This document shows, piece by piece, positions 1 through 56,196 of a stretch of 56,196 nt of DNA. Source of the DNA: Anaerolineae bacterium (GTDB taxonomy: Bacteria > Chloroflexota > Anaerolineae > JAKLPW01); the NCBI GenBank assembly GCA_022013675.1, contig JAKLPW010000276.1, forward strand, positions 1 to 56,196, in the 5' to 3' direction. The translations under genes were made by a program, and so were the position numbers. Within the stretch, counting starts at the first letter, position 1. Each line of letters begins with the position of its first letter. The notes under the pieces are model-generated. The model saw nothing but the letters and a program-made list of their open reading frames with translations. It did no database searches and was not told the origin of the DNA.

Positions 1-2
1 CT

Positions 3-698
3 CTGGAGCAATTGGCGCTCATCTGCAAGGCGCTTAAGACGAGCCTGGGCGTCCGATTGGACGTGGGCGGGGAGAAGATCTTCCTGGTGGATGACCAGGG
101 ACGATGTCTCGATGGCATTGCAGCCTGTGCATGCATGGTGGCTCTGGCTCTGCAGGCCAATGATGGAGGAAATGTTGCGGTCCCAGTCAATCTCCCCTCT
201 GTCTTTGAGAAGTTGGTTGATCGCTACGGCGGTTCAGTAGTTCGCACCAAGTGTAACCTCCAGGCGCTGATGGAAGCCTCCAAGGCGGAGGGGATAGTCG
301 TGGCAGGAGACGGTGCGGGCGATTTCATCTTTCCTTCACTTGGCCCTGCTGTGGATGGTTTGATGGCTATCGCGAAGCTTCTGGAGTTTCTGGCAACGCA
401 ACATGCCTCCCTTTCCGAAGTCGTGGCTGCGTTACCATCTTATCACATAGCGCGAAGCAGAGTATCCTGTCCGTGGGAGAAAAAAGGTACCGTGATGCGA
501 CTGCTGAATGAACAGTACAAGGACGCGCAAGCTGAGCGCATTGACGGGATAAAGGTTCATTTTGGGGATGAATGGGTGCTGGTCTTGCCAGATCCTGATC
601 ATCCCGAGTATCACATCTACGCTGAGTCGGTGTCAGACGCCCAAGCTGAAGACCTGGCAAGCAAGTTTGTACGAATCGTTGAGGGACTACAAGACTAG
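3..698 (+). CDS. C-terminal part of a phosphoglucomutase/phosphomannomutase-superfamily protein (5' end outside the window)
   Basis: Frame is open from the window start. PGM/PMM C-terminal motifs are present: RLDVGGEKIFLVDDQG, DGLMAIAKLLE, IDGIKV...WVLVLPD...IYAES. Confidence 0.8.
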   Translation: MEQLALICKALKTSLGVRLDVGGEKIFLVDDQGRCLDGIAACACMVALALQANDGGNVAVPVNLPSVFEKLVDRYGGSVVRTKCNLQALMEASKAEGIVVAGDGAGDFIFPSLGPAVDGLMAIAKLLEFLATQHASLSEVVAALPSYHIARSRVSCPWEKKGTVMRLLNEQYKDAQAERIDGIKVHFGDEWVLVLPDPDHPEYHIYAESVSDAQAEDLASKFVRIVEGLQD

Positions 699-706
699 GC
701 GAATTC

Positions 707-1510
707 ATGTTCACGGGAAGGGAAGAGTTGATACTACTGGACGAACTAGATCTGGACACCGGTGAGGCAAGGGATACCATTGTTCGGTTCATACAGGAGG
801 AGTTTGGGAAAGCCGGATTCTCAAGAGCGGTCCTCGGCCTGTCTGGGGGCATAGACTCTGCTCTCGCCTGCTACCTGGCTGTCGAGGCGCTGGGGCCAGA
901 GAACGTGCGGGCACTCCTGATGCCATACGGTTCCGGTAACCCAGGCGGCGAGGCCGACGCTTGGTTGGTTATCGGCAAGCTGAGAATACCATGGGTGAAG
1001 ATTGACATCACACCGATGGTTGATCCCCTCGTGCGTTTATATCCCGAAATGAACGCTCGGCGCAAGGGAAACATCATGGCCCGCGCGCGCATGATTGTGT
1101 TGTATGATCAGTCAGAGGAGTTTCGTGGGCTTGTGGTCGGTACGAGCAACAAGACGGAGATCCTTCTGGGTTACTTCACCCTTTGGGCCGATTCGGCGGC
1201 GGCCATCAAACCGCTCGGAGATTTGTATAAGTGTCAGGTGCGTCAGCTCGCGAGAATTGTGGGTGTGCCAGAGCGTATTGTGCGCAAGGCACCATCGGCA
1301 GACCTGTGGGAGGGACAGACTGACGAGGGCGAGTTGGGGTTTAGCTACGATGTGGCTGATCAGGTGCTGTATCTGTTTCTGGAGGAGGAAAAGAGCGAAG
1401 AAGAGATCGTGGAACAAGGCTTCCCCCAAGGATTGGTGCGGCACGTACTGCAGCGCATGAGGGCAACTGCGTTCAAGCGGGGGCCAATTCCGACGCCGCG
1501 CTTGCGGTGA
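707..1510 (+). CDS. nadE: NH3-dependent NAD+ synthetase
   Basis: Motifs GLSGGIDS, GNIMARARM, GTSNKTE and PSADLWEGQTDE. Confidence 0.95.
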   Translation: MFTGREELILLDELDLDTGEARDTIVRFIQEEFGKAGFSRAVLGLSGGIDSALACYLAVEALGPENVRALLMPYGSGNPGGEADAWLVIGKLRIPWVKIDITPMVDPLVRLYPEMNARRKGNIMARARMIVLYDQSEEFRGLVVGTSNKTEILLGYFTLWADSAAAIKPLGDLYKCQVRQLARIVGVPERIVRKAPSADLWEGQTDEGELGFSYDVADQVLYLFLEEEKSEEEIVEQGFPQGLVRHVLQRMRATAFKRGPIPTPRLR

Positions 1511-1513
1511 GTT

Positions 1514-1575
1514 TCAGGTGAGAGGATTTGAACCTCCGACCTCACGGACTCGAACCGCGCGCGCTAGCTGGTCTG
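1514..1575 (-). repeat. Degenerate partial copy of tRNA-Pro (att-like direct repeat)
   Basis: 1521-1566 (agaggatttgaacctccgacctcacggactcgaaccgcgcgcgcta) matches 2521-2566 with 2 mismatches. The acceptor stem and 5' end are not retained. Confidence 0.9.
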
Positions 1576-1685
1576 AACGGAGAACGCTTATCTATTCCCC
1601 TGGAAACTATCTGCGTACTGCGGTTCATTGCGGTGTTCAAAGTGAAGCCCACCGGTGAGTTGCGTCCACCGGGGATTCTGTCATG

Positions 1686-1952
1686 CTAAGCCCTGCGCTG
1701 TTTTCCCTTTGTCTTGACTTTTGCCCAGATCAGAAAGTCGTCGTAATCAACGTTGGCCAGTCTCAGGATGGAATCGAAGGTACCCTTGGGGATTTCCGGT
1801 TCCCCCATCTTCACGACAGTCACATCGTGGCCACCATCGGGGCGCTCTCTGCTGAGAGACATATGGCTACCCGTCTTTCGGGCGATTTCAAAACCACCCC
1901 GCTGAAGGGCTGCAATTATCTGATCACTCGAGAAGAGGCGTCGCTTAGTCAT
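1686..1952 (-). CDS. hicA: HicA-family toxin (mRNA interferase)
   Basis: 88 aa with IIAALQRGGFEIARKTGSH (GSH catalytic His) and EIPKGTFDSILRLA. The ATG at 1952 overlaps the hicB stop (ATGA). Confidence 0.88.
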   Translation of the reverse strand: MTKRRLFSSDQIIAALQRGGFEIARKTGSHMSLSRERPDGGHDVTVVKMGEPEIPKGTFDSILRLANVDYDDFLIWAKVKTKGKQRRA

Positions 1953-2245
1953 GCCCAGGCAGGAACGGGGAAGACCGCAGAATGAATGATGGCGTTGGGG
2001 GGACACGTGACCTTTTGGTCGGCAGACTCATTTGCGCGGTGAACTGCGATTCCCCTGTCCTTGAGAACCTGCTCACGTTCGCCTAAGTCCTCAAGGGTAT
2101 TCAGATAGACCAAGGTTGCCTCTTTGACGTTTGCAACCGCTTCCTCTTCACTGCGGCCAAAGCTTGCCGTTCCCAATTCCTGACACCTTGATATGTAGTG
2201 ATCTCCTTCGCGCGTGACCTCAAAGGTTACGATTATGTATTGCAC
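1949..2245 (-). CDS. hicB: HicB-family antitoxin
   Basis: GTG start after GGGAGG. The sequence EGDHYISRCQELGTASFGRSEEEAVANVKEATLVYL is the HicB N-terminal fold. Confidence 0.85.
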   Translation of the reverse strand: MQYIIVTFEVTREGDHYISRCQELGTASFGRSEEEAVANVKEATLVYLNTLEDLGEREQVLKDRGIAVHRANESADQKVTCPPNAIIHSAVFPVPAWA

Positions 2246-2507
2246 CGAGAACTGCCTCCCGCTTCCCGGCAATATCCATGTCCGGATATGTGCCCCGAAG
2301 CATTCATTCCGGATCGCGCTGTCTCGTCCCGCGCAATCCATATGGGCAGTCCCAACCCCTGCCCATGTGCTTCATGCATATATTATATCACACCTTGTCA
2401 AATGTCACGACTGCAGCCGCAACCCTGTAATTCGAAATTTAAAAGTGAACCAACCGAGGATCGCCATATCCGACCTGGATGGTAGATAGGCATTACCCGG
2501 TTGACCC

Positions 2508-2586
<79 letters not shown>

Positions 2587-2595
2587 ATGTCTGCT

Positions 2596-2624
2596 ATTAT
2601 AGGCCAATTCGCTTGCTCTGCCAA
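2596..2624 (-). promoter_or_regulatory. sigma70-type promoter for tRNA-Pro
   Basis: TTGGCA-N17-TATAAT on the minus strand. Confidence 0.7.
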
Positions 2625-2747
2625 ATGCCAGCAGCCCGCGATTGCGTGGGAGGTGATTGATGCTTTGATCTGGGTGTGAGGGTAATTGCAGGAACGCTGG
2701 GTCACGGACCCAGCTTGAGCAGTTGTGAGGCTGTTGGGACTGGCGAA

Positions 2748-2776
2748 TTGCACATGATCAGAAGAAGGGCTATACT
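2748..2776 (+). promoter_or_regulatory. sigma70-type promoter
   Basis: TTGCAC-N17-TATACT upstream of the ORF at 2816. Confidence 0.6.
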
Positions 2777-2815
2777 AATCGGTGTGGTATTATCAGGTTT
2801 GCAGGAGGTTCCGCT

Positions 2816-3661
2816 TTGCCCCTGACCTTCCGTCTTGAGGACTACCCGCGCTACCTCGAAAGAGTTGGCGAAGCCACATACCTGGATGTGACACGACGTG
2901 CTGATCCGGCGCGCATTCAGAAGGTGTGGAACAACTTACTGGCTGTGGTGACTGTCTTTGGCGCCCCTTGGATCGTGCAGATATGGACCAAGGACCCAAT
3001 GGGCGTGTTGCGAAGAGGAGAGGGATTGCTTCGGAGGTTGCTGGACAGAGGGACCACCATCACGGCTCAGGTTACAGTAACGGGACTAGGGGGTACAGAG
3101 TGGGAACCCAGGGCGCCATCGGAGCCCTTTCATGGGGTATCGGCCCTGGCGGAGATAATTGGCGGACCGGAGCATGTCACCTGGCGCTACGACCCCATCA
3201 TACCTACTGTGCATAGTCTCGATCGCTTTCGAAATCTAGCTGAGGAGGCCGCCGGATTGGGTATCAGTCGTGGTGTGATCAACTTCATCGCCCAGCCTGG
3301 GCAGTACAAGCGGGTAGATGCTAGGTTGGCTGGCCCTTTGCCAGATTGGAACAAGGGCTTATCGTGGTATGATCACGCTTGGAAAGTGCAGACAGCACAG
3401 GAGATAGTAGCCGTAGCGAACGAGCTAGGCATCCGGATCGCTTGCTGTGCCGAGTCAGCGCAACTTTTGGGAGATGTCAAGAACCTGCGTCCGGCTGCCT
3501 GTGGAGACTATCACTGGTTCGCGGCATTGTCCGGGCGTGACCCGGGGCGGGTACCTTTCTCCGGGAGCCGTCTAAACTGCGGGTGTGCACTGTACTTTGA
3601 CGTAGGGACGTACGGGCAGTGGAAGCGATGTCACGGATGTCTCTATTGCTACGCTGGTTAG
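2816..3661 (+). CDS. DUF1848-family protein with C-terminal Cys cluster
   Basis: Motifs WTKDP, WRYDPII, CCAE and C-terminal CGC...DVGTY...CHGCLYCYA. Confidence 0.75.
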   Translation: MPLTFRLEDYPRYLERVGEATYLDVTRRADPARIQKVWNNLLAVVTVFGAPWIVQIWTKDPMGVLRRGEGLLRRLLDRGTTITAQVTVTGLGGTEWEPRAPSEPFHGVSALAEIIGGPEHVTWRYDPIIPTVHSLDRFRNLAEEAAGLGISRGVINFIAQPGQYKRVDARLAGPLPDWNKGLSWYDHAWKVQTAQEIVAVANELGIRIACCAESAQLLGDVKNLRPAACGDYHWFAALSGRDPGRVPFSGSRLNCGCALYFDVGTYGQWKRCHGCLYCYAG

Positions 3662-3665
3662 GATG

Positions 3666-4511
3666 CTACGATCGGCGTACGAGTCCTTGAGCCATACGAT
3701 TCTCTGCCTGGGTGCGAGTGGGGATACTGGACAGGCCGCGGGCCTCCACGCTATACGACGCGACGGCGTTGGCGAAGCGAGCTGCTGCGTAGGGATCGCT
3801 GCCCTCTGATAGTGCAATGAGATAGGCCGAGGCAAAAACATCACCCGCGCCGGTCGGGTCCGTTTCCTCTGCGTAATAGGCTGGCAGACGACGAACGCCT
3901 TGCGGGGCGTAGACCACGGCTCCACGCCAGCCATCCGTCACCACTGCTAGTTTGGCCATCTCCAAGTAACTCTGCAGAAGAGATAGGTCACCACCTACGT
4001 CCTCTTCGCTGAGGATCAGGACATCGGCACGAGCCAGGATGTGGGGGGCACTGGTCCAGACTGTGTGTCTTACCCGACCGGAAGCATCCCAACTGCGCAT
4101 CCATCCCTGAGGCGTGACGCCTATCAGTGCCTGAGGGAAGAGGTCTACCAGATTCTCTCCTACCTCCATAGCTATTGGCCCTAGGTGAACCAATGGTGCA
4201 CTGTACCACTTCTCTGGTACATGCTCAGGTCTCAACGGAGGGGCCACGGATTGGATATATTGTTCTCGTGTTCCATTGGTGTATATATTCTCAAAGGTCG
4301 TCGTATCTTCTGCTGGCCAACATATTAGCTCGATGCCATCGAACACGGATCCCATCTCCATATCCTCTGCCACGCTGGTAATGACGCCGACGCGCAGTCC
4401 CAGGTTTCGCGCCGTTAACGCAGCATAGGTCACAGTTCCGCCCGGTATTATGGTGCCATCATGCTGTATGTCTCGGGTTATATGGCCGATCACGATGTAG
4501 TCAGGCAGCAT
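3666..4511 (-). CDS. PfkB/ribokinase-family carbohydrate kinase
   Basis: N-terminal PGGTVTYAA and the anion-hole motif DPTGAGDVF. ATG at 4511 has GGAG upstream (alternative start 4538). Confidence 0.88.
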   Translation of the reverse strand: MLPDYIVIGHITRDIQHDGTIIPGGTVTYAALTARNLGLRVGVITSVAEDMEMGSVFDGIELICWPAEDTTTFENIYTNGTREQYIQSVAPPLRPEHVPEKWYSAPLVHLGPIAMEVGENLVDLFPQALIGVTPQGWMRSWDASGRVRHTVWTSAPHILARADVLILSEEDVGGDLSLLQSYLEMAKLAVVTDGWRGAVVYAPQGVRRLPAYYAEETDPTGAGDVFASAYLIALSEGSDPYAAARFANAVASYSVEARGLSSIPTRTQAENRMAQGLVRRS

Positions 4512-4618
4512 AGGCGTTGCTCTCCGTGTTCTTTCCATTGCCGGCTAGGATGATTGTGATGTGAGATCTCGTAACTTTCCGCACTAGCTACTTGCTTTGC
4601 AGCGCAGAGACCAGCGCG

Positions 4619-4710
4619 ATTATACCCTTCCTGTGTGGATTGGTCAAGCTCGTGGTTACCCTTAACATCCTTATGTCCCAGTTGACGCGAGTTGCTGTTC
4701 GGGTTATGAT
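4619..4710. promoter_or_regulatory. Divergent sigma70-type promoters (pfkB / amidase)
   Basis: Minus strand TTGACC-N17-TATAAT (4647-4619); plus strand TTGACG-N17-TATGAT (4682-4710). Confidence 0.65.
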
Positions 4711-4739
4711 ACAAATGATTACGAAGAAGAAGAGGCTAT

Positions 4740-5492
4740 ATGGCCCGGAAATCAAGAAAGAGACACAACAGGCGGCGGAGTGAGGCTGCTGAGAGAGCTC
4801 TAAGCATAGTGCGCAACCTGATGCTAACTTTGCTTATGGGTATCGTGATCCTGGCTGTAATCTCTGTGCGGACCGAGCCTTCTTCTCTCGGCCTGGGTGA
4901 GGAAGGTGAGTCGTGGCTTGACTTGATTGGCTCTCGCCCCTCAACACCGCGCATTGGGATCATCGCTGGGCACTGGCAGTTCGATTCCGGAGCCATCTGT
5001 CCAGACGGGCTGCAAGAAGTAGACATAAATCTTGGAATTGCCCGGCTGGTAGTAGATACTCTGAGAGAGAGGGGGTACTTGGCCGAAGTGCTGCCCGAGT
5101 ACTCACGCAAACTCAAAGGGTATCGAGCGGTGGCTCTCGTTTCGCTGCATGCTGATTCCTGCGTGCACCATGTCTCGGGGTTCAAGGTTGCTGCCCGGGA
5201 GGGGCGTTCAGCAGCGGAACAGGACCGTCGTCTGGTGGAGTGTCTGTATGAGGGATATGGTAAGGCTACCGGTCTTTCCCGGCATGATCAGAGTATTACG
5301 GTAGACATGACCAGGTACCATGCTTTTCGGAGCATCTCACCCAAGACGCCAGCGGCCATCATTGAGATGGGCTTCATGGGCAGCGATCGGGAGTTGTTGA
5401 CTCAGCGGCAAGATCTGGTGGTGCAGGGTATCGTTGACGGAATACTCCTATTTTTAGATACGGGCGAAGAGGAAGTCTCTCCTACGGAATAG
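4740..5492 (+). CDS. Membrane-anchored N-acetylmuramoyl-L-alanine amidase (Amidase_3)
   Basis: N-terminal TM helix; zinc motifs IAGH, DSGA...E.DIN, SLHAD and IIEMGF. Confidence 0.85.
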   Translation: MARKSRKRHNRRRSEAAERALSIVRNLMLTLLMGIVILAVISVRTEPSSLGLGEEGESWLDLIGSRPSTPRIGIIAGHWQFDSGAICPDGLQEVDINLGIARLVVDTLRERGYLAEVLPEYSRKLKGYRAVALVSLHADSCVHHVSGFKVAAREGRSAAEQDRRLVECLYEGYGKATGLSRHDQSITVDMTRYHAFRSISPKTPAAIIEMGFMGSDRELLTQRQDLVVQGIVDGILLFLDTGEEEVSPTE

Positions 5493-5520
5493 GAAAATGG
5501 ACAGAGGGGGGTAGGGCAGG

Positions 5521-6885
5521 ATGTCGACACTATTGGTACGTAATGCAGATCTACTGGTGACTATGGATCGGAATAGGCGAGAGATACCTGATGGCGCATT
5601 GCTCGTCCGTGATAATGTCATTGAAGCCGTGGGATCTAGTGAGGAATTGGCAACGGAGGCGGACAGGGTTATTGATGCAGAGGGCATGTTGATCATGCCT
5701 GGCTTGGTGAACACGCACCACCATCTCTACCAAACCCTGACACGTGCTTTGCCGGCCGCTCAGGATGCACTGCTATTCTCGTGGCTTGAGACTCTGTATC
5801 CGGTGTGGGGCGAGTTGACTTCCGAAGCGGTGTATACCAGCGCGATGATCGGGTTGGCCGAATTGGTTCTTTCCGGCTGCACTACTGCCAGCGATCATCT
5901 GTACTTATACCCTCACGATGCGTCACTGGAGGATGAGATAAGGGCGGCACGGGAACTAGGGGTTCGCTTTCATCCATGCCGAGGGAGCATGTCCTTGGGA
6001 CGAAGCAAAGGAGGATTGCCTCCGGATGATGTCGTACAGGACGAGGATGTCATCATGAAAGACTGCCAGCGTGCCGTTGAGGCTCATCATGACCCATCTC
6101 CTTTCTCTATGCTTCGCGTTGTGCTAGCGCCTTGTTCTCCCTTTTCTGTTTCGGCTGATCTGATGCGCAGTTCTGTGGAATTGGCGCGGGAGTATGATGT
6201 TTACTTGCATACGCACGTGGCGGAAACGAGAGATGAGGAGGAGTTCTGCCTGAAGCGTCTCGGTTGTAGGCCGGTGCGTTACATGGAGCGGCTAGGATGG
6301 GTAGGACCGGACGTCTGGTATGCTCATGCTGTACATCTCAACGAGGAGGAGATCAGAACTCTAGCTGATACGGGGACGGGTGTAGCACATTGTCCCAGTT
6401 CTAATATGCGGCTAGGCTCTGGCATCGCACCCGTACGGCGCATGCTGGAAGCGGGAGTGAAGGTTGGGTTGGCTCTAGATGGCAGTGCCAGTAACGACTC
6501 ATCTCACATGTTGGCCGAAGCTCGGATGGCGATGCTCCTTCAGCGGGTTGAATACGGGGCCGAGGCGATGAGCGCTAGACAGGCCCTCGAATTAGCGACG
6601 CTAGGAGGTGCGGCAGTGCTGGGGAGGAAAGACATCGGGTGCCTGGCGCCCGGGAAGGCAGCGGACCTGATCGGGTTCGATTTGCATTGTCTGGAGTACG
6701 CGGGCGCTCTGCACGATCCCCTGGCTGCCCTGATCTTCTGCACTCCTCGCAATGTGACCCTTTCGATAATCAATGGCAAGCTGGTTGTCGAGGACGGCGA
6801 GTTGGTCAAGACGGATCTTGTTCGCCTAGTAGCTAGACATAACGAGATCAGTAGGGAATTGGTAGTTAGAGCTGAGGCAAGCTAA
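5521..6885 (+). CDS. 8-oxoguanine deaminase-like amidohydrolase
   Basis: Motifs PGLVNTHHHLYQTLTRA, LAPCSPFSV, LHTHVAE, HCPSSNMRLGSG and DGSASND. Confidence 0.85.
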   Translation: MSTLLVRNADLLVTMDRNRREIPDGALLVRDNVIEAVGSSEELATEADRVIDAEGMLIMPGLVNTHHHLYQTLTRALPAAQDALLFSWLETLYPVWGELTSEAVYTSAMIGLAELVLSGCTTASDHLYLYPHDASLEDEIRAARELGVRFHPCRGSMSLGRSKGGLPPDDVVQDEDVIMKDCQRAVEAHHDPSPFSMLRVVLAPCSPFSVSADLMRSSVELAREYDVYLHTHVAETRDEEEFCLKRLGCRPVRYMERLGWVGPDVWYAHAVHLNEEEIRTLADTGTGVAHCPSSNMRLGSGIAPVRRMLEAGVKVGLALDGSASNDSSHMLAEARMAMLLQRVEYGAEAMSARQALELATLGGAAVLGRKDIGCLAPGKAADLIGFDLHCLEYAGALHDPLAALIFCTPRNVTLSIINGKLVVEDGELVKTDLVRLVARHNEISRELVVRAEAS

Positions 6886-8098
6886 GTAGGGCGCGGCGGA
6901 GCATATCTAGTGCCGTGTTGCCTACCCATTTGATAGTGCTGGGGGTATGGATGGAGAAGGTGACCGCCTTCTGGATCTCAATATTTGGTCCCACCAGCGC
7001 CAGAGATGCTCCATAGGCGATGTCCGAATCATGGCCTTCTGGGGTCAGGACTGCCAGGCCGTAGTCCGCTCCGTGGACTTCGCGAGTCGCAGCGGCAACT
7101 ACTGAAGCCACAGCAGTATCGTATTCTTGTATGGTCCGTTCTGGTCCTATTTGAAGGCCCATCCGTTCCAAAAGGGAGGTAGTGCTGGAACTCAACGTGG
7201 TGCCTTTTATTACCTCAGGGCTGCCAGAGACGTTGCCCAATCGTTGAGTAACGATCCCAAGGTTCGTCTCGGCCAACGCAATAGTCTTTCCGTGTTCTCG
7301 CAAGAGGCGAACGATTACTTCTTCGAGCGTTTGATGGTCGGCACCGTAGATATAGTCCCCCAGGCGCGCACGTAGCTCTGCCTCGGAATGTGCAATTAGT
7401 CTATCAACTGTAGTCTCGTCATTTGCCTTGGCGGTAATGCGAACATCGGTTTGGCCTGGGTGAGCAGCCAGGCCAACCGTGGGATTGCTCTGGCGCATGA
7501 GGTCGCCGATTAGCTGGTCGACACGACTCTCACCGATACTGCACGTATGCAGCACCTTGCTCTTGATCACGCCTGTGAGCCCTAGTTTGTGGCGAAGGTA
7601 GGGGAGAACACGTGTCTCAGTCAGGTAGCGCATCTCGTAGGGAACACCGGGAAGAGTCACTATGGAAGTGCTTTCAGTTTCGACTATGAAGGCAGGGGCT
7701 GTACCCACAGGGTTCTCGATGGTAATGGCCCCTTTAGGAAGGTACGCTTGTTGTTGATTATTTTTTCCCATCAGCTGGCCACGCTTCTCGAAGAAGCATC
7801 GAATTTGGGCGAGGAGACGAGCGTCCAGTACCAGTTCGCGATCGGTGGCACGGGCCACTGCCTGGCGGGTCACATCGTCTACGGTGGGCCCCAGCCCTCC
7901 GGTAATGATTACCACATCCGAACGCTGCATGGCAGATCTGACGACAGCCGCTATGCGTTCCTCGTTGTCCCCTACGGTGGTCTGATAGTAGAGGTTTAGG
8001 CCGATTGCAGCCAATTGTTTTGCCAGGTAGGCCGCGTTCGTATCTACTATTTCGCCCAGCAGTAGCTCAGTACCAGTAGTGATAATCTCTGCGTGCAA
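6866..8098 (-). CDS. cinA: CinA-family protein (MoCF-like domain plus degenerate PncC domain)
   Basis: Motifs GTELLLGEIVDTN, TGGLGPTVDDVT, NPVGTAP and LPGVPYEM. Confidence 0.9.
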   Translation of the reverse strand: MHAEIITTGTELLLGEIVDTNAAYLAKQLAAIGLNLYYQTTVGDNEERIAAVVRSAMQRSDVVIITGGLGPTVDDVTRQAVARATDRELVLDARLLAQIRCFFEKRGQLMGKNNQQQAYLPKGAITIENPVGTAPAFIVETESTSIVTLPGVPYEMRYLTETRVLPYLRHKLGLTGVIKSKVLHTCSIGESRVDQLIGDLMRQSNPTVGLAAHPGQTDVRITAKANDETTVDRLIAHSEAELRARLGDYIYGADHQTLEEVIVRLLREHGKTIALAETNLGIVTQRLGNVSGSPEVIKGTTLSSSTTSLLERMGLQIGPERTIQEYDTAVASVVAAATREVHGADYGLAVLTPEGHDSDIAYGASLALVGPNIEIQKAVTFSIHTPSTIKWVGNTALDMLRRALLSLPQL

Positions 8099-8157
8099 TC
8101 TTATGCTCTCCTGGAAATTATCATGGAATGGATAGACAGGCGATGATCTTTGGCCCC

Positions 8158-9240
8158 TTACGTATAGTGTTGCTTTCCAACTCGTCTCAGTTTATCGACC
8201 ATCTGTTTGACAGACTGGGCACAGTCCATGGGACAGACGAGGGTCACGTCGTCGGTGTCTATGACGATGATGTTCTCGAGTCCGATAGTGGCGACCAGGC
8301 GGCCGGAGGAGAAAATGAGAGAGTTGCTGGTGTCGATGTCCAGATGCTCTCCGTTGCCAAGGGAGATGTTGCCTGCCTCATTGGCGATCATGATACTGGT
8401 CAAGGCGGCCCAGCTCCCGATATCGTTCCAGCCGATATCGCTGGGAATGACCACCACATCTTGGGCTTGTTCCATGACGGCGATATCAATGGTTTCCTTG
8501 CGTATCTTGCCCCAGGTTTTGGCAAGGATTTCCTTCTCCATCGATGTGCCCAGGACGGCGTCAATGGAGGCCAGGTGGGCATATATGTCAGGCTGCAGTC
8601 GCTGTATCTCACTCAGTATGTCTTCCGCACGCCAGATGAACATTCCACTGTTCCAGTAGTACTCACCACTGGCCACAAAAGCCTCTGCCTTGGTCTGGTC
8701 AGGTTTCTCTGTAAAGCGGAGCACTTGGTAGACGGGATTGCGCCCTATCCTCTCAACCAGATCACCCCTGTGGATGTAGCCAAAGCCAGTCTCCGCGTAG
8801 AGCGGGATGATACCGAGGGTCACAAAATGCCCTTGCGCAGCTTCCTCGACTGCGCTACACAGGATGCCACGGAAGGCTTCCTGTTTCTCGATTATGTGGT
8901 CCGCATGCAAGGAAATCATAATGGACAATGGATCTCGCTTGCGCATATGCAGAGCCGCCAAACCTACACAAGCTGCAGTCCCGCGAGGAGCCGGTTCGAC
9001 GATGTAGTTCGCCTCCGGAATCGCCGGGACCTGAGCTTTGATCTGCGATACGTGGTCGTTGGCAGTAACGATGTAGATGTGGTCGTCAGGAACGAACGGA
9101 CGGATTCGATCTACCGTTAGTTGGAGTGTGCTTTGTCCCCCGAAGAGGGGAAGCAGATGCTTAGGGTTGTGTCGTCGGCTGTAGGGCCAGAGGCGAGTAC
9201 CGCTTCCACCTGCAAGGATGGAGACAAATACGTGAGACAT
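8158..9240 (-). CDS. manC: Mannose-1-phosphate guanylyltransferase
   Basis: Motifs ILAGGSGTRLWPYSR..PK, ETGFGYI, FTEKP, YWNSGMF and WNDIGSW. Confidence 0.9.
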   Translation of the reverse strand: MSHVFVSILAGGSGTRLWPYSRRHNPKHLLPLFGGQSTLQLTVDRIRPFVPDDHIYIVTANDHVSQIKAQVPAIPEANYIVEPAPRGTAACVGLAALHMRKRDPLSIMISLHADHIIEKQEAFRGILCSAVEEAAQGHFVTLGIIPLYAETGFGYIHRGDLVERIGRNPVYQVLRFTEKPDQTKAEAFVASGEYYWNSGMFIWRAEDILSEIQRLQPDIYAHLASIDAVLGTSMEKEILAKTWGKIRKETIDIAVMEQAQDVVVIPSDIGWNDIGSWAALTSIMIANEAGNISLGNGEHLDIDTSNSLIFSSGRLVATIGLENIIVIDTDDVTLVCPMDCAQSVKQMVDKLRRVGKQHYT

Positions 9241-9297
9241 GTGGTTTCGATGGTGAGTTGAGTAAGGCATCATTGCCCTCCAGAAATGTGGCCGCAA

Positions 9298-10410
9298 CTA
9301 ATCAATTACGTACCGAACAGGTGCTTCACGTGCCAGTATGTAGTTCATACCTCCTACCTGTCGTACCATGCCTTTCAGCTCCATCATAGTAAGAACGCTG
9401 CTGACCTGGGGGATAGGTAGTCCCGTGGCGCGCCCTAGCTCGTCAATGTGAATGGGCTCAGCAGTAATGTAGCGAAGAAGATCTGACTCAGTGGAGTTGG
9501 ATGGGATGATTTCTTGTACTTCGACGTGTTGGCTGATGGTGGAGAGATTCAGCTCTTCCAAGATGTTGCCGACATTGGTGACGAGCTTAGCCTCACCTTG
9601 CTGGATGAGCCTGTTGGTGCCTGCGCAGGTAGACTTGAAGATACTCCCCGGCACTGCGAAAGTCTCACGGCCTTGCTCCAAGGCGTAATCCGAAGTGATG
9701 AGAGCTCCACTCCTCAGGCCAGCCTCGGTCACGAGAGTGCCCAGAGACATGCCGCTAATGATCCGATTTCGGGGAGGAAAGTTTTTCCCCTCTGGTTTTG
9801 TGCCCAGGCAGTACTCGGAAACCAATGCGCCGTGATCTGCAATGTCGCGCGCCAGTCGGGCGTTCTCCGAAGGGTAGACGATGTCAATGCCGCAACCAAG
9901 GACCGCAATGGTGCGACCACCGGCTTCCAGTGCTGCTCTGTGGGCATGGGAATCAATTCCCCGTGCCAGTCCGCTGACAACGGTAACTCCGTTCCGTGCC
10001 AAATTGCCGGCTATGCGCCGGGTGATCTCTTTGCCGTAAGTCGTGGCACGGCGGGTACCAACTACGGCCACAGCCCATTCATCCTGGGGCAAAATCGTCC
10101 CTTTGACGTATAGAACGTGAGGCGGATGCTTTATGTGCTGCAATCGCAGAGGATAGCCTGGGGATTCGACCGTGAGTACTTGCACGCCCGCTCGTTCGAT
10201 CTTCTCCATCTCGGCGTCCAGATCAATCCGATTGCGAGTGGACAGAAGGTTCTCTATCGCACGGCGGTTCAGGCCGATGCTTTGGAGTTCAACTGGAGAA
10301 GCGTGCCAGGCGGTTGCTAGATCTCCGAAGTGGCTCAACAATCTCCGTACACGTACAGGGCCGATCTGTTGAACGATGTTAAAGCCGACCCAATACTTGA
10401 TCTCCGGCAT
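9298..10410 (-). CDS. dprA: DNA-processing protein DprA
   Basis: Motifs AVVGTR, VSGLARGID, FPPRNRIISG and SGALIT, plus a C-terminal winged helix. Confidence 0.95.
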   Translation of the reverse strand: MPEIKYWVGFNIVQQIGPVRVRRLLSHFGDLATAWHASPVELQSIGLNRRAIENLLSTRNRIDLDAEMEKIERAGVQVLTVESPGYPLRLQHIKHPPHVLYVKGTILPQDEWAVAVVGTRRATTYGKEITRRIAGNLARNGVTVVSGLARGIDSHAHRAALEAGGRTIAVLGCGIDIVYPSENARLARDIADHGALVSEYCLGTKPEGKNFPPRNRIISGMSLGTLVTEAGLRSGALITSDYALEQGRETFAVPGSIFKSTCAGTNRLIQQGEAKLVTNVGNILEELNLSTISQHVEVQEIIPSNSTESDLLRYITAEPIHIDELGRATGLPIPQVSSVLTMMELKGMVRQVGGMNYILAREAPVRYVID

Positions 10411-10432
10411 GATCTCTCCTCTACCCGAAGAG

Positions 10433-11062
10433 TTAGCGTAGGCCCTCAAGCAAGTGGACTGTAAGCCGGCCGGCTTCTAAGTCCACTTCTTGTACCACTT
10501 GCGCGATGGCGGGGATAAGAATCTCGTCTTCCTTGTTCTTAACTAAGTAGACCTCGTTGCTTCCGGTGAAGAGAACGTCATCTATAATGCCAAGGTATTC
10601 GTTCTCCTCTGTCCACACTTCGAGGCCGATTATCTGATGAACGTAATAAGTCCCTTCTTCAAGAGGTATGGCCTCATCATCCTTGATCTGGACCAGTTTG
10701 CCCCTTAGTCTTTCAACTGCTTCTCGTCGGTCCAGCCCTCGGAACTTTAAGACTATGTAGCGATTGTGTAAGCGACAGCCCTCCAGTTGAATCGGTTCGA
10801 GTTCTTCTCCAAGGTAGACTGTCTCAAGGAGTGAGAAGCGGTTTGGGAAATCGGTCAGGATGGTTGCCTTTACTTGCCCTCTCACTCCCCAGGGGGCCAA
10901 TATCCGTGCAATGACCATATGGCTGGGTGGATGCTCAGGCTCCATAATAGAGTCCAGATGTCCCTCAATGGATAAATCGGACATCTGGCTCCTTAGATCG
11001 TTATGACGCTCTCTCTTCACAGGTTTGCCCGGAAAATCTCCGCTAGGTTTGCTGTTTTTCAT
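10433..11062 (-). CDS. rimM: 16S rRNA processing protein RimM (start uncertain; ~45-aa N-terminal extension as called)
   Basis: Motifs PWGVRGQVK, TDFPNRF, YYVHQIIG, TGSNEVY and LIPAI; syntenic with rpsP and khpA. Confidence 0.93.
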   Translation of the reverse strand: MKNSKPSGDFPGKPVKRERHNDLRSQMSDLSIEGHLDSIMEPEHPPSHMVIARILAPWGVRGQVKATILTDFPNRFSLLETVYLGEELEPIQLEGCRLHNRYIVLKFRGLDRREAVERLRGKLVQIKDDEAIPLEEGTYYVHQIIGLEVWTEENEYLGIIDDVLFTGSNEVYLVKNKEDEILIPAIAQVVQEVDLEAGRLTVHLLEGLR

Positions 11063-11068
11063 ATGTGC

Positions 11069-11302
11069 TCATATGATATCCAGAGTGGAGCGTTTTCCCT
11101 CACATGTTGCAGCTACTCGGAGAAGAGAGCGCATGGCATTTGCGACTCGTCCTCGTCGCCCGATAACCACGCCCTTGTCCTCTGGTGCGACCTCTAATTC
11201 AAGCATCACAGAATAGCCACTGGAAACCGCATGCACGTGCACTTCATCAGGGTTAGGCACCAAAGCGCGCGCCATGTATTCGAGCAATTCCTTCATCGCC
11301 AT
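11069..11302 (-). CDS. khpA: KH-domain RNA-binding protein KhpA
   Basis: Motif DKGVVIGRRGRVANAMRSLL; lies between rpsP and rimM. Confidence 0.9.
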   Translation of the reverse strand: MAMKELLEYMARALVPNPDEVHVHAVSSGYSVMLELEVAPEDKGVVIGRRGRVANAMRSLLRVAATCEGKRSTLDII

Positions 11303-11321
11303 CTCCTATCTACTCTGCCGC

Positions 11322-11597
11322 TTAGGAATTAGACGGGTTTGCAGACACCGCGAGTTTGTCAAGGATACCCAACCGCTCAAGCATGAAGCGTACGGGGTCG
11401 GTAGGTTGAGCTCCTTGGCTGAGCCAATACCGAGCGCGCTCTTCGTCTATCTGAACGGTTGGTGGGTCCGTTCGAGGGTTGTAGTGTCCAATGTTCTCTA
11501 TGAATTTGCCATCCCTTGGAGATCTCGCATCGGCGACCACCACCCTATAGCTTAGCTGCTTCTTGGATCCGACTTGGCGCAGACGTATCTTTACCAT
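11322..11597 (-). CDS. rpsP: 30S ribosomal protein S16
   Basis: MVKIRL...[24 protein letters not shown]...GAQPT. Confidence 0.98.
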
Positions 11598-11684
11598 CCT
11601 CTTCTTCTTCTCCTCCTCGCTTTCAAGACTTCACAAAATGATCAATGATGCTATCAAGCATCATTTTGTCTGGATGAACATCTA

Positions 11685-13007
11685 TTATCCGAACATAGAC
11701 AATATCCCACGTCCCCTGCCGCTGCCGAGTTGCTTCATCATCTTCTGCACTTGACGGAACTGGCGGAGCAATTGATTCAGATCCTGAGTAGTGGTTCCAC
11801 TTCCGCGTGCGATACGGCGCTTGCGGCTAGCGTTCAGGATACGTGGATTGCTACGCTCCTCAGGTGTCATAGAGTAGATCATAGCTTCAATGGTTTTAAG
11901 CCGTCTATCAGTGACGCCTTGCGGCATACCTTGACTGACGCTGCTAAAGCCGGGAATCATTTGCAGCACCTGGTCCATGGGACCTATCTTCTTGACCTCG
12001 TGCAACTGTTGCAGGAAGTCCTCCAGATTGAAGGTGGCCTTGCGGAGCTTCTGCTCCATACGGATAGCCTGTTCCTCATCGAAGGCTTCTTCTGCCTTCT
12101 CGATGAGAGTGAGCAGGTCCCCCATGCCCAATATCCGAGATGCCATCCGATCAGGGTAGAAGATCTCCAGTGCTTCCAGCTTCTCCCCCGCGCCCAGGAA
12201 CTTTATGGGCACGCCGGTGACCGAGCGCATGGAAAGAGCCGCGCCGCCTCGAGCATCACCGTCGATCTTGGTCAAGATCAGGCCGGTCAATCCTACTATT
12301 CTGTTGAACTCCTGGGCAACACGTACTGCGTCTTGGCCGGTCATGGAATCGGCAACCAGCAGCACTTCTGTTGGCGAGAGACGCCTCTTGATCTGTACTA
12401 GCTCGTTCATCATGGCGTCGTCTATATGCAAACGACCCGCTGTGTCCAGAATGACAGGACTCTGAGCCGATTTCCTGGCACTCTTGATGGCGTGGGAGCA
12501 GATATCCAATGGCTTGGCTTTGATGCCCTCACTATACACCGGGATGTCAAGCTGAGTGCCTAGCACCTCGATCTGTTCGATGGCGGCTGGACGGTAGACA
12601 TCAGCGGCTACCAACAAGGGATTTTGCCCGCTCTTGCGAAGGCGAAGGGCGAGCTTGGCAGCTGTAGTGGTCTTTCCTGATCCCTGCAATCCCACTAGCA
12701 TAATGACATGGGGAGTCGGTCCAGTGAGCTCCAGCTTGCCTGACTCACCCAGCAGAGCGATCAGCTCTTCATTGACGATTTTGATAACTTGTTGGGCCGG
12801 AGTGAGACTTTTCAGGATCTGTGTGCCGACGGCTCGTTCCGTGACACGCGCGATGAATTGCTTTACCACGCGAAAGTTGACGTCGGCTTCCAACAATGCC
12901 AATTTGACCTCTCGCAGGGCGACATCCACGTCTTTTTCGCCCAGCCGTCCCTTTCGAGACAGGTCCTTGAGAATGGCTTGTAATCTGTTGGACAGATTCT
13001 CAAACAT
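11685..13007 (-). CDS. ffh: Signal recognition particle protein
   Basis: Motifs GLQGSGKTT, DTAGR and TKIDGDARGG, plus M-domain SRKRRIARGSG. Confidence 0.98.
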   Translation of the reverse strand: MFENLSNRLQAILKDLSRKGRLGEKDVDVALREVKLALLEADVNFRVVKQFIARVTERAVGTQILKSLTPAQQVIKIVNEELIALLGESGKLELTGPTPHVIMLVGLQGSGKTTTAAKLALRLRKSGQNPLLVAADVYRPAAIEQIEVLGTQLDIPVYSEGIKAKPLDICSHAIKSARKSAQSPVILDTAGRLHIDDAMMNELVQIKRRLSPTEVLLVADSMTGQDAVRVAQEFNRIVGLTGLILTKIDGDARGGAALSMRSVTGVPIKFLGAGEKLEALEIFYPDRMASRILGMGDLLTLIEKAEEAFDEEQAIRMEQKLRKATFNLEDFLQQLHEVKKIGPMDQVLQMIPGFSSVSQGMPQGVTDRRLKTIEAMIYSMTPEERSNPRILNASRKRRIARGSGTTTQDLNQLLRQFRQVQKMMKQLGSGRGRGILSMFG

Positions 13008-13052
13008 ACGGTATCACGTGCCTATGTCCCATGCTGACCTCAAAGCCATACT

Positions 13053-13081
13053 ATTGTAACGCACAACGTGCTTTTAGTCAA
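13053..13081 (-). promoter_or_regulatory. sigma70-type promoter of the ffh operon
   Basis: TTGACT-N17-TACAAT on the minus strand. Confidence 0.65.
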
Positions 13082-13211
13082 AAGTAGTGTTCATCCAGCG
13101 TTGGAGAGTTGTGGGGAACATGGGAGTATTTGATAATTTGATAAGGGGTACTATCCATTATCTGCAGGAGCACGGGGCAGCACTACCAAAGTGCTGCCCC
13201 GTATTATGCCC

Positions 13212-13240
13212 TTCGCCAGAGACTAGAACGGTCTGGCGAG
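13212..13240 (-). terminator. Hairpin, possible terminator of the alaX-MBL unit
   Basis: Inverted repeat tcgccaga...tctggcga. No clear U-tract. Confidence 0.45.
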
Positions 13241-13252
13241 TTTGGTTGTCAA

Positions 13253-13411
13253 CTACTTCCACAGCAATGGCAAGGAGATGTAGAAGACCTCCGGTGTGAA
13301 GGTTGGTGTGGGCTCTGGAGTATTGGTAGCTGTCGGCTCCGCCGTTGGAGTGAACGTAGCAGTGGGTGCAGGAGTATTGGTAGCCGTTGGCTCCGGTTGG
13401 TAGAACGGTAC
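13253..13411 (-). pseudogene. Start-less remnant: Pro/Thr-rich linker plus C-terminal YISLPLLWK tail
   Basis: Hand translation gives VPFYQPEPTATNTPAPTATFTPTAEPTATNTPEPTPTFTPEVFYISLPLLWK*. It is in frame after the TAG-TGA of the upstream MBL gene. Confidence 0.7.
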
Positions 13412-13414
13412 TCA

Positions 13415-14269
13415 CTACTGTCGTGACATGCTTTCTTCCTTACGGATTTCGGCATACAGATGCTCCACGCCCAGTCGGACTTTCTGCGTCTCAACCAATC
13501 GTCTGTCAGCCGGAACAGGGAGGAGGTCGAGTATACCTGATTTCTCTACCGTGTCACGTCTAGTGGCTCCTTTCAGGAAGAACTCTCTAACTCGTTCTCG
13601 TGCACGTTGTAGGTACTCTGTCATGGCGAGTGTTGCTTCCATTCCGCAGATGGGACCGTGTCCGGGGATGATGATCTTCACATCCATGGCTCTGATTTTT
13701 TCCAATGCTTCGACCCACTGTTTGGTGTTCGCCTGTCCCATGAAAGGATGTTGACCACAGACGACAACATCGCCAGAGAACAGGATGCGCTGTTGAGGAA
13801 GGTAGACACCGATACTAGCAGGAGTATGCCCCCCGAGGTGAATCAGGCGGAGCTCTCGTTGGCCTTTGTACATTCGCAACTCCGAGGAGACTATCAACTC
13901 CGGTACTCTAGGACGGAGTATTTCTGACATTGCTGTGATATCCAGGTCCAGCATCTCGAAGTGCGTGGCCAGTCGCTGGTAGAAGGTCTCGTCATCATAG
14001 TCGCGCAGCTCTGTCCAGGCTAATTCATGAGCAACAACGGGGCAGTCGAAGGAAGAAGTGCCAAGGACACGGTCTAGATACTGGTCTGTGAGGATCATGA
14101 AGAGCACAGTATCACCAGCAATGCGTCGAATAGTACGTGCCCAGCCCCGCATTTCACCTGGCAGCATGAGAGTATCGACCAGTATAGCCCCTTCTGTGGT
14201 CGTAATTAGACCGGCGTTGATGTCTTGTGACCCCGTTTTCACGTAGATGCCCTCGGCCAGCTTATGCAT
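13415..14269 (-). CDS. MBL-fold metallo-hydrolase-like protein with degenerate metal motif
   Basis: Motifs NAGLI...LVDT, GGHTP, LFSGD and IIPGHG. HxHxDH is replaced by DQYLDR. ATG at 14269 follows GGAGG. Confidence 0.8.
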   Translation of the reverse strand: MHKLAEGIYVKTGSQDINAGLITTTEGAILVDTLMLPGEMRGWARTIRRIAGDTVLFMILTDQYLDRVLGTSSFDCPVVAHELAWTELRDYDDETFYQRLATHFEMLDLDITAMSEILRPRVPELIVSSELRMYKGQRELRLIHLGGHTPASIGVYLPQQRILFSGDVVVCGQHPFMGQANTKQWVEALEKIRAMDVKIIIPGHGPICGMEATLAMTEYLQRARERVREFFLKGATRRDTVEKSGILDLLPVPADRRLVETQKVRLGVEHLYAEIRKEESMSRQ

Positions 14270-14295
14270 GGCTCCTCCCATCTCTGTTATTGGCT

Positions 14296-15486
14296 TCATG
14301 ATGTAAGCTTCTGCAGAGCCAAGGCTAGCGCCCCATAGACTTCTTGGCTGGGTAACCCTCCTCCCTGTGCCAGGTTGGCTCTCCCTCCGCCTCCTCCGCT
14401 ACCGATTGCCTCGCAGGTCTCTCTGAGCAGTTCTCCCATGTCCATGGGTAGGTCGGAAGAGCGCGCGAAAAAGAGCCTACCCATGTCATTGACAGCTCCG
14501 AGAAGCGCTACGACTCCCTCTTCGTGCACGAGACGAAGGGCCAGAATGCGTACCTCCTGAGGGTCACGCCCTTCGAAGGCTTTCACGACGATCTTCCAAT
14601 GATCCTGGGGGTGAGCTTCAGACAGCAGGGATCGTGCTTCATGATCTAGAGCTTGCTCCCTGAGTGTCTTGAGAGACCGGTGACAGCTCTGTACTTCTGC
14701 CTGGAGACGCTCGACGGCTTCTAGAAGCTCCCATTCACCGATGCTGAAGCTCTGTGCCAGGTGGAGTATTGCGTTGTTCTTCTGTCGGTGGTCGCGCAGG
14801 GCGCGCCAGCCGCACAGGAATTCCACGCGGATCTTCTTGTGCTGCCGCTCCCACCGACGGACGAAGATCATTCCTGTCTCCCCGGTGGATTTGAGATGCG
14901 TTCCGCCACAGGCAGAGAGATCGAAGTCTTCTACCGCTACGACCCGCACCGTTCCCTTGACCGAGGGAGGTTTACGTAGCCCTGCTGTGGGGACTTCTTC
15001 TTGGGTCAGGGAGCGAATGATGACAGGACGATTTTGCAGCACGATCGTATTGGCACGATCCTCGACGCGAGTCATCTGTTCGGACGAAAGATGATCGGTG
15101 TTCAAGTCGATGGTAGATGTATCCTTACCTAAGTGAAAAGAGAGCGTTTGCGCTCCCGTTTCTGCCAGAAAAGCTTGAGAGAGGATATGTTGGCCTGTGT
15201 GTTGTTGCATGTGATCCAATCGCCTCTGCCAATCTATCTGGCCGCGTACTGAACCAAGAGGGAGGTTCCCAGTTATCAAGTGCACGATGTCCCCGTTTTC
15301 CTCATAGACATCAACAACTGACATCTCGTTGATGGTGCCGATGTCGTGAGGTTGGCCGCCAGACGTAGGGTAGAAGGCGGTTTGATCCAGGACGACGGCA
15401 TTGCGATCCTCCAGAGACCAACACCGGACTACATGGGCATCGAAAGTGCAGAGATAAGCGTCCGAGTGATATAGGTGTACTGTCAT
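14296..15486 (-). CDS. AlaX-L-type tRNA editing protein with C-terminal DHHA1 domain
   Basis: Motifs TAFYPTSGGQPHD, HMQQHTGQH, ACGGTH and GGGG..LAQGG. Confidence 0.9.
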   Translation of the reverse strand: MTVHLYHSDAYLCTFDAHVVRCWSLEDRNAVVLDQTAFYPTSGGQPHDIGTINEMSVVDVYEENGDIVHLITGNLPLGSVRGQIDWQRRLDHMQQHTGQHILSQAFLAETGAQTLSFHLGKDTSTIDLNTDHLSSEQMTRVEDRANTIVLQNRPVIIRSLTQEEVPTAGLRKPPSVKGTVRVVAVEDFDLSACGGTHLKSTGETGMIFVRRWERQHKKIRVEFLCGWRALRDHRQKNNAILHLAQSFSIGEWELLEAVERLQAEVQSCHRSLKTLREQALDHEARSLLSEAHPQDHWKIVVKAFEGRDPQEVRILALRLVHEEGVVALLGAVNDMGRLFFARSSDLPMDMGELLRETCEAIGSGGGGGRANLAQGGGLPSQEVYGALALALQKLTS

Positions 15487-15610
15487 AGGTCTTTCTGCTC
15501 CTCGTGGCTATCGTGATGCAGGGCCTTGCGCTGGAGGGTGCGCTAGAAGAATGTCTGTTTGAAGCTCTCGATTTCTCCGAGTATCATGAAGGCTCATCAC
15601 TGTAGCACTG

Positions 15611-15639
15611 ATTATAGCACAACCCCAATCGACTATCAA
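15611..15639 (-). promoter_or_regulatory. sigma70-type promoter of alaX
   Basis: TTGATA-N17-TATAAT with a TG extension. Confidence 0.65.
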
Positions 15640-15804
15640 CCGCAAGTTGCTTTGGGATTTCGAAGCAAATCAGGCCATAGGGAAGAATCAAGTTACCAGT
15701 TCGACGATTGGCGTTAGAGGGCCGTCGGGTTACGGACTCGGCTTGAGCATATTGCTAGCAACTGGCAGTTGTCTTCTGCTTCGTTTTCACATAACGAAGT
15801 CAAC

Positions 15805-15833
15805 TTGCCAAGGCGCTAGTTTGAGAGTACAAT
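15805..15833 (+). promoter_or_regulatory. sigma70-type promoter of pdxST
   Basis: TTGCCA-N17-TACAAT. Confidence 0.65.
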
Positions 15834-15908
15834 TATGCTGGAAAGCGCGGGGCGGCAAAGCTATTGATACTAGATTGGCAAGAATTCCCAAGGAGGTCAG
15901 GAACAAAC

Positions 15909-16796
15909 GTGAAGAAGGAAACGGCTACGTGGAAGGTGAAAACTGGGCTGGCTCAGATGCTGAAGGGGGGTGTGATAATGGACGTGGTCACACCAGAGCA
16001 CGCACGCATTGCGGAGGATGCCGGCGCGGTGGCTGTGATGGCTCTGGAGAGGGTCCCCGCTGACATTCGCGCGCAGGGCGGGGTTGCACGCATGAGCGAT
16101 CCCGAGCTAATTCTCCGTATCATGGAGGAGGTCTCTATTCCGGTCATGGCCAAGGTACGTATTGGGCATTTCGTTGAGGCTCAGGTGCTGGAGGCTCTGG
16201 GCGTGGACTTCATTGACGAGAGCGAGGTTCTGACGCCTGCCGATGAGGAGTATCACGTCGATAAACATCAGTTCAAGGTTCCTTTCGTATGCGGATGTCG
16301 CAATTTGGGGGAAGCCTTGCGGCGTGTTGGTGAAGGAGCGGCCATGATCCGCACGAAGGGGGAACCAGGCACTGGCAATGTGGTGGAAGCCGTGCGACAT
16401 GCGCGAGCGGTCTTAGGCACTATACGTCGCCTTCAGGGTATGGCTTCTGAGGAATTGATGACTGCCGCGAAGGAGATGGGTGCCCCGTACGATCTGGTTC
16501 TTGATGTTGCTCGAACTGGAAAGCTGCCGGTAGTGAACTTTGCGGCTGGAGGTATCGCGACGCCGAGCGACGCGGCTTTGATGATGCAATTGGGGGTGGA
16601 TGGTGTCTTCGTCGGCTCAGGTATTTTCAAGTCTGAGGATCCGGCGACTCGGGCCAGGGCTATAGTGATGGCCACAACTCATTACGCTGACCCCAAGATC
16701 ATCGCTGATGTGTCTAGGGGATTGGGGGAAGCCATGCCGGGATTGGAAATCTCTGAGATCCCGGAATCAGAGCTGCTCGCCACTCGCGGATGGTAG
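15909..16796 (+). CDS. pdxS: PLP synthase subunit PdxS
   Basis: Motifs [26 protein letters not shown] and [16 protein letters not shown] at 15909 follows GGAGG. Confidence 0.98.
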
Positions 16797-16887
16797 CGTA
16801 ACTCCTCGGCGTTTTGTGAATAGAATATGAGAATCCGGAGATCTGGACACAGCAGTGATTTCTGATAGAGCGGGAGGCTGTGAACGA

Positions 16888-17481
16888 GTGAGAATTGGGG
16901 TACTGTCCCTGCAAGGGGCCTTCACTGAGCACATAGCTATGCTACGCGGTCTGGGAGTAGAGGGGACCGAAGTACGACTGCCGGGCCAGCTCAAGGAATT
17001 GGATGGGTTGATTATTCCTGGTGGGGAGAGTACTGCCATTGGCAAATTGGCCGTATCATACGGTCTTCTTGAACCATTAAGGCAAATGGGGCGCAAGGGG
17101 TGGCCTATCTGGGGCACATGCGCTGGTATGATCATGCTTGCGAGCGACATTGGCGGGGATCAGCCTTTGTTGGGCCTGATGGATATCTCCGTTCAGCGCA
17201 ATGCCTTCGGTCGGCAGGTGGACAGTTTCGAGATGGATCTCTCGGTACCAGCTTTGGCAAGCATTGAGCCGGAAAGCCAGCTCGTGGCGTTCAGGGCGGT
17301 TTTCATCAGGGCTCCGCTTATTCAGAGAGTGGGATCTGGGGTGGAAATCTTGGCGCGATTGGATGACGACGCGATTGTGGCTGCACGAGAGGGTAATCTG
17401 CTAGCGACGGCGTTTCATCCAGAGCTGGGCAGCGACGTCAGATTCCATAAGTACTTCTTGGCAATGGTGCGAGAGCGCTAG
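16888..17481 (+). CDS. pdxT: PLP synthase glutaminase subunit PdxT
   Basis: Motifs IGVLSLQG, PGGEST, GTCAG, RNAFGRQ and FHPE. Confidence 0.97.
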   Translation: MRIGVLSLQGAFTEHIAMLRGLGVEGTEVRLPGQLKELDGLIIPGGESTAIGKLAVSYGLLEPLRQMGRKGWPIWGTCAGMIMLASDIGGDQPLLGLMDISVQRNAFGRQVDSFEMDLSVPALASIEPESQLVAFRAVFIRAPLIQRVGSGVEILARLDDDAIVAAREGNLLATAFHPELGSDVRFHKYFLAMVRER

Positions 17482-17520
17482 ACGCTTGTTTATCGTGGGT
17501 GGGATGAAGGGTGTAGGGCG

Positions 17521-18534
17521 TTGATCAAGCCTTTTGGTCTTCGGGACGTTCTTTTGGTCAGAGATCTCCAGAGAAGAAGCACGATTCTGGATCTGGAGAG
17601 TGCTCTACTGGGGGAATACTCTTCACTGCGACTGGCATTGTTGGCCTACCTGTTTCATCCTGGGGTGGGCGCATTCACTTGTGTGCTGGATTCTAGCGGA
17701 CTAAAGAGATGCGAGAAGGGATTTGTCCAGGTACGCAAAAAGCCCGGATGCCCCGAATGGGATGTGGTCTATATTGCACCTGCTTTGGATGAGGTCGGAG
17801 ATGCTCTGACTATCTGGTATCGGCTTCTGACTGGGATTTCCCTCATCGCCGCTGAGGAGGGGATATTGCGCGTTTTTGCGAGGCCGGTGCGGGATGATCT
17901 GGTGGAGGGAGTGCTGAGGCAGGCTGGTTTCAATGTCTACGCCCGGGAGATGATATACCGAATTGGCGATTCGTCTGTCCCTACATGGCGGCGGGGGGAA
18001 AGATGGCGATCCGCGAGTGAGGACGATCGGGAGGAACTGGGCCATCTCTATAGGAGTGTGACTCCTCATCTGGTGCAACAGGCGGAAGGTAGACACCCAC
18101 AGGAAGGAAACGGATCGCTCTTCGGGCAACTAGGTTTCCCTGGAGAGGAAGCGTACATACTTAGTGGAGATTGCCTGGATGCTTACCTGCGGTTGAGAGG
18201 GGGACCCAAGGGATATTGGATTCAGTTACTTCTACGTGATAGTGGGGACTCTGATATGGCTGAAGTAGTATCAGAGGGTCTTGGCCTGTTGACCGGCCGT
18301 CCACCGCTGCCAGTCTATTGGGCTGTGAGGGGTTATCAGGGATACCTCCCGGCACTGTTGCGAGGTAAGGGGTTTGAGCCTGTGGCAACACGCTCTCTGA
18401 TGGTGAAGCACACCACGGCACGGGTGAAAGTGAAGAAGCACAAGTTGGTGTCCACTCTGGATAAAGGTATCAAGGTCACGCCGGGAGTCTCGCCGAGTGG
18501 AGGGGCTGCAACTCGGCTTGAGAAACGAGTTTAG
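17521..18534 (+). CDS. Hypothetical protein, possibly tandem GNAT-like folds
   Basis: 337-aa co-oriented ORF with two segments ending in LRQAGF and LRGKGF, reminiscent of GNAT motif B. Confidence 0.55.
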   Translation: MIKPFGLRDVLLVRDLQRRSTILDLESALLGEYSSLRLALLAYLFHPGVGAFTCVLDSSGLKRCEKGFVQVRKKPGCPEWDVVYIAPALDEVGDALTIWYRLLTGISLIAAEEGILRVFARPVRDDLVEGVLRQAGFNVYAREMIYRIGDSSVPTWRRGERWRSASEDDREELGHLYRSVTPHLVQQAEGRHPQEGNGSLFGQLGFPGEEAYILSGDCLDAYLRLRGGPKGYWIQLLLRDSGDSDMAEVVSEGLGLLTGRPPLPVYWAVRGYQGYLPALLRGKGFEPVATRSLMVKHTTARVKVKKHKLVSTLDKGIKVTPGVSPSGGAATRLEKRV

Positions 18535-18568
18535 AAGACCGGGTGACCGTGGTTTGAGGTGATCGTAG

Positions 18569-20107
18569 ATGGCGAGGGAGATAACAGATAACATTGATGC
18601 ATTGATTGACGTGCTCCCAGTCACTATAGCCGTTTCATTGCGTGAGGCAGATCGTTTCGAGGATTTGCTGGAGGTTGTTCTTGACTTGGGTCGCTTACCG
18701 GAGGCCCGTTTCACTGACCGTGAGTATGCTCTGGGCCCTGATGAGGTCACTCAGGAGGAGATTGACTACGTAGTTTCCCGTATCGGGAGCTTCGGTGATG
18801 ACAATCGGGCTGGCATCGAGCGTACTTTGCATCGTATATCGGTTATTCGCAACCGCAAGGGTCGTGCCGTGGGCCTCACCTGTCGTGTCGGACGTGCCGT
18901 TTACGGAACCATAGATATCATCCATGACATTGTAGAATCTGGTCAGAGTATCCTTCTGTTGGGACGACCGGGCGTGGGTAAAACAACCATGTTGCGGGAA
19001 GTTGCGCGCGTGTTGGCAGAACACAAGCGAGTGGTTATCGTGGATACTTCAAATGAGATCGGGGGGGACGGTGATATTCCTCATCCCGCCATCGGAAGAT
19101 CTCGTCGGATGCAAGTGGTGACCCCTTCCGCGCAACACGCAGTGATGATTGAGGCGATCGAGAACCATATGCCGGAAGTAATCGTCATTGACGAGATCGG
19201 TACAGAACTGGAAGCGGCTGCGGCCCGGACCATCGCGGAGAGAGGTGTGCAGCTCGTTGGCACGGCTCATGGCAACACGCTGGACAACCTGATGATGAAC
19301 CCTACTCTTTGTGACCTTGTGGGCGGTATCCAGACCGTGACTCTGAGCGATGAGGAGGCTCGGCGTAGGGGCACCCAAAAGTCAGTGCTGGAGCGAAAGG
19401 CTCCCCCCACTTTCGATGTTGTGGTGGAGATCCAGAACTGGAATCAGGTGGCGGCGAGACTTGATGTGGCCATGGATGTGGATGCTATTTTGCGTGGGCG
19501 GGCCATGTCCGCGGAGATACGATATCGTGATTCGTCGGGCAAAGTCATTGTACAAAAGGAGAAAAAGAGGGCAGATACTGACGAGAGCAGAGGGAAGGCT
19601 CTCGCAAAGAAGCGGGTGCCTGCCAATTCAGACATCTTTCGGACGCTGCGAGTGTACCCCTATGGGGCCAGCCAGAGCGGGCTGCGAAGGGCTGGTAGAA
19701 ACCTGAACCTCCCGGTGATCATAGTGGATAACCTGGGCGAGGCAGATATGCTTTTCACGTTGCGTAGCTACTACCAGAAGCGCCCCACTGTCATCAGCGA
19801 TGCGGAGCGTCGGGGAGTGCCGGTATATGTCCTGCGCAGCAACACGGTCCAATCCATGGAAACGTATCTGGCCGATATCTTTGGCTTGGATGTGGAGATG
19901 GACCCTGTGGCTCATGCCATGAAGGAGGCCCAGGAGGCTATCGAGAAGATACTATCAGGTGAGAGAGGTTCGGTAGAGCTATCAGCTCAGAATGCTTATG
20001 TCCGTCGACAGCAGCATGAGTTGGCCAGGGCTGCGGATCTGGTTTCTCGTAGCAAGGGTAAAGAGCCGCGTCGGTGCGTTCGGATTTATGAGAACAAAGG
20101 ATTATGA
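18569..20107 (+). CDS. Ycf45/SpoIIIAA-like AAA ATPase with C-terminal R3H domain
   Basis: Motifs GRPGVGKT, VDTSNEIGGDGD and VIDEIG; C-terminal RRQQH...SKGKEPRR. Confidence 0.88.
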   Translation: MAREITDNIDALIDVLPVTIAVSLREADRFEDLLEVVLDLGRLPEARFTDREYALGPDEVTQEEIDYVVSRIGSFGDDNRAGIERTLHRISVIRNRKGRAVGLTCRVGRAVYGTIDIIHDIVESGQSILLLGRPGVGKTTMLREVARVLAEHKRVVIVDTSNEIGGDGDIPHPAIGRSRRMQVVTPSAQHAVMIEAIENHMPEVIVIDEIGTELEAAAARTIAERGVQLVGTAHGNTLDNLMMNPTLCDLVGGIQTVTLSDEEARRRGTQKSVLERKAPPTFDVVVEIQNWNQVAARLDVAMDVDAILRGRAMSAEIRYRDSSGKVIVQKEKKRADTDESRGKALAKKRVPANSDIFRTLRVYPYGASQSGLRRAGRNLNLPVIIVDNLGEADMLFTLRSYYQKRPTVISDAERRGVPVYVLRSNTVQSMETYLADIFGLDVEMDPVAHAMKEAQEAIEKILSGERGSVELSAQNAYVRRQQHELARAADLVSRSKGKEPRRCVRIYENKGL

Positions 20108-20751
20108 GTTTGCTTATAACACTTGAGGGGCCGGACGGAAGCGGAAAGTCTACGCAGATCCAGTTATTGTATCGGTGTCTGGAGGAACAAGGCCACTCGG
20201 TGCTACTCAGCAGGGAACCGGGAGGCACTCCTATCGGAGAGCAGATACGAGCGGTGCTTCACGACGTCAGAAACACTGCGATGCTGCCTAACACGGAAAT
20301 CCTCCTTTACTCGGCTTCTCGTGCACAACATGTTGGTCAAGTCATTAGGCCCGCTCTGGAGAGAGGCGAAATGGTACTCTGTGATCGATATGCAGAATCC
20401 ACAATGGCGTACCAGGGGTGGGGTCATGGTTTGGACATCGAATTGCTGCGCACTATCACGGTTTTCGCTACGGGGGGGCTGAGGCCAGATCTAATCATCT
20501 ACTTGGATATTAATGTTGTAGAAGGGCTTCGACGGAAACTAGACGCTTTCGAGTCGGGTACGGCAGAATGGAACCGAATGGATCAGAAAGCACAGGCTTT
20601 CCATGAGCGGGTAAGGCGGGGTTACCTCATGATGGCCTCGCAAGAGCCAGAAAAATGGCTAGTCTTGGATGGAACCCGCTCGATAGCCGACATTCACCAG
20701 AAGATCGTTGACCGGGTGAGGCTTCTTTTAGCAGGGAACAGGAGGGACTGA
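20104..20751 (+). CDS. tmk: Thymidylate kinase
   Basis: Motifs EGPDGSGKSTQ, REPGG, CDRY..ST.AYQG and RVRRGY. Confidence 0.96.
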   Translation: MSLLITLEGPDGSGKSTQIQLLYRCLEEQGHSVLLSREPGGTPIGEQIRAVLHDVRNTAMLPNTEILLYSASRAQHVGQVIRPALERGEMVLCDRYAESTMAYQGWGHGLDIELLRTITVFATGGLRPDLIIYLDINVVEGLRRKLDAFESGTAEWNRMDQKAQAFHERVRRGYLMMASQEPEKWLVLDGTRSIADIHQKIVDRVRLLLAGNRRD

Positions 20752-21080
20752 TGAAGCTAATCGTGAGTATCGTTCATAGGGATGACGCTGATCAGTTACT
20801 GAGGGCGCTGCAGCGAGAAGGGTATCAATCCACCAAAATCAGCACAACCGGGGGTTTTCTAAGAGCAGGCAATAGTACTATCCTAATCGGTACGGAAGAG
20901 AGCCTTCTAGAGGGAGCGCTCAAAACGATTAGAGAGAACTGTCATGTCCGAACAGAGTACGTGAATCCGCTGCCGCCCGTAATGGAACCGGGAGAGTTGT
21001 ATATTCCAAGACCTGTGGAAGTGCAGGTCGGTGGAGCCACGGTCTTTGTGATGGATGTGGATCGGTGGGAGAAGTTCTAG
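20751..21080 (+). CDS. darA: PII-like cyclic-di-AMP receptor (DarA/PstA/YaaQ family)
   Basis: Motifs MKLIVSIV, STTGGFLRAGNST and VGGATVFV; lies downstream of tmk. Confidence 0.9.
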   Translation: MKLIVSIVHRDDADQLLRALQREGYQSTKISTTGGFLRAGNSTILIGTEESLLEGALKTIRENCHVRTEYVNPLPPVMEPGELYIPRPVEVQVGGATVFVMDVDRWEKF

Positions 21081-21112
21081 GAATTGAAGGGACGAATCTC
21101 CTGCCCCAAGGT

Positions 21113-21493
21113 TCACAGATCCTCTGGGGGAATGTCTAGCTCAGGCATGGTGGACTCAATTTCCTCGGGTGTTTGGCCTGCTTCGAGGCGATCAGCTACC
21201 TCCGCAAACTCCGCGCTCAGATGTTCTCCCATTTCAGCGCTCATGCGCCGCATCCAGTGGCCAATAGTGCGAGGATTGTTTTCATCTATGTCCGATAATG
21301 TGCTCATGTCTGCCAACGATTCCAGTCTGGCCTCTTCTGATCGCACCACAGCAACACGGGAAATGAGCCTGCGCAGGTCTTGACTCCCACAGTGGGGGCA
21401 CCGAGGGGTTGTCATCTGCATCTTGGAGATACTCCTGACAAGAATCGATATTTGCTCGTGGCACGCGCTGCAGCGATACTCATAGATGGGCAT
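21113..21493 (-). CDS. FmdB-family zinc-ribbon protein
   Basis: MPIYEYRCSAC...CPHCGS..LRRLISR. Confidence 0.85.
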   Translation of the reverse strand: MPIYEYRCSACHEQISILVRSISKMQMTTPRCPHCGSQDLRRLISRVAVVRSEEARLESLADMSTLSDIDENNPRTIGHWMRRMSAEMGEHLSAEFAEVADRLEAGQTPEEIESTMPELDIPPEDL

Positions 21494-21595
21494 TTTGGTT
21501 ATCCTCCTCATCAGTGACAGATAGCATTATAGCCCGGAATGGAATGATGATCAAACTTGCGACATCGATCGTTTGTGCAACGAGGAGAGTGGTCT

Positions 21596-22216
21596 ATGAC
21601 CGAAGATCCATATGAACGAAAGGTCAATCCATTATTAGTGGTGATATCGGGGGCTTCCGCAGTTGGAAAAGATGCGGTGATCCGGCGTATGGAGGAGCTC
21701 GGTCACCCGTTTTGTTTTGTGGTGACTGCTACTACTCGAAATCGGCGCGAGGGAGAGATTGATGGTAGAGACTATTTATTCTTGACCGAGTACGAGTTCC
21801 TGCGCATGATCAAGCAGAACGAGTTCTTGGAACATGCCCTCGTATATGGACACTATAAGGGTATTCCTAAGCTGCATGTCAGGGATGCCTTAGCAGGTGG
21901 GCAGGATGTCGTAATGCGGGTGGATGTTCAAGGTGCGGCTACTATACGACATCTTGTGCCGCAGGCCGTGCTCATTTTCCTGACAACTTTCTCCGAGGAA
22001 GAACTCATCGGTAGATTGAAGACGAGAGGTACTGAATCCATGGAAGAGCTGTCTCTACGCATGAAGATGATACGCGAGGAGATGAAGAGGCGGGATGAGT
22101 TCGACTACATCGTGGTTAATGCGAATGGTATGCTGGATGATGCCGTCGAGGAGATCGTTTGCATCATTCGCGCCGAGAAATGCCGTGTTCACCAGCGTCC
22201 CGAGGTGGAGTTATAA
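21596..22216 (+). CDS. gmk: Guanylate kinase
   Basis: Motifs SGASAVGKD, TTR..REGEIDGRDY.F, LEHA.VYG.Y.G and DVQGA. Confidence 0.95.
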   Translation: MTEDPYERKVNPLLVVISGASAVGKDAVIRRMEELGHPFCFVVTATTRNRREGEIDGRDYLFLTEYEFLRMIKQNEFLEHALVYGHYKGIPKLHVRDALAGGQDVVMRVDVQGAATIRHLVPQAVLIFLTTFSEEELIGRLKTRGTESMEELSLRMKMIREEMKRRDEFDYIVVNANGMLDDAVEEIVCIIRAEKCRVHQRPEVEL

Positions 22217-22320
22217 GCACCGGTAGTAATCGAGTGAATATGGCGAAGGTGTTTGTGCCAGAGTTAGGTGCTGAAGAGCGATTTTGAACTGGAAGCACGT
22301 GCTTGCGCAGGAGGTGCGTA

Positions 22321-23151
22321 ATGGTTGGCGGTGGCCGCATTCGCCGTTCTGTGATTGCTGGAAGTTGGTACCCGGGAACGGTTGATGTACTAGAGGGTAC
22401 AATAACACGCTACCTGGGCAATGTTGAACCGATGGGGTTGACGGGAGAACTGCTGGGTCTCATCGTTCCCCACGCCGGCTATGTCTACTCGGGGCAGGTG
22501 GCGGCTCATGCCTATAGGCAACTTGAAGGCATTTCTTTTGATCGCGTGGTGGTTGTTTCTCCTGTTCATCGGATGTTTGTAGGGCAGTATGGGGTAGTCG
22601 ACGCAGACTACTACGAAACCCCCCTTGGTTTGGTGGAGATCGACGCGCTGTGGGTGGATGCCTTGGCCGGCATGGTGACTGTGAATCAAGTATTGCGGGA
22701 CAGCGAGCATTCGCTAGAGATTCAACTTCCATTCCTTCAGCATATGCTGGGGGAGTTCAAACTCCTGCCGATCATGATGGGGGATCAGTCACTGGAGAGT
22801 TGTCGCATATTGGCGGAAGCTCTGGTGAGGGTCATGGGCGACGAACGAGCACTACTTGTGGCCAGTACTGATTTATCGCATTTCTATCGATATTCAATGG
22901 CCTTACAACTCGACGGTGTGGTTCAGAAGCACGTGCAGGAGTTCGACCCGGAGGGATTGGCTAGCGCCCTGGCAGCCCACAGATGTGAGGCTTGTGGGGG
23001 CGGCCCCATGGTGACGGTGATGCTGGCAGCTCGTTCAATGGGAGATAGCAAGGCCGTCGTGTTGAAGTACGCCAACTCTGGCGATGTGACCGGAGATCAT
23101 TCTCAGGTGGTGGGTTACTTGGCTGCTGCGATATGCAGGAGTTCTGGATGA
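22321..23151 (+). CDS. AmmeMemoRadiSam protein B (MEMO1 family)
   Basis: Motifs AGSWYP, PHAGYVYSG, EHSLEIQLPFLQ, ASTDLSH, ACGGGP and NSGD. Confidence 0.92.
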   Translation: MVGGGRIRRSVIAGSWYPGTVDVLEGTITRYLGNVEPMGLTGELLGLIVPHAGYVYSGQVAAHAYRQLEGISFDRVVVVSPVHRMFVGQYGVVDADYYETPLGLVEIDALWVDALAGMVTVNQVLRDSEHSLEIQLPFLQHMLGEFKLLPIMMGDQSLESCRILAEALVRVMGDERALLVASTDLSHFYRYSMALQLDGVVQKHVQEFDPEGLASALAAHRCEACGGGPMVTVMLAARSMGDSKAVVLKYANSGDVTGDHSQVVGYLAAAICRSSG

Positions 23152-23235
23152 GCCTGGGTTGTCATACTCGTTCTCAAGCCTCATCCTGAGGCCTCGTCCT
23201 GAGGCCTCAGCGCGGGTTCTCGGTAACGGGTAGGA

Positions 23236-25854
23236 TTGCCTACTCGGGAGGACGGTTTTGTGTCTGTCCAATGGGCTGATGAGTCGTGTCGAGAGAAAAG
23301 GTTTGCAGAAGTCGTCGTCAGGACGCCGCTGGGACGTAAGCTTACTTCCCAGCGGTCGGACGACGCAATCCAGAGCGAGGACTTGCTGCATCGGACATTT
23401 CATTATTTGATTCCGGTATCCTTGCGCGCTCAGGTATCTGTGGGACATCTTGTGTGGGTACCGTTTGGTACGCGCCATTTGCAGGGTGTAGTGGTAGGCC
23501 TGAGCGATGTCTCACCGGTGGCGGAAACCAAGGAGATAGCGCAGCTCCTTTTCCCCTATCCGCTTCTATCGCCAGAACGGATTAAGCTTGCTTACTGGAT
23601 GAGTGAGCGGTATCTTGCCCCTCTACATCAAACGATATGGTTGATGCTTCCTGCTGGTTTAGGGCAGGAGACGGAGACTTGTGTCGAGATAGCCGAGGCG
23701 GCCCACCTGCATGGTGATTGTACACCAGAGCAGCGCAAAGTATTAGAGTTCCTCTCGACACGGGGGCGAGTCACTACTCATCAGTTGGCGCGAGGTGTCG
23801 GTATTTCGAATTGGCGGGCGGTTTTAGCTGGTCTCGTCCGCAGGGGGATGGCGCGGACGTGGCAAGAGATTAAACCACCGCGGGTTCGCCGCGAGGTTGA
23901 AGCCTTCGTTCGCCTGACTCAGTATCCTAACGAAGGAGTGTGGCGTGCTCTGAATCGAGCGCCCAAACAGCGAGCGGTAGTAGAGTATCTGGCCGAGCAG
24001 CCTGCTGGATCTTGGACTCCCGTGCGAATGCTTTCTGAGGCGGTGCTAGCAAGTAGTGCGATAGTCAATGCCTTACAGGCAAAAGGGTTCATCGAGAAGG
24101 ATCGAAGAGATGTCTGGCGGGACCCTCTGGCAGGACGGGAGTTCGTGGCTACGGAAGCACCGAGGTTGATGCCAGATCAGAATCTAGTATGGGAGAGGAT
24201 TCGGCGGGGTCTTGATGATGGAGGTGGAGTCTATCTACTGCACGGCGTGACCGGCAGTGGAAAGACGGAGATCTATCTGCGAGCATTGGGACACGTGTTG
24301 CAGCGCGGACAGGGGGGCATTATCCTGGTCCCGGAGATAGCTCTGACGCCGCAGACTATTAGGCGTTTTGCCGCCCGGTATCGGGATCATTTGGCTGTTC
24401 AACACAGCAAACTCTCCCCAGGAGAGAGGTATGATCAGTGGGAACGGGTGAGACAGGCATTGGCCGATGTGGTCATCGGTCCTCGTTCGGCCCTATTCGC
24501 ACCGGTGAACAACCTTGGGCTCATAGTGCTGGCTGAGGAACATGAATCATCGTACAAGCAAGAGAACGCTCCACGTTACCACGCGAGGGATGTGGCTGTC
24601 AAGCTGGGAGAGCTGACGGGCGCAACGGTAGTGCTAGGAAGCGCGACACCAGCGCTGGAGTCCTACTATCGCGCCCAGAGGGGAGAGTATTCTGTTCTAA
24701 GGCTTCCCAGGCGCATTATGGGACATCGCAAACGGGTGGAAGCACAGGTGATGCGACATGGCATTGGTCGAGAACGTACGCGGGTTAAGGGGGTGGGCGT
24801 TGGATACGAGGACGCCGTGTACATGGAACTCCCGACTGTGCAGATCGTAGATCTGCGCCAGGAACTGCGTGCGGGCAATCATAGCATATTCAGTCGAGCA
24901 CTCCAACGTGCGATGCAGATGGCTCTTGATTCGCAACAACAGATCATCTTGTTCTTGAACCGGAGAGGGTCGGCGACATTTGTTATGTGCCGTGATTGCG
25001 GGAATGTGATCAAGTGCACACGGTGCGAAGTTCCTATGACCTATCATGGGGCGCGGGAGCAATTGATATGCCATCACTGCAACTGTCGTGCGCCGGTGCC
25101 AGGCACATGTCCCGAGTGCGCGAGCAAAAGAGTTAAGTTTTTTGGCGTAGGCACTCAGCGAGTGGAAAAGGCTGTTGGGGATCTGTTTCCTGATGCACGG
25201 ATTCTGCGATGGGATCGGGACGTCACGGGGCACAAAGGAGCCCACGAAGACCTCTTGCAGGCCTTTATTCATCATGAAGCGGATATTCTGATCGGTACCC
25301 AGATGATTGCGAAGGGATTGGATCTGCCTCTGGTTACTCTGGTGGGCGTTATCACTGCCGACACGGTGTTGAACCTTCCAGATTTTCGTGCTGGCGAGCG
25401 GACCTTCCAACTTCTAACTCAAGTTGCAGGTCGGGCAGGGCGGAGCATCCTGGGGGGTAAGGTCATCATTCAAAGCTACACACCCCAGCACTATGCGATC
25501 CAGGCAGCTAGTCAGCATGACTATGAGGCTTTCTACCGGCGTGAGATCGCGTTTCGCCGTGAGCAATGGTATCCTCCCCTTAGTCAACTCGTGAAGCTGG
25601 TCTATCTGGATAATAATCGCGTCAAGTGTCAGGATGAGACTCTGAGAGTGCATCGCATGTTGAGTAATCGAATTGAGCGGCTCGGTATGCCGGAAGTGGA
25701 GCTCATTGGCCCGGCACCGTGCTTCTTCGGGCGCACGAGAGGAAAATACCGGTGGCAGATCATAGTGCGTGGGGCAGAGCCTGGCAGGGTCGTTTCCGGT
25801 CTTTCGCTGATGCCAGGATGGCGGGTAGATGTGGATCCTGTAAGTGTGTTATAA
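23236..25854 (+). CDS. priA: Primosomal protein N' (replication restart helicase); start uncertain
   Basis: Motifs GVTGSGKTE, LVPEI, SATP, LNRRG, four CxxC pairs, GTQMIAKGLD, QVAGRAGR and DVDP. Confidence 0.96.
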   Translation: MPTREDGFVSVQWADESCREKRFAEVVVRTPLGRKLTSQRSDDAIQSEDLLHRTFHYLIPVSLRAQVSVGHLVWVPFGTRHLQGVVVGLSDVSPVAETKEIAQLLFPYPLLSPERIKLAYWMSERYLAPLHQTIWLMLPAGLGQETETCVEIAEAAHLHGDCTPEQRKVLEFLSTRGRVTTHQLARGVGISNWRAVLAGLVRRGMARTWQEIKPPRVRREVEAFVRLTQYPNEGVWRALNRAPKQRAVVEYLAEQPAGSWTPVRMLSEAVLASSAIVNALQAKGFIEKDRRDVWRDPLAGREFVATEAPRLMPDQNLVWERIRRGLDDGGGVYLLHGVTGSGKTEIYLRALGHVLQRGQGGIILVPEIALTPQTIRRFAARYRDHLAVQHSKLSPGERYDQWERVRQALADVVIGPRSALFAPVNNLGLIVLAEEHESSYKQENAPRYHARDVAVKLGELTGATVVLGSATPALESYYRAQRGEYSVLRLPRRIMGHRKRVEAQVMRHGIGRERTRVKGVGVGYEDAVYMELPTVQIVDLRQELRAGNHSIFSRALQRAMQMALDSQQQIILFLNRRGSATFVMCRDCGNVIKCTRCEVPMTYHGAREQLICHHCNCRAPVPGTCPECASKRVKFFGVGTQRVEKAVGDLFPDARILRWDRDVTGHKGAHEDLLQAFIHHEADILIGTQMIAKGLDLPLVTLVGVITADTVLNLPDFRAGERTFQLLTQVAGRAGRSILGGKVIIQSYTPQHYAIQAASQHDYEAFYRREIAFRREQWYPPLSQLVKLVYLDNNRVKCQDETLRVHRMLSNRIERLGMPEVELIGPAPCFFGRTRGKYRWQIIVRGAEPGRVVSGLSLMPGWRVDVDPVSVL

Positions 25855-25878
25855 GCGTGTGCTATAAGCAAGATAAAA

Positions 25879-25934
25879 AGAGCACGGATCCGAGTTTTGT
25901 GGCCTACAGGGCCAACAAGAATCCGTGCTCTCTT
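25879..25934. terminator. Stem-loop between convergent priA and oppC
   Basis: Inverted repeat gagcacggat...atccgtgctc, with an A-run on the left (U-tract on the minus strand). Confidence 0.65.
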
Positions 25935-25952
25935 GACTATTAACGCTTGTTG

Positions 25953-26996
25953 CTACTGAGATCCTTTCATTCGAGGATCGAGGGCGTCTCGCAGTCCGTC
26001 GCCTAGGAAATTGAAGGCGAACATGGTAAGTGCCAGAGCAATGGCTGGGAAGAGCACCAGATGTGGGTAAGATCGCATGGCTCTCGACCCATCTGAAATC
26101 ATAGCGCCCCAACTAGGGGTTGGCGGGTCTACTCCTAGACCTATGAAGCTCAGGAAAACCTCAGTCGTGATGTATCCTGGGATATACAGCGTGACTGTCA
26201 CAATCAGAGGGCCAAGAATGTTGGGAAGTATGTGGCGCGTGATTACGCGCATGTCTCGGGCTCCGATCATGTGCGAGGCCTCGACGAACTCTTTTTCTTT
26301 AAGGGAGAGTATTTGTCCTCTGGTGAGGCGTGCTATCCCCATCCATGCAGTGATTCCGATGCCCATGAAAATGAAAAGCATGCCGCCCCCTTCCAAGCCC
26401 AGTAGACCGTCCACGAAGTGGTTTACCTGGTTGAAGGTGTAGGCAACCGAGCCTGGCTGCTGCGCACTGCCGAAGCTGCTCTTGAAGAAGGCCATGAGCA
26501 GGATGATGAGCAGCATCGTTGGAAAAGCATACATGATGTCGACGATGCGCATCATGGTATTATCTACCTTGCCTCCATAGTAACCGGAGATAGACCCATA
26601 GATCAGGCCGATAAACAGCGCTGTTAAGGCGCCAACGAACCCTACAGGCAATGAGACTCGTGCCCCGTAGACGATGCGGCTAAACAGGTCCCTACCCAGG
26701 AAATCGGCTCCCAGGAGGAACTTGTTTGAAATGGTGGCGTAGGCCTCGACGTTTCCAGGCAGGAGAGGCGCTAGCCAAGTTGGGATTGTGTAGTTCTCGA
26801 CGGAGTCGCCTTCAGCGTAGTGCATGGGAGTGATCTGAGGGGCAAATACCGCTGCCAATATGAGCACGATGATGATAACGCCACCCATAATGGCGGCCTT
26901 GTTTTTTATCAAGCGGCGCCAGGCGTCCAGCCAGAGGTTCGCTACTCGTTGTTCTCTCTGTAGCATACGCGCCTGAGCACGTTCTTGTATTGTCAT
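25953..26996 (-). CDS. oppC: Oligopeptide ABC transporter permease OppC
   Basis: N-terminal WRRLIKNKAA, LGAD.LGRDLFSR, EAA loop EFVEASHMIGA, PTPSWG and GDGLRDALDPR. Confidence 0.93.
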   Translation of the reverse strand: MTIQERAQARMLQREQRVANLWLDAWRRLIKNKAAIMGGVIIIVLILAAVFAPQITPMHYAEGDSVENYTIPTWLAPLLPGNVEAYATISNKFLLGADFLGRDLFSRIVYGARVSLPVGFVGALTALFIGLIYGSISGYYGGKVDNTMMRIVDIMYAFPTMLLIILLMAFFKSSFGSAQQPGSVAYTFNQVNHFVDGLLGLEGGGMLFIFMGIGITAWMGIARLTRGQILSLKEKEFVEASHMIGARDMRVITRHILPNILGPLIVTVTLYIPGYITTEVFLSFIGLGVDPPTPSWGAMISDGSRAMRSYPHLVLFPAIALALTMFAFNFLGDGLRDALDPRMKGSQ

Positions 26997-27040
26997 TTCA
27001 ATCCTCCTTCAATCGGTGATAGACCGCTGAGGTTGGTATT

Positions 27041-27988
27041 CTACGTGTACCGGATCCTGGGATCCAGGAAAGCATAAGTGATGTCCACTAGCAAGTTGGC
27101 TGCGACGAGGAAGACGGCATAGAGCAGGATGGCACCCATGACCACGGGATAGTCACGGTTCCCTATGCTGACGATGAAATATTTTCCTAGTCCTGGGATT
27201 GCAAAAATCTGTTCCACCACAAATGATCCCGTGGTAACGGCAGCGAATAGGGGCCCCAGAACGGTGGCTACGGGAATGAAGGCATTCTTCATGGCATGTT
27301 TGACCATGACAGCTCGTTCCGAGAGACCTTTGGCGCGCGCGGTGCGGATGTAGTCTTCGCGGATGACCTGCAACATTGAGGCGCGGGTCAGGCGAGCAAT
27401 AATGGCTGACGATGGGAGCCCTAATGCGATGGCGGGCATGATCACTTGGGAAGGCTTGCCCCAGCCTGCAACGGGAACCCATTGGAGAATCAATGCGAAT
27501 ATCCAGATCAGTAGGGGGCCCAGAACGATATTGGGTACGGATACCCCAAAGATGGCTAACCCCATTCCCAGGTAGTCATAGACGGTGTTTTGCTTGAGGG
27601 CGGCCAGTACTCCCAAAGGTACGCCTAGACCCACGGAGATAAGCAGTGCCCAAACCCCCAGATTTAAGGAAACTGGCAGGTGAGATGCGATGATGTCATT
27701 CACGGTTCGGCTGCGAGACGTGAACGAAGGGCCGAGCTGCCCTTGGAAGAGGCCACCGTACTCGCCGTTAGGTTTCCTGGTGACGCCTAGGTAGTCTGTA
27801 AACTGCTTCCAGAGGGGCTGATCGAGGCCGTAGTGCTTCTCCAGGTTGGCGATGATCTCGGCGGGAAGGGCCTTCTCTCGATCGAAGGGGCCACCCGGAA
27901 GAGCGTGTGCTAACGAGAAGGTCACCACAGCGATGAAGAAAAGTACCGGAATTGTCCAGAACAACCGTCTTGCGATGTAGCGTCCCAT
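27041..27988 (-). CDS. oppB: Oligopeptide ABC transporter permease OppB
   Basis: Motifs PGGPFD, LGPSF, EAA loop DYIRTARAKGL, VVEQIFAIPGLG, RDYPVV and LDPRI. ATG follows GGAGG. Confidence 0.94.
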   Translation of the reverse strand: MGRYIARRLFWTIPVLFFIAVVTFSLAHALPGGPFDREKALPAEIIANLEKHYGLDQPLWKQFTDYLGVTRKPNGEYGGLFQGQLGPSFTSRSRTVNDIIASHLPVSLNLGVWALLISVGLGVPLGVLAALKQNTVYDYLGMGLAIFGVSVPNIVLGPLLIWIFALILQWVPVAGWGKPSQVIMPAIALGLPSSAIIARLTRASMLQVIREDYIRTARAKGLSERAVMVKHAMKNAFIPVATVLGPLFAAVTTGSFVVEQIFAIPGLGKYFIVSIGNRDYPVVMGAILLYAVFLVAANLLVDITYAFLDPRIRYT

Positions 27989-28025
27989 GTCTTGCACCTC
28001 CTGACAGGCTATTGAATACGCTTGA

Positions 28026-28057
28026 ATTATAGCACTGACCTATCAACCGACTATCAA
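28026..28057 (-). promoter_or_regulatory. oppB promoter with tandem heptamer repeats (SARP-type operator geometry)
   Basis: Minus strand reads TTGATAG-TCGG-TTGATAG-GTCAGTGC-TATAAT. Confidence 0.6.
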
Positions 28058-30975
28058 TGCGCTTGTGTTTTGGGCGCGGCCCGTGATATCCCTGGCTTCA
28101 GCAGGGCGAGAACGATCTCTGCCAGCAGGTCAACGGTTGCCAGGAGGATGGCGTAGAACAAGAGCGTATTGACGAGCACGGGGTAATCCTTGGCCTGGAT
28201 GGTGCTGACGAGATACTGACCCATGCCAGGGATGTCGAAGAGCTGCTCGACGACGAGAGAACTTGCCATCATGGCGGAGGACATGGAGCGTGCAAGGGGC
28301 AACAGAGAGAGCAGGGACATGCGAAGCGTCCGCCAGAGCAGGAGCCTGTGGGCGTGCTGCCGCTGGGGCATTGCCATGTCCGTGAAGAGCCTGCATTGCA
28401 GCTTCACCATGCTATCGCGCACCGACTGAGCGATCAAAGCGGCAAACCCCAGGCCCAGGGCAGCGCTCGGCAGTATCAGGTGACGCAGCTCTCCCCATCC
28501 AGTGGGGGGTAGCCAGGCAGTAGTGAAGGAGAGAGACCATAGTAACAGTGGCCCCAAGACAATGACAGGGATGGCGAGACCGAACGTTGCCATTCCTGTG
28601 AACAAATAGTCCCAGAAGCTGTCGGTCTTGTGTGCTGCAAGCGCGCCGCAAGAGACCCCCAATCCAATAGCGAATAGAGTGGCTGCTAGACCAAGCCCTA
28701 GAGATGCGGGGAGGTGCTGGCATAGGATGTCGTTGACGGTGCGTTCTGGGGGTATGTATGAGGGGCCAAGATCAAAGTGAAAGACGACGTTGCGCAAGTA
28801 GACCAAATATTGTTCCGCTGGTGAACTGCCTACTCTATAGTACTTCTCGATGGCCCCGATCGTGACCGACGACAGGTGCTTTAGGGAATCGAAGGGGCCA
28901 CCGGGGATGATACGTAGTGTGAAGAAAGCTACAAGAGAAAGAAAAATGATGGAGGCGGTCAGTCGTAGAATTCCTCGAACCCCTCTAGCTACCAGTTCAC
29001 GTTGTCGCTGGTAGCGTCGAAATTGCGTTCTCAGGTGGAAACTCGCTCGTTTCAGGCGCTCTCGATAATTGGCCGGTTGCACTTTGGCTACTCGAAGACG
29101 TAACTGTTCTTCGTGGGTGACACTGATCTCTTCCATGGCCACTTGACGAACTTCCTTGTGTGCGAAGCGAAACTTGCCGGCCATCGTTTCTTGTAGGAAT
29201 CTCAACCGAAGCAGTGCGTCGAGTGCACGAAGGGCTTCAGTCTGGTCGAGTCCGCTAGCACGCTGCACAGTCACGAAGTCGCATCGTTCTCCGGCAACAG
29301 CGGCTGTTAGCAGGAACTCCCGAGTGAAGGGATCAAGTCGTCTCAAGCGTGTCTGGAATAGCTCTCGTATGCTGTTGGGGATTCGCTTTTCGGTGGGTGC
29401 AGTGGATGGGCGGAGAAAGAGCGAACGGGTCAATTCGATGGTGAAGAGAGGATTACCTTCGCTTCTTCTGTGAATGCGTCTTTCCAGAACGTGTCCGCCG
29501 ATACCTTTGGTGATGTGTCGGACAAGCTGACCTGTTTGATCGGCATTCAGACGAGAGAGGGTCAAGTGCTTGGCTTGGCTCTTCACTTCCAGGTTGTGCA
29601 GCACGGCTTCCGCAGGAGGAGACAGTTCCTCGGCACGATAGGCCACTATGAAAAGAATGCGCTCGTCTCTGAGTGAGTGGACCAGGTATGCTAGCAGATC
29701 GCTGCTAGCCGCATCTGACCACTGACAGTCGTCCAGAAACAGAGTCGCCGGCCTTCGTTGAGTGATTTCTCTCAAGATAGCAGTCAGAAGCGGCGCTAGC
29801 TGCCGCAGTCTGTTTTCGGATCCCTCTGTCATCCGAGCAACAGATTTGCCCCAGCCTGATAGGTATTTCCGTAGATCCATCCAGCGATAACCACTGTCAG
29901 ACGGCGAGATGCTTTCCCACAAGGACAGAACTGCACGCAGAATAGGGATGAATGCCTGGTAGGGCAGGGGAGACTCCATGGGATAGCAGTGGCCAGCAAG
30001 AACAGCAATGCGTCTTGTAGTCTGGCGGGCCAGGAATTCCTCAATCAGACGTGTCTTGCCGATGCCTGCTTCCCCTTCCACCAGCAGTACTCTGGCCTGA
30101 CCTCTAATAACAGCGTCCAGGGAGTTGTTCAGGAGATTCAACTCTAGATCTCGATCAACCAGGGGTAGACGTTCCTCGCCGAGGAGAAAGGAAGTCTTCC
30201 ACTCGGGCAACTGCTCCTGTTTCAGGATACTCTCGCCCATCAAAAGAGCGTGGATCTCCTGTGTTTCGTCGCTAGGAGCGGTGCCAAGCTCAAGTTCCAA
30301 TACCTCACGGCACTTCTCGTAGGTACGGAGGGCGGCAGCGCGATTGCCTTCACGGTGATACAGGCGCATTAATGTGCAGTATGCACTTTCCTGAAGAGGA
30401 TCGGCTCGCAGAGCATCAAGGGAGTACTTGATGGCTTGCCCATAGTTGTGACGCTGTTGATGGTAGTATGCCAGTTGCTCCAAGAGCGAGATGTAGGCAA
30501 GATGCAAGGCTTCGCGTCTGAATCGGGTCCATACTGAGAAAGCCTCGTTCTCCTTGAGAATGAAGCCATCCAAAAAGCCTTCTCGGTATAGTTCAATGAC
30601 CCGTACCGCTCTGTTGATGGAGAGAGCGTCGGGGGCGGTGGATATCCCTTCCAGAGCATGCTCGAACTCCTCAACGTCTACCCAATAGTCGCTGCTATCG
30701 CTGAGCTGAACCCATTCCCATGTAGCGATGATATGATTGCTACCGGGTAGTGCTTGACGGAGTTTGTAGAGTGCATCGTTAAGGCTGCGGCGAGCGTGGC
30801 GTTCGTCACTATCTTCCCAGAACATGGTGGCTAGTTTCCCGCGAGATATGGGAGCCTGAGCTTCCAATGCCACGTAGAAGAGTAGCGCCATGGCTTTCTG
30901 GGACGTCAGCGCGATAGGCTGGCCGGCGTACTCGATTCGTGGAGATCCTAGGAGATAGAGCTTCAGGGTTGGCAT
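28054..30975 (-). CDS. Fusion protein: SARP-type winged HTH + BTAD + STAND ATPase + OppB-like ABC permease domain
   Basis: HTH/BTAD: LYLLGSP, LL.YVAL, SRGKLA..FW, DVEEF, LY..GFL, DPLQESAY..LMRLY, ELGTAPS. NTPase: GEAGIGKT, LFLDDCQWSD, SEGNPLF. C-terminal ~310 aa: PGGPFD, LGPSY, VVEQLFDIPGMG, KDYPVL. ATG at 30975 has an RBS-like GAGGAAAG. Confidence 0.88.
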   Translation of the reverse strand: MPTLKLYLLGSPRIEYAGQPIALTSQKAMALLFYVALEAQAPISRGKLATMFWEDSDERHARRSLNDALYKLRQALPGSNHIIATWEWVQLSDSSDYWVDVEEFEHALEGISTAPDALSINRAVRVIELYREGFLDGFILKENEAFSVWTRFRREALHLAYISLLEQLAYYHQQRHNYGQAIKYSLDALRADPLQESAYCTLMRLYHREGNRAAALRTYEKCREVLELELGTAPSDETQEIHALLMGESILKQEQLPEWKTSFLLGEERLPLVDRDLELNLLNNSLDAVIRGQARVLLVEGEAGIGKTRLIEEFLARQTTRRIAVLAGHCYPMESPLPYQAFIPILRAVLSLWESISPSDSGYRWMDLRKYLSGWGKSVARMTEGSENRLRQLAPLLTAILREITQRRPATLFLDDCQWSDAASSDLLAYLVHSLRDERILFIVAYRAEELSPPAEAVLHNLEVKSQAKHLTLSRLNADQTGQLVRHITKGIGGHVLERRIHRRSEGNPLFTIELTRSLFLRPSTAPTEKRIPNSIRELFQTRLRRLDPFTREFLLTAAVAGERCDFVTVQRASGLDQTEALRALDALLRLRFLQETMAGKFRFAHKEVRQVAMEEISVTHEEQLRLRVAKVQPANYRERLKRASFHLRTQFRRYQRQRELVARGVRGILRLTASIIFLSLVAFFTLRIIPGGPFDSLKHLSSVTIGAIEKYYRVGSSPAEQYLVYLRNVVFHFDLGPSYIPPERTVNDILCQHLPASLGLGLAATLFAIGLGVSCGALAAHKTDSFWDYLFTGMATFGLAIPVIVLGPLLLWSLSFTTAWLPPTGWGELRHLILPSAALGLGFAALIAQSVRDSMVKLQCRLFTDMAMPQRQHAHRLLLWRTLRMSLLSLLPLARSMSSAMMASSLVVEQLFDIPGMGQYLVSTIQAKDYPVLVNTLLFYAILLATVDLLAEIVLALLKPGISRAAPKTQAH

Positions 30976-31144
30976 TTCTTTCCTCTCCGATCTTACCGAG
31001 AGATCAATGATCATGCGTATTATACCACAAATGAGCAGATGATCGAGGCGAGCGTCGGGAGGTAGCAATTTGGTGTCTGAGAGAGTGGAAGAGGAGCGCG
31101 AGGGTTCTACTGCGGGGTGATGGACTTTGTGGAGATAAGTCATG

Positions 31145-31173
31145 TTGCGCTATCTCCTCGGAGATGGTATAAT
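31145..31173 (+). promoter_or_regulatory. sigma70-type promoter of the zinc-ribbon gene
   Basis: TTGCGC-N17-TATAAT with a TG extension. A divergent TG-TATAAT at 31019-31027 likely serves the fusion gene. Confidence 0.6.
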
Positions 31174-31231
31174 GCGAGGCGTGGGGTTAGCATTGAGCCC
31201 CACTTTTTACAAGAGGCGCAGAGGAGGTTCT

Positions 31232-31528
31232 ATGGACAACAGGTCTACAGAGGGGATGGATTGCCCGAACTGTGGCGTTTACAACCCTGCTGGCCGGGCT
31301 GTATGCTGGCGATGCGACCGGGAATTGCCGAAGCCCAAAGAACAGAAGCGACGGAAACCATTCTGGAGTGGACAGTCTTGGGTGTATATATTGATGGCTG
31401 TCTTGATTCTCTTCTCCCTGCTGCAGCTTTGCGGCTTGCCCAGTGTACCGGGTGGGGATGAATCTGGATCCCTGCGTTTCTTTTTCTGTGAAGCAGATAG
31501 TTTGGTGAACCTGCTGCTGGTTATGTGA
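31232..31528 (+). CDS. Small zinc-ribbon membrane protein
   Basis: ATG after GGAGG; CPNCG...CWRC, then a basic patch and one TM helix. Confidence 0.7.
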   Translation: MDNRSTEGMDCPNCGVYNPAGRAVCWRCDRELPKPKEQKRRKPFWSGQSWVYILMAVLILFSLLQLCGLPSVPGGDESGSLRFFFCEADSLVNLLLVM

Positions 31529-31621
31529 CGACAGGGTCAGGGGTTGGCACTAGCTTCGTTGACTTGGTGTCTGCGAATTTCTTGCTAACAATAAGCTGAG
31601 TTAGCTAGTCGATGAGCTTGT

Positions 31622-31855
31622 TCAGTGGTTAGCTATTAGTGCTTCGATGGCAAGGACGTCGATTGCGCGGAAGTCCTCTATCCATAGATTAGCATCCGGC
31701 AGCTCTGCCGGCATATAGCCGGTGGTGACGGCAACACAACTCATGTTTGCGGCGACAGCAGCACTCACTCCGCTAGGGCTGTCTTCAAAGACCACGCACC
31801 GACCTGGACGGACACCCAGCTTCTTCGCGGCCAGGAGAAATATCTCCGGATGTTT
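31622..31855 (-). pseudogene. 5'-truncated HAD-superfamily phosphatase (beta-PGM/CbbY-like) fragment
   Basis: Hand translation gives KHPEIFLLAAKKLGVRPGRCVVFEDSPSGVSAAVAANMSCVAV...*. An in-frame TAA lies at 31871-31873 and there is no DxD motif I. Confidence 0.8.
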
Positions 31856-31950
31856 GTGAACCTGTTGCCTTTACTGTTACAATCGCGTAGGTGGTTAGTA
31901 ATGCTAATGCTCCCCGCCTCTGCAATTGTGGAGCACCCACGAGGAAATGA

Positions 31951-33048
31951 ATGCGGCGATACTTACCAGTAGTGATTGCACTACTAAGCCTCTTGAATCT
32001 CGCTTTTCGACCGGCTGTTTTGACCGAGTCCGATTTCGCGCGCTATCAGGTCTCGCCTTACCAGATAGAGCAAATGGTGCCTCGTCCCATGCCAGAACTC
32101 AGTGCCAAAGCGGCGCTGCTGATGGATGGGACTTCGGGAACGATTCTGTATGCCAAGAGTGAACATGATCGTCTGGCTCCAGCCAGCACGACGAAGATGG
32201 TTACGGCATTGGTGGCTGTGCAAGGGGCTAATCTGGGAGATCATGTTGCTATCATGCCCAGCGATCTCTTCGTAGGCTCGTGCATGGGCCTGTCGACTGG
32301 CGAGGAGCCAACCATAGAGGAACTTCTGTACGCTTTGCTCTTGGTGTCGGACAATGCGGTGGCGGTGACCATCGCGCGGCATGTTGCCGGATCAGAGAAG
32401 ACCTTCGTGGGTCTTATGAACCAGTGGGTTACGGAGCATGGGCTCCAAGACACACACTTCTCCAACCCCCAGGGCTTCGATGAGACGATGCATTTCTCGA
32501 GTGCCTACGACCTGGCTATCATTGGGCGTCAATTGATTCAGAGTCGAATTCTGACCTCGATTGTGGCCACCAAGGAACAGTGGGCTGCGTCGCGCCTGTT
32601 GGAGAATACTAACGAGCTATTGGGCACGTATGCTGGTGCCAACGGTGTGAAAACTGGCACAACAGATGCCGCTGGCCAGTGCCTGGTGGCTTCGGCGAAG
32701 CGGGACGGGGGATGGGTTGTGGCGGTGGTGTTGGGCAGTCAGGATCGGTATGCTGATGCTCGAGCTTTGCTAGATTACTACTTCACCGGATACTTTCAGA
32801 CATCGTTGAGTCTGGAACCCTCTCCGTTGGCTAGAATTCAGATAGAGGGAGGAGAGTGGCGTCCTCTGGTTGTGCGAGATGATGCGCAGGTTCTCTTGAC
32901 TCGATGGCAGGTGGGATATTTACGCAGTTTCCTTTGGATTGATACGGCGAACCTATCTCCGGGCTTGGGAGAGGCAGTTGGACGGGTAACGTATGATCTG
33001 TTCGGTCAGACTGTTGCAGAACTCCCTGTCTACATAGGGGGCTACTAG
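31951..33048 (+). CDS. D-alanyl-D-alanine carboxypeptidase (peptidase S11)
   Basis: Signal peptide; SxxK (ASTTK), SxN (SDN), HF.NP.G and KTG. Confidence 0.92.
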   Translation: MRRYLPVVIALLSLLNLAFRPAVLTESDFARYQVSPYQIEQMVPRPMPELSAKAALLMDGTSGTILYAKSEHDRLAPASTTKMVTALVAVQGANLGDHVAIMPSDLFVGSCMGLSTGEEPTIEELLYALLLVSDNAVAVTIARHVAGSEKTFVGLMNQWVTEHGLQDTHFSNPQGFDETMHFSSAYDLAIIGRQLIQSRILTSIVATKEQWAASRLLENTNELLGTYAGANGVKTGTTDAAGQCLVASAKRDGGWVVAVVLGSQDRYADARALLDYYFTGYFQTSLSLEPSPLARIQIEGGEWRPLVVRDDAQVLLTRWQVGYLRSFLWIDTANLSPGLGEAVGRVTYDLFGQTVAELPVYIGGY

Positions 33049-33049
33049 G

Positions 33050-33811
33050 ATGGATCGTCTGTCGAAAGTGCTCGCGAACAGGGGGATTGCATCACGGCGG
33101 AGATGCGAAGAGCTGATCGAAGCCGGAAGAGTGCGGGTTAATGGTCAGGTCGTGATGAAGCAAGGCGTGCGAGTGGATCCGGAGAAGGATCGCATAACCG
33201 TTGATGGACGATTCGTGCGGGAAGTTCACAGTGTATATGTTCTATTGAACAAGCCTGTCGGGTATGTCTCGACCGCGAAAGATCCGCAGGGGCGTCCTAC
33301 AGTCCTCGATCTGGTGCCGATTGACCAGCGGATTTATCCCGTGGGTCGCCTGGATATGAGCAGTGAGGGCTTGCTGCTTATGACGAATGATGGCGCAATT
33401 GCGGATCGGCTAACTCATCCACGCTACGAGCACGAGCGGGAGTACTGGGCGTTGGTGGAGGGTAGGGACTTGGGTGAAGCGATTTCGCGGCTGCGAAAAG
33501 GCGTAGAGTTGGAAGATGGTAGTGCCCAGGCAACCTCCTCAAGCATTTTGCCTGACCAGGTAGTGAGGCGACAGCTTCTGCGTGGAGGTACGCAAAATGA
33601 AGGTACATCGGGTAGGTGGCTTCGGATCGTTATCCGTGAGGGGCGCAAGCGCCAGATTAGGCGTATGTGTGAAGCGGTAGGGAATCCGGTGGCGAGGCTT
33701 ATCCGGGTGAGAATGGGGCCCCTCCATTTGGGGGACCTGGCACCAGGGGCTTGGCGTTACTTGACCGATGATGAGGTGGAGTCTCTGTACAAGGCCGTGG
33801 GGATGCATTAA
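33050..33811 (+). CDS. rluB: RluB/RsuA-family pseudouridine synthase with S4 domain
   Basis: Motifs RLSKVLA..G.ASRR, NKPVG, VGRLD..SEGLLL and EGRKRQIRRM. Confidence 0.9.
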   Translation: MDRLSKVLANRGIASRRRCEELIEAGRVRVNGQVVMKQGVRVDPEKDRITVDGRFVREVHSVYVLLNKPVGYVSTAKDPQGRPTVLDLVPIDQRIYPVGRLDMSSEGLLLMTNDGAIADRLTHPRYEHEREYWALVEGRDLGEAISRLRKGVELEDGSAQATSSSILPDQVVRRQLLRGGTQNEGTSGRWLRIVIREGRKRQIRRMCEAVGNPVARLIRVRMGPLHLGDLAPGAWRYLTDDEVESLYKAVGMH

Positions 33812-33831
33812 AATGGTTACAGGATGAATAC

Positions 33832-34596
33832 ATGAATCTGGGTGGAAAGGCGGACGGAAAGCCGCTGAGGGTGTCGACAATCGCTATTGATGGGCCTGCT
33901 GCCTCCGGCAAGAGCACAGTAGGTGCTTGGTTGGCGAAATCGTTGGGATATCTGTACTTCGACACGGGAGTGATGTATCGCGCTATTACTTGGGCAGCGT
34001 TGAAACGCGGCATGCATATTGCGGATGAGGAGGCCGTTACCAGGTTGGCTGAGGAAGTGCGAATCGTTGTGTCTCGCCCTACTGAGGATGATGGACGTCA
34101 GTATACGGTACTGGCCGATGGTGAGGACATAACCTGGGATATACGCAAGGCGGAGGTCGACTGGGCGGTCTCACCTGTCTCTGCCTATCCCGGGGTGAGA
34201 AAGGCGTTGACAGCACAGCAGCGGCGCATAGGCCAGAAGGGTTGCGTGGTGATGGTCGGTCGAGACATCGGCACGGTCGTCATGCCCGAGGCGCATCTGA
34301 AGATATACCTTACTGCTTCTGCAGAGGAACGTGCGCGACGTCGCCATGTAGAACAGATTGCCCGAGGCCAAGAAAGTGATTATGACGAAGTGCTACGAGA
34401 TATGAAGCGCCGGGATCGGATCGACAGTAGACGAGAGACAGCCCCCTTGAGAGTGGCTGCGGACGCCATTGTGGTGGACAGCACGTCAATGAGCATTGAT
34501 AGTGTGCTGGCCCACATCAAGGGGCTGATACTCGATCGTTTCAAGATGCTAGCAGATGCAGGAGGCCCACTCGTTGAGTGCCAACAAGGTCTTTAG
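33832..34596 (+). CDS. cmk: Cytidylate kinase
   Basis: Motifs IAIDGPAASGKST, DTGVMYRA, GRDIGT and RDRIDS.R..APL. Confidence 0.96.
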   Translation: MNLGGKADGKPLRVSTIAIDGPAASGKSTVGAWLAKSLGYLYFDTGVMYRAITWAALKRGMHIADEEAVTRLAEEVRIVVSRPTEDDGRQYTVLADGEDITWDIRKAEVDWAVSPVSAYPGVRKALTAQQRRIGQKGCVVMVGRDIGTVVMPEAHLKIYLTASAEERARRRHVEQIARGQESDYDEVLRDMKRRDRIDSRRETAPLRVAADAIVVDSTSMSIDSVLAHIKGLILDRFKMLADAGGPLVECQQGL

Positions 34597-34606
34597 CGAA
34601 GCTCGT

Positions 34607-35299
34607 ATGTCCGTTAGGTTCCATCGTCTGCTGAACGGCGCGCTCAAGTTGCTCTTCTGGATTCTGCTGCGGTGCGAAGTACAGGGCTTGCAGAATGTAC
34701 CTCTGAGTGAGCCCATGTTGATCATCGTGAATCACATCAATTTTTTGGATGCTGTGGTCACGGCGGTGGTATTGCCCCGAGACATGTATCTGATGACCAA
34801 GATTGAGACCTTCAATGCCCCCGTTTTCAACTGGGTGATTTGGTGGTATGGAGTCTTCTCGGTGCGGAGGGGTGAGGTAGATAGGATGGCTCTACGGCAG
34901 GCCTTGAACATTCTCGAGGGAGGGGGTGTTCTTCTAGTTGCGCCAGAGGGGACTCGCAGTGGTGACGGCTTGATGCAGCAGGCCCGCAATGGTGTAGCCT
35001 ATTTGGCGACCAAGGCTGACGTTCCGATTTTGCCGGTGGCTGTGTGGGGGGTTGAGGAATTCTGGAAACGTTTTCCTCGTCTGAAAAGAACGAAAGTGAA
35101 CGTGCGAGTTGGAGTACCGTTCACTTTCCAAGCGAGTGAGTCGCGACTTCGCAGGAATGAACTGACTCAAATGACCGAGGAGGCGATGCTCCGATTGGCT
35201 GACTTGCTGCCGCCAGAATATCGGGGCTATTACAGCGAGGAGCTACCAACTAGCTGGGAGTACATTGAACCTTTCCATCTGGGGAGCGGAGGGGGGTAG
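34607..35299 (+). CDS. plsC: 1-acyl-sn-glycerol-3-phosphate acyltransferase
   Basis: Motifs NHINFLD, VRRG, APEGTRS and PILPV. Confidence 0.88.
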   Translation: MSVRFHRLLNGALKLLFWILLRCEVQGLQNVPLSEPMLIIVNHINFLDAVVTAVVLPRDMYLMTKIETFNAPVFNWVIWWYGVFSVRRGEVDRMALRQALNILEGGGVLLVAPEGTRSGDGLMQQARNGVAYLATKADVPILPVAVWGVEEFWKRFPRLKRTKVNVRVGVPFTFQASESRLRRNELTQMTEEAMLRLADLLPPEYRGYYSEELPTSWEYIEPFHLGSGGG

Positions 35300-35300
35300 G

Positions 35301-36620
35301 ATGGTGGAAGGGGGGCTTGTCGCGGCTGTCTCAGAAGGAAGCCTTTCCGAAGAGATGGGTATACGCTCTGGAGATGAAGTCCTTTCCATTGATGGTCACG
35401 TGCTCCGCGATGTAATTGACTATCAGTACTATGCTGCGGAGGAAGACCTGGAAATGGTTGTTCGCCGAAAGGGGGTTACTCGCCACTTCTCTTTGCGAAG
35501 GAAGTATGGGGAGGACCTGGGAATCGAGTTCACCTCGCCGGTGTTCAATGGCATGCGACATTGCTCAAATCAGTGTGAGTTTTGCTTTGTTAATCAAATG
35601 CCCCCTGGCCTCCGACGAAGCCTGTATGTGAAGGATGATGATTATCGCTATTCGTTCCTCTATGGCAACTTCATTACTCTCAGCAATCTAACTGACAACG
35701 ACTGGGTGCGCCTGGCGCAGCAACGATTGAGCCCTCTGTACGTCTCTGTCCATGCCACGGACGCTGCCATACGGCGCAGGCTGTTACGCAATCCCACAAC
35801 TCCTGACATCGTGCCGCAGTTGATTCGCCTTGGCAATCTTGGAATCAAGGTACATGCGCAGATCGTTGTCTGTCCTGGAGTGAATGATGGGGATGTGTTG
35901 GAACAGACAATAACTGACCTGGTGGGACTTTGGCCGGTGGTTGTCTCGATTGCCATAGTCCCTGTTGGCCTGACCCGATTTTGCAAGGGGAAGATACGTA
36001 CCCTTGCCAGGGAGGACGCCTACAGGCTGATTGAGCGCTATGGTGCCGACCAGTCAGCCCGGTATCGATGTTTGTATGGGGTTGGCTTGGTTTACCTCGC
36101 CGACGAAGTGTATTTCCTGGCAGGCGAGCCTATGCCGGCGGCACACGAATACGATGACTATCCACAGTTGGAGAATGGGGTAGGGCTGACTCGGCTTTTC
36201 TTGGATGAGTGGGACGAGTTGAGAGCAGAGGTTACTGGTGGTAGCGCGACCTATGCGAATGTCGCGATTGCCACTGGGACTCTGTTTGCGCCGCTTATGG
36301 ATCAGATTGCTGGGGAGATGGAGCGGGTATTAGGTGTTGGTATCTCAGTTCACCCTGTTGTGAACCGTTTCTTCGGTTCGATGGTGACTGTAGCCGGCTT
36401 GCTTACGGGGCAGGACGTGGTGCATGCATTCCGTGGAAAGTCGAGGCCGGATTTGCTTCTGTTGCCCGGTGCCATGTTCGATAATGCGGGCCGCCGCCGT
36501 ACAATCGATGATTGGGATCAAGATCGAATAGCCGAGGAAGTGGGAACAACTATTATGGTTGCGGGGACGGTCCGCGAGATGCAAGTGGCTGTGGTGAGCA
36601 TTCAGCAGGACAGAGCGTAG
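35301..36620 (+). CDS. DUF512-family radical SAM-like protein with N-terminal PDZ-like domain
   Basis: Motifs CSNQCEFC, LYVKDDDYRYSFL.GNF, YPQLENGVG and VAGLLTGQD. Confidence 0.88.
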   Translation: MVEGGLVAAVSEGSLSEEMGIRSGDEVLSIDGHVLRDVIDYQYYAAEEDLEMVVRRKGVTRHFSLRRKYGEDLGIEFTSPVFNGMRHCSNQCEFCFVNQMPPGLRRSLYVKDDDYRYSFLYGNFITLSNLTDNDWVRLAQQRLSPLYVSVHATDAAIRRRLLRNPTTPDIVPQLIRLGNLGIKVHAQIVVCPGVNDGDVLEQTITDLVGLWPVVVSIAIVPVGLTRFCKGKIRTLAREDAYRLIERYGADQSARYRCLYGVGLVYLADEVYFLAGEPMPAAHEYDDYPQLENGVGLTRLFLDEWDELRAEVTGGSATYANVAIATGTLFAPLMDQIAGEMERVLGVGISVHPVVNRFFGSMVTVAGLLTGQDVVHAFRGKSRPDLLLLPGAMFDNAGRRRTIDDWDQDRIAEEVGTTIMVAGTVREMQVAVVSIQQDRA

Positions 36621-36630
36621 GAGGAGTAAA

Positions 36631-38469
36631 ATGTGCGGGATTGTTGGCTATGTGGGACACAGAGATGCATCTTTGGTGGTATTGCAGGGGCTGAAGCGTC
36701 TGGAGTACCGAGGATACGATTCCGCTGGGATGGCTACGATACAGAGCGGTTGTATCGAAGTCCGCCGGAGCGTAGGGAAGCTGGCGGCGCTGGAGGTGGT
36801 CCTGAAATCGAAACCGATGCGGGGCAATGTTGGTATCGGGCACACACGCTGGGCGACGCACGGTGGTGTAACGGAGGAAAACGCTCATCCTCATATGGAT
36901 TGCCGGGGCGAGATAGTGGTAATTCACAACGGGATCGTGGAGAATTACCTGGAGATCAAGTCAACGCTTTTAGAGCGGGGACATGTCTTCCGTTCGCAGA
37001 CTGATACTGAGGTTATTGCTCATTTAATCGAGGAGTATCAGTTAGATGGGGCGGATCCAGTTACCGCAGCACGCCGCGCGATCTCTGACTTGCAAGGGGC
37101 CAACGCGGTAGTCATTCTAGATTCCAGGAGTCCCCAGGCAATAATAGTCGCCAGGGTGGGAAATGCCGGAGGTGTAGTCATTGGCATAGGTGAGAAAGAG
37201 ATGTTTATCGCCTCGGATATGCCAGCCATTCTGAGCTACACTCAGCAGTTGGTATTCCTTGAGGATCAGGAATTAGCGATTGTGGAAGCGGACGGTGCCC
37301 AATACATGGACCTGGACGGTCGGCCAATTCGCAAGGAGGTCAACACGGCACTCTGGGATCCCGTCGCAGCAGAGAAGGGTGGTTATCGGCACTTCATGCT
37401 GAAGGAGATCCACGAGCAGGCTCGTTCAGTGACCGACACAATTCGGGGACGTATAGATTTCGATGCAGGGAGAGTGAACCTGGATATCGGATTCACGAAA
37501 GAAGAGATTCTGTCCCTGGACAGGATTCACTCTGTGGCTTGTGGGACCGCATACTACGCGGCATTGGTGGGCAAGTTCATGATCGAGAAGCTAGCCCGTG
37601 TTCCCGTTGAGGTGGACTACGGTTCAGAGTTTCGCTACAGGGAGCCCCTCCTAGGTGCAAACAGTCTCTTGCTTGCTGTCACGCAGTCTGGGGAAACGGT
37701 GGATACACTGGCCGCCATGGAGGAAGCACGCCGTAGGGGGCTACTATCCATTGCGGTGGTGAACGTGGTTGGCAGCCAGGCCAGTCGATTGGCCGATGCC
37801 GTAATCCATCTCAACGCAGGGCCCGAGATTGGTGTGGCCTCCACCAAGGCATTTACTTCCCAGCTAGTAGCACAGTTCCTGCTGGCTCTATACCTTGCGC
37901 AGGAGAGAAAGACAATTGATGAAGCGGAGATTAGGAAGCATTTACAGCATCTGGCTGAGTTGCCAAACCTGGTGGGAAAGGTCTTGACTGATGGCGAGCA
38001 GTATCAGACATTGGCCCAGAAGTACTTCAGACGCCAGGATTTCCTCTACTTAGGGCGGGGCATTAATTATCCTATTGCTCTGGAAGGCGCTTTGAAACTA
38101 AAGGAAATCTCTTACATACATGCTGAAGGGTACCCCGCAGGTGAGATGAAGCATGGTCCCATTGCCCTGATTGATGAGAACATGCCTGTGGTGGCGCTCG
38201 TGGCTCGGGATGTGGTGCGCAGCAAGATGTTGAGCAATATAGAGCAGGTCAAAGCCCGGGGTGGAATAGTCATAGCCGTAGCCAGTGAGGGCGACAATGA
38301 AGTAGCTAGCAAGGCAGATCACATGATAACTGTGCCGATAACGTCGCCGTTGCTGACGCCGGTGCTGATGGTCTTGCCGCTGCAACTCTTGGCCTATCAC
38401 ATCGGTGTCCGACGCGGATGCGATGTAGACCAACCGAGGAACCTTGCTAAATCGGTGACAGTGGAGTAA
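36631..38469 (+). CDS. glmS: Glutamine-fructose-6-phosphate transaminase
   Basis: Motifs MCGIVG, LEYRGYDSAG, GHTRWATHG, QSGET.DT and PRNLAKSVTVE. Confidence 0.98.
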   Translation: MCGIVGYVGHRDASLVVLQGLKRLEYRGYDSAGMATIQSGCIEVRRSVGKLAALEVVLKSKPMRGNVGIGHTRWATHGGVTEENAHPHMDCRGEIVVIHNGIVENYLEIKSTLLERGHVFRSQTDTEVIAHLIEEYQLDGADPVTAARRAISDLQGANAVVILDSRSPQAIIVARVGNAGGVVIGIGEKEMFIASDMPAILSYTQQLVFLEDQELAIVEADGAQYMDLDGRPIRKEVNTALWDPVAAEKGGYRHFMLKEIHEQARSVTDTIRGRIDFDAGRVNLDIGFTKEEILSLDRIHSVACGTAYYAALVGKFMIEKLARVPVEVDYGSEFRYREPLLGANSLLLAVTQSGETVDTLAAMEEARRRGLLSIAVVNVVGSQASRLADAVIHLNAGPEIGVASTKAFTSQLVAQFLLALYLAQERKTIDEAEIRKHLQHLAELPNLVGKVLTDGEQYQTLAQKYFRRQDFLYLGRGINYPIALEGALKLKEISYIHAEGYPAGEMKHGPIALIDENMPVVALVARDVVRSKMLSNIEQVKARGGIVIAVASEGDNEVASKADHMITVPITSPLLTPVLMVLPLQLLAYHIGVRRGCDVDQPRNLAKSVTVE

Positions 38470-38477
38470 AGTGTGGC

Positions 38478-39659
38478 ATGCGAATCGTGATGGTAGGTCC
38501 CTTCGGGTTGCGTCCAAAGGGAACTATGAACGTGCGGGCATTGCCTTTGGCCAAGGCTTTAGCTGCGCGAGGCCATAAAATCGACATAATACTTCCCTCG
38601 TGGCACTTGCCCGAGGACTCAGGGAAATCCTGGGAGGAGGAGGGGGTGGGCATACGGAACGTACCGCTCCCTCCTAGGTTGCCGGGTGTGTGGCATCTGT
38701 GGGTGGCTGGGCGTATGTTGCGCCAAGTGCTGGCTTTGAACCCTGACGTCGTACATTGCTTCAAACCTAAGGCCTACTCTGGCATAGTGGCGCTGAACCT
38801 TTGGGGCCTCCAGCGCCTGGGTGTTTTTACGGGCCGGATTGTGGTGGATAGCGATGACTGGGAAGGGAAGGGGGGGTGGAACGAGATTGAGGGATATAGT
38901 GCATTCCAGCGGATTGTCTTCGCCTGGCAGGAAAGATGGGGTCTGATTCACGCCAACGCCATTACCGTTGCGAGCCGCGCACTTGAGACGCTGACGTGGG
39001 GGTTGGGTGTTTCGCCTTCCGCAGTACATTATCTGCCTAACGGGAGCGCTTCTGGTAAGCTGGAAGAAGGTGATGGAGGCTGGGTAAGAGACAAGTATGG
39101 TCTCGAGGGCCGCCCTGTGATTCTGCTCTATACTCGTTTCTTTGAATTCAGCATCGAGAGGCTCATCGAGATCATGCGTCGTGTCGTGACTCAAGTACCC
39201 ACAGTGCGGTTGCTGGTTGTTGGGCGAGGGCTGTTCGGCGAAGAAGAGCGCTTCCTGGATTTGGCTCGTGCTGCTCATATTGGTAGTGCCGTGATCTATG
39301 CGGGCTGGGTTGAGCACAAAGACCTAGCTGACTACTTTGCTGCTTCGGATGTTGCCATCTATCCGTATGATGACACGCTAATCAACAGGACTAAATGCTC
39401 TGTGAAGCTGATCGAGTTGCTTGCGGCGGGCTTGCCCGTTGTCGCTGATCGTGTGGGGCAGAACAGAGAGTACATAAAAGATGGGGTTTCAGGCATACTC
39501 GTTGAGAACAGGATGGACACTTACGCGGATGCGGTGGTCAGGCTTCTGAGTGATGCTGAATTGCGGAGTAGGCTTGGGGTTGCTGCGCAAAAGAGCGTTT
39601 GGAGTGATTATAACTGGGGCAGACTTGCTGCTGTGGCAGAGAGGGCTTACGGAGAATGA
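38478..39659 (+). CDS. Glycosyltransferase family 4
   Basis: GT-B features: DVVH..K, D.DDWE and KLIELLAAGLPVVA...GQ..E.I.DG.SGIL. Confidence 0.88.
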   Translation: MRIVMVGPFGLRPKGTMNVRALPLAKALAARGHKIDIILPSWHLPEDSGKSWEEEGVGIRNVPLPPRLPGVWHLWVAGRMLRQVLALNPDVVHCFKPKAYSGIVALNLWGLQRLGVFTGRIVVDSDDWEGKGGWNEIEGYSAFQRIVFAWQERWGLIHANAITVASRALETLTWGLGVSPSAVHYLPNGSASGKLEEGDGGWVRDKYGLEGRPVILLYTRFFEFSIERLIEIMRRVVTQVPTVRLLVVGRGLFGEEERFLDLARAAHIGSAVIYAGWVEHKDLADYFAASDVAIYPYDDTLINRTKCSVKLIELLAAGLPVVADRVGQNREYIKDGVSGILVENRMDTYADAVVRLLSDAELRSRLGVAAQKSVWSDYNWGRLAAVAERAYGE

Positions 39660-40150
39660 TGGGTATCTCAGATAAACGGCTCTGGGTTAGCAGAATTGCA
39701 GGTCGATTCATTCACTACTGGCTGCCGGTGATCGCGTGGATGGCGTTGATCTTCATAGTGTCCGATCAGCCTCAGTTGCCTCACTATCCTACTGGCATGA
39801 TTGATCTACTGCTGAAGAAGTTGGGGCACCTGACCGAATATGCAGTGCTGGCAGTTCTTGTTCAACGAGCGTTGGCTCAGGGAGGGGCCTGCTCCACCGT
39901 TCCTGTATTGCCGTGTCTGTTGTCTATCGTCTATGCTCTGTCAGATGAATACCATCAGCTTTTCGTGCCAGGCCGCAACGGGAATCTGTGGGACGTTGGA
40001 GTGGATACTCTTGGAGCAGTGACCGGACTAGCTCTCTACGCTCGGTGTAGACTGTGGCGACCAGGCCGAAATCAGGATCTCCCCGAAAAGCTGGTCCTGA
40101 TGCACGTGAATCTGACGGCGCTTGATGAGCTCGAGGATAGCCAGGAATGA
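39656..40150 (+). CDS. VanZ-family membrane protein
   Basis: Motifs KLGHLTEYAVL, YALSDEYHQLFVPGR and DV.VDTLG. Confidence 0.88.
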   Translation: MMGISDKRLWVSRIAGRFIHYWLPVIAWMALIFIVSDQPQLPHYPTGMIDLLLKKLGHLTEYAVLAVLVQRALAQGGACSTVPVLPCLLSIVYALSDEYHQLFVPGRNGNLWDVGVDTLGAVTGLALYARCRLWRPGRNQDLPEKLVLMHVNLTALDELEDSQE

Positions 40151-40801
40151 CACAATGATCTCCATCCTGGATGACGAGGATCCGAGGAAATGCTGGAAGC
40201 TGAAGCGTCGCCGTTGTCGAGTGAGATGCATGATGTATTCGATCTTGTCTTCCACTCGGATAGTGAGGGGGGCAACCACGTGGTTCACAGCGATGGCAGG
40301 AGGGTGAGCTTCGAGGGCCTGTTTCATGCCCTCAAGAAGGTCCGCAAGGGATAGCCCCTCTAGGCAAATGCGGTGCTGCATTTTGGGAGGTGGTGCCAAT
40401 CGGGGATACGCCCGCAACCCGGATTCTCGTTTCTGGCGAAGAAGCCCAGCGATTTCCTTGAACCTTTTGTACATTCTGAGCTGGCGTGCCAGTTGCTCGC
40501 CCGGATCTTCCTCCTCCTCTCCTTCCAGGGTAGGAGGCCTGGGCAGCAACATGCGCGATTTGATCAGCAAGAGACGCGCAGCCACGACTAGAAAGTCGAC
40601 GATAGCCTCAGGTCGAACCTCTTCTATCAGTCGCAGGTGAATCAGGTATTGGTCTGTAATGGCTGCCAGGGAAACCCGTGTGATGTCAAGCTCCTGCTTC
40701 TCAATGAGCTTGAGAAGCAGGTCCATGGGTCCTTCATAGAGCTCGATCTTGACCACATATCCCGACGTAGTATCCCCTGTGAGACCGCTTGGATTGCTCA
40801 T
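40028..40801 (-). CDS. scpA: Segregation and condensation protein A
   Basis: Motifs YEGPMDLLL.LI, ITDQYL, FLVVAARLL.IKSR.LLP and FLAILEL. Confidence 0.93.
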   Translation of the reverse strand: MSNPSGLTGDTTSGYVVKIELYEGPMDLLLKLIEKQELDITRVSLAAITDQYLIHLRLIEEVRPEAIVDFLVVAARLLLIKSRMLLPRPPTLEGEEEEDPGEQLARQLRMYKRFKEIAGLLRQKRESGLRAYPRLAPPPKMQHRICLEGLSLADLLEGMKQALEAHPPAIAVNHVVAPLTIRVEDKIEYIMHLTRQRRRFSFQHFLGSSSSRMEIIVSFLAILELIKRRQIHVHQDQLFGEILISAWSPQSTPSVES

Positions 40802-40946
40802 CCGTGAGATTATACTCTAGCAAGGCTGGTTTGTCTATTTTGCACTGAAGCTCATTCCGTACTGCTACAATTTCCCCTTTTTAATCGGAATTGTGTTTCC
40901 GAGCATGGAGTGGTATAATGGTCGCTAAACCTCTAGGAGATAGGCA

Positions 40947-42713
40947 ATGCTCAAGACACACAAATGCGGAGAACTTCGAGAGCAGCACGTGGGCACACGC
41001 GTGACGTTGGCTGGATGGGTGCATCGACGACGTGATCATGGAGGCCTAACCTTCGTTGACTTGAGAGACCGATGGGGCGTCGTTCAGGTGGTTTTTAATC
41101 CAGACGGTAGTCCCGAGGCTCACCAGGTCGCTGCTGATCTGCGCCCTGAATATGTCATGCAGATTACGGGAACAGTACGCCTTCGCCCTGACACCATGAT
41201 CAATCCCAGCCTATCCACGGGGGAGATTGAAGTATTGGCTGAGGATGCGCGAATACTCAATGCTTCCAGGACGCCTGTTTTCTATATCAACAAAGACGAG
41301 AATGTGGATGAATCGTTGCGTCTGCGCTATCGCTATCTCGACCTGAGAAGGGAGCGTATGCAGCGTAATATCATCTTTCGCCATCGGGTTGTGAAGTTCA
41401 TTCGGGACTTTTTGTCAGAGAGGGAATTCGTGGAGATCGAGACGCCTATTCTGATCAAGAGCACCCCGGAAGGGGCAAGGGACTACATTGTGCCGAGCCG
41501 ATTGCATCCTGGGGAGTTCTATGCTCTCCCTCAATCACCTCAGCAACTTAAGCAATTGCTCATGGTAGCTGGCTTTGAGAAATACTTTCAGATCGCACGC
41601 TGTTTCCGGGATGAGGACCAGCGCGCTGATCGACAACCGGAGTTCACGCAATTGGACCTCGAGATGTCTTTCGCCGATCAGGAGGATGTCATCAGGTTGG
41701 CGGAAGAGATGTTCATTGCCCTGGTGGGCGATGTCTGTGACAAGCGAATAATGCAGATTCCTTTTCCCAGGCTCACCCACGCGGAGGCTCTGCAGAGATA
41801 TGGAAGCGACAAGCCCGATCTGCGCTTTGGGCTGCCTCTAGTTGATCTGTCCAGTCTGGTCGCACAGAGTGAGTTTCGTGTTTTTCAGCAAGTGCTGGAG
41901 CAAGGGGGACAAGTCAAGGGACTGCGAGCGCCCGGATGTGCGGGGTATTCGCGCCGCCAGTTAGACGATCTGGCCGACGTGGCACGCCGCCATGGTGCGC
42001 AGGGGGTGATTCATCTCGCATTGACACCAGAGGGAGTGAAATCGCCCGTGGCCAGATTTCTATCCCCTAGGGAGATTGAGGGAATCGTGGCAGGCACCGG
42101 AGCCCAGAGCGGGGACCTGGTGATCATTGTGGCAGACCAACCAGCTACGGCCGCGACTGCCCTGGGACAGCTACGTCTGGAATTTGGGCGACGTTTGGAG
42201 CTTGTGGATGACGATGTGCTAGCCTTTGCGTGGATTGTTGAGTTCCCTCTGTTGGAGTGGAGTGAGGAAGAGGAACGTTACACCGCAGTACATCACCCAT
42301 TCACTGCTGCGCTAGATGAGGATTTGCCACTTCTGGAGACAGAGCCACATCGTGTGCGTGCGAAGGCGTATGACATTGTGGCAAATGGCTGGGAGATTGG
42401 TGGCGGCAGCATACGAATACATCAGCGAGAGATCCAGGAACGGATGTTCCGCGCCATTGGGTTTACAGAGGAGGAGGCCCGTAGCCAGTTTGGGCATCTC
42501 CTGGAGGCATTTGAGTATGGCGCTCCACCTCACGGTGGTATAGCTCCGGGGATAGATCGCCTGGTAATGCTTTTGGCTGGAGAGCCAAATATCAGAGAAG
42601 TCATTGCTTTTCCGAAGTCTCAAAGCGCAGCCGATCTGATGATGGGAGCCCCATCACCAGTTTCGGAGGCGCAACTGCGGGATCTCCATTTGCGCTTGGA
42701 CTTGGAAGAGTGA
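40947..42713 (+). CDS. aspS: Aspartate-tRNA ligase
   Basis: Motifs [35 protein letters not shown] and [12 protein letters not shown]. Confidence 0.98.
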
Positions 42714-42744
42714 GGAGGAACGCGGGAAGGTGATTGGGATTGAT

Positions 42745-42773
42745 TTGCCCGCATCCTGATTTTGTGCTACAAT
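42745..42773 (+). promoter_or_regulatory. Promoter of the 6S RNA
   Basis: TTGCCC-N17-TACAAT with a TG extension, ending 6 nt before the RNA. Confidence 0.7.
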
Positions 42774-42779
42774 GTGATT

Positions 42780-42957
42780 GCGTTGCCCTGCGGTGCGCGT
42801 GATTGTCCATATCAGTTTTGAGCCAACACAGGTTTTGCGGGAGTCTGTCTCAGAAGGGGCGTCGTAATCTCTGCGGAGAGAAGACATAACCGACGGCAGA
42901 CACCCATATCTGCGAAAGCAGGTTCAAAACACATGGCACACGACACTGCGGGGAACG
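42780..42957 (+). ncRNA. ssrS: 6S RNA
   Basis: About 180 nt. Closing stem gcgtt.ccctgcggtg / cactgcgggaacgc, inner pairing ttttgagc / gttcaaaa, and gggag.ctgtc / ggcagacaccc. It lies directly downstream of aspS with its own promoter and terminator. Confidence 0.85.
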
Positions 42958-42979
42958 CGCTTTTAGTGTGGCAGTGCGG

Positions 42980-43020
42980 ACGAGGGGAGCAATTCGAGAG
43001 AAGAGCTCTCCTCGTTTTTG
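42980..43020 (+). terminator. Intrinsic terminator after the 6S RNA
   Basis: acgaggggagc...gctctcctcgt followed by a T-run. Confidence 0.8.
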
Positions 43021-43133
43021 TGTGGTTCTAGTTGACGCCTGATGGCGAAGAGATCCTCGGTAGGTCATATCTCTGAGTAGTCACTGTCCGAACGGGTTGT
43101 GGTTCTCCTGCGTTGGCGAGTCTCACTTTCTGC

Positions 43134-43162
43134 TTGACATCTGTTAATCTGTGTGTTATGCT
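43134..43162 (+). promoter_or_regulatory. sigma70-type promoter
   Basis: TTGACA-N17-TATGCT. Confidence 0.6.
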
Positions 43163-43192
43163 AATCCGCGAACTCGGAAAAGGAGAAGAATT

Positions 43193-44038
43193 GTGAGGCG
43201 AGAGCGGGTTGCGGACGGCGTCTACGCTTTTATAAGCGATATGTACGCGCAAGTGAACTGTGGGGTTATCCTTACGGAGAAGGGAGCCGTGGTTATAGAT
43301 ACGTTGCCCTTTCCTCAGGAGACTCGCCAGGTTCTGCGATTTATTCACGAACACCTAGGGCCTGACAGCGTTCGATATGTCATCAACACGCAATCCCACG
43401 CTGACCACATACACGGCACGTATTTATTCGGCGGAGCAACGGTCATTGCACATGAGAACTGTCGCGTCGAGTTGGAGACTTGGGGGGCAGAAAGCTTGGA
43501 AGAAGCCAAGAGAGAGGTACCAGAGCTTGGGGAAGTTGAGTTACGACTGCCTGACCTGACTTTCACGGATAGCCTGAGATTGGATATAGGAGGAAGACGG
43601 ATCCGCCTGTTGCATGTGCCAGGACACACGAGTGGCTCCATTGCCGTCTTCGTGGAAGAGGCCAAAGTCCTTTTTGCGGGAGATACAGTTATGCCTGTAC
43701 CCTATATCCGGTGGGGGAATTGGAGGGAGTATCGAGAATCTCTGAGCCGTATGAGGTTACTGAAGGCCGACGTAGTCGTTCAGGGTCATGGAGAAGTGTT
43801 GTTGCGTGGAGAGATGCGAGAGTCGATTGACTCCAGCATCGAGTATCTTGACTACATCAATGCAATGGTAACTGATTTTGTAAATCAGGGTGCAACAGAA
43901 GAAGAGGTAGAGCAGGTTGATATAGAGTCCTGTGGAAAGTCACGCATCCCTCTACATGGCCTTGTCATTCAATTGCACAGGGACAACCTGAGCTATCTGT
44001 ATCGAACCTTGCGGGAGCAGAAAGTGGCTTTTCCCTAG
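43193..44038 (+). CDS. MBL-fold metallo-hydrolase
   Basis: GTG after AGGAG; motifs NCGVI..VIDT, NTQSHADH, PGHT, LFAGD and QGHG. Confidence 0.85.
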   Translation: MRRERVADGVYAFISDMYAQVNCGVILTEKGAVVIDTLPFPQETRQVLRFIHEHLGPDSVRYVINTQSHADHIHGTYLFGGATVIAHENCRVELETWGAESLEEAKREVPELGEVELRLPDLTFTDSLRLDIGGRRIRLLHVPGHTSGSIAVFVEEAKVLFAGDTVMPVPYIRWGNWREYRESLSRMRLLKADVVVQGHGEVLLRGEMRESIDSSIEYLDYINAMVTDFVNQGATEEEVEQVDIESCGKSRIPLHGLVIQLHRDNLSYLYRTLREQKVAFP

Positions 44039-44127
44039 TTGACGACATTCGCCGCAGTTCGAGGAAGAACCAAACAGAGCTGTTACGAGAAGTATACTCA
44101 TTGGAAACAAGCAATTTGAAAGAGCGA

Positions 44128-44547
44128 TTAGTCTGAAATCACCAGATCCAAGGGATGAGCAAGCATGATCCTTGTTGCCAGTTTGAAGGAAAGCTGGTTC
44201 CAGAAGTCCAGGCGGTTACCCGGGACAGTGACTGCAAGGCAAGTTGCCCCTCGTTTCTTGAAGCGCTTGGCGATTTCTCGTACTAATGCAGTGCCGATTC
44301 CTCTCCTATGGTAGTCGGGATGGACCGAGACAATGTGAATGAGTGCTCTTGAGCCGTCATAGACACCCTTGATCATCCCCACTGGATGGCTATCCTCTTC
44401 AGCCACTAAGAATTCGGCGGCTTTGCAAGCCTGCACACGCAGCATCGCCTCTGGGCCCTCCGATGCAGGGTCGCCGTATTGAAGATTCGCGCGAAGTATC
44501 TCCACAAGCACATCGCAATCTGTGGGACTGAAGTCCCTGATGATCAT
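44128..44547 (-). CDS. GNAT-family N-acetyltransferase
   Basis: Motif A VSVHPDYHRRGIGTALV. Confidence 0.88.
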   Translation of the reverse strand: MIIRDFSPTDCDVLVEILRANLQYGDPASEGPEAMLRVQACKAAEFLVAEEDSHPVGMIKGVYDGSRALIHIVSVHPDYHRRGIGTALVREIAKRFKKRGATCLAVTVPGNRLDFWNQLSFKLATRIMLAHPLDLVISD

Positions 44548-44621
44548 GGTTTCCCCTCTTTTCTTATTGCTTTACTGTCTGTCGTCTTTCTGCTGAGTCC
44601 TGCCTGTATCACCTAGGCCAT

Positions 44622-44650
44622 ATTCTACATCTTGGTTGACTTGTTGTCAA
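44622..44650 (-). promoter_or_regulatory. Promoter of the GNAT gene with an overlapping TTGAC-N5-GTCAA inverted repeat
   Basis: TTGACA-N17-TAGAAT on the minus strand; inverted repeat at 44636-44650. Confidence 0.6.
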
Positions 44651-44701
44651 TCCCTATTGGTCGCAATCGTCTTTCGGATAGACTGAGTACCGCCGCAGCG
44701 C

Positions 44702-44797
44702 TTACACCAAGGCGCGAGCACAAGGCAATCTCCCTTCAAGTAGAACCGAGCGGATTTCCTGTCTGACGGTTGCTTCTGTGGCTGAAGCCATGATCAT
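44702..44797 (-). CDS. 31-aa small ORF or truncated gene (MIMASATEATVRQEIRSVLLEGRLPCARALV)
   Basis: AAGGAG RBS and an upstream TTGACA-N17-TATTAT promoter (44873-44845). Confidence 0.5.
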   Translation of the reverse strand: MIMASATEATVRQEIRSVLLEGRLPCARALV

Positions 44798-44887
44798 GAT
44801 TCTCCTTGTCTCTTTGATCTTGGGGTGTCATTGGGAGTCCCAGCATAATAACTGATTTGAGAGTCAGTGTCAAAAGCGAAGAGAGGA

Positions 44888-44916
44888 TTGACAGTCCCTC
44901 GGTTCTCCGATATACT
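44888..44916 (+). promoter_or_regulatory. sigma70-type promoter of mutS
   Basis: TTGACA-N17-TATACT. Confidence 0.7.
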
Positions 44917-44959
44917 GATTATGATTTACGAGTGGTTAGATCCTTGCCTGGAGGAAGTT

Positions 44960-47572
44960 GTGTCTGTAACTCCAATGCGGCGACAGTATCTTCAGATAAA
45001 GAAGGGACATCCAGATGCGATCCTGATGTTTCGATTGGGCGACTTTTATGAAGCCTTCGATGAGGACGCTGAGACCGTTGCGCGCGTGTGTAATATCGTA
45101 CTGACATCTCGTCCTATAGGGAAGGGGCAACGTGTTCCGTTGGCTGGAGTGCCGCACCATGCAATAGAGAACTACATTGCCAAGTTGATACAGGCGGGGC
45201 ATAAAGTAGCGATCTGTGACCAGGTAGGTGACGGGCCAGTGAAAGGCTTGATGCCGAGAGATGTCATTCGAGTTATCACGCCGGGAACGCTGATAGAGGT
45301 TGGCTTGTTGGACGAAAGGCGAAACAACTACCTGGTTGCTCTGGCTACGGACCCGGAGAACGCTGGGATCGCCTACGTGGATATCACAACAGGCGAATTC
45401 GCTGCTACGCAGATTTGTGGGCCTGACATTAGCTTGGCTGTGCAAGAAGAGCTAGAGAGGCTAAATCCGGCCGAATTGCTTCTGGCGGAAGAAGAGGGCG
45501 GATTCTCTTCGTTGAAGCATATACCTTATCCTATCACTTTCTATGATGCTTGGCGGTTTGAGTATGGCAATGCGCGCAACGCATTGCTGGAACACTTCGG
45601 AGTGGCGTTGCTGGCCGCGTATGGGTGTGAGGATTCTCCCCTGGCGATTCGAGCGGCGGGCGCGATTATCGAGTATTTGAGGAAGACTCAGAAATCTGCT
45701 CTGAGCCAACTGGTATCATTATCGACGTATTCCACGGCCAATTATATGAGTTTGGACGTGGCTACTCGGCGGAATCTGGAACTTCTTGAGACGATCGCAG
45801 ATCGCTCGGTAAAGGGGTCCTTGTTGGGCGTCTTGGACGCTACGATGACCCCCATGGGTGGGCGTTTGCTACGCAGATGGATCAGTCAGCCCTTGCTGGA
45901 AATCGAACCATTGAAGGAGCGGCTATCGGCCGTTAAACTCCTATACGACGACATATCTCGGCGAACAGAGTTGAGGAATGTCTTGAAGAAAGTGCGGGAC
46001 CTTGAAAGGGTGGCCAATCGTGTGCTGCAGCGCATAGTGCGACCGCGAGAGTTGCGGGCTCTACAGGTTGCTCTAGAAGCTGTCCCTCAGATATGTGAGG
46101 CAGTCGTTGCTCTGGGAGATAGTAACTCATCGCTAGATACGGCCTCTGAAACACGTGCGCGCCCTTATCCTCTTTCCAGTGATGCTTGGGATGTATGCCG
46201 GGAGGTCACCGATTTCATCGAGCGGACAATCGTACCGGAACCTGCCGCAAGAGCGACCGAAGGGGGAGTGATAGCACAGGGGTTCTCGCCTGAATTGGAT
46301 GAGATCGTCGCAGCAGCCCATGAAGCAAAGCAGTGGGTTGTCGACTTGGAGCAAAGAGAGCAGGAGCGAACCGGGATTAAATCGTTGAGAGTACGATACA
46401 ATAAGGTATTTGGGTATTACATCGAAGTAAGCAAGTCCAATCTTGGTCGTGTACCTGCGAACTACATTCGCAAGCAAACCCTGGTTAGCGCGGAGCGATA
46501 CATACTCCCTGAACTCAAGGAGAGGGAATCTCTCATACTAAGCGCTCAAGATCGGGCTGCTGAACTGGAGGGGCGTATCTACCAGGAGGTATGTGACGAA
46601 ATCGCACGTTATGCGGCGAGAATCCTGGACGATGCTCGTGCCATGGCTTACTTGGATGTGTATGCTTCACTGGCAGATGTGGCTCAGCGTAACAGGTACG
46701 TTTGTCCGGTCTTGACCCAGGAGAACAGCATTGACATCGTGGGGGGGCGACACCCGGTGGTGGAACTGATGCTGGATGATCCTTTTGTGCCCAATGACAC
46801 GCATCTTGATGATGATGAGTTGATCCTGATTATCACTGGACCTAATATGAGTGGCAAGTCCACATACCTGCGACAAGTGGCGCTGATCGCGCTCATGGCA
46901 CAGATAGGCTCCTTTGTGCCAGCGGAGCGCGCCACGATTGGTTTAGTGGATCGGATTTTCACCAGGGTGGGGGCACAGGATCAGATTGCAGCGGGGCAGA
47001 GTACATTCATGGTGGAGATGATAGAGACCGCGAACATACTGAATCATGCTACGTCTCGTAGTCTGTTGATTCTCGATGAGATTGGAAGGGGCACCAGTAC
47101 GTATGATGGAATCTCCATAGCCTGGGCGGTTGCGGAGTACATTCACAGTCACTCGACACTGCACGCGAAGACACTCTTTGCTACGCACTACCACGAGTTG
47201 ACGGAGTTGGAGAAGATCCTCCCAGGTGTACGTAACTATAACGTTGCCGTGGTGGAGGAGGGCGACCGAGTTGTGTTTCTGCATAAGATTATCCCCGGTG
47301 GCGCTGATCGCAGCTATGGTATCCACGTGGCCAGGCTGGCCGGCATACCTCCGACTGTCATCGTACGCGCTCAGGAGATGCTGGAGAAACTGGAGGGGGA
47401 CAACCATCGAGTCTCCCTTGAGCCGCGTGATGCAGAGAAGGGTCATCAGTTGAGCCTTTTCTCAACTGCAAGTCCAGTCTTGGAGGAACTGAAAGGTCTA
47501 GACGTGATGGCTATGTCGCCGCTCGATGCTCTAAACACCCTGTACGAGCTCCAACAGAAGGCCCAACGTTAG
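44960..47572 (+). CDS. mutS: DNA mismatch repair protein MutS
   Basis: Motifs TPMRRQY, FRLGDFYE, TGPNMSGKSTYLRQ, GQSTFMVEM, DEIGRGTST and SYGIHVA. GTG at 44960 follows GGAGG. Confidence 0.98.
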   Translation: MSVTPMRRQYLQIKKGHPDAILMFRLGDFYEAFDEDAETVARVCNIVLTSRPIGKGQRVPLAGVPHHAIENYIAKLIQAGHKVAICDQVGDGPVKGLMPRDVIRVITPGTLIEVGLLDERRNNYLVALATDPENAGIAYVDITTGEFAATQICGPDISLAVQEELERLNPAELLLAEEEGGFSSLKHIPYPITFYDAWRFEYGNARNALLEHFGVALLAAYGCEDSPLAIRAAGAIIEYLRKTQKSALSQLVSLSTYSTANYMSLDVATRRNLELLETIADRSVKGSLLGVLDATMTPMGGRLLRRWISQPLLEIEPLKERLSAVKLLYDDISRRTELRNVLKKVRDLERVANRVLQRIVRPRELRALQVALEAVPQICEAVVALGDSNSSLDTASETRARPYPLSSDAWDVCREVTDFIERTIVPEPAARATEGGVIAQGFSPELDEIVAAAHEAKQWVVDLEQREQERTGIKSLRVRYNKVFGYYIEVSKSNLGRVPANYIRKQTLVSAERYILPELKERESLILSAQDRAAELEGRIYQEVCDEIARYAARILDDARAMAYLDVYASLADVAQRNRYVCPVLTQENSIDIVGGRHPVVELMLDDPFVPNDTHLDDDELILIITGPNMSGKSTYLRQVALIALMAQIGSFVPAERATIGLVDRIFTRVGAQDQIAAGQSTFMVEMIETANILNHATSRSLLILDEIGRGTSTYDGISIAWAVAEYIHSHSTLHAKTLFATHYHELTELEKILPGVRNYNVAVVEEGDRVVFLHKIIPGGADRSYGIHVARLAGIPPTVIVRAQEMLEKLEGDNHRVSLEPRDAEKGHQLSLFSTASPVLEELKGLDVMAMSPLDALNTLYELQQKAQR

Positions 47573-47634
47573 CTAAGGCGAGAGTCGCTGACATGGGGTG
47601 CTATTTGAGGGCTTGCGCGGGTAGGTCTGTATGG

Positions 47635-47660
47635 GGTCGGGATGAGAAGCCCGACCTTTT
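47635..47660 (+). terminator. Intrinsic terminator after mutS
   Basis: ggtcggg-loop-cccgacc-tttt. Confidence 0.65.
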
Positions 47661-47676
47661 GTCATGAGGTGGAAAC

Positions 47677-50163
47677 ATGCGTTTCATGCGAACGCAATTG
47701 TCAAGGATCTCTTATGCTGGGGGATGGCAGCGGTGGTCCTGTATAGCCATAATCGTAGCTGGGATGCTCTTCTTCCTTACGCGGAGCTGGTCGCTTCGGG
47801 TTGAGGGCATTGCTCAGGATAGGCTGAACCGCGCCTTGCCTCCTCTGAAAACGAGCGGCCCGGTCTCTCAGAGTTTTATGGCGGCTAGGTCTAACCTTTG
47901 CGCCATTGAAGTGTTGCTGGTACGGTACGAGGGCCAGGCTCAAGATAGAGAACGGTACATGACGATGCGTCTCCGTGCTGGCTCGGGAGATGGCCCCATT
48001 GTGGCTGCCATATCGGTGGACATATCTCAGATGGAGCACAACGATCCCGTGCTCTTCTCCTTCACTCCACTGAAGGAGTCGAGGGGACACTCCTATTTCC
48101 TAGTTATTGAGAGCGGCGCAGGGAACGATGCTAGCCTGTGGTACGAGGAAGAGAATGCCTATGGGGACGGTGCGCTTTTCCTGGACGGTGAGGCTACTGA
48201 AGGAGATCTTCGATTCAAGACGTTCCATGAGTACACCCCAGGCATGGTGTGCGCTGACCTGCTGAATCTGGGCACTGCGTGGGGCTGGTTGCTTCTCCTT
48301 GCGATGGGAGTCCTGTTCTTGCCGAGTCTGTTGTTCGTTTCTCTGGAAGACTCATTAGTGAAGGGGGGGCTATTCTGTCTGTTGTCAGTTACTGCTTCTC
48401 TAAGCTTGGCGCTGGTGCCCTTGATCTTGCTCTGGGGCACAGTCCTGAACTTGCATCTCGCTGCTTGGATGCCGCCTATCCTGGGTCTGTTAGCTGTTCT
48501 GGGGATTATTTACCGACTTCGTCAGAAGGGATTCGTTGGGCTCAGAAGGCGAGGTTTGTCGCGAGAGTTGGCAATCCATCTCAGTAGTGCGGCCCTTCTG
48601 GGACTCCTGGTGGCCTTGCGGTTCTTGCAGATACGTGATGTCAATTTACCGCTTTGGGTGGACTCCGTGCATCACACGATGATAACCCAGCTAATTAGGG
48701 ATATTGGCCGGCTACCGCAAACATATCGACCCTTCATGCCCGTGGATAACTTCATTTACCATTTTGGGTTTCATAGTGTGGCGGCTACGATTGGGTGGCT
48801 TACTGGGGCAGCGAGCCAGGAAATCGTTCTTGTTCTGGGGCAAGTCCTGAATGTCTTGTGTGCTACGTCCGCCTACTTGCTGGCGACGCGGGTGTGTCGT
48901 AGTCGTTGGGCAGGAGTATTCACCTTCGTTCTTGTGGCGTTCATCTCCGCCATGCCCGCTTACTACGTTAGTTGGGGAAGGTACACGCAACTGACTGGCA
49001 TGGTAATCCTGCCGGTAGCCATGATAGCTTTCATGCGAGTTCCTGAGAGTAGGGAGCATTGCTGGCGTGATGTGATTTTGGCAGCTCTCTTGGCGGCCGG
49101 ATTGTTCTTGATCCACTACCGGGTGACTATCTTCTACGCGAGTTTCTGCCTGGTGTATACTGCAATCTGGGCCTGGGGCAAGCGTTCAAATTCAGAATGG
49201 CTGGTTCGTGGTTTGAAGAGCATCCTCGCAACGTTGGGTTGTGCCACCGTGTTTGTGAGCCCTTGGGTTTACCGACTGGGTGTAGGGTTTATCTTTCCAT
49301 GGGGTACCTTCACGTCCAGATTAGCGGGGGAAGCGGGATACAGCGACATGCCGTGGGGTCTCTTATGGTCGGGTAACAACCGTCTTTTGCTGTTGATGGC
49401 TGCCGGGGGGCTGCTGTTGGCTATCTGGCAGAAGAAGCGTGACCTGATCGTTATGGGGCTTTGGGTATTGATCACATTCGTGCTTCTGAATCCTACTCTC
49501 TGGGGCGGCACATCGACCTGGTTGGTGACGAACGCTTCGCTGGTGATTTCTCTTTATCTGCCGGTGGGGGCGCTGGCGGGCTATTTCCTGGCATCTGTTG
49601 TAGAGAAGGTCTCCGACAGGGTGCCGTTGGGGTGGAAAACGGTATGGAGATGTACCCTGGCCTGTGTTCTGGCGCTGGTGTCGGTATGGGGCGCATGGAG
49701 TTCAGTCAACGTGGTCAATCCAGTGACTGTCTTAGTGAACGACGCCGACATGATAGCTTACGACTGGATCAAGGCAGAGATCCCGGAGGACGCTGTCTTT
49801 CTGGTGAATGCTCGGCCGTGGCAACTGGGCATGTACATGGGTACGGACGGCGGATGGTGGATCCCCTTGCTTACCGGACGAGATACCACGATGCCGCCTG
49901 TGCTGTACACAATGGGTTCGCCCGACTATGTAGAGCACGTGAGTCGTATCGCCGATCTCACCCAACGGGTAGCACTGGATGATGCGACTATGTTGGACTT
50001 GTTGCGTCAAGCGGGAGTGACACATGTATACATTGGTGCAAAGGGAGGTCCCATTACCCCGAGTAGCCTGCTCTTTAGTCCGCACTACCGCAGGGTGTAT
50101 AGCTCGGGTGAGGTGTGGATCTTCAAGTTCATGGGGTGCAGATTTATGCCCAGGACAGTTTGA
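47677..50163 (+). CDS. Large polytopic membrane protein, GT-C/DUF6541-like, with an N-terminal extracytoplasmic domain
   Basis: More than 10 hydrophobic segments; loop motifs [15 protein letters not shown] and [11 protein letters not shown]; C-terminal soluble domain [10 protein letters not shown]...GVTHVYIG. Confidence 0.6.
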
Positions 50164-50222
50164 CCGGAGGATGCGTCTCTGCTATCATCTTGATGGGCTT
50201 ACTTCGATTGAGAGAATACTGC

Positions 50223-51701
50223 ATGTCGCAAGAAGTGATCGTCATAGGGGGAGGGCTGGCTGGTTCTGAGGCTGCCTGGCAGGCGGCACAGTCTGGCGTG
50301 TCCGTAACTCTGTATGAAATGCGTCCCGTGGAAATGACGCCAGCTCACCAGACTGACCATCTGGCCGAGCTGGTTTGCAGCAATTCATTGGGATCCAATT
50401 TGCTAGACAGAGCTGCTGGTTTGCTCAAGCAGGAGTTGCGCAAGCTAGGGTCGATTATCTTGAGGTGTGCGGATGAAACCGCTGTACCAGCAGGGGGAGC
50501 GCTGGCCGTGGGTAGGGAGGCTTTCTCAAGCCTGGTTACAGAACGCATTGGATCTCATCCGCTAATACGCATAATTCGAGAGGAGGCGCGGGAGATACCA
50601 GCGGATGTGCCCACTGTCATTGCTACTGGCCCTCTGACGTCGCCTGCGATGGCCGAATGTCTCCAAGATCTCACGGGCCAGGAACATCTCTACTTCTACG
50701 ATGCCATGGCGCCCATCGTAGCATTGGAATCAATCGACAGAAGCAAAGTTTTCAGAGCATCGCGCTATGGGCGTGGTGATGATGACTACATCAATTGCCC
50801 GATGACAAGAGGGGAATACGAGCGTTTCGTAGACGATCTGCTGCGCGCGGAGACGATCAGACTTCGCAGTTTTGAAGAGGAGGATGAAAAGTTCTTCGAG
50901 GCTTGTTTGCCGGTAGAGGTCATTGCGCGTCGGGGACGGGATGCCCTGGCTTTTGGCCCGTTGAGGCCGGTGGGCCTTGTAGATCCGCGTACAGGGAAGC
51001 GACCACATGCGGTTGTGCAATTGCGTCAGGATGATATGGCCGGAACACTGTACAACATGGTCGGGTTTCAGACCAATCTGAAGTGGTCTGAGCAAAAACG
51101 GGTTTTTTCTTTGATCCCTGGGTTAGAAGGTGCCGAGTTTGTACGATATGGACAGATGCATCGAAACACGTTCATAAATGGCCCTGCCTTGCTGGAGGCT
51201 ACTATGCAGTGCCGTAGCGCGAAGCACCTATTCTTAGGGGGGCAGATTACCGGCACAGAAGGGTACATAGGTTCTACGGCGAGTGGTTTGCTGGCGGGGC
51301 TCAATGTGGCTCGATATGCAGCGGGTGCCTCTTTGATCGTTTTGCCTCACACGACAATGATTGGGGCTTTGTGCTGCTATGTGTCGAGTGCGAGAATGAA
51401 GACTTTCCAGCCCATGAAAGGCAACTTCGGTATCCTACCGCCCCTTGGAAGGAAGATACGCCGGAAGTCGGAGAGGAATACTGCTTACGCCGAACGTGCT
51501 CTCATTGATTTGGGCGAGATGATAAGAGAATGCGATTTGGACGTAGATATGTGTCGGCAAGACATGTTTCTGGCCGTTGCTTCTTCTCTTGATCGGATAC
51601 CTGGTCAGCTACAGGCGCCACGAGGGTCCAATTCTGGGGAAAGTGAGGGGCAAACTGAGGGGAAGTCGGGTGTTTCGTCAAGAGCAGTTGATTTCGCGTA
51701 G
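50223..51701 (+). CDS. trmFO: Folate-dependent tRNA (uracil-54) methyltransferase
   Basis: Motifs [40 protein letters not shown] and GQITGTEGY. Confidence 0.95.
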
Positions 51702-51756
51702 TCATCCAATGCAGCCACATATATAGAAATAATATGCTTGCAAGGGGATTGAGGCT

Positions 51757-52644
51757 ATGCGAAATGCAGTGATCATCAGTAGGCTACTCATTGTACTTGT
51801 CTTAATGACGTGCTTCATACCAATGGGGTGTTCGTCTGGGGAAACAGACCAGTTCAGCGGGAAGAGAGCGTTCAAGCATGTGCAGGCGCAGTGTAAGATC
51901 GGACCAAGGCCACCAGGTTCTGAAGCACTGCGGGAAACTGGGGACTACATCATTCGGCATCTGCGTGATTTGGGCTGGGAAGTGAGAACGCAGGAGTTTA
52001 TCAAGGAAGGCGTTGATCTACGCAATATCATCGCGATCAGAGGGGAGGGGCCAGTGGTTATCTTGGGAGCCCACTACGACACTCGTCCCATTGCTGATCG
52101 AGAACCCAGTGATCGCAAACCCCCTGTCATGGGGGCAAATGACGGGGCGAGTGGGGTTGCGGTTCTGCTAGAGATTGCCAGAGTCTTGAACGTTGAGGCA
52201 GTTGAGCATCAGGTCTGGCTTGTTTTCTTCGACGCAGAGGACAGCGGCAATATCGGTGAGTGGGGCTGGTCCGTTGGTGCCTGGTATTTGGCCAACTCAT
52301 TGACCATCAGACCTGCCTACGTAGTCATCGTTGATATGGTAGGCGACATCGATCAGCAGATCTATTGGGAATGGTCTTCAACCCGCTGGCTGCAAGAAAA
52401 GGTGTGGGGGATAGCTGACGAGTTAGGCTACAGCTCTGTTTTCATCCCAAGGTACAAACACAGTGTTATCGACGATCACACGCCTTTCCTGTACTACGAC
52501 ATCCCTGCTATAGTCATCATTGATTTTGACTACCCATATTGGCATACCAGCCATGACACAGAGGATAAGGTCTGTTCTGAAAGCCTGGAAAGAGTGGGGA
52601 GAGTCTTGGAGATGCTCCTGGAGGCGGGGGCAGATGAGTATTAG
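51757..52644 (+). CDS. M28-family peptidase (glutaminyl cyclase-like), probable lipoprotein
   Basis: Signal peptide ending MGC; motifs GAHYDTR, GANDGASGV, FFDAED, DMVG, DDHTPF and WHT. Confidence 0.88.
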   Translation: MRNAVIISRLLIVLVLMTCFIPMGCSSGETDQFSGKRAFKHVQAQCKIGPRPPGSEALRETGDYIIRHLRDLGWEVRTQEFIKEGVDLRNIIAIRGEGPVVILGAHYDTRPIADREPSDRKPPVMGANDGASGVAVLLEIARVLNVEAVEHQVWLVFFDAEDSGNIGEWGWSVGAWYLANSLTIRPAYVVIVDMVGDIDQQIYWEWSSTRWLQEKVWGIADELGYSSVFIPRYKHSVIDDHTPFLYYDIPAIVIIDFDYPYWHTSHDTEDKVCSESLERVGRVLEMLLEAGADEY

Positions 52645-52659
52645 TGAGGAGAAAATAGT

Positions 52660-53940
52660 TTGAAGCAAAACACCCGCGCTACTGGTTCGCCCGTCCAGCG
52701 CGCATTCTTAGTGGCTGCGCAAACGCGCAGCCAGCCATCGCAGTGGTTAATGGAAGACTCGCTCAAAGAGCTAGAGCAACTCGCGCACACTGCGGGTCTG
52801 GAAGTGGTGGGTCAGGCCCAACAACATATGCGTAGCATCAATCCGGCCTCCTACATAGGTAAAGGCAAAGTTGAGGAGCTGGGCCTTCTAAAGAGAGAAC
52901 TGGACTACGATGTAGTCGTTTTTGATGACGAACTCTCCCCGGGGCAACTGCGGAACCTGGAAGACACTCTGGAGGTCGTGGTACTCGACCGCACGGCTCT
53001 GATCCTGGATATCTTCGCCAAGCACGCTCGTACCAAGGAAGGTGCCTTGCAGGTTGCATTGGCGCAGTATGAGTATCGCTTGCCGAGGTTAACCAAACAA
53101 TGGAGCCACCTCTCTAGACAGGGAGTGGGCGGAGTGGGTCTTCGCGGGCCCGGCGAGACACAGTTGGAGACCGATCGCCGTGACATCGGTCGGAGGATCT
53201 CGCAACTCAAGTCAGAGCTGGAGCAGGTCAGGATACACCGCAGCCTCTATCGAAATCGTCGCAAGAGAGCTGGTATCCCTGTTGTTGCGATAGTGGGATA
53301 CACAAATGCAGGGAAGTCTACCTTACTGAACCAGCTTTCCGGGGCGAATGTGTTGGTAGAGGACAAACTGTTTGCAACTTTGGATCCAACGACGAGACGC
53401 ATTGCTCTGCCCAGTGGAAGGGAAGTGCTGATCACCGATACCGTAGGCTTCATACAGAAGCTCCCGACGCAACTGGTAGCTGCTTTCCGCGCCACTCTTG
53501 AGGAGGTGACTGAAGCGGAGCTGCTGTTGCATATAGTTGACATAACGCACCCCAATGTGCAACAGCAGATGAGCACGGTTGAGCAACTACTGACCGATCT
53601 AGGTGCTAGTGACAAAGCGATGATTGTGGCCCTCAACAAGATCGACAAGCTGCCCGATCCTGATCTGGCCCAGGAAGTGACACAGAGCTACCCTCACAGC
53701 GTTGCCATCTCCGCACTGCGTGGTATGGGGACAGAAGAACTGTTAGAGGGAATTGAGCAAGCGTTGATCAAGCAGATGGCCCAGATCACGGCACTGATTC
53801 CGTATGGTTCTGGGGAGCTTGTCTCTCTTTTCCACAGACAGGGAGTAGTGGAGAGTGAGAAGTATCAAGAAGGTGGGACTCTAGTAACGGGAATGATACC
53901 CGTTTGGCATGTGGCAGCATTCGATCGCTATCTGCAGTAG
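52660..53940 (+). CDS. hflX: GTPase HflX
   Basis: Motifs LILDIFA, RGPGETQLE.DRR, GYTNAGKS, LFATLD, DTVGF and NKID. Confidence 0.97.
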   Translation: MKQNTRATGSPVQRAFLVAAQTRSQPSQWLMEDSLKELEQLAHTAGLEVVGQAQQHMRSINPASYIGKGKVEELGLLKRELDYDVVVFDDELSPGQLRNLEDTLEVVVLDRTALILDIFAKHARTKEGALQVALAQYEYRLPRLTKQWSHLSRQGVGGVGLRGPGETQLETDRRDIGRRISQLKSELEQVRIHRSLYRNRRKRAGIPVVAIVGYTNAGKSTLLNQLSGANVLVEDKLFATLDPTTRRIALPSGREVLITDTVGFIQKLPTQLVAAFRATLEEVTEAELLLHIVDITHPNVQQQMSTVEQLLTDLGASDKAMIVALNKIDKLPDPDLAQEVTQSYPHSVAISALRGMGTEELLEGIEQALIKQMAQITALIPYGSGELVSLFHRQGVVESEKYQEGGTLVTGMIPVWHVAAFDRYLQ

Positions 53941-53958
53941 GTTCCATACATCTGTCAA

Positions 53959-56196
53959 CTATGGGACTACCTTCACTGGAATCCGGGTTTCTGACTCTTC
54001 TACGGTCACCGTGACGAAGAGATCATTCGGCTGAGGCAGAGTCGATTCATGTAGACTGACTCCAATGCGAATCTGTTTGCCTGGCTTCACGGTACAGGCG
54101 TTGCGCTGGAGAGTCAGTTCCGAACTACTTGATCTGAGTTGAGCACGCGCCACCGCCTGACCCTCATTCCTCAAGGTCAACTGACCTACGGCATCTTCTG
54201 TTTCGTTTGTCCGTGTCAGTAACAGAGGAGATGGACGGATCTCCAACCGGGGCTCAAGCACAATACCAAAGCAGAGGTCCATCACAGCCTGACCGCCATT
54301 AGTATCAACAACAATAGCATCCTTCTCCGAGACAGATCCCTTGGGCAACCCTTTGGGCCATGCTTTCACTCTAACAGATTGGGACCTTCCCGTGGGGCAA
54401 TCGAACGAGGAAGGCTCAATGGCGAGCCACTCTACCCTTGACTGTATTTGTCCAGATAGAGTGCCCAGCCCGTGGTTGAAGATAGTAAAAGAGCCTTCGA
54501 TCTCAGCATGATTGATACTCGTACCCAAGTCAAGCACGGAAACGTCCAGAGCAAGTCGCGGAGAGGCAATCGTGATCGCGATCGGAACGTCTTCGCGCCC
54601 TCCGTTGCTCGCTATGTGTAGCGAGCCCTCAGCCATTTCCGTCTCGCTTGGTAAAGCTAGTGTGTAAGCAGTAAGTCTCACCTCACTAGTTTTCCCGGTT
54701 TCACTTAGGCCTTCTGTGGGCTCAATCTCGACCCAAAGGCTGTCAGTCTTGATGTCCCAACTCAGGATACCGGTACCTTCGTTCCGTATCAGAAGGGATC
54801 TGCTGACCGGCTCAGGCATACCAACGATACCAAAGTCCAGGACGGAGGGGGTGAGCGCCAGGAGGGGCTTCAGAATGTCCAGTCTAGTGCCTATATCCGC
54901 TGTACCGTCGTTAGATGCAATGCGGACCGCTTCCGGTAGAGTCAAGCTCAAGCCACGAGAAAAAGCAGCAGTATCTGCCGTGACAGTCAACTGCACAGAT
55001 TGTCCTGGGGCACACACGAAGTACTCCGGTGAGATCGTCAACCACTCCAGCAGACTCTCAGCGTGGGCTTCTAGAGGTGCTGACCCCACATTCGAGATGG
55101 GCAAGAGAAGTTGAGAAACTTGGCCTAGAGGGACATCTTGGAAGTGCAATGACTCCTTGGATACTGATAACTGGGGAGCAAGGATCTCCGTTTGCGCAGA
55201 TACCATCCGTTCCCCAGCGTTGGTCTCGATCGACAGGGCTGTCAATTCGCGTATGGTTCCTTGACTCAGTTCGGTCGTGTCGATCACGATTGTATGCGAG
55301 ACATGCTCGCCAGGGTTGCAGAGTATCGTATCGGGCTCAACACACAGCCAGGGAATCTGAGTACGGACAACTCCTCGCAGTATACCGTCGCCTACGTTAC
55401 TGAGATTGATGGTTTTTTCTGCGGCCTGGCCTCGTAGGAGGGGACCGAAGTCTACGTGAGTGGTTTCCAGCTTGAGGGATGGCTGCACACGCCGGACGCG
55501 CACTTCGATGCGCTCTTGTCCGACATCGCTGTCCAAGAGCAAGGCCCTGGGCTCGACTAGTTTGCCTTTGGGCAATTTCCCAGTCAGCAGCGCAAGACTG
55601 AGCTGCAATGTTTGATGAGGTGGACAGCGGAATGCTTCCTTCGATACTCTGAGCCAGGAGACGCGGCTACGCAGAGTTCCTTTCAACAAACTATCGCCGT
55701 CGTTGAATATGGTAACCTGGCGAAGGAGTTCTCCGTCTCCCTGGACACGACCGAAGTCCAACACCTTCTCTTTCACCCTCAGAGTAGGGCCTTGTACCAC
55801 TGCTGCGCGGGCACCTATCCATTGCCGCCGACCGGAGTTGGTCTCCACGGAAAGAGCCTGAGGCTCATTAGTTGTCTCGGGGGGAAGGCTCTTTGCCAGC
55901 ACGCTGACTACAAGTTTGGAAGCCTGCTGAGGCTTACAGCGGAAAGTGCCTTTGGACACAGTTATCCAAGGCACGTGGCTCATGAGGCGTCCAACTAGCT
56001 GTCTTTTTCCCGTGTTACGTACTGTTACCACTACCTTTCGAAGTTCATGCGGGTCCATTTCGCCCAGGTCAAGGTAACGCGGACTGACTCGCAACTGAGG
56101 TGGTTCGGCGTGGCGTGAAACGACCCGGGTTGGAGCTTCCTCTCTGGGTTCGTGGCTGCGTGGTTTTTCTGCACGCTGCAATTTCTGGACCGGGAC
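53959..56196 (-). CDS. C-terminal part of a protein with 7 tandem Ig-like (BACON/ASH-like) repeats; 5' end probably outside the window
   Basis: About 102-aa repeats of the form P.L.V....LDFG...I.N.G...L.G...S...WL.V....F.C.PG...L.I.[ST]N.G. The frame is open to the window end. Confidence 0.75.
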   Translation of the reverse strand, partial: VPVQKLQRAEKPRSHEPREEAPTRVVSRHAEPPQLRVSPRYLDLGEMDPHELRKVVVTVRNTGKRQLVGRLMSHVPWITVSKGTFRCKPQQASKLVVSVLAKSLPPETTNEPQALSVETNSGRRQWIGARAAVVQGPTLRVKEKVLDFGRVQGDGELLRQVTIFNDGDSLLKGTLRSRVSWLRVSKEAFRCPPHQTLQLSLALLTGKLPKGKLVEPRALLLDSDVGQERIEVRVRRVQPSLKLETTHVDFGPLLRGQAAEKTINLSNVGDGILRGVVRTQIPWLCVEPDTILCNPGEHVSHTIVIDTTELSQGTIRELTALSIETNAGERMVSAQTEILAPQLSVSKESLHFQDVPLGQVSQLLLPISNVGSAPLEAHAESLLEWLTISPEYFVCAPGQSVQLTVTADTAAFSRGLSLTLPEAVRIASNDGTADIGTRLDILKPLLALTPSVLDFGIVGMPEPVSRSLLIRNEGTGILSWDIKTDSLWVEIEPTEGLSETGKTSEVRLTAYTLALPSETEMAEGSLHIASNGGREDVPIAITIASPRLALDVSVLDLGTSINHAEIEGSFTIFNHGLGTLSGQIQSRVEWLAIEPSSFDCPTGRSQSVRVKAWPKGLPKGSVSEKDAIVVDTNGGQAVMDLCFGIVLEPRLEIRPSPLLLTRTNETEDAVGQLTLRNEGQAVARAQLRSSSSELTLQRNACTVKPGKQIRIGVSLHESTLPQPNDLFVTVTVEESETRIPVKVVP

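Follow-up and report, generated by a model that had tools for sequence, protein, structure and literature searches.

A candidate SARP-type operator between a SARP-NOD-permease fusion gene and oppBC in an uncultured Anaerolineae bacterium

We analysed the promoter of an oppB-like gene in a 56,196-nucleotide stretch of DNA (hereafter the window, i.e. the whole stretch at its full length) from an uncultured Anaerolineae bacterium. On balance, and with moderate confidence, sequence comparisons lead us to favour the reading that the adjacent SARP-NOD-permease fusion uses two TTGATAG repeats in this promoter as its operator, and that the promoter, of the extended -10 form, would drive oppBC from a start near position 28019. 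The first-pass annotation of the window had proposed that the neighbouring BTAD fusion acts on oppBC through a SARP-type operator, and comparative evidence supports this core reading for a candidate site; binding, activation, the transcription start and the nature of the signal are what we infer.

The repeats and the promoter of oppB

All the features described here lie on the minus strand. From 28057 to 28026, the letters read TTGATAG tcgg TTGATAG gtcagtgc TATAAT, which bears out the arrangement first annotated (TTGATAG-N4-TTGATAG-N8-TATAAT). The upstream (28051..28057) and downstream (28040..28046) heptamers follow each other with a period of 11 bp in a 22-bp box, and 8 nt (gtcagtgc) separate the downstream one from the -10 hexamer (28026..28031). 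The start of transcription was predicted at 28019, i.e. 7 nt after the -10 as inferred from the usual distance between this element and +1, and the repeats would then occupy approximately -38 to -32 and -27 to -21. Annotated earlier as overlapping the repeat, the stop codon of the fusion gene (TGA, 28056-28054) does lie inside the upstream heptamer. On the other side, a Shine-Dalgarno sequence (GGAGG, 27997..28001) stands 8 nt before the ATG (27988-27986) of the oppB-like permease gene (27041..27988), whose product begins with MGRYI and matches the Pfam families BPD_transp_1 (E 6.8e-40) and BPD_transp_1_N. The oppC-like permease gene (25953..26996) encodes BPD_transp_1 (E 5.3e-35) and OppC_N.

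The promoter had been described as having no good -35, and this description held: a sigma-70 scan with spacers of 16-18 nt returned no minus-strand promoter in 27800-28300, so that a canonical -35 was rejected. The distances from the two TTGATA hexamers to TATAAT are 20 and 9 nt (counted by hand). A further element, absent from the first-pass annotation, is TGn directly upstream of the hexamer (TGc, 28032..28034, with TG at 28034-28033), which makes the -10 a perfect extended -10 of the sigma-70 type, TGcTATAAT. This element alone accounts for the missing -35.

We compared this promoter with SARP targets as they are described in the accessible parts of two papers. The SARP rule given there has direct repeats with a period of 11 bp (or 22 bp) and the 3' repeat 8 bp from the -10 (PMC10936776); for AfsR, 8 bp separate the downstream DNA-binding domain from the -10 that follows it, and the original afsS spacer measures 20 bp (PMC11301090). 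The SARP geometry claimed for the oppB promoter agrees with this rule (11 bp, 8 nt and 20 nt here), the upstream TTGATA being 20 nt from TATAAT in the manner of the over-long afsS spacer. The locus additionally lacks a canonical -35 and contains a gene of the SARP family. The -10 departs from the described targets: these have a poor -10 and a poor -35, the afsS -10 being CACTGT (PMC10936776, in its accessible part), as expected of weak, activator-dependent promoters, whereas TGcTATAAT is perfect. With such an element, transcription may not require an activator, and the role of the repeats might be to modulate it or even to repress it.

Recurrence of the box in the genome and in the class

Within the window, the 18-nt pattern with at most two mismatches had a single match for 0.20 expected, and 19 of 100 shuffles contained at least one; by itself, this window-level count is not decisive. 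The search was also carried out on the whole genome, a 3.94-Mb MAG of 526 contigs. Among its 646 TATAAT sites (both strands), only this one carries an exact 7-mer repeat of period 11 at N8, exact repeats at the other distances from 0 to 25 amounting to 0-3 each, partly within one long array. The motif TTGAYA-N5-TTGAYA occurs four times in 3.94 Mb. When followed by N9-TAnnnT, it has two matches genome-wide, each just 3' of one of the two BTAD genes and on the same strand, and the other distances to TAnnnT between 0 and 20 yielded one match, at 11. This relaxed pattern was composed after both genome sites had been seen, and its exact count is therefore post hoc, unlike the fact that the two matches fall just 3' of the two BTAD genes and on their strand. 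A loose scan for TTGATAG pairs (at most two mismatches) returned 135 matches, with a zero-mismatch pair at the oppB box only. As for further regulon sites, none of the other matches showed the SARP geometry before a gene, and the single pair with one mismatch (contig C163, position 16521) was rejected, having no -10 behind it.

The genome contains only two BTAD genes, the fusion and a gene on contig C79 (8033-11605) encoding BTAD, AAA_16 and TPR (TPR_12) domains. The sequence TTGACAC tttt TTGATAC ctctgTGc TATACT is found 93 nt after the stop codon of the latter, and shares with the oppB box the core, the period, the 8-nt distance and TGn. A hairpin and a T-rich stretch, terminator-like by eye, lie between this stop codon and the box.

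In 400 other Anaerolineae genomes, the relaxed pattern was found at 28 sites distributed over 24 genomes, for two with a reversed control. Positions left free by the pattern were also shared: the TG of an extended -10 is present at 19 of the 28 sites, and the spacer between the repeats is T-rich at 20 of them, unlike the TCGG of the oppB box. Gene content was surveyed around 27 of these sites over up to 6 kb on each side, several stretches being shortened by contig ends. With loci of +/-1.5 kb, a SARP domain had been seen in a single case out of 30; this span was too narrow for a domain encoded more than 3 kb before the end of its gene, hence the use of +/-6 kb. A SARP-domain gene was present in the fetched stretch at 13 of the 27 loci, and absent from it, several stretches being cut by contig ends, at the other 14. 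The chance of finding a BTAD gene within 6 kb is approximately 1-4 %, as derived from 4-27 BTAD matches per genome of 4.8-7.3 Mb (five genomes checked).

At 10 of the 13 loci, the SARP gene lies upstream of the box on the same strand. The distance from stop codon to box is 10, 19, 30, 53 and 191 nt at five of them, 629 and 671 nt at two and 1113 and 2045 nt at two more, and the reading frame of the regulator is broken at the tenth. One of these ten loci has a second SARP gene 2.5 kb downstream. At the other three, the SARP gene is divergent in two cases, and in one it is found on the downstream side of the box only, at 2.5 kb. The succession of regulator and box is thus also seen at C79 and at 5-7 loci of other genomes, and a short gap between the two is not unusual (10-53 nt in other genomes). 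The closest homologue of the regulator part of the fusion (G020, 38 % identity) is followed by four TTGACG-type units with a period of 11, the last of them 8 nt from TATACT.

The gene behind the box is, at no fewer than six loci (C79, L192, L206, L211, L212 and L221), a conserved ORF of 66-78 aa that matches no Pfam family. At these six loci, proteins with signal peptides come after this ORF.

The fusion regulator and its locus

The ORF of the fusion extends from 28054 to 31143 on the minus strand (1029 codons), and a start at MPTLKLY, supported by database entry P0004 and by homologues, gives a gene at 28054..30975 and a protein of 973 aa. Pfam assigned to it BTAD (E 2.8e-18), AAA_16 (E 3.5e-24, residues 328-499 of P0001) and BPD_transp_1 (E 5.6e-16, residues 829-1020), together with a weak Trans_reg_C match (E 3.7e-4; 20.9 bits, under the cut-off of 26.2). 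The AAA_16/NOD module contains a Walker A motif, GEAGIGKT. Two hallmarks of large SARPs are therefore found, i.e. an N-terminal winged helix with BTA and a NOD / P-loop ATPase module. There is no Pfam match for a C-terminal TPR sensor, and BPD_transp_1 stands in its place.

An AlphaFold model of the first 260 aa, built with an alignment of 18 sequences, reached a pLDDT of 90.5. Its best Foldseek matches were AfsR in transcription initiation complexes (8k60, 8hvr; E 6.6e-12 to 5.1e-11, TM 0.71-0.78, 248 columns), and EmbR was found as well (2ff4, 2fez), the two together spanning E 6.6e-12 to 2.5e-9. A PDB search by sequence only (phmmer) was dominated by TPR design proteins, AfsR and EmbR appearing only at E ~2e-3 (8hvr_I: E 2e-3 over residues 4-244). 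The N-terminus is thus predicted to fold as an SARP domain of the AfsR/EmbR type, and this fold, combined with the Pfam architecture, leads us to describe the protein as a 'large SARP' in which an OppB-like membrane domain replaces the TPR domain. According to the accessible part of PMC10936776, removal of the TPR domain leaves AfsR able to bind and to activate in vitro, so that its loss need not abolish function.

The permease domain of the fusion aligns with OppB from end to end, its EAA coupling loop being replaced. This loop reads EDYIRTARAKGLSER in six OppB sequences, whereas all four fusions carry CRLFTDMAMPQRQHAH and variants of it, conserved among themselves. The C-terminal domain consequently departs from a canonical ABC permease, in which the EAA loop contacts the ATPase. 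In a modelled complex, this domain and OppC reached an ipSAE of 0.75, as compared with 0.00 for the best of three controls; the mark applied is reached by 58 of 80 solved complexes and by 2 of 110 mismatched pairs, agreement between runs being at least 97 % and the pLDDT of the partners at least 76. This result may only mirror likeness, since OppBC-type complexes have already been solved.

When the permease part was used as query against 5.8 billion proteins, with lengths limited to 565-1801 aa, the architecture BTAD + AAA + BPD_transp_1 was retrieved in four protein clusters, the window's own and three from JGI metagenomes (83, 82 and 70 % identity over the query region; 83, 83 and 75 % over the whole protein). 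No fused form was seen among 40 relatives, all belonging only to the same class, nor was any found in a scan of genome contigs. Among 42 loci from a metagenome scan, one close fusion locus was present (L026), a contig of 5066 bp with 91 % amino acid identity that carries the fusion gene and the start of oppB. Its promoter (4707-4738) reads TTGATAA tcgg TTGATAG atcagtgt TATAAT, then the same Shine-Dalgarno sequence and ATG; the repeats, the 8-nt distance, TGn (as TGt) and the -10 are kept, with one change in the upstream repeat (TTGATAA). The comparison of boxes between fusion lineages covers this one other lineage, the three more distant ones (P0005 to P0007) having been compared as proteins only. 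The dN/dS ratio between the window and L026 is 0.35 overall (SARP 0.32, NOD 0.26, permease 0.51) for a dS of 0.125. With so low a dS and flanks approximately 89 % identical to the window (counted by hand), conservation of the box in L026 is uninformative.

The fusion ORF of L026 stops at 4269, i.e. 437 nt before the box, and the codons immediately past it spell ...TYASSCGT*, the same tail with which P0005 ends. This match makes it probable that the 437-nt spacer is ancestral and was lost in the lineage of the window, and the overlap of stop codon and heptamer is probably a derived accident of a lineage-specific deletion. No terminator was found in the spacer of L026. The operator had been presented as independent support for a functional fusion; in that role it adds little, and conservation in four protein clusters is the better argument.

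OppB orthologues with 72-78 % identity and the same start methionine occur in other families of the class. The repeat, predicted to be confined to genomes with the fusion, was found in L026 and in none of 11 orthologous oppB promoters (72-77 % identity) of relatives in which no fused form was seen, so that the prediction held as far as these loci extend. Four of the orthologues (L071, L073, L074 and L076) have TGcTATAAT, as at L071 and L073, or TGcTATACT, and no repeats; the extended -10 is accordingly a common promoter form here, which can occur without repeats nearby. Two relatives have the operon order oppA-oppB-oppC-X-oppD, and contig C138 of the window genome carries oppA-X-oppD-oppF without oppBC. 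Judging from these gene orders, the oppBC pair has become detached from the remainder of the opp operon and now stands behind the fusion.

The stretch is present in runs of 13 studies, i.e. groundwater, marine and estuary metagenomes. An assembly artefact was ruled out by a 25.9-kb contig from another study, which spans 27400-28506 with three differences, none of them in 28026-28057. Two more runs have short contigs over the box, which differ only at 28005, 28021 and 28111. The box is unchanged in contigs of runs X2, X7 and X16, near-identical strains that are too close to the window for this identity to show selection. In the metatranscriptome run X20, two short contigs lie inside oppB (27511-27752 and 27804-27878) and leave the promoter and the 3' end of the fusion uncovered; assembled RNA contigs cannot reveal a start, and DNA carry-over is possible.

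Proposed mechanism, alternatives and known systems

In the mechanism that we propose, two SARP domains (winged helix + BTA) of the adjacent, membrane-tethered regulator would bind next to each other on the same face of the DNA. The upstream protomer would occupy the place of the -35, 20 bp from the -10, and the downstream one would sit 8 bp from it. The protomers would replace the contact of sigma region 4 with a -35, which is the role demonstrated for AfsR at afsS, and sigma region 2/3 would hold the extended -10. Transcription from near 28019 would then yield a 31-nt leader containing the GGAGG ribosome-binding site. The fusion has kept its SARP and NOD (AAA_16) parts, an OppB-like membrane domain of six helices replacing the TPR sensor, and because of this replacement the input signal is probably read at the membrane, possibly via pairing with OppC.

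Three other explanations were weighed against this operator reading. According to one of them, the box is a genuine operator of the SARP type whose main, or additional, ligand is the BTAD-AAA-TPR regulator of C79, the fusion being a bystander or a competitor. The half-sites are indeed nearly identical (TTGATAG versus TTGACAC/TTGATAC), and the regulators beside the class-wide sites share 46-74 % identity with the SARP domain of C79 and only 30-37 % with that of the fusion. Furthermore, the recognition helix reads ARRSLNDALYKLRQALP in the fusion and ARRSLSTALWHIRRCLP in the clade beside TTGAYA sites (about 6 of 17 positions differ, counted by hand); with helices this different and a half-site almost the same, the other BTAD regulator may be the binder. 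The 14 of 27 sites without a SARP gene in the stretch also make it seem that such regulators have distant targets. We nevertheless consider this explanation unlikely: in this genome the two regulators and the two sites adjoin one-to-one, the site of L026 remains beside the fusion gene, and the G020 homologue is itself directly followed by an array of 11-bp repeats that ends 8 nt from a -10.

It is less likely still that oppBC has an activator-independent extended -10 promoter, in which the repeats are an inert leftover of a -35-like duplication or are without effect today. The perfection of TGcTATAAT, the four oppB orthologues that use this element or TGcTATACT without repeats, and the weak window statistics (matches with at most two mismatches in 19 of 100 shuffles) speak for it, but the exact geometry is unique in the genome, the design recurs at the only other BTAD gene, and the class-wide enrichment (28 versus 2 for the reversed control) is accompanied by conservation at unconstrained positions. 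The third explanation, a box for a response regulator of the OmpR/PhoB type or for another winged-helix protein encoded elsewhere, seems to us the most improbable. Proteins of this type also bind direct repeats of 10-11 bp over the -35 region, and AfsR and PhoP bind overlapping sequences (PMC10936776, accessible part); against it, Pfam detected no receiver-domain family in the 13 neighbouring ORFs scanned, the motif lies beside BTAD genes at 13 of 27 loci as compared with the 1-4 % expected, and the 8 nt to the -10 are the SARP value.

Beyond the operator reading, we put forward, tentatively and as a possibility rather doubtful at present, that the fusion is a transcription factor embedded in a transporter: its domain without EAA loop would take the place of OppB beside OppC and signal via NOD to the SARP domain, which would activate oppBC. 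Beside OppC, the domain might respond to substrate, to the docking of the binding protein or to how much OppB is supplied, and the signal, passing through the NOD ATPase, would switch on the oppBC promoter 3' of the regulator's own gene. The fusion would then represent a derived branch of a previously undescribed class-wide system of regulator, box and target in Anaerolineae, whose usual output would be the conserved protein of ~70 aa and secreted proteins.

If true, a single polypeptide would connect an ABC importer with RNA polymerase, and the fusion is a specific candidate for one protein in which the control of transcription is coupled to a transporter. Nearly all work on SARP activators has dealt with them as antibiotic switches in actinomycetes. 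In the full-text literature covered, outside which most subscription journals fall, no report was found of SARP/BTAD regulators in Chloroflexota or of a BTAD-permease fusion. Our results suggest that the SARP rule (11 bp apart, 8 bp from the -10) extends to uncultured Chloroflexota, with a box made of TTGAYA repeats and an extended -10, and that SARPs can be wired anew, here with a degenerate ABC-permease domain instead of the TPR sensor and with the matching permease genes as the putative target. As the box is recognisable, the regulons of the many BTAD-NOD-TPR proteins of the class should be predictable from sequence.

Among known systems, AfsR/afsS of Streptomyces coelicolor, as described in the accessible literature, offers a close set of likenesses, i.e. 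a large SARP (SARP + NOD), two 11-bp repeats, the downstream one 8 bp from the -10, and an upstream repeat that overlaps a -35-like hexamer with a 20-bp spacer, to which the modelled fold of the N-terminal 250 aa can be added (TM 0.71-0.78). The afsS gene lies directly 3' of afsR, an order of regulator gene, box and target that would be mirrored here. The fusion differs from AfsR in sequence (19-21 % identity) and in having an OppB-like membrane domain instead of a TPR sensor, and the promoter differs from that of afsS by its perfect extended -10 in place of the weak CACTGT and by its half-site, TTGATAG. The host is an uncultured Anaerolineae rather than an actinomycete, and the two genes of the putative target encode transporter permeases.

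ToxR and CadC also hold a winged-helix DNA-binding domain, of the OmpR type, at the membrane, and the activity of CadC is set by the transporter LysP. Each contains one transmembrane helix and a periplasmic sensor, BTA and NOD modules being absent, and the transporter is a separate protein. As compared with ToxR/CadC-LysP, a whole ABC-permease-like domain is here fused in cis. The pho boxes of PhoB and PhoP lie ~10 nt from the -10, versus 8 nt for SARP boxes. In these boxes, too, 11-bp direct repeats replace the -35 and are bound by tandem winged-helix domains (PMC11301090, accessible part), but the proteins that bind them are receiver-domain response regulators, none of which is encoded in the 13 nearby ORFs scanned. 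Finally, ActII-ORF4, DnrI and PimR (SARP-LAL) share with the present system heptameric repeats one helical turn apart, located beside their own clusters (PMC5930380 and PMC3367932, in their accessible parts); they are soluble and control antibiotic biosynthesis genes in actinomycetes, whereas the fusion is predicted to be embedded in the membrane and its putative target is oppBC.

Permease domain of the fusion and the split opp operon

The permease domain of the fusion protein (minus strand, window 28057-29046) carries, in place of the EAA coupling loop of ABC permeases, another stretch that is conserved in all four fusion proteins. The predicted complex of this domain with OppC was scored at an ipSAE of 0.75, versus 0.00 for the best of three controls, with a run agreement of at least 97 % and a partner pLDDT of at least 76. 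Structure prediction thereby suggests that the domain pairs with OppC despite its replaced loop; the score passes a mark that 58 of 80 solved complexes attained, as did 2 of 110 mismatched pairs, and this may reflect mere likeness to solved complexes.

The sole close oppBC copy in the genome (G000) is the pair behind the fusion gene. The opp operon is split between two places, window 25953-27988 and contig C138:1-4844. The latter carries oppA, a 567-aa-type gene, oppD and oppF, with oppBC absent from it, unlike the opp loci of two relatives (L080 and L081), where oppA-oppB-oppC-X-oppD are contiguous. The minus-strand sequence at window 31620-31870, upstream of the fusion gene, resembles by eye a HAD-type hydrolase that has kept its C-terminal part but not its N-terminus, and may be a gene fragment.

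Repeat boxes and the stop-to-box spacer

In the metagenome contig L026, a second fusion locus, about 437 nt (4270-4706) separate the fusion's stop from the repeat box; this spacer is missing at window 28054-28060. Since its 5' start codes for the C-terminal tail found in the more distant fusion protein P0005, sequence comparison indicates that the spacer was probably deleted in the lineage of the window.

Adjoining the closest non-fused homologue of the fusion's regulator part, at L218 (G020:C3), the box occurs in four-repeat form. The array lies about 300 nt past the stop of the regulator gene and consists of four 11-bp units in succession (TTGACGttccc, TTGACGctccc, CTGACActtcc and TTGACGcctgt), the last being 8 nt from TATACT. 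Additionally, a loose motif scan retrieved the heptamer CTGATAG in tandem arrays on other contigs of G000 (C366:14131-14200, C162:2906, C351:1749 and C513:2311).

A recurring regulator-promoter-small ORF module

Among Anaerolineae, a recurring module was observed in which a BTAD-AAA_16-TPR regulator gene is followed by a TTGAYA-repeat/extended -10 promoter, a 66-78-aa ORF and a large signal-peptide protein. It was found at C79:7939-5265 of G000 (locus L217), where the final protein is a 779-aa beta-helix protein, and at loci L192, L206, L211, L212 and L221 of other Anaerolineae. The small ORF is conserved (...PLNTFIVRFW...HVQSGE...) and had no Pfam family. The layout of this module is reminiscent of afsR-afsS.

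Follow-up and report, generated by a model that had tools for sequence, protein, structure and literature searches.

The fusion gene and its neighbourhood

The window considered here, that is, the whole stretch of 56,196 nucleotides of Anaerolineae DNA that was analysed, carries, directly 5' of the permease genes oppB and oppC and transcribed in the same direction, a gene in which a transcriptional activator, an ATPase and a permease-like membrane domain are joined in one reading frame (Table 1). The frame is uninterrupted, as the original prediction described it, in both the ORF list and the translation, and the predicted order of SARP module, AAA_16 and permease is confirmed by Pfam and NCBIfam matches and by an AlphaFold2 model of the whole protein (mean pLDDT 89.7). 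No description of this architecture was found in the literature searches made.

Table 1. Features of the fusion gene, of its candidate promoter and of the oppBC region, with the basis on which each was assigned.
Feature	Position	Strand	Basis
Gene of the fusion protein (973 aa; SARP, STAND ATPase, helical linker and OppB-like pseudo-permease)	28054..30975	-	domain searches, family alignment
SARP module (aa 1-250): probable OmpR-type winged helix + BTAD	30226..30975	-	Pfam BTAD, Foldseek
STAND nucleotide-binding oligomerisation domain (NOD), AAA_16 type (aa ~265-632)	29080..30183	-	Pfam, motifs, Foldseek
Arg/Lys-rich linker (aa 634-668), 35 residues	28972..29076	-	AlphaFold2 secondary structure
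OppB-like six-helix membrane domain (aa 669-963)	28087..28971	-	Pfam, NCBIfam, fold match
Degenerate TM4-TM5 cytoplasmic loop (aa 854-893), site of the EAA coupling helix in canonical OppB	28297..28416	-	column conservation
Candidate promoter-like TGgTATAAT (extended -10), ~45 nt 5' of the fusion ATG	31019..31027	-	spotted by eye
Candidate SARP box TTGATAG tcgg TTGATAG	28040..28057	-	sequence reading, published geometry rule
oppB promoter -10 element TATAAT, 8 bp 3' of the downstream repeat	28026..28031	-	sequence reading
oppB, canonical permease, intact EDYIRTARAKGL loop	27041..27988	-	Pfam, NCBIfam, alignment
oppC, canonical permease, modelled partner of the fusion membrane domain	25953..26996	-	Pfam, NCBIfam, complex model

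An alternative, longer frame exists in the ORF listing (28054..31143, 1029 aa); the start chosen originally, ATG 30975, is the correct one, because the other five of five family members begin with MPTLK or MPSLK. This ATG is preceded by a GGAGAGG ribosome-binding site, and the relative L014 has lost the upstream ATG, a 2-bp gap and a TAA following its place. The candidate promoter of the fusion has the same sequence in L014, and SARP-type repeats are absent from it. The likely start of oppB is ATG 27988, which follows an AGGAGG site.

Within the window, there are no oppA, oppD or oppF genes. Three relatives show the order oppA1-oppB-oppC-oppA2, and in this genome oppA1-oppA2-oppD lie contiguously on another contig (C138), without oppBC and with an ordinary promoter (TTGACG-16-TATAAT) in front of oppA1; oppBC have been relocated from the ancestral oppA-B-C-A2 operon to behind the fusion.

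In the SARP module, BTAD (PF03704) scores 67.1 bits against a Pfam cut-off of 22.1 (73.4 bits in the family member P0010), and Trans_reg_C reaches 20.9 bits in the window protein, under its cut-off of 26.2, and 29.6 bits, over that cut-off, in P0010; by Foldseek, the module matches the SARP domain of AfsR (8k60_J, TMt 0.76; 8hvr_I, TMt 0.77) and also EmbR. The AAA_16 assignment of the ATPase rests on 86.6 bits against a cut-off of 32.6, with no Pfam match to NB-ARC (PF00931) at E<=0.01; the domain matches the AAA_16/TPR part of the NCBIfam model TIGR03903, and its fold matches STAND/NLR proteins and MalT, the latter listed by Foldseek from 8bob, "negative regulation of the maltose system". The ATPase motifs, which the original prediction had called intact, are invariant in all six family members, namely GEAGIGKT (Walker A, residues 301-308), LDDxQW.D (Walker B, 412-421) and GNPLF (the GxP motif, 507-511). 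STAND NTPases carry an MHD-like latch histidine, within F/Y-HD in AfsR (bioRxiv 10.64898/2026.09.02.748808), and the end of the NOD reads FAH in three of the six members and FAY in the other three, the equivalence to the latch position being judged by eye.

Pfam finds no TPR match in the fusion or in P0010. Seven non-fusion SARP-AAA_16 proteins were scanned, comprising the four best-scoring, two of lower rank and the paralogue encoded in this genome, and all seven have C-terminal TPRs at the position where the fusion has its membrane domain, in keeping with the earlier view that a permease stands in place of the sensor.

The OppB-like membrane domain

The linker (pLDDT 69-77) and TM1 are modelled as a single continuous helix (H634-689), which leads into six membrane helices connected on the outside by loops that are all short. 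BPD_transp_1 (PF00528) is recognised in the fusion at 59.2 bits against a cut-off of 26.4, and in P0010 the membrane domain falls under Pfam detection for this family at E 1e-3. The end-to-end alignment with the neighbouring OppB, first made by eye, stands over the length of the domain (37% identity over 297 columns, E 4e-62), as it does with E. coli OppB (8z21_A; query 16-309 to chain 10-304, E 2.8e-43; fold match at TMt 0.89 and rmsd 2.6 by Foldseek), but the cytoplasmic EAA loop, a point that the original prediction had not noticed, fails to align in its content.

The divergence was assessed against reference columns; 16 canonical OppBs of the same class were aligned for this, and a column was used when conserved in 90% of them or more. 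Docking of the NBD falls to the EAA loop (PMC12136057), which in canonical OppB is the most conserved part of the protein; only 1 of its 24 reference columns is kept in at least five of the six fusions, and 17 survive in no member. All six lack the Gly and the RTA/RAKG core, and residues 867-874 appear in the model as a short low-confidence loop. Cytoplasmic reference columns as a whole are kept in at least five of six fusions in 5 of 33 cases, compared with 40 of 70 elsewhere (Fisher p 5e-5); in the outer TM1-TM2 region, 13 of 18 are kept to this degree and 0 of 18 are lost in all members. The conserved C-terminal LDPRIRY tail of OppB is likewise altered. When the six members are compared with one another, no long segment is less conserved than the EAA loop (6 of 40 positions invariant vs 22 of 64 in the outer loop). 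The outer-face motifs PGGPF, QY..YL, DLGPSY, VE..FD.PGMG and DYP are invariant down to 42% identity while the loops on the cytoplasmic side drift, so that constraint appears to act on the regions outside and within the membrane.

Given the loss of the EAA loop alongside preserved outer-face and membrane motifs, the domain is taken to be a pseudo-permease rather than a transporting subunit; judged from its sequence, it is predicted to be unable to serve as an ordinary transporting subunit without the EAA coupling loop. A working transceptor, in which the domain still transports as a third Opp permease and the regulator reports flux, is accordingly hard to reconcile with the loss of that loop and the changed tail, and also with the score of 168.3 bits under the NCBIfam OppB equivalog NF007008, whose cut-off is 388 bits (the neighbouring OppB is also under this cut-off at 305.5 bits, its shortfall being far smaller), and with the absence of an ATPase gene from the window; although the full-length OppB-like fold, the modelled pairing with OppC and the transcription direction shared with oppBC would suit it, we judge it very improbable.

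Family conservation and the oppB promoter

Six full-length members of the family were found, the other five being 91, 83, 83, 75 and 42% identical to the window protein, and the fusion is therefore conserved and no singleton. Among the 150 best matches listed from 1.84 billion representative proteins, two span both halves and the remaining 148 end by residue 719. Among the nearest SARP-STAND homologues are MAG sequences with the labels Chloroflexota, Acidobacteriota and Actinomycetota; one review describes SARPs as "exclusively found in actinobacteria" (PMC10972967).

The fusion could in principle be a chance in-frame join, produced by misassembly or deletion and now decaying neutrally, and the rarity of the family (six sequences known in all, and a single one of the species genomes searched containing it) and the indel-polymorphic spacer after its stop codon would fit such a relic. 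The six ORFs are intact, however, at 968-1017 aa and each on a separate contig, with the junction position kept down to 42% identity and the ATPase motifs invariant, and copies of one misassembled template are excluded because the members differ, at identities of 42-91%. The junction that the original prediction had singled out is bridged by contigs from two other studies, of which one (X3 record 9) spans 27900-29295 with 0 differences and the other (X2 record 4) spans 28624-29130. The dN/dS ratio, estimated from one pair only (the window and L014), is 0.35 for the whole fusion and thus below 1 (one-sided Fisher p 3e-11), although it lies above that of oppB (0.07 over 97 codons), compared with which the fusion is far more relaxed. 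In this same pair, the ratio is 0.32 for the SARP module, 0.29 for the ATPase, 0.12 for the linker (48 codons) and 0.54 for the membrane domain (p 0.015); the core of the membrane domain, at 0.70, is not significantly below 1 (p 0.25). A neutral relic or artefact is extremely improbable on this evidence, and the fusion is neither an assembly artefact nor a decaying singleton.

Upstream of oppB, the candidate SARP box is a 7-nt sequence repeated directly and without mismatch at a period of 11 bp. Its upstream copy overlaps the TGA stop of the fusion, and together with the -10 hexamer the box forms the predicted site TTGATAG-N4-TTGATAG-N8-TATAAT (28057..28026). In the published description, SARP targets carry direct repeats at an 11- or 22-bp period, and 8 bp separate the 3' copy from the -10 (PMC10936776), a geometry that the predicted site fits in silico. 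There is no -35 element at a spacing of 16-18 nt from the oppB TATAAT, and a sigma-70 consensus scan returns no minus-strand promoter at the oppB -10 region. The exact pattern TTGATA-N5-TTGATA occurs once in the 3.94-Mb genome, and the box is conserved in L014, the sole relative whose DNA was compared. TTGATA also resembles a -35 hexamer.

The only other SARP-STAND gene of this genome, on contig C79, is followed by TTGACAC-N4-TTGATAC-N8-TATACT, a site of the same geometry; no comparable box was found within 400 bp downstream of about 45 SARP-STAND genes of other genomes, so a directly downstream target is no habit of these genes. The paralogous SARP on C79, or some other factor, could also recognise the candidate box. 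Since a predicted SARP box of canonical form makes up the oppB promoter, oppBC are a credible target of the fusion, as was originally proposed.

Proposed mechanism and comparison with known systems

With a probability of about 0.6, we regard the fusion as a membrane-integral one-component activator of oppBC, in which the TPR sensor has been replaced by an OppB-paralogue pseudo-permease that lacks the EAA loop. SARPs activate as side-by-side dimers, and two fusion protomers, tethered to the membrane by their pseudo-permeases, would put their SARP modules on the two repeats and, as a pair, recruit RNA polymerase to an oppB promoter that has no usable -35. The state of the membrane domain would set the ATP-dependent STAND switch by way of the continuous linker-TM1 helix, and the domain would read that state by occupying the seat of OppB beside OppC, with a binding protein and its peptide, free OppC or something else as candidate signals. 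A heterodimer of the OppB-like domain and OppC contains one fusion protomer only, and oligomerisation through the ATPase must therefore be assumed.

The pairing with OppC that had been envisaged is reproduced in the complex model, where the ipSAE is 0.74 in each of three runs and 0.00 in the best of three controls, with at least 90% agreement in contacts between runs, a partner pLDDT of at least 75 and modelled contacts through TM1, TM3, TM5 and TM6. Among 80 solved complexes, 58 attain the mark applied to the ipSAE, and among 110 mismatched pairs 2 do so, counts that hold only roughly here because our own alignments were used; moreover, the model's pass may only reflect likeness, since OppB-OppC and DppB-DppC complexes have already been solved (8z21, 8z1v). 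Docking of a canonical OppA, also part of the original prediction, is doubtful, because the scoop-loop acid/base pair ([E/D]-K) found in 16 of 16 canonical OppBs is not kept in the fusions, where the acidic position is lost in all six and the Lys retained in three; the DppB counterparts of this pair, E41/R42, contact the binding protein (PMC12136057).

Tentatively, and with less confidence than the activator reading as such, we suggest an NLR-like membrane switch, in which the pseudo-permease would be the STAND sensor beside OppC, perhaps under a binding protein, and would relay the state of the importer to transcription of the permease genes. Alternatively, the pseudo-permease may sense nothing and only tether, and perhaps dimerise, the SARP-STAND regulator at the membrane, with ATP/ADP, a cytoplasmic ligand or proteolytic release of the soluble part as the input. 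Such an anchor, for which membrane-tethered winged-helix activators, e.g., CadC and ToxR, provide precedent (PMC5430869), would agree with the loss of the cytoplasmic coupling surface and of the scoop-loop charged pair, with the relaxed dN/dS of the membrane domain and with a modelled OppC interface no more conserved than the rest of the domain (13 of 45 vs 72 of 250 positions invariant, p = 1.0). A six-helix permease fold would, however, be a costly anchor, the outer-face motifs have stayed invariant while the cytoplasmic loops drifted, and both the position 5' of oppBC and the relocation of these genes fit a transporter-linked role; on balance, we consider a pure anchor rather unlikely.

Soluble repeats are the sensors known from STAND/NLR-type switches, and SARPs have been known as soluble proteins that activate antibiotic clusters; the fusion wires both to a membrane transporter fold. 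If the sensor reading is true, the protein would possibly be the first membrane-integral SARP, and might, as tentatively, count as the first STAND regulator to sense by means of a transporter fold. It would offer a compact, testable case of a transporter subunit turned into a sensor, with the motor-docking loop lost and the outer face kept, as well as a case of how an ATP-driven oligomerisation switch could receive a signal from across the membrane, and it would place SARP-type "sigma adaptation" promoters in control of nutrient uptake, outside their usual antibiotic context. The reach of the family is limited because it is rare, and its value lies in the mechanism and in the example it gives of domain recruitment.

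The closest soluble counterparts are the large SARPs (AfsR and PolY, and the SARP-LAL proteins PimR, SanG and FilR), which share with it an N-terminal SARP module (BTAD with, in the fusion, a probable OmpR-type winged helix) followed by a STAND ATPase, and whose rule of 11-bp repeats placed 8 bp from the -10 is obeyed by the candidate target site of the fusion. In AfsR, the NOD and TPRs inhibit the SARP module until ATP is bound (PMC10936776). The fusion, in contrast, has neither TPRs nor a LuxR-type end, but a six-helix membrane domain in their place; its ATPase is AAA_16 and not NB-ARC, the NCBIfam AfsR model covering no more than the SARP part of the protein and scoring 15 bits where its cut-off is 1430; its candidate repeat is TTGATAG, and its apparent target consists of transporter genes rather than a biosynthetic cluster. 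A review of SARPs sorts them into no more than four classes (small, medium, large and SARP-LAL), and its main text does not contain the word "membrane" (0 occurrences; PMC10972967).

With the OppB and DppB subunits of type I ABC peptide importers (8z21, 8z1v), the fusion shares the fold, the topology and the outer-face and membrane motifs. It differs from them in having lost the EAA loop, the LDPRIRY tail and the scoop-loop charged pair, and in carrying 668 cytoplasmic residues at its N-terminus.

A functional parallel is provided by MalT, a STAND-type activator of transporter genes that is inhibited by MalK, the ATPase of its ABC transporter; as is proposed for the fusion, the activator is thereby linked to what its ABC importer is doing. 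The coupling there is non-covalent, with the ATPase subunit as its route, and MalT itself is a soluble protein whose output is of LuxR type, whereas the fusion has a permease-derived domain in the same polypeptide and a SARP output.

ToxR and CadC resemble the fusion, in which the winged helix is a probable one, in having a cytoplasmic N-terminal OmpR-type winged helix, a membrane tether, and input and output in one protein (PMC5430869). They span the membrane just once, followed by a sensor domain in the periplasm, instead of with six modelled helices, and have neither BTAD nor a STAND ATPase. CadC has a transporter co-sensor, LysP, which, unlike the membrane domain of the fusion, is a separate protein. 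Finally, the sensor kinases CrbS and CbrA, with their SLC5 domain, also have a transporter-derived membrane domain covalently fused to a signalling module (PMC5715377), but that domain is a secondary transporter and not an ABC permease, and the output is the histidine kinase of a two-component system rather than a DNA-binding activator in the same chain.

Architecture and distribution of the fusion

The fusion is a single open frame in which BTAD (67.1 bits), AAA_16 (86.6 bits) and BPD_transp_1 (59.2 bits) all score above their Pfam cut-offs, the OmpR-type winged helix being weak (20.9 bits vs a cut-off of 26.2). Its last 300 residues match OppB/NikB-type permease models of NCBIfam end to end, with scores far under the equivalog cut-offs (e.g., 168 vs 388 bits); this permease half shares 37% identity with the OppB of the next gene downstream and aligns with Escherichia coli OppB (8z21) over its whole length (E 2.8e-43). 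The original prediction of a BTAD, an ATPase and a full-length OppB-like domain in one ORF is thereby borne out, as are its choice of start codon, since all family members begin MPTLK or MPSLK, and its reading of the ATPase motifs, which are invariant across the six aligned members. An upstream ATG, considered as the start, is not conserved in the close relative of the locus on metagenome contig L014 and was rejected. The ATPase, which is of the AAA_16 type, has no NB-ARC match in Pfam, and the protein is therefore no orthologue of AfsR.

The AlphaFold2 model (74-row alignment) has a mean pLDDT of 89.7 and a pTM of 0.55, that is, the domains are well defined and their mutual arrangement is not. 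Foldseek places the membrane part with E. coli OppB (TMt 0.89), the SARP part with the AfsR SARP domain in transcription complexes (TMt 0.76-0.77) and also with EmbR, and the ATPase part with STAND/NLR proteins including MalT. In the model a single unbroken helix, residues 634-689, carries the Arg-rich linker into TM1, and because the N-terminus of OppB-type permeases is cytoplasmic the fusion is topologically sound. All seven non-fusion SARP-AAA_16 proteins scanned (the four best-scoring, two from lower in the list and the paralogue from the window's own genome, G000) carry TPR repeats after the ATPase; in the fusion the place of the sensor is thus taken by the permease, as had been proposed.

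A word-index search limited to long proteins, in which the permease part was used for scoring, reduced 8000 scored candidates to six proteins, four of which are fusions: the query and P0005, P0006 and P0007, the latter three being 968-1017 aa long, 70-84% identical in the permease part, equipped with BTAD, AAA_16 and BPD_transp_1 and encoded by contigs 34-130 kb long. The only other long protein to match the permease part well (E 1e-28) is P0008 (619 aa; BPD_transp_1_N, BPD_transp_1 and OppC_N), apparently an OppB-OppC fusion. A fifth member, on L014, came from a metagenome scan in which it alone among 42 relatives found spans both halves; it is 91% identical (883/973 positions) and has oppB downstream. 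A HMMER search of 1.84 billion representatives returned 147,303 matches at E<=0.001, and among the best 150 of these only P0005 and P0010 span both halves, the other 148 ending by residue 719. P0010 is a distant member of 980 aa (about 42-43% identity, residues 1-959 aligned to 1-958), and a search with its membrane part for further members of the distant branch gave only P0010 and P0007. In a genome-contig scan of at least 600 stretches none of the best 80 loci goes beyond query residue 667, and in 40 same-class genomes none of the 150 matches listed outside G000, with 466 further matches present, spans both halves. By these searches the family is rare. A 1004-aa open frame around OppB in the relative G036, tried as a second fusion, proved to be separate oppA and oppB ORFs in high-GC DNA.

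The six sequences align without frame problems and with a conserved junction, so that the architecture is intact at 42% identity in place of the singleton that might have been feared. The junction, for which support from independent reads had been sought, is crossed by contigs of two other studies, and near-identical sequence recurs in runs from 14 studies, mostly groundwater metagenomes, no RNA data set being listed among its holders. In run X6, 7 of 30 depth bins are without cover between 28328 and 29076, from which we conclude nothing. The fusion is neither an artefact nor a singleton.

Coordinates of the features at the fusion locus and at related loci
Feature	Location	Strand	Observation
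Fusion gene	window 28054..30975	-	973 codons
Rejected upstream start	window 31143		ATG
Candidate SARP box	window 28057..28026	-	TTGATAG tcgg TTGATAG gtcagtgc TATAAT; overlaps the fusion's stop codon
oppB start	window 27988		ATG; preceded by an AGGAGG site downstream of the TATAAT
Spacer, fusion stop to oppB promoter	window 28057-28078; L014 4270-4700		indel-polymorphic; ~410 bp longer in L014
X6 contig, differing letters	window 28074/28078		247 other letters
X3 contig (another study)	window 27900-29295		bridges junction, 0 differences
X2 contig (another study)	window 28624-29130		bridges junction
RNA-library contig	window 30892-31088		197 nt; may be DNA carry-over
98-aa ORF	window 31232-31528	+	divergent from the fusion; 94/98 residues identical in L014 (minus strand there)
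HAD-type hydrolase remnant	window 31620-31870	-	last ~75 codons (…IFLLAAKKLGVRPGRCVVFEDSPSGV…), stops before them
HAD-type hydrolase gene, same	L014 1-720	+	open frame of at least 239 aa
D-Ala-D-Ala carboxypeptidase gene	window 31951..33048	+	abuts the HAD remnant
oppA1, oppA2, oppD/F-type oligo_HPY ATPase	C138 (L057) 415-4907	-	contiguous, nothing between the oppA genes
SARP-AAA_16-TPR gene, hairpin, box, small ORF	C79 (L056) 7800-11605	-	small ORF starts MSNNRDPGPP…

Loss of the coupling loop and constraint on the membrane domain

The membrane domains of all six fusions were put into one alignment with 16 canonical OppBs, of which one is the neighbouring OppB and 15 come from same-class genomes, the segment borders being set by eye and agreeing with the modelled helices. 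In the canonical proteins the TM4-TM5 loop (…REDYIRTARAKGL.ER…HALKN..IPV…), the EAA loop, is nearly invariant, and according to a passage of PMC12136057 it serves as the coupling helix on which the ATPase subunit docks. Of its 24 columns conserved at 90% or more in the canonical set, one survives in at least five of the six fusions and 17 survive in no fusion; the corresponding figures for the outer TM1-TM2 region are 13 and 0 of 18. Overall, 5/33 cytoplasmic conserved columns are kept vs 40/70 of the rest (Fisher p 5e-5). Within the fusion family the loop is the least conserved long segment (6/40 positions invariant vs 22/64 in the outer loop), the AlphaFold2 model shrinks it to an 8-residue low-confidence connection, and the conserved C-terminal LDPRIRY tail of OppB is altered as well. 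The coupling loop has been selectively lost. One outer-face element is not kept by the fusions either, namely the scoop-loop [E/D]-K pair, which is present in 16/16 canonical OppBs and of which the acid is found in 0/6 and the Lys in 3/6 fusions; its counterparts in DppB contact the binding protein (PMC12136057). We read the membrane domain, from its residues, as a pseudo-permease, and consider it highly improbable that, full-length OppB fold and all, it is still a working permease.

The pairing with OppC that had been anticipated emerges from complex models of fusion residues 650-973 (6-row alignment) with OppC (24-row alignment), in which the ipSAE is 0.74 in 3/3 runs vs 0.00 for the best of three controls, the runs sharing at least 90% of contacts and the partner pLDDT being at least 75; that mark is reached by 58/80 solved complexes and 2/110 mismatched pairs, counts that apply only approximately, our models having been built on alignments of our own. 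OppB-OppC and DppB-DppC complexes have already been solved, so this pass may only show likeness, and relative to the remaining residues the modelled interface has no extra conservation. A rival reading, in which the pseudo-permease serves only as an anchor, we regard as unlikely, if deserving of attention.

Selection was estimated from the window and L014 only, the two of the six members for which DNA was compared. For the whole fusion dN/dS is 0.35 (dS 0.125; below 1 with p 3e-11), with 0.32 for the SARP, 0.29 for the ATPase, 0.12 for the linker and 0.54 for the membrane domain (p 0.015). The dN/dS comparison asked for in the original prediction thus gives values significantly below 1 for the whole protein and for the membrane domain; that of the membrane-domain core, 0.70, is not significant (p 0.25). 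The first 97 codons of oppB give 0.07, and these ratios indicate a constraint on the fusion that is real, yet looser than that on the working permease. Over longer evolutionary distance, the architecture kept intact at 42% identity argues more strongly for constraint than dN/dS does. We regard a neutral relic as barely credible.

Relocation of oppBC and the candidate SARP box

The gene order in the window is fusion-oppB-oppC with otherwise housekeeping neighbours, and no oppA, oppD or oppF lies within it. The orthologous genes of the relatives G001, G023 and G028 are arranged oppA1-oppB-oppC-oppA2 (OppC 72-75% identical), and contig C138 of G000 has both oppA genes without oppBC; the permease pair has therefore left this operon and now stands behind the fusion and its box. 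G000 is a MAG of 526 contigs with 5.8% estimated contamination, and it is accordingly likely, though not proven, that C138 and C212 come from one organism. In the window, the HAD remnant abuts the carboxypeptidase gene, whence a rearrangement appears to have truncated the HAD gene, and the divergent 98-aa ORF combines a hydrophobic stretch with a start that resembles a zinc ribbon (CPNC…CWRC). A lipoprotein-type signal (…LVGGC), read by eye, opens an oppA paralogue on contig C49 and is a hint that the cell is monoderm.

SARP targets are described, in passages of PMC10936776, as direct repeats at 11 or 22 bp whose 3' repeat lies 8 bp from the -10 and which overlap a poor -35. As a predicted site, the candidate box upstream of oppB fits this rule exactly. 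Its TTGATA hexamers, at 9 and 20 nt, are not at a usable -35 distance, and a consensus promoter scan detected no promoter at the box site. The 3.94-Mb genome has a single exact copy of TTGATA-N5-TTGATA, and a relaxed search (at most 3 mismatches, 7-9 nt gap, TAnnnT) gives five genome sites of which the oppB box is the sole perfect one; a loose pattern (any 7-mer repeated with at most 1 mismatch) gives 106 sites in 7,884,542 nt of G000, and we count only the perfect TTGATAG site as strong. L014 keeps the box (TTGATAA/TTGATAG), with ~410 bp of spacer between it and the fusion's stop. Judged from the box, oppBC is the likely target of the fusion. The last residues of the window's fusion (…PKTQAH) are encoded by DNA that in L014 lies upstream of oppB, and in keeping with this the C-terminal tails vary within the family.

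The only other SARP-STAND gene of G000, on C79, has TPRs; after it come a terminator-like hairpin and, further on, TTGACAC tttt TTGATAC ctctgtgc TATACT, which has the same geometry as the oppB box. By its layout the locus may represent another pairing of regulator and target built in this way. SARP-STAND genes do not in general have a box directly downstream: about 45 genes of other genomes have none within 400 bp, and the 19,371 nt that follow about 46 such genes hold a single box, that of the C79 paralogue, set against a background of 6 boxes in 1,520,656 nt at the same loci. Autoregulation through a box of the fusion's own found no support either, no SARP-type repeats being visible by eye before its TGgTATAAT in the window or L014, and no box was seen upstream of the C49 oppA or at the C138 oppA1 promoter, which is ordinary (TTGACG-16-TATAAT). 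A generic repeat scan further revealed recurrent near-identical tandem motifs on C37, C53, C306 and C307 (and C45, C504), of the forms TGTTAACC-N3-TGTTAACC…TATACC and TTTGTAACCTG repeats, which could be a dispersed repeat or the sites of another regulator.

Proposed mechanism and relation to known systems

Our preferred reading, to which we assign a probability of about 60%, is that the fusion is a membrane-integral SARP-STAND activator of oppBC, in which the pseudo-permease stands in for the TPR sensor and links the ATP switch with the membrane part of the transporter, probably by lying next to OppC. We infer its individual steps, among them the nature of the signal to the membrane domain: that signal would pass through the linker-TM1 helix, oligomerisation would put two SARP modules on the two repeats, and the fusion would bind the box and activate oppBC.

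The suggestion that no protein of this architecture had been described agrees with a full-text literature search, in which no regulator of the SARP/BTAD or STAND type joined to an ABC permease turned up in a library of main texts that takes in a minority of subscription journals; a supplementary architecture table of a STAND or SARP survey could hold one. A SARP review (PMC10972967) distinguishes small, medium, large and SARP-LAL classes and does not use the word 'membrane' in its main text, and a passage of a 2026 STAND survey mentions transmembrane parts only as effector domains. The fusion is like the large SARPs at its DNA end, like MalT-MalK and CadC-LysP in the logic of a transporter as co-sensor, like ToxR/CadC in its membrane tethering and like CrbS in joining a transporter fold to a signalling module, and it belongs to none of these families as they are defined.
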